Of a DNA stretch of 32,000 nucleotides, positions 1 to 32,000 are shown in pieces. Under the pieces are notes generated by a model. That model had not been told where the DNA came from. It worked only from the letters and a program-made list of their open reading frames with translations, and ran no database searches. Origin of the DNA: Halorhodospira halophila SL1 (GTDB lineage: Bacteria; Pseudomonadota; Gammaproteobacteria; Nitrococcales; Halorhodospiraceae); contig NC_008789.1 in the NCBI RefSeq assembly GCF_000015585.1, forward strand, positions 570,001 through 602,000, read 5' to 3'. The number at the start of each line of letters is the position of its first letter. Within the stretch, counting starts at the first letter, position 1. A program made the position numbers and the translations under genes.

Positions 1-51
1 CTGCCGCTGCGGCGGACGGGAGTGGCAGTCAAAGTTCTGTCGACCGGCCAA

Positions 52-71
52 GGCGGCAACCGTTTGCCGCT
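52..71. promoter_or_regulatory. 20-bp inverted repeat GGCGGCA-ACCGTT-TGCCGCt, with two more TTGCCGC copies at 64-70 and 85-91 and TGCCGCC at 106-112, in the intergenic DNA downstream of fleQ
   Basis: Read directly. It has the same architecture as the sites at 4001-4020 and 22700-22719. It lies between the fleQ stop (113) and whatever gene lies off the left edge of the window. Confidence 0.4.
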
Positions 72-112
72 TGACGGTTCGCTCTTGCCGCATGCGGCCC
101 GCCCGTGCCGCC

Positions 113-1513
<1,401 letters not shown>

Positions 1514-1554
1514 CGCACCCCTCCGATGCCGGAACACCTATCTGAGAAAGGGGG

Positions 1555-1583
1555 AGTTTACGCGGGCCACGCGGGGGCGTCAA
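1555..1583 (-). promoter_or_regulatory. Sigma-70-like promoter for fleQ: TTGACG-N17-TAAACT
   Basis: On the minus strand the -35 TTGACG is at 1583-1578, the spacer is exactly 17 nt, and the -10 TAAACT is at 1560-1555. A half-conserved GGCGGCA-N6-TGCC site at 1599-1618 lies 15 nt upstream of the -35. Confidence 0.5.
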
Positions 1584-1614
1584 AAAATCGTCACACTCGG
1601 CGGCAAGGAATTGC

Positions 1615-1962
1615 CTAGTCGGAATAACGCGAGTAGGCGTCGCGGGCCTCGCGCTGGTGGTGTTCATCGCGGGACGCGGCGCCAAGGCGATCCCGCTCGG
1701 CCTCCATCCAGGCTCGGACGGCCCGATCGCACTCCAGGGATTCGGCGAGGGCCTGACGAGCCAGATCGGCGCCGGGGTGGTTCGGGTCCTCGGGCAGCTG
1801 CCGGGCCTGCTTCTCGCGCAGTCCGTTGCGCTCCATGACCCCGTCCCAGTCGCCGGCTTCGGCGCAGCGGCGCATCTGCCGGGACAGCTCGCGGAGGCGC
1901 CGAGCGGTCACGGCCACCGCCGCCCGCTCCTCGCCGCCTCCGGAGCCCTCGCCGCCGGCCAC
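1615..1962 (-). CDS. fliT: Putative FliT-like flagellar export chaperone (called by position)
   Basis: This is a 115-aa ORF that looks helical and charged. It begins 12 nt after the fliS stop with a GTG preceded by AGGAGG at 7-nt spacing. That is the position fliT occupies after fliD-fliS. I recognise no strong sequence motif. Confidence 0.45.
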   Translation of the reverse strand: MAGGEGSGGGEERAAVAVTARRLRELSRQMRRCAEAGDWDGVMERNGLREKQARQLPEDPNHPGADLARQALAESLECDRAVRAWMEAERDRLGAASRDEHHQREARDAYSRYSD

Positions 1963-1973
1963 GGCTGCGCCTC

Positions 1974-2402
1974 CTACTCGCCGCGGGCGGCGGCCGCCGC
2001 GGCGGCCTCGCGGGTCCGCACCTCCGGTGGGATGGCGTCCCAGGCGCTCTTGATCTCGCGCATCAAGGAGGCGACCTCGTCCAGATACTGCACCTCGTTC
2101 TGCGCATTCGCCTCGACCAGGCGGCGCTGCATGTAGGTGTACAGCTCCTCCAGGTTGCCGGCGATTTCGGCGCCGCGCTCGTGGTCGAGCCCGGAACGCA
2201 GGCCGTCGAGGATGGAGATGGCCTTGCTGATCAACTCACCCTTGACCGCGATCTCCTGGCGCTCCATGGCGCCGCGGGCCTGGGCCACGCGATCCAGAAA
2301 CCCGTCCATGAGCAACTGCACCAACCGGTAAGGGTCGGCGTAGGCCGCGCTGGAGTAGGTCCCGACTTGTTGGTATTGGTTTATGCCGCGATGCATGCTC
2401 AT
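1974..2402 (-). CDS. fliS: Flagellin-specific export chaperone FliS
   Basis: The 142-aa protein has typical FliS sequence (YQQVGTYSSAAYADPYRLVQLLMDG ... ELISKAISILDGLRSGLD ... NLEELYTYMQRRL). It has an ATG start and lies downstream of fliD. Confidence 0.9.
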   Translation of the reverse strand: MSMHRGINQYQQVGTYSSAAYADPYRLVQLLMDGFLDRVAQARGAMERQEIAVKGELISKAISILDGLRSGLDHERGAEIAGNLEELYTYMQRRLVEANAQNEVQYLDEVASLMREIKSAWDAIPPEVRTREAAAAAAARGE

Positions 2403-2517
2403 ATCCCGTTCCTACTCTTGGGGGTAGTTGTTGCGCGCTCTCTCCGTTTAGCGGCTGCTACCCGTGATTCTTGAGGGGTGGGGGAGGAACCCCTTTTCCG
2501 GCACCCCGCCGAGCGTG

Positions 2518-3948
2518 TTAATCCCTGCTGTTCATGGCAGCCAGGCGCTGCTCAAGAAACTCCGAGGTCTGATTGAGCTCAGCCACCCTCGAGTCCATGC
2601 GCGAGAACTCGCTCCGCAGCTGGTCCTCGCGCCGCTCCATGCGCCGATCCAGGCGCTCGCGATCATCGGCGATGCGGTCGAGCCGACTCTCGACCCCGTC
2701 GGTCCGCATGTCGATCACGCTATCCCGGCCGAGGGCGTTCTCAAGCACCCCCTCAAGCCGCGACATCACCCCGCTCTCCGGGTCGGTCATCATGCGCGTC
2801 ACCAGCTCTGAGTGCTCACCGACCATCTGCTGCATGCGCTCACCATCAAGATCCAGGGTGCCGTCACGGTTGGTGCGCACACCGAGGTCGCCGAGGGAGG
2901 AAATGGGCGCCCCGTCCAGCGCCTCCACTGGTTCGTTGACGGCCCGACTGAGCTGCGAGAGGAGGTTACGCAGGGTGTGATCCCCCTGCAGCGGACCCGC
3001 CTTCTCGGCCTCGGGGTCGTAGTCGGAGAGCTGGTTGAGCTGGGCCCGCACCTGGTTGAACGAGTCCACCAGACGCTGGATGTTCTCTTCGGCCAGCCCC
3101 GTCTGTTGCTCGATGGAGACGCGGCTGCGGCCCTCCTCCTTGAGGCTGAGGGTGGCGCCCTCGATGGCCCCCTCGATGCGGTTCTCGGGTCGCGTGATCT
3201 GCATGCCGTCGATGGTCACAACGGCATCACTGGCTGGCCGGACCTCCTGAAAGGCGCCCATGGGCTCGCCACTCTGGGGGTCCGCGACGTTGTACTGCAG
3301 AGCTGACAGGTTGCCCTGATCGTCCTCCGGGTCCTGCTCGGCACGGATCTGGGCGATGGCGTTCGCCCGGCCGGTCTGCTCGGTGGCGATCGCCAGTCGC
3401 GGCCCCGCCCCGTCGTCCACCACCGAGGCGCGAAGCCCTTCGGCCTGGGCGTTGATGGCGTCGCGGATGCCGAGCAGCGTGCCCGACTCCTCGTCGATGG
3501 TCACTGCCTGCTCGTTGCCCTCGCCGTCGGTGATCACCAGCCGGCCAGTGCCCACCGCATCGGCGCTGTCCTCGAAGGCACCGCTGGCCGTGGCGAGGCG
3601 CTGGGTCCGCGCCAGCTGCTCGACCTCCACGTCGTACTGACCGGGGCGCGCCTCTTCGCTGGCCGAGACCGCCGCCACACCGGCATTGCTCGACTCGGCG
3701 TCGATGCCGGAGTAGGCACTCGGATCCCCCAACCCCTGCACGGCCTCCTGCAGTTCGCCGATGGTCCCGCGCATCTGCCCGAGGGCCTCGAGCTTCTCCT
3801 GGAGCTCTTGCTCACGCCGATCCAAGCGCTGCTCGGTGGGAGCCCGCTCGGCTCGCACTAGATCCTGGACCATCTTGTTGGTATCGATGCCGGAGCCGAC
3901 GTCCATCTGGCTCGGCATATTCGGCATCTGATCCAGTGGTGAGACCAT
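2518..3948 (-). CDS. fliD: Flagellar filament cap protein FliD
   Basis: The 476-aa protein has FliD-like N- and C-terminal coiled-coil regions (IDTNKMVQDLVRAERAPTEQRLDRREQELQEKL ... RMERREDQLRSEFSRMDSRVAELNQTSEFLEQRL). Its position is flaG-fliD-fliS. Confidence 0.9.
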   Translation of the reverse strand: MVSPLDQMPNMPSQMDVGSGIDTNKMVQDLVRAERAPTEQRLDRREQELQEKLEALGQMRGTIGELQEAVQGLGDPSAYSGIDAESSNAGVAAVSASEEARPGQYDVEVEQLARTQRLATASGAFEDSADAVGTGRLVITDGEGNEQAVTIDEESGTLLGIRDAINAQAEGLRASVVDDGAGPRLAIATEQTGRANAIAQIRAEQDPEDDQGNLSALQYNVADPQSGEPMGAFQEVRPASDAVVTIDGMQITRPENRIEGAIEGATLSLKEEGRSRVSIEQQTGLAEENIQRLVDSFNQVRAQLNQLSDYDPEAEKAGPLQGDHTLRNLLSQLSRAVNEPVEALDGAPISSLGDLGVRTNRDGTLDLDGERMQQMVGEHSELVTRMMTDPESGVMSRLEGVLENALGRDSVIDMRTDGVESRLDRIADDRERLDRRMERREDQLRSEFSRMDSRVAELNQTSEFLEQRLAAMNSRD

Positions 3949-4000
3949 AGGAGGTCGCCTCTTCCGGTATCGCTAAAGGGCCTGTCCGGCTGACCGTGCC

Positions 4001-4020
4001 GGCGGCACACCCGTTCCGCC
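4001..4020. promoter_or_regulatory. 20-bp inverted repeat GGCGGCA-CACCCG-TTCCGCC between the flaG stop and the fliD start
   Basis: Read directly. It matches the flgB-upstream site at 22700-22719 at 17 of 20 positions. It lies 5 nt after the flaG stop and 52 nt before the fliD ATG. Confidence 0.4.
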
Positions 4021-4025
4021 CGCGC

Positions 4026-4439
4026 TCAGGCCTCCCCGTTGAAGAGCAGCCCCTGCACCTCGCGCATGCGCGCAGCGATGGCCAGCATCTCTTCCGGGGG
4101 GATCTGGCGCACCACGTCGTCGGTACCGCGGACGTAGACCGTGACCACCGTCTTGCCGGTGGCGTCGTCGACCCGGAATTCCAGGTCGCGGCCCACCTGC
4201 TGCATGAACTTCTCCATGCGCTCGACCGCCTTGGCCAGCGCCTCCGGGTCATCCGCCTTGAAGTGCTCCAGTGGCTCGAGCTCCCTCAGCGGCACCCGGG
4301 ACCCGTCCTCGACCTCGGCGGCGGCAATGGGCGCTGCCGAGTCCTGCTCGGGAGCGAGGCGCCTGCCCTCCTGATGCTCCGTCGGCCGCGACCAGGCCAT
4401 GCTGCTGGCCACGGAGCTCACCTTGTGCATTTCACTCAT
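4026..4439 (-). CDS. flaG: Flagellar protein FlaG
   Basis: The C-terminal FlaG domain is present (LEFRVDDATGKTVVTVYVRGTDDVVRQIPPEEMLAIAARM). The ATG is preceded by GGGAGG. It lies between the flagellin gene and fliD. Confidence 0.8.
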   Translation of the reverse strand: MSEMHKVSSVASSMAWSRPTEHQEGRRLAPEQDSAAPIAAAEVEDGSRVPLRELEPLEHFKADDPEALAKAVERMEKFMQQVGRDLEFRVDDATGKTVVTVYVRGTDDVVRQIPPEEMLAIAARMREVQGLLFNGEA

Positions 4440-4514
4440 ACAGCCTCCCGACCGGCCCTGCTACCAGGCCCTGGGGCCGGGTTCCGGAAGGCGTCCCGGA
4501 TGTCCCGGCCGTCG

Positions 4515-5993
4515 TTACTGCTGCAACAGCTGTGCCACTTGCTGCGGGATCTCGTTGGCTTGACCCAGCACCGAGGTGCCCGCCTGCTGCAGGATCTGCG
4601 TCCTGGTCATCTCGGCCGTCTCCTCGGCGAAGTCGGCATCCAGGATCCGCGAGCGGGATGCGCTCAGGTTCTCCGAGGAGATGTTCAGATTGTTGATCGT
4701 GGCATCGAACCGGCTCTGGATCGCACCCAGATCAGCCCGGGTGTTGTTGATCTGCTGCAGGGCGAAGTCCACCGCCACGATGGTATCCGACGCAGTCTCC
4801 CGGGTGCGCACATCCACCGGATCCACGCCACCCACCGTGTACGCCTCAGCCTGAAGATCCTCATAGTCGCCGCCGGGCTGCCAGTTCTTGAGCCCGATCG
4901 CCCCGAGGTCGGCGTCGTCGTCCCCCTCCAGCGGATCGACCCGGAGCTCACCACCGATCTCCGTGGACAGGGTGATGCCCCGCTCGACAATCAGCCCGGT
5001 GCTCTCCTCGTCGGTGCGATCCAGGCCCTGTCCGACCGTGGTGCCACCGACGGAGAGCGCTCCCTCGGCATCGTCCGAGATGTACTCCAGCTCGAAGTCG
5101 CTGTTGGAGACGAAGGACCAGCCGTTCTCGCCGTTCTCCAGACGCACCCCGGTCTCCGAGGCCTGGTCGTTGACCCGAGCGGCAAAGTCGCTCATGTCCT
5201 CCATGTCGCCATCGAGCTCAATGGCGTGGTCGTTGATCCGCAGCTGGGCACGCTCCCCTTCCGCGAGACCGTCGAACTCCACCGCCTGGGTCTCGGCACG
5301 GTCGGCGCGCATGGCGGAGACCCCGGTCTCGGCCTGACGCTCGTTGATCTCGCTCGCCACGTCGTTAAGCTCGCGGGCGTCGCCGAGATCGATTTCCTGG
5401 CCGTTGACCTGCAGGCCGCTCGGGAGCTGCACTCCCTCGCCGCCGGCGGTCTGGTGCACGGCACGACCCTCGGCCACATTGGCCCCGAGGTTCTCGGCAC
5501 GCACGTCAACGCCCCCGGCATTGATCGTCTGCCCGCGGTTCGGCCCCACCTGGAAGACCAGCTCGCGCAGGGTGCCGTTGAGCACGTTCTGCTGGTTGAA
5601 CTGGGTGCTCTCGGCGATCCGGCCGATCTCCTGCACGGCAGCCTGCACCTCGCGGTCCAGAGCGGCACGGTCCGACGGCGAGTTGGTGTCGTTGGCCGAC
5701 TGCACCGCCAGCTCGCGGACCCGCTGGAGCAGATTGCTCATCTCTTCCATGGCGCCTTCCGCCGTCTGGGCAAACGAGATGCCGTCATTCGCGTTGCGGG
5801 CGGCCTGATCCATGCCGTTGATCTGGCCGGTGAAGCGCTCACTGATCGCCAGACCGGCGGCATCGTCCCGGGCGCTGTTGATACGCAGCCCCGAGGAGAG
5901 CCGCTCCAGGGCCACCTCCTGGTCGCCCCGGGAAGAATTCAAGTGCCGTTGCGCGTTCAGCGATGCAACGTTGGTGTTGATCACCTGTGCCAT
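4515..5993 (-). CDS. fliC: Flagellin (copy 1, 492 aa)
   Basis: The N-terminus is the canonical MAQVINTNVASLNAQRHL...RLSSGLRINSARDDAAGLAISERF. The C-terminus is LGAIQSRFDATINNLNISSENLSASRSRILDADFAEETAEMTRTQILQQAGTSVLGQAN. The track ORF begins 5 codons upstream (MRRRV); I take the ATG at 5993, which follows GAGGAG. Confidence 0.95.
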   Translation of the reverse strand: MAQVINTNVASLNAQRHLNSSRGDQEVALERLSSGLRINSARDDAAGLAISERFTGQINGMDQAARNANDGISFAQTAEGAMEEMSNLLQRVRELAVQSANDTNSPSDRAALDREVQAAVQEIGRIAESTQFNQQNVLNGTLRELVFQVGPNRGQTINAGGVDVRAENLGANVAEGRAVHQTAGGEGVQLPSGLQVNGQEIDLGDARELNDVASEINERQAETGVSAMRADRAETQAVEFDGLAEGERAQLRINDHAIELDGDMEDMSDFAARVNDQASETGVRLENGENGWSFVSNSDFELEYISDDAEGALSVGGTTVGQGLDRTDEESTGLIVERGITLSTEIGGELRVDPLEGDDDADLGAIGLKNWQPGGDYEDLQAEAYTVGGVDPVDVRTRETASDTIVAVDFALQQINNTRADLGAIQSRFDATINNLNISSENLSASRSRILDADFAEETAEMTRTQILQQAGTSVLGQANEIPQQVAQLLQQ

Positions 5994-6095
5994 GACCCGT
6001 CTCCTCACGTCTGACGCCGTATCGACGCCGTTTCGCTGACCCCAGCGCGAGCGACCCTGTTCGCTTGGGCTCGCGTCTCGCGCTCTTGCCCAAAC

Positions 6096-6122
6096 GTATC
6101 GGCGCTCCCTGACAAAGCTTTA
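6096..6122 (-). promoter_or_regulatory. Sigma-28 (FliA) promoter of flagellin 1: TAAAGCTT-N11-GCCGATAC
   Basis: The minus strand reads TAAAGCTT (6122-6115), an 11-nt spacer, then GCCGATAC (6103-6096). The enterobacterial/pseudomonad consensus is TAAAGTTT-N11-GCCGATAA. It lies about 100 nt upstream of the ATG. Confidence 0.8.
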
Positions 6123-6276
6123 ACGGTCCCGTTTGCTGGAAACGGCAACCGCCGGGTCAGTCCGCGTGAGTTCAGGTCATGCTCCGGATGTCACCTCCGA
6201 GTTTCTTTCGATCGGTTCAGGAGTAATCCTGGCCTGCTTTGAGCTGGGGAGACGGCTCGGGGTCAGCGAGCCGAAA

Positions 6277-6307
6277 GCGGAGCCCGGGGGGTCAAGCCGG
6301 GCTCCGC
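6277..6307 (-). terminator. Hairpin just downstream of flagellin 2, probably a terminator
   Basis: An 11-bp perfect GC-rich stem (GCGGAGCCCGG / CCGGGCTCCGC) encloses a 9-nt loop. It begins 9 nt after the fliC2 stop and is followed on the minus strand by a short TTTCGG tract. Confidence 0.55.
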
Positions 6308-6315
6308 CTCGGGTC

Positions 6316-7725
6316 TTACTGCAGCAGGGTCAGGACGTTCTGCGGTGCCTCGTTGGCCTGGGCCAGGACCGAGGTGCCGGCCTGCTGGAGCACCTGGGCG
6401 CGGGTCATGGCGGCGGTCTCGGCGGCGAAGTCCGCATCCAGAATCCGGGAACGGGAGGCTTCCATGTTCTCGGAGACGTTCTGCAGGTTGCTGGTGGTGG
6501 CCTCGAAGCGGTTCTGCACCGCACCCAGGTCGGCCCGGGCGTCGTTGATCTGCCCCAGGGCGAAGTCCACCGTGCGGATGGCGTCATCGGCATCGGTGCG
6601 GGTGGCCACGCTCAGCGCATCCGGCCCGCTGACCCGGTGACGGCTCATGTCCATCTGCTCGTCGCTCATGCCCAGAGCCGCCAGTGTGTCCGCATCCCCA
6701 TTGACATCCAGGCGCTGCCCCAGATCGGTGGAGAGCTGGACACCCCGCTCGAAGCGCATCCCCGATTCTTCAGCCTCGAGACCCAGATCACCGATCGGGC
6801 TGTTGTCACCCGGCTCGATGCGGAAGTCGGACTCGGAGACGAAGCGCACCTGGTCATCGCCGACCATCTCGGCCCGCACACCCGTGTTGCCCGAGGCCGC
6901 GTTCACCTCGTCGACGAACTCACCCACCCCGGCGTCCTCGCCCACACTGACGGTGGTGCCGTTGATCTCCAGGCTGGAGCCGCCGTCGTTGTTGAAGTCG
7001 AACGCCTCGGTGGTAGCGCGGTCAGCCCGGAAGGCCGTCACGCCCGTGGCACGGGACTGGGCGTTGATGGCGTCCATGGCGTCGGAGACGCTCCGCGAGC
7101 CGCTGACATCAACATCCAGCCCGTTGATGTTGATCGAGCCGTCCAGGTCGAGATCGCCGTAGTCACCGTTCTCGTCCAGGGCCCGCTGCACGGCCTGCCC
7201 CTCACCGATCTCGGCACCCAGGTTGTGGCCGCGCACATCGACACCGCCGGTGTTGATGCTCTGCGCACGGTTGGCGCCCACCTGGAAGACCAGCTCATCC
7301 AGCGAGCCGTCCAGGATGTTCTGGTTGTTGAACTGGGTGCTGGAGGCGATCCGGTCGATCTCCTGCACCGCCTGCTGCACCTCGGCCTCCAGGGCCTGAC
7401 GGTCTTCGGCCGTGTTGGTGTCGTTGGCCGACTGCACCGCCAGCTCACGGACCCGTTGCAGGAGGTTGCCCATCTCCTCCATGGCCCCCTCGGCGGTCTG
7501 GGCGTAGGAGATGCCGTCGTTGGCGTTGCGCTCCGCCTGGTTCATGCCACCGATCTGCGAGGTGAAGCGCTCGCTGATCGCCAGGCCGGCGGCGTCGTCG
7601 GCCGCGGAGTTGATCCGCTGCCCCGAGGAGAGCCGCTCCAGGGCCTGCTGCTGCTCGGCCTGGCTGCTGCTCAGGTGCCGCTGACCGGTCAGGGACGCAA
7701 TGTTGGTGTTGATGACCTGTGCCAT
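6316..7725 (-). CDS. fliC: Flagellin (copy 2, 469 aa)
   Basis: The termini are MAQVINTNIASLTGQRHL...RLSSGQRINSAADDAAGLAISERF and LGAVQNRFEATTSNLQNVSENMEASRSRILDADFAAETAAMTRAQVLQQAGTSVLAQAN. The ATG is preceded by AAGGAG. The central region has diverged from copy 1 but is recognisably homologous. Confidence 0.95.
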   Translation of the reverse strand: MAQVINTNIASLTGQRHLSSSQAEQQQALERLSSGQRINSAADDAAGLAISERFTSQIGGMNQAERNANDGISYAQTAEGAMEEMGNLLQRVRELAVQSANDTNTAEDRQALEAEVQQAVQEIDRIASSTQFNNQNILDGSLDELVFQVGANRAQSINTGGVDVRGHNLGAEIGEGQAVQRALDENGDYGDLDLDGSININGLDVDVSGSRSVSDAMDAINAQSRATGVTAFRADRATTEAFDFNNDGGSSLEINGTTVSVGEDAGVGEFVDEVNAASGNTGVRAEMVGDDQVRFVSESDFRIEPGDNSPIGDLGLEAEESGMRFERGVQLSTDLGQRLDVNGDADTLAALGMSDEQMDMSRHRVSGPDALSVATRTDADDAIRTVDFALGQINDARADLGAVQNRFEATTSNLQNVSENMEASRSRILDADFAAETAAMTRAQVLQQAGTSVLAQANEAPQNVLTLLQ

Positions 7726-7815
7726 TGCCTTTGCTCCTTATACTCCGCTGTTCGGAAGGCCCGGGCGGCCGGTTGTTGCCGCCTGTCGGTACCCATTCTT
7801 TCGCCTTCACTGAGC

Positions 7816-7842
7816 GTATCGGCGCTAGGCGGCAAGGCTTTA
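7816..7842 (-). promoter_or_regulatory. Sigma-28 (FliA) promoter of flagellin 2: TAAAGCCT-N11-GCCGATAC
   Basis: The minus strand reads TAAAGCCT (7842-7835), the 11-nt spacer TGCCGCCTAGC, then GCCGATAC (7823-7816). The spacer itself contains one copy of the TGCCGCC repeat. Confidence 0.8.
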
Positions 7843-8124
7843 CCCCTGGGCGGCAAAAATTTTCCCAAGCGGCAACCGCAGCGGCAAGACAGCGGCAACA
7901 CTCGGCCATCGGCGTGCAACCCGTTGGCGGCTGTAGGGTTGCGAACGGCGGCCGGTTGCCGGCGGAGGCATGGCCACGGTCACCGAGGGAGCCGGACGGA
8001 TCCCGGGAGTTCGACAGGCGGCAACAACGGGGCGCGTTGGGCGGGCAAAAAAATGCCGGGAAGGCAACCCTTCCCGGCAATCAAGCGCCGATCAATCGGC
8101 TGGAGGGAGCCGCCGAGGCGGCAA
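7828..8124. repeat. Array of same-orientation RGCGGCAA octamers upstream of fliC2
   Basis: Perfect plus-strand copies start at 7828, 7849, 7868, 7880, 7891, 8017 and 8117. The spacings among the first five are 21, 19, 12 and 11 nt. There is also a one-base-insertion variant (GGCGGGCAA, 8040-8048). All lie in the 440-nt gap between the fliC2 start and the TonB-dependent receptor stop. Confidence 0.7.
8047..8078 (-). terminator. Rho-independent terminator of the TonB-dependent receptor gene
   Basis: The minus strand reads GCCGGGAAGG-GTTG-CCTTCCCGGC, a 10-bp perfect stem with a 4-nt loop, followed immediately by ATTTTTTT. It begins 88 nt after the receptor stop codon. Confidence 0.85.
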
Positions 8125-8165
8125 GCATGAGCACCCCTGAGTAGCGGGTGACCCGTGACGTGAGA

Positions 8166-10460
8166 TCAGAAGTCGACGCGCATGCCGGCCCAGTAGGTCC
8201 GCGGCGCGCCGGGACGCGCCCCCGCCGGACGGTGGTGCGCGACATAGGTTTCGTCGGTGAGGTTCTCGATACTGCCGAGCAACCGCACGTTATCTTTCAA
8301 CTGATAGTGGGCGGAGAGGTCGAACAGCCAGCGGGCGTCCATCTTCAGATCACTGTAATCGCGATCGGCCAGGGCACGCGTCTCCGAGACGTAATTGGCA
8401 TTCAGGTTGACGCGCCAGTCGGCCTGGCCGACACCGGCACTCAGGTTAAGTTGGTGCTCGGGGATCTCCGGCAGACGGTCGCCTTCGCGGGCGTTGGCCA
8501 GCTGGTTGGGGCCGTCGTCGATATCCTGCCGGAACTCGCTGTCGGTCCAGGTGTACCCGATACGAACCGGTAGCTGAACGTCGAGGCCCTGACTTTCCCC
8601 GAGGTCGTGAAGCCACAGCGCCTCGAGGCCCCAGATGTGGACCTCACCGGCAGAGACGAGATCGTCTTCAGTCTCGCAGGCACCGCCCACATTGGTGCAC
8701 TCGTAGTTGATGTTGGAGTAGTCGTTGAAGAAGCCGATCACCTCGGCCTGCGTGTACTGGTCGTTGAAACGGAAACCAGCCTCGTAGTTAACGCTGCGCT
8801 CCTCGTCGGCATCCGGGTTGGCGCCGGACGGGGCGAAACCGCGGTGCACTCCGCCAAGCACGCTCCACTGATCATCGATGGCGTAGGTGGCGCCGATACC
8901 GGGGACCCAGACCCGATAGGTGTTGGAGTAGGAGCCGTCCGCATCGAGATTGGCGCGCCCCAGGTCAGCCCACTGCTTGCGCTCCATGTCGATGTGCTCG
9001 TAACGCACGCCGGGGACCAGGGTCCACGAACCGCGCTCCATGGTGTTCTGCACGTGGAAGGCGTAAGCCTCGGCGGAGGTAACCCGGTTGGTGGTCTCAC
9101 CCGGGTTCTCCTGCTCGTCGAGCACCATGTAGCCATCGTCGGTCATCTCGAACGAGTCCTGCCACTGCTCCCGGTCCTCTTCGTCCTCGTGGTAGCGGAA
9201 GCCCACCTCCATGTCGTGGTCCCAGCCGAAGGCCTCGAAGAGATGACCCACCTGCACCTGGATGCCCTGGGCGTAGTATTCGCGGTTGTTGGCGCGGACA
9301 TTGCCGCGGGCATCGTCATCAATGCTCAGATCCCCGTCATAGGCAGTATCGAAACCGCCGAGGATCCACGCCAGCTCGTCCTCATGATCACCCGGGTCGC
9401 GGAGGATGTCGGAGATGCCCGTAAAATCACCGGTACCGTCACCATCCACCTCATGCAGCTTGTACCAGTTGCGCACGGTGTCGGTGCGGTAGACGGTGGT
9501 GGTGACGTCGGTGTCCACCGTGGGCTGGATGTAGTGGCGGACCTGATAGAGGTCGTTCTCGGTGTTGATCTCGTCGAGCTGTGAGCCGGCGTAGCGCCGG
9601 TGCGGGTTGTCGTCGAAGTCCCCGGGAAGCAGGCCGAGGTAGGTGTCGTAGATAGTGCGCCGGTCGCGGGCGTACTTGAACTCGAGTTCCTGATAGACCT
9701 CGGCAGTAGGATCGCTGGCCCATAGGCCCTTAGCGACGAAGTTGTTGCGATCGAAGCCCGTGTTCGGCACCGGGTTGTTCGGCTTGTTGGATTGATCCCC
9801 GGAGAGCGGGTGATCGAGCTCCTTGAAGCCGTCGCTCTGCTCCGTGTAACTCTCCAGCAACCACCCGAACTGCCCCTCACGCCCGCCGATGTGGGCGTGG
9901 GTTCGCCGCCCATTGTCCGACCCCAGACGCCCTTCGACCTTGCCGGAGGTCTCCTGCGGGATCGGGGTGGAGGTCATGTTCAGGGCGCCGCCCACGGTGT
10001 AGGGGCCGTGCTTGATCGCACTCGAGCCCTTGCGCACCTCCACGTTGTCCATGCGCCCCATGGGCGGGAAGTAGTAGGCCGCCGGGGCGGCGTAGGGCGC
10101 CGGCGAAGCCGTCAGCACCCCGTCCTCCATAACCGTGATGCGGCCGTTTCGCTCCGGGTTCACGCCGCGCATGCTGATATGCGGGAACTGGCCGTAGCCC
10201 TCCTCCTCGGCAACATTGACGCCAGGGATCTGGCGCAGGATGCGGTGGGGGTCGCTGTATCCCTGCCGATCGATGTCTTCGCGGCTGAGCACCTGGGCCG
10301 ATCCGGCGGTATCCTGCACCCGGTCCGGGCCGCCGGTGATCATGATCCGATCGAGCAGTCGTGAGGACCCGTCGTCGGCATCGGCCTGGGCGGCGCCCAG
10401 GGTCCCTCCGGCCATGACTGCAGCAGCAGCAACCCCCCAAGGTTTCACGGTCTGGTTCAT
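8166..10460 (-). CDS. TonB-dependent outer-membrane receptor (siderophore or ferric-citrate-like class)
   Basis: The signal peptide is MNQTVKPWGVAAAAVMAGGTLGAAQA|DADD. The plug region reads LLDRIMITGG...AQVLSREDIDRQG...RILRQIPGVNV...ISMRGV...VMEDGV...VEVRKGSSAIKHGPYTVGGALNM. A long beta-barrel follows, ending in the terminal motif YWAGMRVDF. I take the ATG at 10460, which follows a GGGGGGG SD, rather than the GTG at 10487. Confidence 0.9.
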   Translation of the reverse strand: MNQTVKPWGVAAAAVMAGGTLGAAQADADDGSSRLLDRIMITGGPDRVQDTAGSAQVLSREDIDRQGYSDPHRILRQIPGVNVAEEEGYGQFPHISMRGVNPERNGRITVMEDGVLTASPAPYAAPAAYYFPPMGRMDNVEVRKGSSAIKHGPYTVGGALNMTSTPIPQETSGKVEGRLGSDNGRRTHAHIGGREGQFGWLLESYTEQSDGFKELDHPLSGDQSNKPNNPVPNTGFDRNNFVAKGLWASDPTAEVYQELEFKYARDRRTIYDTYLGLLPGDFDDNPHRRYAGSQLDEINTENDLYQVRHYIQPTVDTDVTTTVYRTDTVRNWYKLHEVDGDGTGDFTGISDILRDPGDHEDELAWILGGFDTAYDGDLSIDDDARGNVRANNREYYAQGIQVQVGHLFEAFGWDHDMEVGFRYHEDEEDREQWQDSFEMTDDGYMVLDEQENPGETTNRVTSAEAYAFHVQNTMERGSWTLVPGVRYEHIDMERKQWADLGRANLDADGSYSNTYRVWVPGIGATYAIDDQWSVLGGVHRGFAPSGANPDADEERSVNYEAGFRFNDQYTQAEVIGFFNDYSNINYECTNVGGACETEDDLVSAGEVHIWGLEALWLHDLGESQGLDVQLPVRIGYTWTDSEFRQDIDDGPNQLANAREGDRLPEIPEHQLNLSAGVGQADWRVNLNANYVSETRALADRDYSDLKMDARWLFDLSAHYQLKDNVRLLGSIENLTDETYVAHHRPAGARPGAPRTYWAGMRVDF

Positions 10461-10505
10461 GCCCCCCCCTATGCGTGGCGCTGTCACTGTGATGTGCTTT
10501 TGCGC

Positions 10506-10534
10506 ATTCTAGTGAGAACGATTCGCGTTTCCAA
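10506..10534 (-). promoter_or_regulatory. Sigma-70-like promoter of the receptor gene, TTGGAA-N17-TAGAAT, overlapped by a weak Fur-box-like sequence
   Basis: On the minus strand the -35 TTGGAA is at 10534-10529, the spacer is 17 nt, and the -10 TAGAAT is at 10511-10506. The spacer and -10 region (GCGAATCGTTCTCACTAGA) match the 19-bp Fur consensus GATAATGATAATCATTATC at only about 11 of 19 positions. Confidence 0.5.
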
Positions 10535-10706
10535 TACACAAGAGGGCCTCAGGCGGGCTTTCCCCATCGCTATTCTCGATAACCAGGGCGCCCAGGATTG
10601 AGCCAGCGCAAATCAATGGCGGGAACGGAGGCGGTGGGGTCGTTGAGGGCGGTGTACCCGGACGCCGTGGGAGACGCCCGGGAGCGGGTTGGGTCGGTGT
10701 GCTGGT

Positions 10707-11438
10707 TTACCAGGCGTAGCCGACGCCGAGGTTCATGGCAGCTTCGGTAAACTCGACTTCATGGGCACCAGAGAAGAGGTCCTCATCCCCGTACTGGTAG
10801 AGGTTGCCCTCGACACGCATCATCACCGGCAGCTGGGTGGAGCGGTACTCGAGCCCCACCCCGACACCGATGCCAACGAACGTGGTGTCATCCGACGCCT
10901 GATCGCCGCCACTCTCGGCCTGGACTTCCAGGTTCCGCACCTGATAGCTGAGCCTGCCGTAGAGCATGCTGGTGCCCTCCTCGAGGACCCCGCCAAGCCG
11001 GACCGAAAGGCCGTACCCGTCGCTCACCTGCGCCGTCAGGCCTTCCGCAGCCTCGAGTGCGTCGTCGGCCATGGCATGGCCCAGGGCGTAGTTGATCTCG
11101 GCACCGTAATAGAGCGACTGGGATTGCAGGCCGGCGCCGACAAACAGCTCGCCCCGGGCACCCACCGCATCGGTGCTGAAGCTCAGGGTGGCGTCACCCT
11201 CGTCAAAAGAGACGTCGTCGACGTCAAACCCGGAGGCGCCTACTTCCATGGCCACCGAGGGCAGGGTCGCTGCAGCATGGATGCCGAAGTAGGGCCCCTC
11301 GAACGGCAGGGTGCGGTCGAAGAATCCGGTGGTGTTCTGCTGGCCGAACTGCGCGCTGGCCAGGGACGGCGCAACGATCCCTGCAACCGCGGCCAGCGTG
11401 ATGGCCCCTCTCCTTACACCGATACCCGGTCGCCGCAT
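10707..11438 (-). CDS. Small outer-membrane beta-barrel protein (OmpA-like / OMP_b-brl porin family), 243 aa
   Basis: The signal peptide is MRRPGIGVRRGAITLAAVAGIVAPSLASA|QF. The body has the alternating amphipathic beta-strand pattern (FVGIGVGVGLEY, VMMRVEGNLYQY) and ends in an aromatic residue (NLGVGYAW). The ATG at 11438 is preceded by GAGAGG. The track ORF extends to 11819 but overlaps the end of flgL, and the extra residues are Pro/Arg/Ser junk. Confidence 0.75.
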   Translation of the reverse strand: MRRPGIGVRRGAITLAAVAGIVAPSLASAQFGQQNTTGFFDRTLPFEGPYFGIHAAATLPSVAMEVGASGFDVDDVSFDEGDATLSFSTDAVGARGELFVGAGLQSQSLYYGAEINYALGHAMADDALEAAEGLTAQVSDGYGLSVRLGGVLEEGTSMLYGRLSYQVRNLEVQAESGGDQASDDTTFVGIGVGVGLEYRSTQLPVMMRVEGNLYQYGDEDLFSGAHEVEFTEAAMNLGVGYAW

Positions 11439-11488
11439 GGCGTTGGCCTCTCTGTCCACAATTGAGTGTCTCTTACGATAGGGGTCGG

Positions 11489-11519
11489 CCGGCAGGCCGA
11501 AACCTTGAGGCCTGCCCGG
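11489..11519 (-). other. GC-rich hairpin between flgL and the outer-membrane-protein gene; no U-tract
   Basis: GGCAGGCC (11491-11498) pairs with GGCCTGCC (11509-11516) across a 10-nt loop, and the stem can be extended by 2 bp across a single-base bulge. It lies about 40 nt after the flgL stop. With no T-run it is at best a leaky terminator or an RNA-stability element. Confidence 0.35.
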
Positions 11520-11559
11520 ATCACGCCGAGCGGAAACCCAGCCCAGAAGGTAGCAGAGA

Positions 11560-12822
11560 TCAGATGTAGTCGAACAAAGAGAGGTTCTGCACGCGGCCGA
11601 AGGTGGACTGGGCCGCCTCGAGGCCGGTGAGCTCTTGGTTGAAGCGGCCGGTGGCCTCGGCGTAGTCGAGGTCGCGCTCGTCGGAGGTGGCCTGCTTGAG
11701 ATCGATGATCGCCGCCTCGTTGCTGGCTTTCTCGCTGTCCAGGGTAGACAGGCGGGCGCCGATCTCGGAGCGGACCCGGTAGGTGTTCTCCATGGCCAGG
11801 TCGAGGTCGCCCAGGGCACGGTCAGCGGCGTTGCGGAAGTCGGGGCCCTCGCCCTCCTTGAGGGCCCCGATCAGCTCGTTGACGGTGGCGAAGATCGACT
11901 GCGACCGACTGCCGGTGATGGTGAAGAAATCGCCGTCACCGTCCTCCCCGGGCTCCGGATGGCCCTCGATCTTCACCCGCACCCCGTCGTCGACCTCGAT
12001 GGTCGCCCCCGGCTCGTAGAGCGGGGCATCCTCCACCGCCGGTGGGCCACCGTCCTCAGTGCCCACCCACTCCCAGGCGTTCTCGTCCTCAGGATTGTCG
12101 GTGCGCTGCACGGCGTAGCGAGTGTTACCGTCCTCGTCCTCGGCGAAGCGGATGCGGTACTGCTCGGCGGTGGGGCTGCGCACCTTGCCGTCGACGACGC
12201 TGACCACGCCGGTTCCGCGGTTGCCCTCGCCCTGGAAGGCCTGGTACTGGCCGTTGCCATCGGGGACCTTCATGAAGGCGTCGAAGCCGGAGTGGTCGAC
12301 CCCGATCTGCCGGCCGGGGCCGATGCGCACCTCGCGGCTGTTCTGGTCGCCGTGGTAGGTCACGTGGCCGTCGGTCCCCATGTTGAACGGCTGGGTGCGG
12401 GTGCGTGATCCGGAGAAGAGGTACTCGCCGTTGCCGTCGCGGCTGTTGCCCAGCTCCACCAGCTGCTTGTAGCGCTCCTCGATCTCCGAGGCGATGTAGC
12501 TCCGGGTGCTGGCATCCTGGGTCCCGTTGGCCGCCTGCACGGTGAGCTCACGGATCCGCTGCAGCTCGTTGCCGGCCTGCTCCAGGGCGGACTCGGACAT
12601 GGACAGCCGGGTGCGCGCCAGGTCGCCGTTGCGGTTGAACCGCTCCAACGACTCGGTGGCCCGCTTGAGGTCGAGGGTGCGCGCCGCCGAGGTGGGATCA
12701 TCCGACGGCCGCAGCACCCGGCGCCCACTGGAGAGCTGGGTCTGGGTGTCGTTGATCTCGCTCTGCTGGCCGGTCATGTTCTGAACGGCCGTGTTCTGCA
12801 TGTGACTCGTGGATACGCGCAC
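11560..12822 (-). CDS. flgL: Flagellar hook-filament junction protein FlgL (HAP3)
   Basis: The N-terminus is flagellin-like (MRVSTSHMQN...LSSGRRVLRPSDDPTSAARTLDL...ELQRIRELTVQAANGT) and the C-terminus is EIGARLSTLDS...LDYAEATGRFNQELTGLEAAQSTFGRVQNLSLFDYI. The GTG start is 10 nt after the flgK stop. Confidence 0.9.
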   Translation of the reverse strand: MRVSTSHMQNTAVQNMTGQQSEINDTQTQLSSGRRVLRPSDDPTSAARTLDLKRATESLERFNRNGDLARTRLSMSESALEQAGNELQRIRELTVQAANGTQDASTRSYIASEIEERYKQLVELGNSRDGNGEYLFSGSRTRTQPFNMGTDGHVTYHGDQNSREVRIGPGRQIGVDHSGFDAFMKVPDGNGQYQAFQGEGNRGTGVVSVVDGKVRSPTAEQYRIRFAEDEDGNTRYAVQRTDNPEDENAWEWVGTEDGGPPAVEDAPLYEPGATIEVDDGVRVKIEGHPEPGEDGDGDFFTITGSRSQSIFATVNELIGALKEGEGPDFRNAADRALGDLDLAMENTYRVRSEIGARLSTLDSEKASNEAAIIDLKQATSDERDLDYAEATGRFNQELTGLEAAQSTFGRVQNLSLFDYI

Positions 12823-12832
12823 GGCTCACCCC

Positions 12833-14890
12833 CTAACGACGCACCGCGTTGAGCATCTCCTGGAAGACCTCATCGGCACTGGTGATGATCTGAGCGGCGG
12901 CCTGATAGGCCTGCTGATACTCCATCATGTTGGCCGCCTCCTCATCCAGGTTGACGCCGGAGAGCTCCTCCCACTGCTCCTTGGCCTGGTTGAGCAGGGC
13001 CTCCTGGGCATCGCGGTTGGTCTGCACGCGCTGGCTGAAGCCGCCGAGCTCGCCGACCATGGCGCTGTAGGCCTCCTGGAAGGTGCTGTTGCCGTTGTCC
13101 ATGACGGTGTCTTCCATGAGCTCGGCCATGCGCAGGGCGTTGGTGTTGTCGCCCACGCCCTCGTAGTTGCCGTAGAGCCCGAAGCGGTCGCCGTCATCCG
13201 GCACACCAGAGATGCGCACCGAGATGTCCAGCTCGGCCAGCGCCTCGGCCGCGGCGCCGCTGACCGGCTCCACGTCCTCGGACAGATTCACCACCTGGCC
13301 GCGCTCGGGATCCTCGGGATCGTACTCGAACGTCCCGACGGTGTCGCCGCCGATGGTCACGTTGAAGGTGCCGTCGTCCGAGTAGGTCATCTCGACCCCC
13401 TGCTGCAGGGCACCCCCCTCCTCCAGGGCGGCCATCACGCCGTCGGCCCGGCCGACATCCGGCGGTCCGATGCGCGCCCGACCGGTGTTCTCAGTCTGGC
13501 CGTCCTCGCGGGGCGCCTCGCCGGTGACCACCGGGGCGGCGGCGGCCACCTGGGTCGGGCGGGAGAGCCGCCCCTCGATGCCCTGGGCCGCGTTGCGTGT
13601 GGGCTCGATCAGGAAGCGATCCCCCTCCTGGAGATCGCCGGCTTCGGGGTCCGGCGGATAGAGGATGAGCCCGTCGAAGCGGTAGCCGCCGTCGGCATCG
13701 GGCTGGATGTCCGCATCCTCGCCCGTGCCCAGGGTGCGCACCTCATTGGTGTCCTCGGTGAGGACCTGCAGCTGCCCGTCGACCACCCGCGCCTGATAGT
13801 TCTCGCGGCGCAGATCGCCGATGCGCTCCTCGTCGATGACCACCTGGGGCTGGCCGTCACCGGCGTTGCCCCGGTGGGCCGAGACGCCGGCCTCGCGGGC
13901 GTAGTCGAAGAAGTCGTCGCCGGCCTCGGGGTAGCCGCTGTCGAACTGGATGCCGCTGCGGTGCTGCTCGTTCATGGCCCCGGCCAGCGAGGTGGCCACC
14001 CGGCCGATCTCATCGCGGGTCTCGTCCAGCACGCCGTTGCGGAACTCCAGCAGCCCGCCCAGGGAGCCGCCCTGCACGGCGCTGGTGATCTGTACCTCGC
14101 GGTCGCCGCGGCGGACAGCCAGCTCCGGGCGCTCCGGGTCGAAGGCGTTACGGGTGACTTCCAGGGTATTGGCCCGGTCGCCGGTGACCAGCGGCTGGCC
14201 GTTGCCGATACCGACGTTCAGCGAGCGATCGTCCTGCTCGGTGACCCGGACAGTCACGTGTTCGGAGAGTTGGCGGATCTTTTCGTCGCGCTGGTCGAGC
14301 AGGTCGTTGGGCGGACGCTGCGGGTTGGTCCAGCGGCTGCGGATCTCGCCGTTGAGTTCGGCGATGGACTCGGCCAGGCCGTTGATCTTGTCGGCCTCGG
14401 CCCGCACCCGCTTGTTGACGTCCTCCTCCAGGGTCAGCAAGCGGTTGTCCAGGGTGTGGAAACGGTCCGCCAGGGCCTGGCCCTGGGTGAGCAGCTGCTG
14501 CCGCGAGACGGTGTTCGACGGGTCGTTGGCCACCTCTTCGACGGCGTCGAAGAATTGACGCAGGGACGGGCTGAGGCCGGCGTCCTGGTCGGCGACCAGA
14601 TTGTCGATGCGCCCGGTCATCTCGGCCAGCCGGTCCAGCCGCTCGTACTCGGCGTGGTTGTTGCGCAGGGCGTCGACGCGGTGGTCCTCGCTCAGACGCT
14701 GGATGGTCTGCACCTGCGTGCCGGTGCCGATGGCCCCTCGGGAGTGGTAGTGCGGGATGCTCGTATCCTGCTCCACCCGCTGGCGGCTGTAGCCATCGGT
14801 GTTGACGTTGGAGATGTTGTGCGACGTGGTCGCCAGGCCGCGCTGCGATGCGCGCAGCCCGGAGATGCCCGTCTGCAGGATATCGACCAT
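12833..14890 (-). CDS. flgK: Flagellar hook-associated protein FlgK (HAP1)
   Basis: The N-terminus is ILQTGISGLRASQRGLATTSHNISNVNTDGYSRQRV and the C-terminus is VNLDEEAANMMEYQQAYQAAAQIITSADEVFQEMLN. At 685 aa it is similar in length to the Pseudomonas protein. Confidence 0.9.
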   Translation of the reverse strand: MVDILQTGISGLRASQRGLATTSHNISNVNTDGYSRQRVEQDTSIPHYHSRGAIGTGTQVQTIQRLSEDHRVDALRNNHAEYERLDRLAEMTGRIDNLVADQDAGLSPSLRQFFDAVEEVANDPSNTVSRQQLLTQGQALADRFHTLDNRLLTLEEDVNKRVRAEADKINGLAESIAELNGEIRSRWTNPQRPPNDLLDQRDEKIRQLSEHVTVRVTEQDDRSLNVGIGNGQPLVTGDRANTLEVTRNAFDPERPELAVRRGDREVQITSAVQGGSLGGLLEFRNGVLDETRDEIGRVATSLAGAMNEQHRSGIQFDSGYPEAGDDFFDYAREAGVSAHRGNAGDGQPQVVIDEERIGDLRRENYQARVVDGQLQVLTEDTNEVRTLGTGEDADIQPDADGGYRFDGLILYPPDPEAGDLQEGDRFLIEPTRNAAQGIEGRLSRPTQVAAAAPVVTGEAPREDGQTENTGRARIGPPDVGRADGVMAALEEGGALQQGVEMTYSDDGTFNVTIGGDTVGTFEYDPEDPERGQVVNLSEDVEPVSGAAAEALAELDISVRISGVPDDGDRFGLYGNYEGVGDNTNALRMAELMEDTVMDNGNSTFQEAYSAMVGELGGFSQRVQTNRDAQEALLNQAKEQWEELSGVNLDEEAANMMEYQQAYQAAAQIITSADEVFQEMLNAVRR

Positions 14891-14932
14891 AGATTCCGCC
14901 TCGTTGGGGCCCGCGGGCCCACCCTGCCCTAT

Positions 14933-15919
14933 CTAGCCTTTCGGCACGGAATCGGAAATCTTGAGGGTCTCGCCTCCAATCCGCACCCCGTGACTGTCGT
15001 CGCCGAGCTCCATGATCCGCTGCAGCTTCTCGGCGTACTGCGGATCGGTGGCGTACCCGGCCCGCTGCAGGGCCTCGACATACTGCCCGGCGTCCTCGCC
15101 AACCTCCAGCGCCTCGCGATAGCGCGGGTTGCGCTCGAGGAAGTCGGCGTAGTCGGCGAAGCTGTCCGCCACCGACTCGTAGGCGCGGAAGTCGGCCATC
15201 TCGCGCTGGGGGATGCCGTTGCGGTACTCGAGGGTGGGCACCCGTACGGCATCGCCCTGCCAATCCGCCGAGTGGGCCTTGATGTTAAACAGGTTGTTGG
15301 AGCTGCGCCCGTCGCTGTCGGCCACCATGTGCTGCCCCCAGCCGGTCTCCAGGGCTGCCTGGGCCACCAGGGCCACCGCCGGCACCCCCAGGCGCTCGGC
15401 GGTCTCCTTGGCCGCCGGGGTGATCTCCTCGACGAAGGCCTGCGGGCTCGACCAGCCGGCCCCCTTGCCGCCGAGACCGCCACCACGGCCCGTCTCGTCC
15501 CCCTCTTCGGCGGCCGCTGCCCGCTCTTCGTCGTCGGGCTGGACGGGCACCGCCGAGTGGCGGTAGTCGGCGACATCCCGGGGCAGCCCCTGGGTGCGGT
15601 CGGTCTCGAAGCCGGCGTTCTCGCGCAGCTGCTCCTCGATCATCGGGGCCAGGCCCATGCCCCCGCCCTCGCGGGACATCTGCACCGCCATCTGCCGATC
15701 GAACAGATCGCGGTAGGTCTCCTCGGCGTTGCCGCCGAAGATCTCGTCGCCCGGGGTCGCCTGGCGCATCTGGCCGAGCATCATCTCGACGAAGACCGCC
15801 TCGAACTGCCGCGCCACCTCGGCGAGGTCCTCCTCGCTGGGGTTGCGCGTCATCGAGCGAAGCTGCTGCAGCCCCTGGGGTTCAAGGGCGTTACCAAGGG
15901 CGCCGCCGGCGTTGTGCAT
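14933..15919 (-). CDS. flgJ: Flagellar rod-assembly protein and peptidoglycan hydrolase FlgJ
   Basis: The N-terminal rod-binding region reads VARQFEAVFVEMMLGQMR. A low-complexity linker joins it to a C-terminal glucosaminidase domain (VALVAQAALETGWGQH...NNLFNIKA...YRAYESVADSFADYADFL...AGYATDPQYAEKL). Confidence 0.9.
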   Translation of the reverse strand: MHNAGGALGNALEPQGLQQLRSMTRNPSEEDLAEVARQFEAVFVEMMLGQMRQATPGDEIFGGNAEETYRDLFDRQMAVQMSREGGGMGLAPMIEEQLRENAGFETDRTQGLPRDVADYRHSAVPVQPDDEERAAAAEEGDETGRGGGLGGKGAGWSSPQAFVEEITPAAKETAERLGVPAVALVAQAALETGWGQHMVADSDGRSSNNLFNIKAHSADWQGDAVRVPTLEYRNGIPQREMADFRAYESVADSFADYADFLERNPRYREALEVGEDAGQYVEALQRAGYATDPQYAEKLQRIMELGDDSHGVRIGGETLKISDSVPKG

Positions 15920-15929
15920 GGTGCCCCTC

Positions 15930-17045
15930 CTAGATGATGGTCAGCTCGGCGCGCAGGGCGCCGGCACGCTTGAGGGCCTCGAGGATAGCCACCAGGTCGC
16001 CGGGGGCCGCCCCCACGGCGTTGATCGCGTCGACGATCTCGTCGAGATCGGCGCCGGCCTGGAAGACGAAGGCCGGGTTCTCGCCCTCCAGCCCCTCGTC
16101 CATCTCCTCGTCGGGGACCATCAGGGGCTCGTCCAGGCCGAAGGGGTCTTCGGCGATCTGCTCGGGGCCGCCGGCGCCGATGGCCACGGTCATGTTGCCG
16201 TGACTGACCGCCGCCGGGCGTACCCGGACGTTGGAGCCCATGACGATGGTCCCGGTACGGGCGTTGACGATCACCTCCGCCGGCGCCTCGCCCGGCTCGA
16301 CACGCAGCTCTTCCAGAAAGGAGATGAAGCTCACCCGCTGATCCGAGTCCTGCGGGGCGCGCACGCGAACCGACCCGGCATCCTCGGCCCGCGCGGTGCG
16401 CGGCCCCAGGTTGTGGTTGATCACCTCGGCGGTCCGGCGGGCGGTGGTGAAATCGGGCTCGTGGAGGTTGAGCACCACCTCGTCCCGATCCTGGAAGCCG
16501 GTATCGATGCGGCGCTCGACCATGGCGCCGTTGGGGATCGAGCCGCCGAGCTGGTTGTCCACGGGGATCTCGGTATCCTCGGCCCCGAAGCCGCCGATCA
16601 CCACACGCCCCTGGGCGACGGCGTAGACCTCGCCGTCGGCGGCGCGCAGCGGCGTCATCAGCAGCTCGCCGCCTTGCAGGCTGTCGGCGTCGCCCAGGGA
16701 CGAGACGCTGACGTCGATTTGCTGCCCGGGGCGGGTAAACGCCGGCAGCTCCGCCGTGATCATCACCGCCGCGGTGTTATCGGCATCGGGGTCCACGTCG
16801 TGGGGGATGTTGACCCCCTGGCTGGCGAGCATCGAGCGCACACTCTGCTCGGTGAAGGGGGTGTCGTCACCGGTGCCATCCAGCCCCACCACCAGGCCGT
16901 AGCCGACCAACTGGTTGCTGCGCACACCGCCCACCGAGGCGATATCCTTGATGCGCTCGGCGGCGGAGACACTCGCCGCGAGCAGCACCAGGACCACCCC
17001 CACGGCCCCCTGAAGCCAGCGTGTATCGATTCTGCGCATGCCCAT
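15930..17045 (-). CDS. flgI: Flagellar P-ring protein FlgI
   Basis: A signal peptide is followed by ERIKDIASVGGVRSNQLVGYGLVVGLDGTGD, and the C-terminus is LDEIVDAINAVGAAPGDLVAILEALKRAGALRAELTII. I place the start at ATG 17045 (or 17039), just after the flgH stop. The track ORF's extra 28 N-terminal codons would overlap flgH. Confidence 0.9.
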   Translation of the reverse strand: MGMRRIDTRWLQGAVGVVLVLLAASVSAAERIKDIASVGGVRSNQLVGYGLVVGLDGTGDDTPFTEQSVRSMLASQGVNIPHDVDPDADNTAAVMITAELPAFTRPGQQIDVSVSSLGDADSLQGGELLMTPLRAADGEVYAVAQGRVVIGGFGAEDTEIPVDNQLGGSIPNGAMVERRIDTGFQDRDEVVLNLHEPDFTTARRTAEVINHNLGPRTARAEDAGSVRVRAPQDSDQRVSFISFLEELRVEPGEAPAEVIVNARTGTIVMGSNVRVRPAAVSHGNMTVAIGAGGPEQIAEDPFGLDEPLMVPDEEMDEGLEGENPAFVFQAGADLDEIVDAINAVGAAPGDLVAILEALKRAGALRAELTII

Positions 17046-17095
17046 AGCCTCGCGTCCTCCCGTGCGCGCCGCTTTGAGGCGGCCGCGACGATCAG

Positions 17096-17782
17096 TCAGT
17101 AGCGCCTCATCAGGAAACGCGTCAGCCACCCTGGCTGCGCCGAGTCACTGAGCGCCTCCTCGCCGGTGTAGCCGACCTGCATGTTCGCCACCCGATTGGA
17201 CGAGACCTCGTTGTTCGCCCCCACATCGTCAGTCCGCACGATCCCGGAGATCCGCAACGTCTCCTGACCCTGGCTCACCCGCACGTTCTTCTCGCCGCGT
17301 ATGACCAAATGGCCATTGGGGGTGGTGTCCACCACCACGGCATTGATGGTCCCGGTGAGATTGGTCTCTTGGTCCGCGCTGCCACCGCCCTCGAAACTCG
17401 CCTCACCCTCCTGTTCGAAGGCGAAGGGGCGGCCGAAGATCTCCAGGTCCTCGCCGCCGATCTGCGGCGCGGGCATGTCCGCCTCCTGCTGGCGCGCCAT
17501 CTCCGAATTGATCGAGCGATCACCGGCGATCTCTTCCTCGATGACCACCGTGATCAGATCACCAGTGCGTCGCGCGCTGCGGTCCTCGAAGAGGCGCATG
17601 CTGCGCTCCTCGTCGAAGACCGAGCCGGTGCGCTCGTCCGGGTCGTCGGGGACATCGACCCGCGGCGCCGTGATCGGCGACGGCTCCGGCGCCTCTTGCG
17701 GCAACGGCGTACACGCCGCCGCTGCCACCCCGGCCACCAGGGCCGCGGCGCAACCGCGTATCAGCCGAGGCCGTGCGCCCAT
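17096..17782 (-). CDS. flgH: Flagellar L-ring lipoprotein FlgH
   Basis: The lipoprotein signal is MGARPRLIRGCAAALVAGVAAAAC. FlgH core sequence is present (GSVFDE...LFEDRSARRTGDLITVVI ... NLTGTINAVVVDTTPNGHLVIRGEKNVRVSQGQETLRISGIVR). The ATG at 17782 is 10 nt after the flgG stop. Confidence 0.9.
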   Translation of the reverse strand: MGARPRLIRGCAAALVAGVAAAACTPLPQEAPEPSPITAPRVDVPDDPDERTGSVFDEERSMRLFEDRSARRTGDLITVVIEEEIAGDRSINSEMARQQEADMPAPQIGGEDLEIFGRPFAFEQEGEASFEGGGSADQETNLTGTINAVVVDTTPNGHLVIRGEKNVRVSQGQETLRISGIVRTDDVGANNEVSSNRVANMQVGYTGEEALSDSAQPGWLTRFLMRRY

Positions 17783-17792
17783 CTCGGTCCCC

Positions 17793-18578
17793 TTAGACGT
17801 TCTGGTTGAGGAACTGCAGCATCTCGTCGGTGGTCGAGATGGCCCGGGTGTTGGTCTCAAAGCCGCGCTGGTTCTCGATCATGTTCACCAGCTCTTCGGC
17901 GATGTTCACGTTGGAGGTCTCCAGGGCCCCCTGCATGACATTGCCCAGCGCCCCTTCCCCGGGGGCGCCGACCTCGGGAGCACCGCTCGCAGCGGTCTCG
18001 AGGAACATGTTCTCGCCCACCGGCTCCAGCCCGGAGGGGTTGATGAAGTCGGCCAGCTCGATCTGACCGATCTCTTCGGGCTCCTCGTCGCCGGGGATCT
18101 TGGCGCTGACCGTGCCGTCGCTGCCGATGCTGATGGTCTCGGCCTCTTCGGGGACCTGGATGCCCGGCTCGAGCAGGTAGCCACCGGAGGTGACGATCTC
18201 GCCATTCTCGTTGAGCTGCAGGGCGCCGTCCCGGGTGTAGCCCACCTGGCCGTCGGGGCGAAGGACCTGCAGGAAGCCCTTGCCCTCGATGGCCACGTCG
18301 AGGCTGCGCTCGGTCTGCTGCACATTGCCCTGGGAGTGGATCTTCTCGGTGCCCATGACCCGCGAGCCGGTGCCGAGCATCAGCCCCGAGGGCAGCAGGT
18401 TGTCCTGGCTGGCGCGGGAGCCGGGCTGCCGGACGGTCTGGTAGAACAGATCCTCGAAGTTGGCCCGGTCCTTCTTGAAGCCGTTGGTGTTGACGTTGGC
18501 CAGGTTGTTCGACGTCACCTGCATGCTCTTCTGCTGGGCGTCGAGTCCGGTCTTGGCTACCCAGAGCGCGGGATCCAT
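17793..18578 (-). CDS. flgG: Flagellar distal rod protein FlgG
   Basis: The sequence is highly conserved: MDPALWVAKTGLDAQQKSMQVTSNNLANVNTNGFKK at the N-terminus and QGALETSNVNIAEELVNMIENQRGFETNTRAISTTDEMLQ at the C-terminus. Confidence 0.95.
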   Translation of the reverse strand: MDPALWVAKTGLDAQQKSMQVTSNNLANVNTNGFKKDRANFEDLFYQTVRQPGSRASQDNLLPSGLMLGTGSRVMGTEKIHSQGNVQQTERSLDVAIEGKGFLQVLRPDGQVGYTRDGALQLNENGEIVTSGGYLLEPGIQVPEEAETISIGSDGTVSAKIPGDEEPEEIGQIELADFINPSGLEPVGENMFLETAASGAPEVGAPGEGALGNVMQGALETSNVNIAEELVNMIENQRGFETNTRAISTTDEMLQFLNQNV

Positions 18579-18631
18579 GGCGTCACCTCATTGTTGTTCG
18601 GTTATCGCGGTGCCGGACGGAGCGTGCCGCC

Positions 18632-19372
18632 TCAGCCCGGGTGGTTGAGGAGCTGGGCGCTGGTCTGCTCGTTCTCCTCGGCCGCGGTGAGCATCTTGAT
18701 GTGGGTCTCGAACTGCCGCGCATGGTCGATCATGTTCACCAGCGACTCGGCCATGTTCACGTTGCTGCCCTCCAGCGCGCCGCCGCGGACCCTCACCTGG
18801 GCGTCGTCGGCGGCCGGCTCGCCCTCGGCGTGGCGGATCAGTCCATCCTCGCCCTTGACCAGCTGCGTCGGGTCCGGATTGACCAGGCGCAGCCGGTCAA
18901 GCTCGATGGGCGCCCCGGCGCCACCCTGGGGGGTGGCCGTGATCACCCCGTCGTCGGCGATGTCCACCTTGGTATCCGGCGGGATGGAGATCGGCCCCGC
19001 CTCCCCCATGACCATGTGGCCATCGCCGGTGGTCAGCAGCCCCTCGGGGGTAGTCTGGAAGTCGCCGCGCCGCGTGTACGCCTCGTCCCCGTCCGGGGCC
19101 TGGACCACGAACCAGCCCTCATCCTGGATGGCCACGTCGAGATCGCGCCCGGTGGTCTCGATCGGCCCCGGGTTGAAGTCGGTCCCGGCCCGCAGCTCCT
19201 CGGCGTAGGCGCGCGTCGCGAAGCCGGGCCCGTAGACCGGCGCCTGGTAGAAGCTGTCCAGATCGGCACGGAACCCGGGGGTGCTGGCGTTGGCCAGGTT
19301 CTGGTTGTTGTGATGCTGCGCCTCCAGGGAGTGCTTCGCCCCGGTCATGGCCACATACAGTTGACGATCCAT
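18632..19372 (-). CDS. flgF: Flagellar proximal rod protein FlgF
   Basis: The rod-family termini are present: MDRQLYVAMTGAKHSLEAQHHNNQNLANASTPGFRAD and GALEGSNVNMAESLVNMIDHARQFETHIKML. Confidence 0.9.
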   Translation of the reverse strand: MDRQLYVAMTGAKHSLEAQHHNNQNLANASTPGFRADLDSFYQAPVYGPGFATRAYAEELRAGTDFNPGPIETTGRDLDVAIQDEGWFVVQAPDGDEAYTRRGDFQTTPEGLLTTGDGHMVMGEAGPISIPPDTKVDIADDGVITATPQGGAGAPIELDRLRLVNPDPTQLVKGEDGLIRHAEGEPAADDAQVRVRGGALEGSNVNMAESLVNMIDHARQFETHIKMLTAAEENEQTSAQLLNHPG

Positions 19373-19418
19373 ACGCCCTGCCCCGTTCTACCCCGCATCA
19401 GCGGGAGGAAGACCCGCC

Positions 19419-20675
19419 TTAGCGGATGTTGAGGATCTCCTGGGTCACCTGGTCCTGGGTGCTGACCATCTGCGCATTGGCGGAGAAGTTGCGCTGCGCG
19501 GTGATCATGTTCACCAGCTGATCGGAGACCTCCACGTTGGACTGCTCCAGGGCGCCATTCTCCACCCGACCGAACTGCCCCTGGCCGGGGACACCGATCA
19601 GCGGATCGCCGGCGTCGCGGGTGGCCTGCCAGGAGGTCTCACCGACGGACTGGAGCTTCTCCTCCGACGGGAAGCTGGTCAGCGCCACCTGACCCACGGC
19701 CTGGGCCTCGCCGTTGCTGTAACGGGCCAGGATGGTGCCGTCGCCCTCGACGTTGATGTTCTCGAACTCCCCGGCGGCGTAGCCGTCCTGGGAGACGTTG
19801 GTGACGTTGAACGGCCGGGCGAACTGGGTCATCTCACCGAAGTCGATGTCGAGGTCCAGGTCGTCCACCTCGGCGAGCAGCGGGACATCCTCGAGGCTGG
19901 CGATCCGCCCTTCGTCATCGCCCTCGGCATCGACCAGGGACCCGGAGGTATCAAAGGAGAGCCGGTGCGGGCCGAAGTAGTCGCCCTCGGTATCGGCCTG
20001 CTCGTAGTCCACCCCGTCGACCTGGGTGTAGACGTCCCACTCGTTATTGCCGACCTTGCGGAAGTAGAAGGTCGCATCCCGGGCCGATCCCTGGGAGTCG
20101 TAGAGCGTGGTCGTTGTGGACTCAGTGAAGGTCTCGTTGTCGTCCGGATCGAAGGCCACCCCCTCGTCGATCACGTCGGCGTCCGCGCTGAGATTGGCCG
20201 CAATCTCGACGTTCTCGCTAGCCCGGGCCGGAATGCCGTCGGTGGGTAGCTGGAGCTGGTCGCGACCATCGCCGATGCGACTGCCGTCCTCGTCGGTCTG
20301 GAAACCGGTCAGGCGCTTACCGGTGTTGTTGACGATGTAGCCGTCACGGTCCACCTCGAACTGACCGGCCCGGGTGTAGCTCACCTCGCCATCGTCCTCC
20401 ATGCGGAAGAAGCCGCGCCCCTCGATGCCCAGGTCGAGACTGCGCTCCGTGAAGTCGAAGGACCCCTGGCTGAACATCTGGCCGACATTGGCCAGCCGCG
20501 AGCCCTGTCCGACAGCCAGCTGCGGGATACCCATCGGCCCCATGGCGAAGAGGTCATTGAACTCGGCCCGGGACTCCTTGAAGCCCGTCGTACCGGCGTT
20601 GGCCAGGTTGTTACTGGTGGTCTCCAGATCCTTGGAGGCGGAGTTGATCCCGGTAAGCGAGATGTTGAATGACAT
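19419..20675 (-). CDS. flgE: Flagellar hook protein FlgE
   Basis: The termini are MSFNISLTGINSASKDLETTSNNLANAGTTGFKESRAEF and GALEQSNVEVSDQLVNMITAQRNFSANAQMVSTQDQV. The ATG is preceded by GAGGAG. Confidence 0.9.
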   Translation of the reverse strand: MSFNISLTGINSASKDLETTSNNLANAGTTGFKESRAEFNDLFAMGPMGIPQLAVGQGSRLANVGQMFSQGSFDFTERSLDLGIEGRGFFRMEDDGEVSYTRAGQFEVDRDGYIVNNTGKRLTGFQTDEDGSRIGDGRDQLQLPTDGIPARASENVEIAANLSADADVIDEGVAFDPDDNETFTESTTTTLYDSQGSARDATFYFRKVGNNEWDVYTQVDGVDYEQADTEGDYFGPHRLSFDTSGSLVDAEGDDEGRIASLEDVPLLAEVDDLDLDIDFGEMTQFARPFNVTNVSQDGYAAGEFENINVEGDGTILARYSNGEAQAVGQVALTSFPSEEKLQSVGETSWQATRDAGDPLIGVPGQGQFGRVENGALEQSNVEVSDQLVNMITAQRNFSANAQMVSTQDQVTQEILNIR

Positions 20676-20711
20676 GGCTAATCTCCTCGATCCCCGCTGC
20701 TCTTGTTCGTC

Positions 20712-21593
20712 TTATCGGATGCGCTTGACGTCGGACAGCGACATCTCGCCCAGACCGGCCACGCTCAGCTCCGGCGGCCGGCCATCCATCCCCACCGAGA
20801 CGCTGGTCACTGGCGCACCGACGAGGGTAGGCACCGGCTCGCGCTCATCACCGTCTTCGACGTAGGCGTTGACCTGGTACGTCCCCTGCGGCAGGCGCTG
20901 ACCGTCGTTATTGGTCCCATCCCAGGCGAAGGGGTGCTCGCCCTCTTCCATCTCGCCGAGCTGCTCGCGATGGACCCGCTCTCCGGCCGCGTTCTCAATC
21001 TCCACGGTGAGGTTCGGCGCCGAGCGCTCGAGTTGCAGCAGCGCCTCCATCTCGCCGTCCTCGGGCAGGTAGGCCTGGCGGCTCTCAGTCACCACCTCGC
21101 GACCAACCAGCTGCGAGGCACGCAGGGACTGATCCGAGCGCATGTGCTCGAAGAATTCCCGGAAGTCCGACTGCAGCTGCTCGATCCCCGAGGCCGTCGT
21201 GAATTGGGCGATCTGCCCCATCATCTGCTCGGTGTCCTGGGGATCGGTCGGGTCCTGGTTCTGGAGCTGGACCATCATCAGCTCGAGGAAGTCCTCGTGC
21301 CCGATGCTCTGCGGATCCCCCTCGTCCTTGTCCTCGGGGATGCTGCGCAGATCCTCGGGTAATGCCTCGTAGCCGGACTTGGCGGCAGACTCGGCCCGGT
21401 CGCCGCCCGACAACCCGCCCGAGAGACCGCTGCCAACGGGCTTCTCGGCCGCCTTCTGGGCCGCCTGGACGCCTTCCGCGGGCCCGCCACCCCCCTGTTT
21501 GCCTGCCGCGCCGCTGTCACCGGCGCTCGGCGGTTTGGGGGCCTTCTGGCCGCCACCGGCGGCCCCGCCCATCAGTTGACTCGGATCGAGCAT
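20712..21593 (-). CDS. flgD: Flagellar hook-capping protein FlgD, with an extended Gly/Ala/Lys-rich N-terminus
   Basis: The conserved FLELMMVQLQNQDPTDP motif begins only at about residue 102. The C-terminal FlgD fold region follows (AYLPEDGEME...VEIENAAGERVH...HPFAWDGTNNDGQRLPQGTYQV). The ATG is preceded by GGGAGGAG. Confidence 0.85.
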   Translation of the reverse strand: MLDPSQLMGGAAGGGQKAPKPPSAGDSGAAGKQGGGGPAEGVQAAQKAAEKPVGSGLSGGLSGGDRAESAAKSGYEALPEDLRSIPEDKDEGDPQSIGHEDFLELMMVQLQNQDPTDPQDTEQMMGQIAQFTTASGIEQLQSDFREFFEHMRSDQSLRASQLVGREVVTESRQAYLPEDGEMEALLQLERSAPNLTVEIENAAGERVHREQLGEMEEGEHPFAWDGTNNDGQRLPQGTYQVNAYVEDGDEREPVPTLVGAPVTSVSVGMDGRPPELSVAGLGEMSLSDVKRIR

Positions 21594-21610
21594 CGTCGCT
21601 CCTCCCGGTA

Positions 21611-22180
21611 TCAGCGGCCGAGCCGCAGGGTCTCGAGCATGAGATCCCGCGAGGTATTCATGACTTCGACGTTGTTCTGGAACGACCGCGAGGCCGAGAT
21701 CATGTTGGTCATCTCCTCGACGGTATTGACGTTGGAGCGGTAGACGTAGCCGTCGTCATCCGCCTGGGGATGGTGCGGTTGGTAGAGCGGCTCGATCTCG
21801 GCATCGCTCTCCACCACCCCCGGCATGAACACCGGCACGCTGGGCGACGGACTGGCGTAAGGGTCGCCGGCCGACGGCACACCGGCGGGCTCGCCGCCAA
21901 AGAACTGACGCTGGAAGCTCACCGGGCTGATCCGGTCCACGGGGCCACCGGACTCGGCCCAGGTCGGCGTATGCGCCGGCTGCGGACCGCCCCCCTGGGG
22001 ATAGCCGCCCTGGGCCTGATGCAGGGCCGCAGCGAACACCGGCTGCCGGGCGCGGTACGCCTCCTCGGGGCTGGAAGCCACGGTCTCGGCGTTGGCGAGG
22101 TTGCTGGCCACGGTATTGAGCCGCAGCTGCTGGGCGTTCATCCCGGTCCCGGCGACGTCGATGGCGTTCATCAAGGACAT
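21611..22180 (-). CDS. flgC: Flagellar proximal rod protein FlgC, carrying an in-frame Pro/Gly-rich insertion of about 55 aa
   Basis: The FlgC N-terminus (MSLMNAIDVAGTGMNAQQLRLNTVASNLANAET...YRARQPVF) and C-terminus (GYVYRSNVNTVEEMTNMISASRSFQNNVEVMNTSRDLMLETLRLG) are in one frame. The protein is 189 aa, against about 135-140 aa for typical FlgC. Confidence 0.85.
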   Translation of the reverse strand: MSLMNAIDVAGTGMNAQQLRLNTVASNLANAETVASSPEEAYRARQPVFAAALHQAQGGYPQGGGPQPAHTPTWAESGGPVDRISPVSFQRQFFGGEPAGVPSAGDPYASPSPSVPVFMPGVVESDAEIEPLYQPHHPQADDDGYVYRSNVNTVEEMTNMISASRSFQNNVEVMNTSRDLMLETLRLGR

Positions 22181-22186
22181 ATCGGA

Positions 22187-22594
22187 TTACTCCCCTCGGA
22201 TCGCGCCGGTGAGCTTCTGGATCCGGCCGTTGAGAAAGTCCACGGCGGCCTGGTAGTTCACCGCGTTCTCGGCAAACTTGGCCTGCTCGACGTGCATCTC
22301 GACGGTGTTGCCGTCGAGGGAGGCGGCGTGGGGCTCCCGGTATAAAGATTTCGGATCACCCGCCGCCATGGAGGATGAAGGCGGCGGCTGAACGTGCTGC
22401 GGGCTCGTCGCCTGAAGCGGTTGGGGCTGGGGCTCGCTGGCCTGGCGCATGGCCTCGCGAAAGTCCATGTCCCGCGCCTTGTAGCCGGGCGTGTCCGCAT
22501 TGGCGATGTTGGAGGCGAGCAGCTCGTTGCGCTCGCCGCGCAGTCGCATGGCCTGCTCGGGTACCGAGAAGGCCTGATCGAAGCCGATCCGCAT
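22187..22594 (-). CDS. flgB: Flagellar proximal rod protein FlgB
   Basis: The N-terminus contains ELLASNIANADTPGYKARDMDF and the C-terminus contains GNTVEMHVEQAKFAENAVNYQAAVDFLNGRIQKL. It is the first gene of the flgBCDE... block. Confidence 0.9.
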   Translation of the reverse strand: MRIGFDQAFSVPEQAMRLRGERNELLASNIANADTPGYKARDMDFREAMRQASEPQPQPLQATSPQHVQPPPSSSMAAGDPKSLYREPHAASLDGNTVEMHVEQAKFAENAVNYQAAVDFLNGRIQKLTGAIRGE

Positions 22595-22633
22595 GGTGGC
22601 GGGCTCCCGTGTTGTTCGTCCACGGGATTTCTA

Positions 22634-22649
22634 TGCAGTTCGCGTGCCA
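22634..22649 (-). promoter_or_regulatory. Sigma-54 promoter of the flgB operon: TGGCAC-GCGAA-CTGCA
   Basis: The minus strand reads TGGCACGCGAACTGCA, with the canonical GG-N10-GC spacing. The consensus is TGGCAC-N5-TTGCA. It lies about 40 nt upstream of the flgB ATG. Confidence 0.75.
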
Positions 22650-22679
22650 GACGCACGGGGGTTACAGATCAACGACTAA

Positions 22680-22728
22680 GGCGGAACACGGCGGCAATAG
22701 GCGGCACACCTTTGCCGCCCGGCGGCAG
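22680..22728. promoter_or_regulatory. Phased GGCGGNAN repeats and the inverted repeat GGCGGCA-CACCTT-TGCCGCC upstream of the flgB sigma-54 promoter; candidate enhancer (UAS)
   Basis: On the plus strand the copies are GGCGGAAC at 22680, GGCGGCAA at 22690, GGCGGCAC at 22700 and GGCGGCAG at 22721, with inverted TGCCGCC at 22713-22719. The first three are exactly 10 nt apart. They lie 30-80 nt upstream of the -24 element, inside the 144-nt cheR-flgB gap. Confidence 0.5.
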
Positions 22729-22738
22729 GATGCCTCCG

Positions 22739-23566
22739 TCAGCCGCGCCGCCGGTAGATCACCCCGCCGTCGAGACGGACGAGTTCGAACTCATCGGAGT
22801 GACGGGCGAGGGACTCTGAGGCACCGACAATCAGATACCCGCCAGGTCGCGTCACCCCGGCGATCCGCTGGACGATATCCCGCCGCGACTCCCACCCAAA
22901 GTAGATCAGCACGTTACGGCAGTAAACGATATCGAAACGCCCCAGGCCGGCGTAGCTCTCCAGCAGGTTATGGACGCGGAAACTGGTCCGCCGACGGACG
23001 GCCGGTTTGACCTCCCAGGCGTTCTCCCCCACGGCATCGAAGAACCGCTTTTGACGCTCGGGCGCCAGCCCCCGGCGCGCCACATTGGCGGTATACCGCC
23101 CACGGCGGGCTTCCTCAACCATGCCGGCGGAGATGTCGGTCCCGACAATCTCCGCCTCCATGCGGCCACCACCATCGTTGTACTCGTCCACGGTCATGCT
23201 GATTGAATAAGCCTCCTGGCCCGACGAGCAGGCGGCGGACCAGATGCGCACCGGCCAGACGCGGCGGCGCTCCATCTCGGGGAGCAGGTGTTTGCGCAGC
23301 ACGTCAAAGGGGAAGCTGTCGCGGAACCACTGGGTCTCGTTGGTGGTCATCGCCTCGATCACCCGGCCCTTGAGATCCGCCGTGGGCCGCTGCTCCAGGC
23401 GCTGGACCAGGGTGGCCAGATCCGGGATGCCTTCGGCCTCAAGCAGCGGCCCGAGCCGGCTGGCGACCAAGTACTGCTTGCTCGGGCCAAGCACGATGCC
23501 GCAGGCGCGCTCCAGAAACCGCGCAAACGCCTGGTACTCCTCCTCACCGATGGAAAGCGCGGCCAA
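22739..23566 (-). CDS. cheR: Chemotaxis protein methyltransferase CheR
   Basis: The CheR N-terminal helical domain and the SAM-dependent methyltransferase domain are present (VRIWSAACSSGQEAYSISM...FDIVYCRNVLIYF). The start is TTG, preceded by AGGAGG at 5-nt spacing. Confidence 0.9.
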   Translation of the reverse strand: MAALSIGEEEYQAFARFLERACGIVLGPSKQYLVASRLGPLLEAEGIPDLATLVQRLEQRPTADLKGRVIEAMTTNETQWFRDSFPFDVLRKHLLPEMERRRVWPVRIWSAACSSGQEAYSISMTVDEYNDGGGRMEAEIVGTDISAGMVEEARRGRYTANVARRGLAPERQKRFFDAVGENAWEVKPAVRRRTSFRVHNLLESYAGLGRFDIVYCRNVLIYFGWESRRDIVQRIAGVTRPGGYLIVGASESLARHSDEFELVRLDGGVIYRRRG

Positions 23567-23584
23567 ACCGTCCTCCTTTCATGC

Positions 23585-24520
23585 TCACCCACCTCGCTCG
23601 GCCAGCCGGGCGCCGACCCGCTCGGCCAGCTCCTGGGAGTGGAACTTGGCCAGGAACTCGTCGGCTCCCACCCGGCGCACCATCTCGGTGTTGAACACAC
23701 CGCTGAGCGAGGAGTGGAGCAAGACGTGAACCCCGGAAAGCCCCGGATCCTGCCGGATGGAGCGCGTCAGGGTATAGCCGTCGAGCACCGGCATCTCGAT
23801 ATCGGAGACCACCATCAGCAGATCGCGGAGCCCCGAGGGGTCCTGGTCCTTCCAGGCGCGCAGCTGCTCCAGCGCTTCGCGCCCGTTGTTCTTGGTGACT
23901 ACGCGCACGCCGATCTCCTCGAGGGTGCGTTTGATCTGCCCCCGAGCCACCGCCGAGTCGTCCACCACCAGGACCTTGTAAGCCTCAGACCCCTCGGCAC
24001 GATCCACACCGCCGCCCTCGGTGACCTCGGGATCGGCGCCGCCGGCGCGCTGGACCTCGGCCAGGACCTTCTCGACGTCGACGATCTGGATCATTTGTCC
24101 ATCGTAGCGCGCCACGGCGGTCAGGTAGCTGCCGGCGCTGCCGCCACTCGGCGGCGGAAGGACATCCTGCCAGTTGATGTTGACGATCCGGTCCACACCG
24201 CCGACCAGGAACCCCTGGACCTGACGGTTGTACTCGGTGACGATGATGTAGTTGCCCTCTTCCTTGGTGACGGGACCGTTACCAGTGGCGTAGCTAAGGT
24301 CCAGAACCGAGAGCGTGTGGCCGCGGATGTAGGCGATGCCGCAGGAGGCCGGATGGGCGTGGGGCACGTAGCTCAGCTCCGGCGCGGGAATGACCTCGCG
24401 GACCTTGAACACGTTGATCCCGTAGCGCTGCCGCCCCTCGAAGCGGAAGAGCAGCAACTCCATGCGGTTATGGCCGGCCAGCTGGGTCCGCTGGTCGACG
24501 GAGCTCATGATTCCGGCCAT
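23585..24520 (-). CDS. cheV: Chemotaxis coupling protein CheV (CheW-like domain fused to a receiver domain)
   Basis: The CheW-like domain reads MELLLFRFEGRQRYGINVFKVREVI...IQIVDVEKVL. The receiver domain reads KVLVVDDSAVAR...LLMVVSDIEMPVLDGYTL...LHSSLSG. I take the ATG at 24520, preceded by AAGGAG. The 160 upstream codons in the track ORF are Arg/Ser/Pro junk and overlap flgA. Confidence 0.9.
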   Translation of the reverse strand: MAGIMSSVDQRTQLAGHNRMELLLFRFEGRQRYGINVFKVREVIPAPELSYVPHAHPASCGIAYIRGHTLSVLDLSYATGNGPVTKEEGNYIIVTEYNRQVQGFLVGGVDRIVNINWQDVLPPPSGGSAGSYLTAVARYDGQMIQIVDVEKVLAEVQRAGGADPEVTEGGGVDRAEGSEAYKVLVVDDSAVARGQIKRTLEEIGVRVVTKNNGREALEQLRAWKDQDPSGLRDLLMVVSDIEMPVLDGYTLTRSIRQDPGLSGVHVLLHSSLSGVFNTEMVRRVGADEFLAKFHSQELAERVGARLAERGG

Positions 24521-24621
24521 CACTGACAGCTCCTTACTCGGCGTGCGCCTCGGGGGAGGACCCCCCGTCCACTCGCGCCATGTTAATCCGGCAGCCGGAT
24601 GAGGGAAAGCCGGCACCGCTG

Positions 24622-24637
24622 CGGCATGCCCTTTGCA
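24622..24637 (+). promoter_or_regulatory. Sigma-54-type promoter upstream of flgA: cGGCAT-GCCCT-TTGCA
   Basis: On the plus strand GG is at 24623-24624 and GC at 24635-24636, which is the correct GG-N10-GC spacing, and the -12 element TTGCA is perfect. It lies in the divergent cheV/flgA intergenic region. Confidence 0.6.
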
Positions 24638-24662
24638 TTCTTGTGCGGGGACCGCGAATCGA

Positions 24663-25451
24663 ATGGAGGTTGCACCCGAGACGATGAACCAACCCGCCGG
24701 CACCGCCCACGCCCGCCGTCCCCGGGGCGGCGTGCCACCGTCGCCCGGCTGGCGCCTCGGCGTCGTATTGTTGGCGCTGTCGCTGTGGACGCCGGCGGCG
24801 ACAGTGGAGGCCAACACCCAGTCGCCGGATGCGATCCGCGAGGCGGCGGAGTCGTTCCTGCGGGAGGAACTGATCGGGGAGTACGACGAGGTGGCGGTCG
24901 AAGCGCGCGGGGTGGACCAGCGACTGAATCTGCGCGCCTGTGACGAGGGCGACCTGGAGGCGTTTATCCCTCGCGGCCGCAGCCCCCAGCAGACGAGCAC
25001 CGTCGGCGTGAGCTGCGGCGGCGAGGCACCGTGGACGGTCTACGTGCGCATGGAGACCACCCTGAAGACCGAGATGGTAGTGGCCACGCGCAACCTGCGG
25101 CGGGGGCAGCGGGTGTCGGCGGGGGATCTGCGCACCGCCACGCGGGATGCACGGCGGATCCGCGGCGAGTTCTACCGCGACCCGGCGCCACTCATCGGCC
25201 AGGCGGTGCGGCGTAGTTTGCGCGAGGGGGCGGCGATCACCGGCAACCATGTTCAGCCCCCGCGCCTGGTCGAGCGCAACGATCGGGTGACCATCACGGC
25301 CGGCAACGGCGGCGCCATTCAGATCAGCAGCCGAGGTCGCGCGCTAGAGCACGGGCAGGAGGGCGAGCGGATCCGGGTGGAGAACCTGGACTCCGGACGG
25401 GAGATCCAGGCACGCGTGGTCGGCGAGGGGCAGGTCCGGGTCGGCGATTAG
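24663..25451 (+). CDS. flgA: Flagellar P-ring assembly chaperone FlgA
   Basis: A signal peptide (RLGVVLLALSLWTPAATVEA) is followed by the FlgA/SAF region (RNLRRGQRVSAGDL...VRRSLREGAAITGNHVQPPRLVERNDRVTI...GQEGERIRVENLDSGREIQARVVGEGQVRV). The start is either ATG 24663 or ATG 24684. The track's TTG at 24633 lies inside the predicted sigma-54 promoter. Confidence 0.85.
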   Translation: MEVAPETMNQPAGTAHARRPRGGVPPSPGWRLGVVLLALSLWTPAATVEANTQSPDAIREAAESFLREELIGEYDEVAVEARGVDQRLNLRACDEGDLEAFIPRGRSPQQTSTVGVSCGGEAPWTVYVRMETTLKTEMVVATRNLRRGQRVSAGDLRTATRDARRIRGEFYRDPAPLIGQAVRRSLREGAAITGNHVQPPRLVERNDRVTITAGNGGAIQISSRGRALEHGQEGERIRVENLDSGREIQARVVGEGQVRVGD

Positions 25452-25512
25452 ACCGCATACGCAAGGAGTTGCTGTTGGCGACGTCCTGGGCCAAAGTGTC
25501 GGCAGCGAGGAC

Positions 25513-25539
25513 TCAAGTTCCTGCCTGGCCCGCCGATAG
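25513..25539 (+). promoter_or_regulatory. Sigma-28 (FliA) promoter of flgMN: TCAAGTTC-N11-GCCGATAG
   Basis: On the plus strand TCAAGTTC is at 25513-25520, the spacer is 11 nt, and GCCGATAG is at 25532-25539. It is about 77 nt upstream of the flgM ATG and matches the pattern of the two flagellin promoters. Confidence 0.75.
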
Positions 25540-25615
25540 AAACGGATAGCACGGGTCCATGCACGCCAGGGATCGGTGGTGCAGCCCGCACAGGAAAGGT
25601 TTTGAGGAGAGCCCG

Positions 25616-25927
25616 ATGTCCAATCCGATTGAAGGAGGGGGTCCACGCCCCGTCGGACCCGCTACTGCGCAACCGGGCAAGGGGCAGAAGAGCGGCGGCG
25701 CTGATGAGGCGCCGAACGCCCCGAGCAAGGGCGCCGCTGGCGGCGCCGACGAGGCAGCGACCTCGGAACGACTGCAGACGGTCCGCGAGCGCATCGACCA
25801 GACCCCGGAAGTCGACCGGGACCGGGTCGAGGCCATCAAGGAACGGATCGCCAACGGCGACTACCCGGTCGACGCCGAGAAGGTCGCCAAGAAGTTCGCT
25901 GAGCTTGAGGCCCTGGTCGAGTCGTGA
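25616..25927 (+). CDS. flgM: Anti-sigma-28 factor FlgM
   Basis: The 103-aa protein has a Gly/Ala/Pro-rich disordered N-terminus. The conserved C-terminal region reads VDRDRVEAIKERIANGDYPVDAEKVAKKFAELE. The ATG follows GAGGAG at 6-nt spacing. The 19 extra codons in the track ORF are not supported. Confidence 0.85.
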   Translation: MSNPIEGGGPRPVGPATAQPGKGQKSGGADEAPNAPSKGAAGGADEAATSERLQTVRERIDQTPEVDRDRVEAIKERIANGDYPVDAEKVAKKFAELEALVES

Positions 25928-26454
25928 TGACCCCGGCGGAGCATGACCGCAGTGGTCATCCACCCCGCCAGCCCCTGGATACGGAGCTGGCGCAGAGGTT
26001 GGCTGTGCGTGTCGAACGCTGCCAGGTGCGGGCTGGCGAGCTCGCCGAGACTCTTGAGCTCGAGGCCCGGAGACTGATCGACCGGGAACTCGACGGCTTC
26101 GATGAGATACTGCGTCACAAGGCCGCGCAGGTGGAGGCACTGGAAGAGGCCGAGCAGCAACTGCGCCGCGTCCTCACCGAGGCCGGTTACCCGGCAGGAA
26201 CCGCCGGCGTGCGGGCGATGCTCCGCACGGCGCCCGAGTCGCTCCGCACCGCCTGGGGCGAGCTGGAGCAGCTGCTGCGAACCATCCAGGCCCGCAACGA
26301 GGCCAACGGCCGCCTCATCCACCGCAACCTCGACCACACCCGACGCCTGCTCGACCTCGCCACCGGGGCCCACCAGCGCACCGACGAGCTCACCTACGGG
26401 ACCCACGGCGGCTACACCACCAGCGATCGCTCCCGGCGCATCACCCAGGCCTGA
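25927..26454 (+). CDS. flgN: Flagellar export chaperone FlgN-like protein
   Basis: The protein looks helical, with an FlgN-like core (ELAETLELEARRLIDRELDGFDEILRHKAAQVEALEEAEQQL...ARNEANGRLIHRNLDHTRRLLDL). It is translationally coupled to flgM: GTGATGA places the starts at 25924/25927 over the flgM TGA. Its position is flgA-flgM-flgN. Confidence 0.7.
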   Translation: MTPAEHDRSGHPPRQPLDTELAQRLAVRVERCQVRAGELAETLELEARRLIDRELDGFDEILRHKAAQVEALEEAEQQLRRVLTEAGYPAGTAGVRAMLRTAPESLRTAWGELEQLLRTIQARNEANGRLIHRNLDHTRRLLDLATGAHQRTDELTYGTHGGYTTSDRSRRITQA

Positions 26455-26514
26455 GCGACCCTTCCCTCCGCCGCCCACGTGCTATCTTGATGGGATGGAA
26501 CGAGGGAGGCAGCC

Positions 26515-26913
26515 ATGACCGAAATCGACCCCGCCACAGCCAGCCACGAGGCGTCACGCCCGCACCACGCCGAGCGGGGCGCCGAGCAACGTCGCGAAGA
26601 GGCCCTACGGGCGGAGCGGGACGGGACCGTTGGGGGGACTGCGGAACGGATCCAGGACGAACAGCGCGTGGGCGGGAGCCGCGATCGGGACCCCACGTCG
26701 ATGCGTGTCGACGATCGGGTGGCGGTCACCGCCTCGCAGCCGGAATCGGCCACCGGGGAGGTACCGCGTGATCGGGAGGAGGCACGCGCCCTGGCCGAGG
26801 AGACCCGGGAGCGCATCCTGGACAATCCGGAGCGGGCGGCCGAGTCCGTGCGCGACACCGCCCACGAACCCGCCGCCAGCCGGATGAGCCGGGCGATCGA
26901 CGCCCTTAGTTGA
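26515..26913 (+). CDS. Hypothetical acidic, Arg/Glu-rich, probably disordered protein (132 aa)
   Basis: The ATG is preceded by GAGGGAGG at 5-nt spacing. Third-codon positions are strongly G/C-biased (roughly four in five by my count), as in the neighbouring real genes. There is no hydrophobic segment and I recognise no motif. It shares strand and spacing with flgMN, and its last 8 nt overlap the rplS stop convergently. Confidence 0.55.
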
Positions 26914-27259
26914 TCTTCTCTTTGATGCGCGCCGCCTTGCCGCTGAGCTCGCGCAGGTGGTAGAGCTTGGCCTGGCGCACGTCGCCGCGACGCTTGACCT
27001 TGATGCTCTCGATCTGCGGGCTGTAGGTCTGAAAGACGCGCTCCACACCCTCGCCGTGGGACGTCTTGCGCAGGGTGAACGAGGAGTTCAGGCCTCGCTT
27101 GCGCTTGGCGATGACCACGCCCTCGAAGGGCTGGACGCGCTCGCGACCGCCCTCACGCACCCACACCTGCACCAGCACGGTGTCGCCCGGGGCGAACTCC
27201 GGCACCGTGTGCTTGCACGTCTCGATCTGCTCGCGCTCCAGTTCGTCGATGACGTTCAT
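26906..27259 (-). CDS. rplS: 50S ribosomal protein L19
   Basis: The sequence is unmistakably L19: [44 protein letters not shown]...[33 protein letters not shown]. Confidence 0.97.
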
Positions 27260-27276
27260 GACGATTCCCCTCGGTT

Positions 27277-28071
27277 CTACGTTTCGTCGTGATCGTTGCC
27301 GGCCCGCGCCTCAGCGCGGTGCTCGGCGATGAATTCATCCAGCAAGCGGCGCTGCCGCTCGTCCAGCTCCCGCCCGGCGAGCAGATCCGGGCGACGCAAC
27401 CAAGTCCGCCCCAGGGCCTGCTTGAGCCGCCAGGTGTCGACCGCCCCGTGGTCACCGGAGCGCAGCACCTCCGGCACGCCGCGCCTCTCGTAGACCTCCG
27501 GGCGCGTATAGTGCGGGTGGTCCAGCAACCCGGTGGCGAAGGAGTCCTCGGCCGCCGAATCTTCGTGGCCGAGCGCCCCCGGCACCAGTCGCGTGGCGGC
27601 GTCGATGGCCACCATGGCCGCCAGCTCGCCACCGCTGAGGACGTAGTCGCCGATGGACAACTCCTCGTCCACCTCGGCCTCGAGCAGCCGCTCGTCGATG
27701 CCCTCGTAGCGGCCGCAGAGGTAGATCACGCGTTCGCAGGCCGCCAGCCGCGCCACCCTATCCTGATCCAGCCGCGCCCCCTGGGGGCTGAGGTGGATCA
27801 CCCGGGCCGGGCGGGGATCGGCCGCCCGCGCTGCCTGGATGGCCCGGTGCAGCGGCGCCACCTTCATCACCATGCCCGGCCCGCCGCCGTAGGGCCGATC
27901 GTCCACGGTGGCGTGGCGGTCCTCGGCATAATCCCGCGGATTCCAGGCGCTCAGCTCGATCAGGCCCCGCTCGGCCGCGCGCCCGACCACCCCGAAGCGC
28001 GCCACCTGCTCGACCATCTCCGGGAAGACGGTGATGACGTCGATGCGTCTAGAATTCGGGGTCCCAGTCAA
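27277..28071 (-). CDS. trmD: tRNA (guanine37-N1)-methyltransferase TrmD
   Basis: TrmD sequence is present: [11 protein letters not shown]...[14 protein letters not shown]...VIHLSPQG...[12 protein letters not shown]...[17 protein letters not shown]...HYTRP. The TTG start at 28071 overlaps the 3' end of the rimM reading frame by 23 nt. Confidence 0.95.
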
Positions 28072-28561
28072 CCTCGATGACGCCTTCCTGCTGATCGACC
28101 CGCTGAACGACGTGGTCGAGGGTGAACGGGATCAGCCGCTCTCGCTCGCCGCGCACGACCATCACATCGTTGGCGCCGGTCTCGAACAGATGGCTGACCA
28201 CGCCGAGTTCGACGCCGTCGACGGTCCGGACCGTGAGACTTTCCAGGTCGACCCAGTAGTACTCGCCGGGTTACGGCTCCGGCAACAGCTCCCGCGCCAC
28301 CGCGATGTCGCTGCCGACCCACTGCCTCGCCTGGTCGCGATCCTCTACGCCGGCGATACGGGCGATCAGTCTCTTGCCCTGCTCCTGTCCCGCTTCGAGC
28401 CGCGCAGCCTGCCAGCCATCGGCGGTAGCCAGGTGCCAATCGGGGTACTCGAACAGCCCGGCCTTGGGCTGGGTGTAAGAGTAGACCTTGACCCAGCCGT
28501 TGACACCGAACAGGCCGACAACCCGGCCGACGATGACCCGCCTGGGCTCACGATCCGGCAT
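28049..28561 (-). pseudogene. rimM: Ribosome maturation factor RimM reading frame interrupted by a single in-frame TAA (28271-28273)
   Basis: The N-terminal RimM domain (VIVGRVVGLFGVNGWVKVYSYT..., 96 aa) ends at a TAA. The same frame then continues without a shift into a complete PRC-barrel domain: [73 protein letters not shown]. The two parts total 169 aa, which is normal RimM length. I verified the frame codon by codon. Confidence 0.85.
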
Positions 28562-28576
28562 GGATCGCGAACCGAC

Positions 28577-28837
28577 TTACTGAGCCGCTTGCTCGGCGCG
28601 CTCGGCCTGGCGGATCAGCTGCGCGGCGCGCTCCGTCGGCTGCGCCCCCTTGGCGATCCACGCCTTGGAGCGCTCGACGTCCAGCTTCAGCGGCGCCTCT
28701 TGCCCCGAGGCCACCGGATTGAAGTAGCCCAGGCGCTCGATAAAGGCGCCGTCCCGCGGCTTCTTCGCCTCGGTAACTACGATGTGGTAGAAGGGCCGCT
28801 TCTTCGCGCCCGCCCTTGCCAGTCGAATGGTAACCAT
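28577..28837 (-). CDS. rpsP: 30S ribosomal protein S16
   Basis: The sequence is [41 protein letters not shown]. It is the first gene of the rpsP-rimM-trmD-rplS operon. Confidence 0.97.
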
Positions 28838-28972
28838 ATGCGCCCTTGCGATTCCCGTTACGTTGAGTCATCGGCCCCCAAGTGGGGGCTTCTGATACGT
28901 ACTTGAGTAAACCGGGCATTGTACTCGCTTTGTCACTGAAGGGAAGGGTCCACACCGAGAAAAGCACGGCCC

Positions 28973-29386
28973 TCAGCCGCTGTCGTCGCCCCGGTCGGGG
29001 CCGCTGAACCGATGCAGCAGCCGCTCCCGGTAGCGCTGCTCGGCGACGCACAGGGCGTCGTCCCCCCGGCCGCTGCTCTCGAGCCGGGCCCGTAGCAGCG
29101 ACAGCCGGCGCTCGGCCTGGCTACGCTGTTCCGCCGCCTGGTCGGAGGCGTCGGTGTAGAGAGCGTCGATGAGATCCTCGAGGCTGCGGATCTCCTGACG
29201 CTCGGCCAGCTCCGGCGGGATGCAGTTGGCGTTCTTGAGCACCCGGTAGGCGGTGCGCAGGTGCTCAGGAACCATGGAGTCGTCATCGAGCACCAAGGGC
29301 TGCCCGGCCCCGGGGAGATCCTGCAGCTCGCCCTGCTCCACGGCCTCCTCCAGGCGACGCTCGGCAATCTGGTCGATGAGGCTCAC
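28973..29386 (-). CDS. DUF1992 (DnaJ-like subfamily C member 28 / YhdN-type) domain protein
   Basis: The N-terminus (IAERRLEEAVEQGELQDLPGAGQPLVLDDDSMVPEHLRTAYRVLKNANCIPPEL) matches the conserved DUF1992 signature as I remember it. The GTG start overlaps the helicase TGA stop (GTGA). Confidence 0.75.
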   Translation of the reverse strand: MSLIDQIAERRLEEAVEQGELQDLPGAGQPLVLDDDSMVPEHLRTAYRVLKNANCIPPELAERQEIRSLEDLIDALYTDASDQAAEQRSQAERRLSLLRARLESSGRGDDALCVAEQRYRERLLHRFSGPDRGDDSG

Positions 29387-31383
29387 GACTCGTCCTCCCA
29401 GAAGGCTTGTACATCCTCAACACGGCGGGTGAGCGGCATCTCCGGCAGGCTGCTCCGGAACAGCCTGCCGTACGGCTTACCGAGCAGGCGCGGATCCGCA
29501 ATCATCAGCACGCCGCGGTCGGCATCGTCGCGGATCAGGCGCCCGGCCCCCTGCTTCAGGGCGATGACCGCCTCGGGCAGGAGGATATCCCGAAACGCCA
29601 CGCCCCCGGCCTCCTCCACTGCGCGCTGACGCGCGGCGGTGACCGGGTCCCCGGGAGCGGCGAAGGGCAGGCGGTCGATGATCACCGCCGAGAGCGCCGC
29701 CCCGCGGATGTCTACCCCCTGCCAGAAGCTCGCCGTACCGAGCAGGACGGCATCACCCGCCCGCGAAAAGGCGTCCAGCAGCCGCCCCTGGGGGGCATCA
29801 CCCTGAACCAGCAGAGGGCGCGTCAGGCTCGTCTCCAGCTGCTCACGGGCCAGCCGCAGGGCCCGATGACTGGTGAACAGCAGGAAGACCCCGCCAGGCG
29901 TACAGTCGATCACCTCCTGCGCCCGGGCCACCACTGCCTGATCGTACCCCGCCTGATTGGGCAGCGGGAGACCGCTGGGGCAGTACAGCAGGGATTGGCG
30001 GGCGTAGTCGAAGGGACTGGCCAGCTGCTCGGTGCGCACCGACTCGGCCAGCCCCAGGCGGCGGCGAAAGGCGGCGAAGGAGCTGCCCACGGCGAGGGTG
30101 GCCGAGAGCAGGACCCAGGCGCTGGCCTCGCGCTCCATGCGCCGGCGGAAGCTGCCGCCCACATCCAGCGGCGTCAGGTGCAGGGCGAAGCCCCGCCCGC
30201 GGGTCTCGTACCACTGCACCTCGCCCTCCGCCTCCGGAGCCAGGAAGCGCCCGAGCGCCTCGCCCAGCTCACCGGCGCGCCGGTGGCACGCCTCCAGCTC
30301 GGGGCCGCGCTCGGCCGCCGCGGCGAGGACCCGCTCCAGGCCGGCGGTCGCGCCGCGCAGGGCCGCGGCCGCCTCGGCGGCCCCCTGCTCGGCCACCACG
30401 TACCAGGCATCCCGCTGCTCCCCGCCCTCCAGGGCCAGGCGCAGCTCGGCGACCGCGCTCTCCAGCGTATCCACGGCCGCGCGCAGGTCCGGCATGTCAC
30501 CGGCCTCGCGCCGATCGGCGATGCGCACGTCCCGCACCAGATCGCGCAGGGCCCGCGCCGAGACCGAGTGGCCGAAGAAGCGTGCGGCGGTGTCCGGAAG
30601 GAGATGGGCCTCATCGAGGACCACCGCCTGCGCCTCGGGCAGCACGGCGCCGTAACCGGCGTCCTTGACCGCCCAGTCGGCCAGCAACAGGTGGTGGTTG
30701 ACCACCAGCACGTCGGCCTCGTGGGCGCGCCGGCGGGCCTCGTAGAAGAAGCACTCGTCGTAGGCCGGACACCCCTGACCGAGGCAGCGTTCCGGGGTGG
30801 AGGTGATGCGTTCGGCCACGCCCTCGACGCCCTCCGGCGCCTCGGCCAGATCGCCGCTTTCCGTCTGCCGGGCCCACTGCGCGGCCGTCTCGATCTGCTC
30901 AACTTCATCAGGGGCCGTGAACGGCCCCTCCTCCACCGCCCGCTGCAGCCGATAGCGGCACAGGTAGTTGGCCCGCCCCTTGAGCAGCGCCGCACGCATC
31001 GGGCGGGGCGTGGCAGCCTGCAGCGCCGCCCGCACCCGCGGGAGATCGCGGTGGTAGAGCTGATCCTGCAGGGTGCGCGTCCCGGTGGAGATGATGACCC
31101 GGCGCCCGTCGAGCAGCGTGGGCACCAGGTAGGCGTAGGTCTTGCCAATGCCCGTGCCGGCCTCCGCCACCAGGACCTCGTCATCGGCCAGGGCGTCGGC
31201 CACCGCCGCCCCCAGGCGTAGCTGCCCCGGGCGCGGGGCGAAGCCCTCGATGGCCCGGCTGACCGCCCCGCCGACGTCGAGCTCGGAGACCACCGCCTCG
31301 GCGAAGGCCCCGGTAGCCGGGCTAGAATCCACCAAGGCCGCCGTCTCCGGCCTCGCCGAAGCGTCGCGCCGTGGACGCCGCAT
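29383..31383 (-). CDS. dinG: ATP-dependent DNA helicase of the DinG/YoaA (XPD-like, Fe-S) family
   Basis: Walker A is VAEAGTGIGKTYAYLVP and the DEAH box is VVLDEAHLL. Four cysteines sit in the Fe-S position (NYLCRY...PERCLGQGCPAYDECFF). The C-terminal helicase motifs are LFTSHRAL...LGTASFWQGVD...VIIDRLPF. The start is uncertain. Candidates are ATG 31383, and TTG 31335 or GTG 31332, which would overlap the upstream gene's stop by about 11-14 nt. The track start at 31446 is unlikely. Confidence 0.85.
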   Translation of the reverse strand: MRRPRRDASARPETAALVDSSPATGAFAEAVVSELDVGGAVSRAIEGFAPRPGQLRLGAAVADALADDEVLVAEAGTGIGKTYAYLVPTLLDGRRVIISTGTRTLQDQLYHRDLPRVRAALQAATPRPMRAALLKGRANYLCRYRLQRAVEEGPFTAPDEVEQIETAAQWARQTESGDLAEAPEGVEGVAERITSTPERCLGQGCPAYDECFFYEARRRAHEADVLVVNHHLLLADWAVKDAGYGAVLPEAQAVVLDEAHLLPDTAARFFGHSVSARALRDLVRDVRIADRREAGDMPDLRAAVDTLESAVAELRLALEGGEQRDAWYVVAEQGAAEAAAALRGATAGLERVLAAAAERGPELEACHRRAGELGEALGRFLAPEAEGEVQWYETRGRGFALHLTPLDVGGSFRRRMEREASAWVLLSATLAVGSSFAAFRRRLGLAESVRTEQLASPFDYARQSLLYCPSGLPLPNQAGYDQAVVARAQEVIDCTPGGVFLLFTSHRALRLAREQLETSLTRPLLVQGDAPQGRLLDAFSRAGDAVLLGTASFWQGVDIRGAALSAVIIDRLPFAAPGDPVTAARQRAVEEAGGVAFRDILLPEAVIALKQGAGRLIRDDADRGVLMIADPRLLGKPYGRLFRSSLPEMPLTRRVEDVQAFWEDES

Positions 31384-31906
31384 CCCGCGCCCCGCCACGA
31401 TCCCCCCGCTCCATGCGCGCCGCCGCCACCAGCCACCACGCCTCACGCATCACGGCGAGGTCCTGATCGCCGGTATCCACAGCGCGCAGGGCCAGCTCCT
31501 CCGCTCGCTGGTAGTGACCCTGCTGATACCGCACCGCAGCCAGGTTCTGCCAAAGCACCCCCTGTTCCGGGGCCTGGTCCAGGGCCTGTTCCAGATGCCG
31601 CACGGCGCCGTCGTAGTCGCGCCCCTCGTACGCCTCCCGGGCCCGCTGGGCCAGCGTCGCCACGTCGTCGCCCCGGGTCTGGTCCTCCTCCTGCCGAGGC
31701 GCGGGCTGCGGCTGCGACCACCAGCCGCCCTGATCCTCCTGCTCTTGCTCCGTCTCTCGCTCCGGGGCATCCCCCCGAGACGCATCGGCCTGCTCGGCCG
31801 TATCATGATCGCTCCGGGCGATCCCGTCATCAGGCGGCACATAACAAGCCACCGGCGCCAGCAATACCAGGGCCGGGAGCGCGGAGAACATCCGCCATCG
31901 CGTCAT
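31322..31906 (-). CDS. Putative lipoprotein with a TPR repeat pair
   Basis: The signal or lipobox-like N-terminus is MTRWRMFSALPALVLLAPVAC. An acidic low-complexity linker follows, then TPR-like helices (AREAYEGRDYDGAVRHLEQALDQAPEQGVLWQNLAAVRYQQGHYQRAEELALRAV). It has an ATG start and is the first gene of a three-gene overlapping operon. Confidence 0.6.
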   Translation of the reverse strand: MTRWRMFSALPALVLLAPVACYVPPDDGIARSDHDTAEQADASRGDAPERETEQEQEDQGGWWSQPQPAPRQEEDQTRGDDVATLAQRAREAYEGRDYDGAVRHLEQALDQAPEQGVLWQNLAAVRYQQGHYQRAEELALRAVDTGDQDLAVMREAWWLVAAARMERGDRGGARDAASTARRFGEAGDGGLGGF

Positions 31907-32000
31907 CTCGGGGCCTCGTTTCAGATCCGGGCTTCGCTGCCGCCAAGGATACCAGAGCCGGAGCCCGCCGGGCGTGGACCTTTACGGCCGGACAGCCGCC

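Follow-up and report, generated by a model that had tools for sequence, protein, structure and literature searches.

The palindromic element CGGCA-N6-TGCCG found in this flagellar gene cluster is probably an upstream activating sequence (UAS) of a sigma-54 enhancer-binding protein, most likely of the FlrC/FleR/FlbD-type activator encoded to the left of the window. The window is the whole stretch of 32,000 nucleotides that was analysed. The initial annotation had described four sites with one architecture, GGCGGCA-N6-TGCCGCC, at 52–71 (site 1), 1599–1618 (site 2), 4001–4020 (site 3) and 22700–22719 (site 4). The four strings are present at these coordinates, and they lie downstream of the minus-strand stop codons of fleQ, fliT, flaG and cheR, as had been claimed. 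They are not equivalent, however. Sites 1 and 4 were conserved in all fetched Halorhodospira genomes, whereas sites 2 and 3 were poorly conserved. The features discussed here are collected in Table 1.

The window derives from a gammaproteobacterium similar to Halorhodospira halophila. It carries a polar-flagellum gene cluster and has a GC content of 68%. The genes fleQ, fliT, fliS, fliD, flaG, two flagellin genes, a TonB-dependent receptor gene, flgL back to flgB, cheR and cheV are located on the minus strand. The plus strand carries flgA, flgM and flgN and, after them, housekeeping genes that include rplS/trmD. Sigma-28 promoters were read from the sequence ahead of flgM and both flagellin genes. 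The Logan contig L081, from the same organism, was used to extend the region leftward past the window edge. The next gene after fleQ on this contig encodes a second sigma-54 activator of 476 aa, and fliE, fliF, fliG and the genes onward follow it directly. A fleS kinase gene was considered for the position off the left edge and rejected, as the second activator is found there instead.

Orthologous regions were compared in other Halorhodospira genomes, Alkalilimnicola ehrlichii and Aquisalimonas lutea. Halorhodospira halophila proteins showed 96% (FlgB) and 92% (FleQ) identity to those of the window, and the closest relative at the fleQ region was L088, with a FleQ 92% identical. The distant FleQ loci L001–L080 were tried for footprinting and rejected as too far, the closest being Aquisalimonas at 61% identity. 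The exact palindrome was not conserved in these distant loci, and the sole match to the motif in L001 was inside the fliK coding region. In L102, fliE comes directly after fleQ, which suggested a natural experiment with Alkalilimnicola; it was rejected, as L099 and L102 clearly belong to different organisms (67% GC versus 58%).

Table 1. Positions of palindromes, half-sites, promoters and genes (window coordinates, or coordinates on contig L081 where it is named).
Feature	Position	Strand	Remark
FleQ-type box GACAGAACTTTGAC	28..41	minus	One mismatch from GTCA-N6-TGAC; an invariant TGCC follows
Site 1, palindrome GGCGGCAACCGTTTGCCGCt	52..71		Perfect CGGCAA-N4-TTGCCG core at 54-69
Extra CGGCAA half-site	85..90	minus	Between site 1 and the fleQ stop codon
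fleQ, master sigma-54 activator	113..1513	minus	HTH recognition helix RRTTLVEK
fleQ promoter, sigma-70-type, TTGACG-17-TAAACT	1555..1583	minus	Conserved in four genomes
Site 2, GGCGGCAAGGAATTGCCtag	1599..1618		Overlaps the fliT stop codon
Site 3, GGCGGCACACCCGTTCCGCC	4001..4020		Between flaG and fliD
Perfect sigma-54 consensus TGGCACAGCTGTTGC	4523..4537	minus	Within the last codons of fliC2
fliC1 leader palindrome GGCGGC-N8-GCCGCC	7764..7783	minus	Inner T of the right half-site consistently replaced
fliC1 sigma-28 promoter TAAAG-N15-GCCGATA	7817-7842	minus	
Five CGGCAA half-sites, single orientation	7828..7900	plus	Overlap the fliC1 sigma-28 promoter and reach upstream of it
Terminator of the TonB receptor gene	8054-8079		Called by terminator prediction
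flgB	22187-22594	minus	Window gene map
flgB sigma-54 promoter TGGCACGCGAACTGCA	22635..22650	minus	Conserved in 7/7 genomes
Conserved block ttagtcgttgatc	22655..22672	minus	Between the putative UAS and the flgB promoter; read by eye
Half-site cluster upstream of flgB, plus strand GGCGGAAcac GGCGGCAata GGCGGCAcaccttTGCCGCC c GGCGGCA	22680..22727		
Site 4, perfect palindrome GGCGGCACACCTTTGCCGCC	22700..22719		Core conserved in L087, L100 and L099
Sigma-54 promoter of the second activator gene, TGGCATGGCCCTTGCA	L081 5761-5776		Just beyond the left edge of the window
Second sigma-54 activator gene	L081 5839-7269		Sigma54_activat and HTH_8 domains

The pattern GGCGGCA-N6-TGCCGCC with at most one mismatch matched the window four times; shuffled sequences gave an expectation of 0.08, and four matches were not reached in any of 100 shuffles. 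These matches start at 52, 4001 and 22700, with one more at 7764–7783 that the initial annotation had overlooked, and all are intergenic. Site 2 showed three mismatches to the pattern, a level at which coding matches also arise. The tighter core CGGCA-N6-TGCCG had two matches in the window (54–69 and 22702–22717), against 0.11 expected. Agreement with the form CGGCAA-N4-TTGCCG was 12/12 for site 1, 11/12 for sites 4 and 2, and 9/12 for site 3. The CGGCAA hexamer occurred at 6.3 per kb in intergenic DNA, where it was confined to flagellar spacers, versus 0.9 per kb in coding DNA.

The distance between the half-sites was examined in nine Halorhodospira loci. GGCA-Nk-TGCC was counted 3, 4, 3, 2, 26, 6, 6, 9 and 5 times for k = 2 to 10, and CGGCA-Nk-TGCCG was counted 0, 0, 0, 0, 12, 1, 2, 2 and 0 times, so that enrichment was seen at spacing 6 only. 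All 12 matches to CGGCA-N6-TGCCG sit in two spacers, one ahead of flgB and one separating fleQ from the second activator gene. The palindrome was not found at the other sigma-54 promoters of the region (flgA, fliK and the candidate flaG promoter).

A total of 15 conserved copies was collected, of which nine were flgB-side copies from seven genomes (six Halorhodospira and Alkalilimnicola ehrlichii) and six were activator-side copies from five Halorhodospira genomes. This conservation spans FlgB identities from 96% down to 61% and GC contents from 55 to 72%. The half-site was GGCA/TGCC in 15/15 copies, with CGGCAA-N4-TTGCCG as the preferred form. The core was identical at both orthologous positions, and the spacer and flanks were free to vary. 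The 7-bp arm that had been proposed as the unit did not hold up, and its outer 2 bp varied without keeping complementarity. Since the core is kept in both intergenic regions around unrelated spacer sequences, the conserved unit is CGGCA-N6-TGCCG and not the 7-bp arm. Tandem copies 21–23 bp apart, about two helical turns, were present in L085, L087 and L092.

The position of site 4 is tied to the flgB promoter. In four genomes (the window, L084, L093 and L085, which is H. halochloris), exactly 61 bp separate the centre of the palindrome from the −24 GG of the flgB sigma-54 promoter, whereas its distance to the upstream cheR stop codon is anything between 17 and 153 nt. The largest value, 153 nt, belongs to H. 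halochloris, in which the promoter is still 61 bp away. The element thus keeps its place relative to the promoter, whereas its distance to the end of cheR shifts. On the sense strand, the palindrome upstream of flgB reads GGCGGCAaaggtgTGCCGCC in the window, GGCGGCAagcgctTGCCGCC in L084 and AGCGGCAagcgttTGCCGCC in L093. H. halochloris has GACGGCAaaaattTGCCGCC and a second copy 23 bp away, GCA_007121755 has two copies 22 bp apart, and H. neutriphila and A. ehrlichii MLHE-1 keep GGCA-N6-TGCC upstream of flgB. Neighbouring half-sites of the cluster around site 4 begin at intervals of 10 bp. The conserved block between site 4 and the promoter may be an IHF site, with two mismatches to WATCAANNNNTTR. 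We infer from this arrangement that site 4 is the enhancer of the flgB operon.

A similar arrangement was found at the left edge of the window. L088, L090, L092 and L101 carry the site 1 core in the corresponding position, with spacers unrelated to one another; L092 has it twice, at a distance of 21 bp. The centre of site 1 lies 111–142 bp upstream of the −24 GG of the second activator's sigma-54 promoter across genomes, and 111 bp upstream in the organism studied here. Site 1 would then be the enhancer of the operon that begins with the FlrC-like activator gene, fliE and fliF. The FleQ-type box lies 27 bp promoter-proximal of site 1. This box was found in the window, L088 and L090; L092 and L101 retain TTGACTGCC, in which the left half is weaker.

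The use of sites 2 and 3, both weak copies, is uncertain. Site 2 is centred approximately 60 bp ahead of the sigma-70 start of fleQ, with no sigma-54 promoter context. A half-site only was kept in the closest relative L088, and site 2 was absent in L090, L092 and L101. Site 2 is a weak, lineage-specific member of the set. L088 has a degenerate form of site 3 (GCCGGAAcgcatcCGCCGCC), and L090, L092 and L101 lack it. The sole point in favour of site 3 is a perfect CGGCAacacgtTGCCG in the flaG-fliD spacer of Aquisalimonas lutea, and its membership is doubtful. The perfect sigma-54 consensus near the end of fliC2 is a possible flaG-fliD promoter; it was kept in L088 and L090 and lost in L092.

The leader of fliC1 carries a palindrome of another kind. 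At 7764–7783 the stem was kept and the loop was free in five genomes, and this is probably a separate RNA feature, more an mRNA 5′ stem-loop than an enhancer. The densest local concentration of CGGCAA was found upstream of fliC1, with ten copies in 440 bp (7726–8165), which had also been overlooked before. One copy lies within the spacer of the sigma-28 promoter, and additional plus-strand copies beyond the array start at 8019 and 8119. A fliC1 sigma-54 promoter TGGGAAAATTTTTGC at 7853–7867 was considered and rejected, the spacer in the closest relative being one base shorter.

JGI metagenome contigs were scanned for the exact palindrome GCGGCAANNNNTTGCCGC, and at least 120 loci were obtained. 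Flagellar structural genes were present in 17 of the 120 matches listed. Among these listed matches, the palindrome was upstream of flgB in seven, upstream of flgF in three and just upstream of flgK in two, that is, 12/120, where a rough estimate from the genome share of flagellar clusters would give 1–2/120 for random sites. Canonical sigma-54 promoters were located 51–126 bp downstream of the palindrome centre at eight of the loci listed (the seven flgB loci and the flgF locus L190). Extra CGGCAA half-sites were often near the palindrome in the flagellar loci listed, whose GC contents ranged from 48 to 68%. Two of the matches listed were coding coincidences within flgD. Operons of the flgB, flgF and flgK type are assigned to FlrC/FleR in Vibrio and Pseudomonas (bioRxiv 10.1101/2021.08.29.457346; PMC3439928).

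The second activator is the candidate for the binding protein. Its AAA+ domain had V. cholerae FlrC as the best solved-structure match (297 bits versus 226 for FleQ), and its best NCBIfam match was FlbD, at 414 bits, below the curated cut-off of 750. The receiver domain is faint, and in a BLASTP comparison with an approximate E. coli NtrC receiver sequence the C-terminal half alone was aligned. No FleS/FlrB kinase gene is adjacent to the second activator gene in the L081 locus. The motif proposed for FlrC binding is CGGCAA, which is conserved in PflgB and PflgF of Pseudomonas (bioRxiv 10.1101/2021.08.29.457346). The initial annotation had offered a dimeric operator for a flagellar regulator as one of two explanations, with FleQ or a FleR/FlrC-type partner as the binder. 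The operator survives at sites 1 and 4, where an FlrC-type partner is likelier than FleQ; sites 2 and 3 remain weak.

FleQ itself might bind GGCA-N6-TGCC as the FleQ box of this lineage and activate both promoters directly, a reading that we consider unlikely. The FleQ/FlrA box GTCA-N6-TGAC was described for Pseudomonas FleQ (PMC6120874) and for the Desulfovibrio FleQ/FlrA homologue and the V. cholerae FlrA region (PMC4641369). It had been stated earlier that the present motif does not resemble the FleQ box. This is correct for the bases and incorrect for the geometry, because both have 4-bp half-sites and N6, and the half-sites differ at position 2 alone. One V. cholerae FlrA site even reads GTCA-N6-TGGC (PMC4641369), and N6 is the FleQ-box spacing, unlike the N5 of FlbD and DVU1063 sites. 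The activator operon also needs a starter other than its own product, and P. putida FleQ drives PflgB and PflgF directly (bioRxiv 10.1101/2021.08.29.457346). However, the FleQ recognition helix in the window is identical to that of P. aeruginosa FleQ, which argues for a Pseudomonas-type half-site, and such a box is separately conserved at 28–41. The identical helix and the distinct conserved box beside site 1 make FleQ the less likely binder. Upstream of flgB, the palindrome is present but a FleQ-type box is not. CGGCAA was attributed to FlrC (bioRxiv 10.1101/2021.08.29.457346). The metagenome matches listed precede genes of the FlrC/FleR class (flgB, flgF, flgK), none of them precedes fliE or flhA, and the FleQ-only loci L008 and L041 had no N6 copy. 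The palindromes are thus probably not FleQ boxes.

Two further readings were considered. The palindromes could act as hairpins, in RNA or as cruciforms, by which the 3′ ends of fleQ and cheR transcripts are marked or stabilised, or they could be REP-like elements; in either case they would have no operator role. Every site comes after a stop codon, and in L092 and L090 the folding of the copies is much more stable than that of shuffled sequences (z = −7.7 and −4.7). Downstream of fleQ, the palindrome exceeds the core in 4/5 genomes, with a 1–2 nt offset and different sequences, and the two copies of L092 form a hairpin with a 19-bp stem. Because of these two features, an added RNA or terminator role is possible, and the palindrome may have a secondary role at the fleQ 3′ end. 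As a full explanation, the hairpin is very improbable, and the REP-like 3′-end hairpin of the initial annotation was not borne out. Terminator prediction called none of the sites, a U-tract was absent at all of them, and the folding z-scores of the window sites were ordinary (−0.5 to −2.35). The two pairs outside the 5-bp core were unpaired in 7/15 copies, and covariation was below the shuffled mean. An invariant core sequence and a loop length fixed at 6 are not required by a hairpin. The position is fixed to the downstream promoter rather than to the upstream stop codon, and the true terminator nearby, that of the TonB receptor gene, looks quite different. No copies were found in a small sample of non-flagellar intergenic DNA from this genus (approximately 2 kb, from spacers of L084, L085, L087 and L093 and the right part of the window). 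In the other reading, the sites arose by chance in a genome of 68% GC with many GGCGGC and GCCGCC words, which occur 69 and 82 times in the window, or they are degenerate sigma-54 promoters, since GGCA(C) of the motif resembles a −24 box. We give this reading hardly any credence. The shuffle expectations given above are far below the matches found, and neither the conservation across genomes nor the enrichment at one spacing only would be expected by chance. The motif is not a sigma-54 promoter because its GG and GC are separated by N9 and not by the required N10 (TGGCAC-N5-TTGC), and real sigma-54 promoters are separate and lie downstream. Chance is refuted for sites 1 and 4 and possible for sites 2 and 3.

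With the FlrC-type enhancer as the preferred reading, the following order of events can be proposed. FleQ would be made from its sigma-70 promoter and would bind the FleQ-type box, thereby starting the sigma-54 promoter of the operon of the FlrC-like gene, fliE and fliF. Dimers of the FlrC-like protein would then bind the palindrome through the Fis-type helix-turn-helix, at site 1 and at the half-site cluster around site 4. Binding at site 1 would amount to positive feedback of the FlrC-like protein on its own operon. At flgB, the dimers may assemble into an ATPase ring, and the DNA may form a loop, possibly aided by IHF, so that the sigma-54 complex is opened and flgB-flgL is switched on. The regulatory order that we infer is FleQ, the FlrC-like activator and then flgB. 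We also speculate, with little confidence, on a wider role. In it, the FlrC-type activator of Halorhodospira and its relatives would be an orphan, FlbD-like regulator whose kinase was lost and would feed back through its own enhancer. It would also tune or repress genes outside the sigma-54 class, by way of the CGGCAA half-site arrays on the sigma-28 promoter of fliC1 and of a site next to the fleQ promoter, and the palindromes would double as 3′ hairpins of fleQ and cheR.

These results would provide a concrete scheme of how flagellar genes are wired in a haloalkaliphilic phototroph, an organism not studied in this respect before. FleQ boxes and FlrC-type enhancers would be distinguishable by one base per half-site. 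The form CGGCAA-N4-TTGCCG can be used to recognise class III flagellar promoters in many uncultured bacteria. The analysis also flags a lineage whose FlrC-type activator is apparently without a partner kinase. The general picture of sigma-54 flagellar hierarchies is unchanged.

The NtrC-type UAS at glnAp2 is the general model of enhancers for bacterial enhancer-binding proteins. Enhancers of this type have tandem dyads 60–140 bp upstream of a −24/−12 promoter, sometimes with an IHF site between them. The arrangement described here is alike, and the sequence and the regulon differ.

The dyad is also similar to known flagellar elements. The ftr element of Caulobacter FlbD is the 19-bp dyad CCCGGCA-N5-TGCCGGG (PMC3333781), and the sites of Desulfovibrio DVU1063 are GGCA-N5-TGCC (PMC4641369, supplement). 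In both cases, the protein bound to the GGCA/TGCC dyad is a flagellar sigma-54 activator whose receiver is atypical, and FlbD is the best family match of the second activator. The spacing differs, being N6 here and not N5; N5 copies numbered 2 versus 26 for N6. The family score of the second activator is well under the cut-off of FlbD, and the HTH sequence of DVU1063 differs from that of the second activator. The FleQ/FlrA box (GTCaNTAAAtTGAC in P. aeruginosa) has the same 4-bp half-sites, N6 and flagellar sigma-54 setting; half-site position 2 is G here and T in that box, and the better FleQ-type box is the separate one at 28–41.

The sites of V. cholerae FlrC and Pseudomonas FleR share most with the present element. 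The half-site CGGCAA is identical, flgB is a shared target, with flgF and flgK in other bacteria, and the sites are within looping range of sigma-54 promoters, on the upstream and sometimes on the downstream side. The activator found here best matches FlrC structurally in its AAA+ domain and carries a Fis-type HTH. Unlike FlrC/FleR, it has no adjacent FleS/FlrB kinase gene and its receiver domain is faint, and a copy of the site is located upstream of its own operon. The sites here are full palindromes with a fixed N6; for FlrC, the comparison is by the half-site motif only. Elements of this kind are known, and the half-site has a precedent in the literature. The identification of such sites in Halorhodospira is new, as is, against the FlbD-type N5 and the FlrC half-site, the strict N6 dyad. 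Also new are an activator whose partner kinase is apparently absent and a copy of the enhancer ahead of the activator's own operon.

The palindrome CGGCA-N6-TGCCG, whose fullest form is CGGCAA-N4-TTGCCG, is a putative FlrC-type enhancer, and CGGCAA is its half-site. Besides the copy at window 52–71 (site 1), the spacer between fleQ and the second sigma-54 activator gene contains the block GaCAgaacttTGACtgcc, which fits the FleQ/FlrA box GTCA-N6-TGAC. In one Halorhodospira relative (L092, 11400–11440), two copies of the palindrome are mirror images of one another and form one hairpin that begins at the fleQ stop codon (19-bp stem, −39 kcal/mol, z −7.7). The same spacer in Aquisalimonas lutea (L010, 11560–11720) is filled by REP-like repeats (gtcgcggctgaagccgctcctaca), whereas Halorhodospira carries the palindrome.

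Features in the window and in L081, the contig extending it leftward
Feature	Location	Strand	Notes
Second sigma-54 activator gene	L081 5839-7269		Directly left of window position 1; FlrC/FlbD-like
FleQ/FlrA-type box (putative)	window 28-41; L081 5671-5692		Between site 1 and activator promoter; block GaCAgaacttTGACtgcc, invariant part TTGACTGCC
Perfect sigma-54 consensus TGGCACAGCTGTTGC	window 4523-4537	minus	Within final fliC2 codons, 84 nt upstream of flaG
Stem-loop GGCGGC-N8-GCCGCC	window 7764-7783		fliC1 leader; kept in five Halorhodospira genomes, loop variable
Rho-independent terminator	window 8054-8079		Textbook type
TonB-dependent receptor gene and outer-membrane protein gene	window 8166-11400		Between flgL and fliC1, within flagellar cluster

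Upstream of fliC1, 10 CGGCAA/TTGCCG half-sites were found within 440 bp (window 7726–8165). Most copies share one orientation, with spacings of approximately 12 or 21 bp. One copy falls within the spacer of the sigma-28 promoter (7817–7842). This array is kept in part in L092 and another relative (L088). The stem-loop of the fliC1 leader is probably a 5′ mRNA structure. The TonB-dependent receptor and outer-membrane protein insertion is missing from two Halorhodospira loci, L090 and L101.

The sequence GGCGGCAC (minus strand, TGAGGCGGCAC) directly follows the stop codons of both flgF and fleQ (window 18579–18631 and 100–125) and matches the half-site only. At flgB of Alkalilimnicola ehrlichii MLHE-1 (L099, 5790–5960), the conserved GGCA-N6-TGCC site is separated from the flgB sigma-54 promoter by the insertion of a long palindrome, nearly perfect and about 170 bp in length. 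The exact CGGCA-type palindrome also occurs in two metagenome loci (L143, 2616; L181, 4790). Both copies lie inside the flgD coding sequence and encode SGNVLPPG, a coding coincidence that should be filtered from any regulon scan for the palindrome.

Two relatives retain the sigma-54 consensus in fliC2, and a third has lost it. This candidate may serve as a flaG-fliD promoter, or it may have arisen as a by-product of C-terminal flagellin conservation.

The second sigma-54 activator showed only a faint receiver-domain match, in which a Glu is aligned to the conserved receiver Lys. No fleS/flrB kinase gene adjoins its gene in L081. Aquisalimonas has the same kinase-less fleQ-activator layout, whereas in other gammaproteobacteria the gap between fleQ and fleR is approximately 1.3 kb and is occupied by fleS.

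Follow-up and report, generated by a model that had tools for sequence, protein, structure and literature searches.

In the textbook hierarchy of polar flagellates, flagellin genes are controlled either by sigma-28 and FlgM alone or by sigma-54 and a second-tier activator. NtrC enhancers consist of inverted-repeat sites upstream of sigma-54 promoters, and in Caulobacter flbD lies in the fliF operon. Adjacent in-phase sites of NtrC-type enhancers nucleate the oligomer needed for activity, according to the passage of PMC6504787 that cites Porter et al. 1993. In Pseudomonas, a sigma-54 flagellar promoter may have its FleQ box on the upstream or the downstream side (10.1101/2021.08.29.457346). FleQ also represses or activates non-sigma-54 promoters, and it acts at biofilm-matrix promoters, possibly with RpoD (PMC8125075). 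Caulobacter FlbD is kinase-less; from ftr sites it turns on late sigma-54 promoters, and by binding at the non-sigma-54 early fliF promoter it represses that promoter (PMC3930126, PMC4083442, PMC7064773), the latter through ftr4 (PMC3930126, PMC4083442). In Vibrio cholerae, the second-tier activator FlrC acts at flaA and other class III promoters, and its sites can lie downstream of the transcription start (PMC6504787). In the Rhodobacter sphaeroides fla1 system, which is of gammaproteobacterial origin, FleQ alone binds DNA for class II and class III promoters, and fliC is FliA-dependent (PMC7277832).

We analysed a 32,000-nucleotide stretch of the Halorhodospira halophila SL1 genome (hereafter the window), which holds a flagellar cluster with two flagellin genes, fliC1 and fliC2. 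An initial annotation had described an array of RGCGGCAA octamers upstream of and inside the fliC2 sigma-28 promoter and had not recognised it as a described system. The array does have described counterparts, since its box resembles the sites of FleQ-family sigma-54 activators in its GNCAA-N4-TTGNC geometry (PMC8125075). With some confidence, we read the octamers as half-sites of a box for a flagellar NtrC-family enhancer-binding protein, which at fliC2 would surround a sigma-28 promoter, and FleQ is the first candidate for this protein. Our literature search found no paper on Halorhodospira flagellar regulation, and a search with the motif strings matched only primers.

The box shares with the Pseudomonas FleQ box (GTCaNTAAAtTGAC in P. 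aeruginosa; GTCAaAAAAtTGAC in P. putida) a 14-bp palindrome of two 5-bp arms and a 4-bp spacer. Its second arm base is G/C here and T/A there, although the recognition helix is identical, its arms reach 7 nt (GCGGCAA), and full boxes are combined with strings of same-orientation half-sites ~11 nt apart. In P. putida, fliC is described as FliA-type and no FleQ site is reported for it among the FleQ-dependent promoters consulted, whereas here the sites lie on a sigma-28 flagellin promoter. Unlike NtrC enhancers, the array has tandem half-sites wrapped around a sigma-28 promoter. The gene for a second activator (EBP2) lies just beyond the window start and heads the fliE-fliF operon. This is the operon logic of R. 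sphaeroides fla1, where fleQ is followed by a second activator heading fliEFGHIJ (PMC7277832). However, that activator, FleT, has neither a receiver nor a DNA-binding domain (PMC3162934, PMC11655674); EBP2 carries an HTH of its own (SSRTLRYKLARMR) as well as a degenerate receiver without the acidic pocket and the conserved Lys. EBP2 has no adjacent kinase, and its best full-length family match is FlbD (NF050807). By these regulator features it would be a kinase-less candidate activator like FlbD, although the match is far under the equivalog cut-off (415 versus 750 bits). Sigma-28 is absent from Caulobacter, where every flagellin depends on sigma-54. The proposed singling out of one flagellin among several for activator control recalls V. 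cholerae, with the differences that flaA is sigma-54-dependent where fliC2 has a sigma-28 promoter, and that FlrC has a cognate kinase, FlrB.

All seven plus-strand octamers reported at the locus (starts 7828, 7849, 7868, 7880, 7891, 8017 and 8117) are present, and the distances between successive starts (21, 19, 12 and 11 nt) are as described. The initial annotation had missed an eighth perfect octamer in the fliC2 5'UTR (7776-7783, opposite strand). Over both strands, the window contains 18 RGCGGCAA matches, against 3.14 ± 1.69 in dinucleotide shuffles (shuffle maximum 8). No intergenic 7-mer of the window is more enriched than the heptamer GCGGCAA/TTGCCGC: 2,625 intergenic nt contain 14 copies and 25,446 coding nt contain 7 (~19-fold). 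Its intergenic copies elsewhere in the window are all at flagellar promoters. The initial annotation had asked whether the octamer is abundant in unrelated intergenic DNA; there are 0 copies in the window's non-flagellar intergenic DNA.

The heptamer TTGCCGC (core TTGCC) is one half of a palindrome, GGCAA-N4-TTGCC, extended to GCGGCAA-N4-TTGCCGC, and the octamers are thus half-sites. In the window, boxes with at most one mismatch lie exclusively in flagellar-cluster intergenic DNA (6/6, with 0 coding), compared with 0.14 expected from shuffles. The 14-bp dyad is perfect at 55 and 1602 and has one mismatch at 7831, 7852 and 22703. The length of the box spacer is fixed in all relatives and in three metagenomic loci described below (L110, L171 and L199). 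For the close comparison we used the H. halophila-group genomes, namely the window, L081 and L083, together with the more distant L084. The fliC2 features are listed here, with predicted positions relative to a transcription start taken as ~7810 from the consensus, so that these positions carry an error of ~2 nt.

7816..7842, minus strand: fliC2 sigma-28 promoter, with TAAAG (7838-7842), spacer and GCCGATAC (7816-7823)
7831..7844, minus strand: box A, GGTAA-AGCC-TTGCC with 1 mismatch, ~-33 to -20 (centre ~-26), over the -35 element and half the spacer
7852..7865, minus strand: box B, GGAAA-ATTT-TTGCC with 1 mismatch, ~-54 to -41 (centre ~-47), including the octamer that starts at 7849
7869..7875, minus strand: half-site 3, TTGCCGC, centre ~-61; invariant in the window, L081 and L083
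7881..7887, minus strand: half-site 4, TTGCCGC, centre ~-73; kept in L083, degenerate (TGTGCCA) in L081
7892..7898, minus strand: half-site 5, TTGCCGC, centre ~-84; at the same position in L083, degenerate (TTGCCGA) in L081
7767..7783, minus strand: box C in the 5'UTR, GGCAA-CAAC-CGGCC with 2 mismatches, ~+31 to +44 (centre ~+37), including the opposite-orientation octamer 7776-7783
8012..8028, minus strand: distal site with heptamer 8018-8024, ~-210, just downstream of the terminator of a receptor gene

The sigma-28 promoter had been read correctly (TAAAGCCTTGCCGCCTAGCGCCGATAC at 7842..7816, minus strand). It conforms to the sigma-28 (FliA) pattern of TAAAG, ~15 nt and GCCGATAA upstream of a flagellin gene, and its -35 and -10 columns are invariant in an alignment of 7 genomes. 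One octamer copy lies inside this promoter, as had been claimed: the 7828 copy is the spacer heptamer. It forms the right half of box A, and the left half includes the -35 TAAAG. Since the -35 element makes up its left half, box A may be partly coincidental. In the window, L081, L083 and L001 the spacer always has TTGCCGC, and in more distant relatives it has TTGCCGC or TTKCCGS; the heptamer could be kept for promoter-intrinsic reasons. All sites except the distal one share the same helical phase. An A/T tract at ~-50 was considered as an UP element; since L003, L004 and L056 carry full GGCAA boxes there, it is better read as box B's spacer and left arm. In relatives, box C reads GGCAA-N4-TCGCC, and both of its arms are invariant in 7 genomes. 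An RNA hairpin at the 7776 copy of box C was not supported, as the arms have no covariation, the folding z-score is -0.43 and Rfam gave no match.

When the region is aligned across related genomes, as the initial annotation had suggested, the five promoter-proximal heptamers keep their register across the window, L081 and L083. In these three genomes, 27/35 heptamer columns (77%) are invariant, compared with 17/42 linker columns (40%; Fisher p = 0.0014). The array behaves as protein sites on one helix face would, in keeping with the earlier proposal. Across 7 genomes, conservation holds for box B, for the half-site in the spacer and for box C. For box B the invariant columns are GG.AA...TT.CCG, and the conservation reaches the family level. 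The fliC2 region of L084 has only degenerate versions, TTACCGC and TTTCCGG. The distal site has counterparts in the same relative place in relatives (two heptamers in L081, TTGCCGG in L083), and in the window it is one arm of a 24-nt inverted repeat with 7765-7788.

The same box is found at three further flagellar promoters of the cluster, with the following features.

28..41, minus strand: second conserved box, GACAG-AACT-TTGAC, Pseudomonas-FleQ-box-like or IHF-like, adjoining the palindrome of the next line
53..70, minus strand: perfect palindrome GCGGCAA-ACGG-TTGCCGC, upstream of the EBP2-fliE operon
1555-1583: fleQ sigma-70-type promoter, TTGACG-17-TAAACT
1599..1615, minus strand: perfect box GGCAA-TTCC-TTGCC(GCC), 16 nt upstream of the fleQ -35
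22634..22649, minus strand: flgB sigma-54 promoter TGGCACGCGAACTGCA, with the array ending 30 nt upstream
22680..22728, minus strand: flgB upstream activating sequence, with CTGCCGCC, GCGGCAA-AGGT-GTGCCGC, TTGCCGC and TTCCGCC in order, at spacings of ~21, 11 and 10

Beside the EBP2-fliE palindrome there is a further GCGGCAA at 85-91, and in L081-L084 the palindrome lies ~100-130 nt upstream of a consensus sigma-54 promoter, TGGCACGCCCCTTGCT. Four genomes share an unchanged right half, TTGAC, in the adjoining GACAG-AACT-TTGAC box; a GACAG-N4-TTGAC-like box also overlaps the fleQ -35. The box at the fleQ promoter is kept in L083 and has 1 mismatch in L081. The flgB box and its extra half-sites are also present in four further Halorhodospira genomes, despite diverged flanks. 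Enhancers of sigma-54 promoters are expected within ~50-200 nt of a -24/-12 element (TGGCAC-N5-TTGC), and the sites at flgB, EBP2-fliE, L110, L171 and L199 lie near such promoters. At the sigma-54 promoters of flgB and EBP2-fliE, one full box and two to four tandem half-sites ~11 nt apart would make up a classical upstream activating sequence. The fliC2 array does not have this relation to a sigma-54 promoter, as its sole sigma-54-like match, TTGGGAAAATTTTTGCC, is not kept in L081 or L083.

The box recurs at flagellar promoters in Halorhodospira and several other gammaproteobacterial lineages. A blind metagenome scan for three tandem heptamers gave at least 120 matches, at least 20 of them non-coding, and three flagellar cases are among the 20 non-coding matches listed. 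In two of these, L110 and L171, a palindrome and 2-3 tandem half-sites are followed by a sigma-54 promoter and then flgB (FlgB ~42% identical); in L199, the array precedes a flagellin-glycosylation island driven by sigma-54. Tandem heptamers are not diagnostic by themselves, because 100 of the 120 scan matches listed are unrelated repeats of 12-nt period in coding sequence. Boxes are 8-fold enriched (0.50 versus 0.06 per kb) over the 450 nt that precede flagellin genes (80 loci). L056, from an unrelated gammaproteobacterial family, carries a perfect GCGGCAA-TAAG-TTGCCGC at the box B equivalent of a sigma-28 flagellin promoter. It thereby repeats the fliC2 layout, a full box just upstream of the -35 together with a spacer half-site. 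At L078, an Ectothiorhodospiraceae flagellin gene, the box lies ~75 nt upstream of a good sigma-54-type promoter, and there is no sigma-28 promoter. A "perfect box" at L033 was discarded, as it is merely a terminator hairpin.

The box is probably read by a FleQ-family regulator, judging from its geometry and from the proteins encoded nearby. FleQ is encoded at 113-1537 and has the domains FleQ, Sigma54_activat and HTH_8; its recognition helix, RRTTLVEK, matches that of P. aeruginosa FleQ (8p53) at every residue. Near the L171 array, an activator is encoded whose FleQ-type HTH has QRTTLIEK. The boxes do not match the consensus GTCaNTAAAtTGAC, as position 2 and the mirror position are different. 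Against GTCAA-N4-TTGAC, the two perfect boxes (55 and 1602) have 2 mismatches, and no intergenic site in the window comes within 1 mismatch of it. A dimeric helix-turn-helix protein would not usually bind half-sites in the same orientation, which counts against the favoured reading.

It is possible, although we think it the less probable reading, that the sites are real and that their binder is EBP2, a FlbD/FleR/FlrC-like protein, in place of FleQ; this differs from the favoured explanation in protein identity only. FleQ would bind the TTGAC-type boxes and turn on the EBP2-fliE operon, and EBP2 on the GGCAA boxes would activate flgB, exert feedback at its own promoter and at fleQ, and act on fliC2 as a repressor or modulator in a FlbD-like manner. 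The conserved GACAG-N4-TTGAC box beside the EBP2 palindrome and the similar box over the fleQ -35, which FleQ may bind, fit this scheme, as do a FleQ recognition helix that is that of a GTCAA-N4-TTGAC binder and the presence of GGCAA-type sites only at flgB. So do the kinase-less, FlbD-like character of EBP2, its own HTH, the FlrC dependence of flgB-class genes in Vibrio (PMC6504787, PMC7064773), the dual role of FlbD as activator and repressor (PMC3930126) and the FlrC sites downstream of the start, a place occupied here by box C (PMC6504787). However, the EBP2-fliE promoter must fire before EBP2 exists, yet the best palindrome is found there; moreover, the box has the geometry of the FleQ box, and the regulator encoded near the L171 array has a FleQ-type HTH. 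We regard it as improbable that the array is the leftover enhancer of a former sigma-54 flagellin promoter, taken over by sigma-28 and now of little or no function, or that its sites still serve a weak sigma-54 promoter of this strain (TTGGGAAAATTTTTGCC, ~7866..7850). L078 has the arrangement expected of such an ancestor, Vibrio flagellins are divided between sigma-54 and sigma-28 control (PMC6504787), and box B in the window has a GG-N10-GC spacing like that of a -24/-12 element. This spacing is found in the window only and is one base short in L081 and L083, where the sigma-54-like match is not conserved, and the cryptic promoter was rejected; a second weak GG-N10-GC in the 5'UTR is missing from L001 and L002. 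The heptamers are also more constrained than the linkers in three genomes, and the box-plus-spacer layout recurs on the sigma-28 promoter of the unrelated L056, which argues for current function.

The five same-orientation heptamers, 11-21 nt apart, raise the question of a binder from another family. OmpR/PhoB-type proteins bind direct repeats with ~10-11 bp periodicity, and a winged-helix response regulator of this kind could occupy the array, with the palindromes elsewhere incidental. The tandem spacing is shared by flgB here, L110 and L171, but every sigma-54 case includes a complete inverted pair whose halves always stand 4 nt apart, as is characteristic of dimeric helix-turn-helix proteins, the arrays are located where enhancer-binding proteins act, and the 32-kb flagellar cluster contains no gene for such a regulator, which makes this reading a poor prospect. 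Neutral local tandem duplication by replication slippage in G+C-rich intergenic DNA is already disfavoured, and we consider it very unlikely. Tandem Repeats Finder does report an 11-nt repeat of 2.8 copies at 7868-7899, copy number varies among genomes, and the distal units are alike within a genome (TTGCCGCT in the window, TTGCCGCC in L083). Slippage is at odds with five positions in register in three genomes, with linkers that diverge while heptamers do not, and with the same heptamer at four other flagellar promoters and in distant lineages. Least credible of all is an invertible phase-variation switch, in which the promoter would flip between the 24-nt inverted repeats 7765-7788 and 8012-8035. 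The arms are 92% complementary and bracket the whole promoter, but we found no recombinase domain in the ORFs scanned (all long flagellar-cluster ORFs included) and no inverted repeat of at least 12 nt in this region of L081 and L083. The promoter has one orientation in all three assemblies, and each arm simply copies a box-containing segment; this fimS/hin-like switch was therefore rejected.

The fliC1 promoter (6122..6096) has the same -35 and -10 elements as fliC2 and no heptamer, as had been noted, and fliC1 is without a box in all four genomes (the window, L081, L083 and L084). The heptamer is not a general sigma-28 promoter feature, since the sigma-28 promoters of both fliC1 and flgM lack it. 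The initial annotation had proposed a device that regulates the two flagellins differently. The array indeed separates fliC2 from fliC1 in the window, L081 and L083, but the motif is not private to fliC2, as it is also found at flgB, EBP2-fliE and fleQ. The site cluster probably gates fliC2 separately from fliC1. An "imperfect copy" reported at 6141-6148 upstream of fliC1 turns out to be part of a separate element.

6129-6145: inverted repeat CCGTTT-N5-AAACGG upstream of fliC1, with a compensatory change in relatives

We then propose a mechanistic model that keeps FleQ as the first-ranked binder and the FlbD/FleR-like EBP2 as the second. An oligomeric activator would bind the fliC2 sites cooperatively. 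Because an enhancer-binding ATPase cannot remodel sigma-28 RNA polymerase, it would act at fliC2 as a conventional operator-bound regulator. The most likely outcome is that fliC2 would be held off, or delayed, during the activity of the upper hierarchy tiers, because one box covers the -35 element. fliC1, with its different upstream element, would escape such control. We put forward only tentatively that FleQ or EBP2 directly gates a sigma-28-dependent flagellin promoter via boxes over the -35 and flanking the start. The arrangement at L078 suggests that the sites outlasted a change of the promoter from sigma-54 to sigma-28 and found new use as operators.

If this model holds, the top or middle tier of the hierarchy would be wired onto one of two flagellin paralogs, bypassing the usual FlgM/FliA-only logic of late genes, and one flagellin of the pair would have a sigma-28 promoter plus a full set of activator boxes. 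It is tempting to speculate that this offers a direct route to paralog-specific flagellin control and hence to altered filament composition. The locus would also be a natural example of enhancer-site re-use upon a sigma-factor change at a promoter. It opens no new mechanism category; what is unusual is a box of known type around a sigma-28 promoter instead of upstream of a sigma-54 promoter. GGCAA-N4-TTGCC is a candidate motif for a flagellar regulator in Ectothiorhodospiraceae/Halorhodospiraceae and some other Gammaproteobacteria, and it could allow sequence-based prediction of flagellar regulons in little-studied halophilic phototrophs.

The remaining observations concern the surroundings of the array. 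No hidden gene spans it on either strand, with no Pfam match and a frame broken in relatives; the ORFs that overlap it are not genes. Rfam covariance models gave no match at E <= 1 on either strand of 5900-8300, and an exact look-up of the fliC2 protein returned no record. Two copies assigned to the array by the initial annotation do not belong with it. The octamer at 8117 is not conserved, as both close relatives read CTGCCGCC there; it sits within a small GCCGCC/GGCGGC hairpin directly 3' of the stop codon of the receptor gene and is probably incidental. At 8040-8048, the "one-base-insertion variant" is accounted for by the T-tract side of an intrinsic terminator and lies outside the array.

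8043..8079, minus strand: intrinsic terminator of the TonB-dependent receptor gene, with an 11-bp stem (8079-8054) and TTTTTTT

This terminator lies 87 nt past the receptor stop, has the G+C-rich hairpin and T run typical of its class, and is kept in L081 and L083.

The window is a flagellar gene cluster of Halorhodospira halophila. Its most enriched intergenic 7-mer is GCGGCAA/TTGCCGC, which occurs 14 times in 2,625 intergenic nt and 7 times in 25,446 nt of coding sequence. Apart from the fliC2 region, three places between genes carry it (53-70, 1599-1615 and 22680-22728). Genes and sites are listed below; positions relative to fliC2 are counted from an assumed start at about 7810, deduced from the -10 element.

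113-1537, minus: fleQ
1974-2402, minus: fliS
2518-3948, minus: fliD
4026-4439, minus: flaG
4515-5993, minus: fliC1
6316-7725, minus: fliC2
8166-10487, minus: TonB-dependent receptor gene
about 10707-11450, minus: outer-membrane protein gene (the listed ORF extends to 11819, overlapping flgL)
11560-22594, minus: flgL to flgB
beyond flgB, minus: cheR and cheV
after these, plus: flgA, flgM and flgN
53-70: perfect palindrome GCGGCAA-ACGG-TTGCCGC, downstream of fleQ and therefore upstream of the next gene
1599-1615: perfect box GGCAA-TTCC-TTGCC, with the -35 of a sigma-70-type fleQ promoter 16 nt downstream
22680-22728: string CTGCCGCC / GCGGCAA-AGGT-GTGCCGC / TTGCCGC / TTCCGCC, upstream of flgB
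distal heptamer at fliC2: about -210
three half-sites at fliC2: centres about -84, -73 and -61
7852-7865: box B at the fliC2 promoter, GGAAA-ATTT-TTGCC, centre -47.5
7831-7844: box A, GGTAA-AGCC-TTGCC, left arm including the -35 TAAAG, centre -26.5
7767..7783, minus: box C, GGCAA-CAAC-CGGCC (GGCAA-N4-TCGCC in relatives), centre +37.5

A textbook sigma-54 promoter, TGGCACGCGAACTGCA, follows the flgB string at a distance of 30 nt. With at most one mismatch, GGCAA-N4-TTGCC occurs six times in the annotated 28 kb, always in intergenic and never in coding DNA, against 0.14 in shuffles. Boxes A and B of fliC2 account for two of the six, and one other is the terminator tail, probably a chance match. 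Our results support the motif well as an element at the level of the flagellar regulon. A probable flgA sigma-54 promoter, CGGCATGCCCTTTGCA, lies at 24622-24637 (+) and a probable flgM sigma-28 promoter, TCAAGT-N13-GCCGATAG, at 25513-25539 (+). No GGCAA box with at most one mismatch was found near either, and no heptamer at the sigma-28-type flgM promoter.

The initial annotation had described an array of RGCGGCAA octamers at fliC2. All seven copies (starting at 7828, 7849, 7868, 7880, 7891, 8017 and 8117) are present on one strand, the promoter-proximal five are spaced 21, 19, 12 and 11 nt apart as described, and the first copy indeed sits in the spacer of the sigma-28 promoter TAAAGCCTTGCCGCCTAGCGCCGATAC (7842..7816, minus). 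The fliC2 5'UTR holds an eighth perfect octamer that points the other way (7776-7783), and the window holds 18 octamer matches versus 3.14 expected. The supposed variant at 8040-8048 turned out to be the T-tract of the receptor gene's intrinsic terminator, and the copy at 8117 does not hold up in the two close relatives, which both read CTGCCGCC there.

The comparison drew on contigs of three relatives that share the window's gene order: L081 (another H. halophila assembly), L083 (from a soda-lake sediment metagenome) and L084 (a Halorhodospira MAG that is more distant). FleQ of the window shares 92% identity with its counterpart in another H. halophila assembly. Conservation of the repeats, which the annotation had proposed to check by alignment, is borne out: the five promoter-proximal heptamers are in register in the window, L081 and L083, and the intervening bases differ. 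Invariant columns in these three make up 27 of 35 heptamer positions versus 17 of 42 linker positions (Fisher p = 0.0014); the two outermost heptamers are degenerate in L081. A seven-genome alignment of fliC2 that extends to Ectothiorhodospiraceae shows islands without any change at box B (GG.AA...TT.CCG), at TAAAG, at the spacer TT.CCG, at GCCGA.A and over a segment of the 5'UTR. The array is real and conserved.

In all three relatives, fleQ is followed by the gene for EBP2, a second sigma-54 activator, which heads the fliEFGHIJ operon (in L081 at 11642-13084, just beyond window position 1). A palindrome-type site lies about 100-130 nt upstream of the consensus sigma-54 promoter of this operon; the box is perfect in L081 and L083 and has one mismatch in L084. 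Upstream of flgB in four further Halorhodospira (L205-L208), a GGCAA-N4-TTGCC box, extra half-sites and a sigma-54 promoter are each present in DNA that has otherwise diverged. GCGGCAA/TTGCCGC copies also occur about 180 nt within the fliK coding sequence (L081:19248-19277; L083:17037), downstream of a sigma-54-like fliK promoter (TGGTTCGGATCTTGCA in L081), and may form a downstream enhancer.

A metagenome scan with TTGCCGC-N3-5-TTGCCGC-N3-5-TTGCCGC matched at least 120 loci. In 100 of the 120 listed, the match lies within long open frames and represents unrelated coding repeats; three of the 20 listed non-coding matches are flagellar (L110, L171 and L199). In L110 and L171, a tandem row of three or four heptamers ends in a GCGGCAA-N4-TTGCCGC palindrome, of which the last heptamer is part; a sigma-54 promoter and then flgB come next, and the flgB product is about 42% identical to FlgB of the window. 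In L199 the array is upstream of a sigma-54 promoter driving a flagellin-glycosylation island of glycosyltransferase, methyltransferase and dehydratase genes, which adjoins the gene of a 1,104-residue flagellin (L199:2170-9737). Across 80 flagellin loci fetched with FliC2, box density is 0.50 per kb in the 450 nt upstream versus 0.06 elsewhere (8-fold). In L056 (Rariloculaceae), a sigma-28 TAAAG is preceded at 3 nt by a perfect GCGGCAA-TAAG-TTGCCGC and followed by TTGCCGC in the promoter spacer, the layout of fliC2; in L078 (Ectothiorhodospiraceae), the flagellin gene has a strong sigma-54-type promoter with a box about 75 nt upstream. The box of L033 was discounted as a terminator hairpin.

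From the dyad symmetry, the fixed spacer and the location ahead of sigma-54 promoters, the predicted binder is an enhancer-binding protein of the NtrC family, and the array is best described as a cluster of predicted sites of the FleQ-box-like type. The Pseudomonas FleQ boxes GTCaNTAAAtTGAC and GTCAaAAAAtTGAC read GTCAA-N4-TTGAC (PMC8125075), compared with GGCAA-N4-TTGCC here, so the two agree in spacer length and at four of five bases in the arm. The recognition helix of the window's FleQ, RRTTLVEK, is identical to that of P. aeruginosa FleQ in PDB 8p53 (an activator gene near the L171 array encodes QRTTLIEK), and the best palindrome is located at the promoter of EBP2's own operon. In R. sphaeroides fla1, fleT-fliEFGHIJ is activated by FleQ (PMC7277832), and in the Pseudomonas and Vibrio hierarchies the master regulator drives second-tier regulator genes (PMC7064773); by this analogy, the EBP2-operon promoter must be fired by FleQ. 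Box likeness, recognition helix and palindrome thus favour FleQ as the tentative binder, at slightly below an even chance.

EBP2 would be a serious alternative, though on the unlikely side, because the second arm base differs from the Pseudomonas box despite the identical FleQ helix, and because a separate Pseudomonas-like box, GACAG-AACT-TTGAC (28-41), lies beside the palindrome, with a similar one over the fleQ -35. EBP2 possesses its own HTH (SSRTLRYKLARMR), unlike FleT, whose operon layout it shares. Its receiver domain is degenerate, lacking the acidic pocket and the conserved lysine; no histidine kinase adjoins it, and its best family match, Caulobacter FlbD, is below the cut-off. The two Pseudomonas-like boxes (the second, GACGA-TTTT-TTGAC, at about 1570-1583) form a type with an invariant TTGAC right arm that is nearer the Pseudomonas FleQ box than the GGCAA boxes are. 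The one at 28-41 is conserved and also loosely fits an IHF site.

Enhancer-binding ATPases work on the sigma-54 holoenzyme only, and so at the sigma-28 promoter of fliC2 such a protein could only be an ordinary DNA-bound regulator. Boxes A and B are 21 bp apart and boxes A and C 64 bp, which places all the sites but the distal heptamer on the same helix face. Judging from site placement, occupancy would most likely repress fliC2 or delay its onset, since box A takes in the -35 and half of the spacer, and box C is downstream of the start. DNA bridged between sites on either side of the start may add to the effect. Precedents are known for FleQ (biofilm-matrix promoters; PMC8125075), FlbD (the fliF promoter; PMC3930126, PMC4083442) and FlrC (sites downstream of the start; PMC6504787). 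A real alternative would be activation, exerted from the half-sites and box B. Two points are unusual here: the sites surround the sigma-28 promoter of a flagellin gene, and half-sites in tandem accompany the palindromes.

Other readings of the array fared worse. Neutral tandem duplication is contradicted by the footprint and by regulon-wide and cross-lineage recurrence. The box resembles the sigma-54 -24/-12 consensus (TGGCAC-N5-TTGC) with a GG-GC distance one base short, and box B attains the exact spacing in the window only, via an extra G; a cryptic sigma-54 promoter there is not conserved and was rejected. The promoter of fliC2 is flanked by a 24-nt inverted repeat (7765-7788 / 8012-8035, 22/24 complementary). 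L081 and L083 lack this repeat, and the ORFs scanned, all long ORFs of the flagellar cluster among them, encode no recombinase domain, which makes an invertible switch very unlikely; since both arms carry a box-like GGCAA-CAAC segment, the distal one appears to be a recent, inverted duplicate of the 5'UTR element. Hidden ORFs across the array have no family and are not preserved. An RNA hairpin at the 5'UTR octamer was rejected, with both arms invariant, no covariation and unremarkable folding energy, and no Rfam family matched the 5'UTR copy. Conserved in this 5'UTR (7726-7812, minus; seven genomes), likewise without covariation, are GAAGGC, GGG, GGCGGCAA-N6-CGCCGCC and GGCCTTC; the constraint may act on DNA (box C) or on mRNA.

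Between flgL and fliC2 (8166-11450) stand the inserted TonB-dependent receptor gene and the outer-membrane beta-barrel gene. The receptor is found in L081 and L083 and is absent from L084, which marks it as a lineage-specific insertion at a known split point of flagellar clusters.

The two flagellins share 55% identity and have diverged in their central domains. As the annotation had noted, the fliC1 promoter has the same -35 and -10 elements as fliC2 and lacks the motif; none of four genomes (window, L081, L083, L084) has a box there. The presumed imperfect copy at 6141-6148 is an arm of a different inverted repeat, CCGTTT-CCAGC-AAACGG (6129-6145, minus), which is conserved directly upstream of the -35, at the promoter position of box B in fliC2. 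In L081 and L083 it reads CCGTTG-N5-CAACGG, both arms having changed in a compensatory way, and another regulator may bind there. The proposal of differential regulation stands in that fliC1, having no box and another conserved repeat at the same place, is probably controlled separately from fliC2. The fliC1 leader (5994-6095, minus; roughly 100 nt) had no Rfam match. It is nearly invariant in four Halorhodospira genomes including the distant L084, has paired segments TTTGGGC...GCCCAAG with changes within the enclosed stem, and could be a structured regulatory leader.
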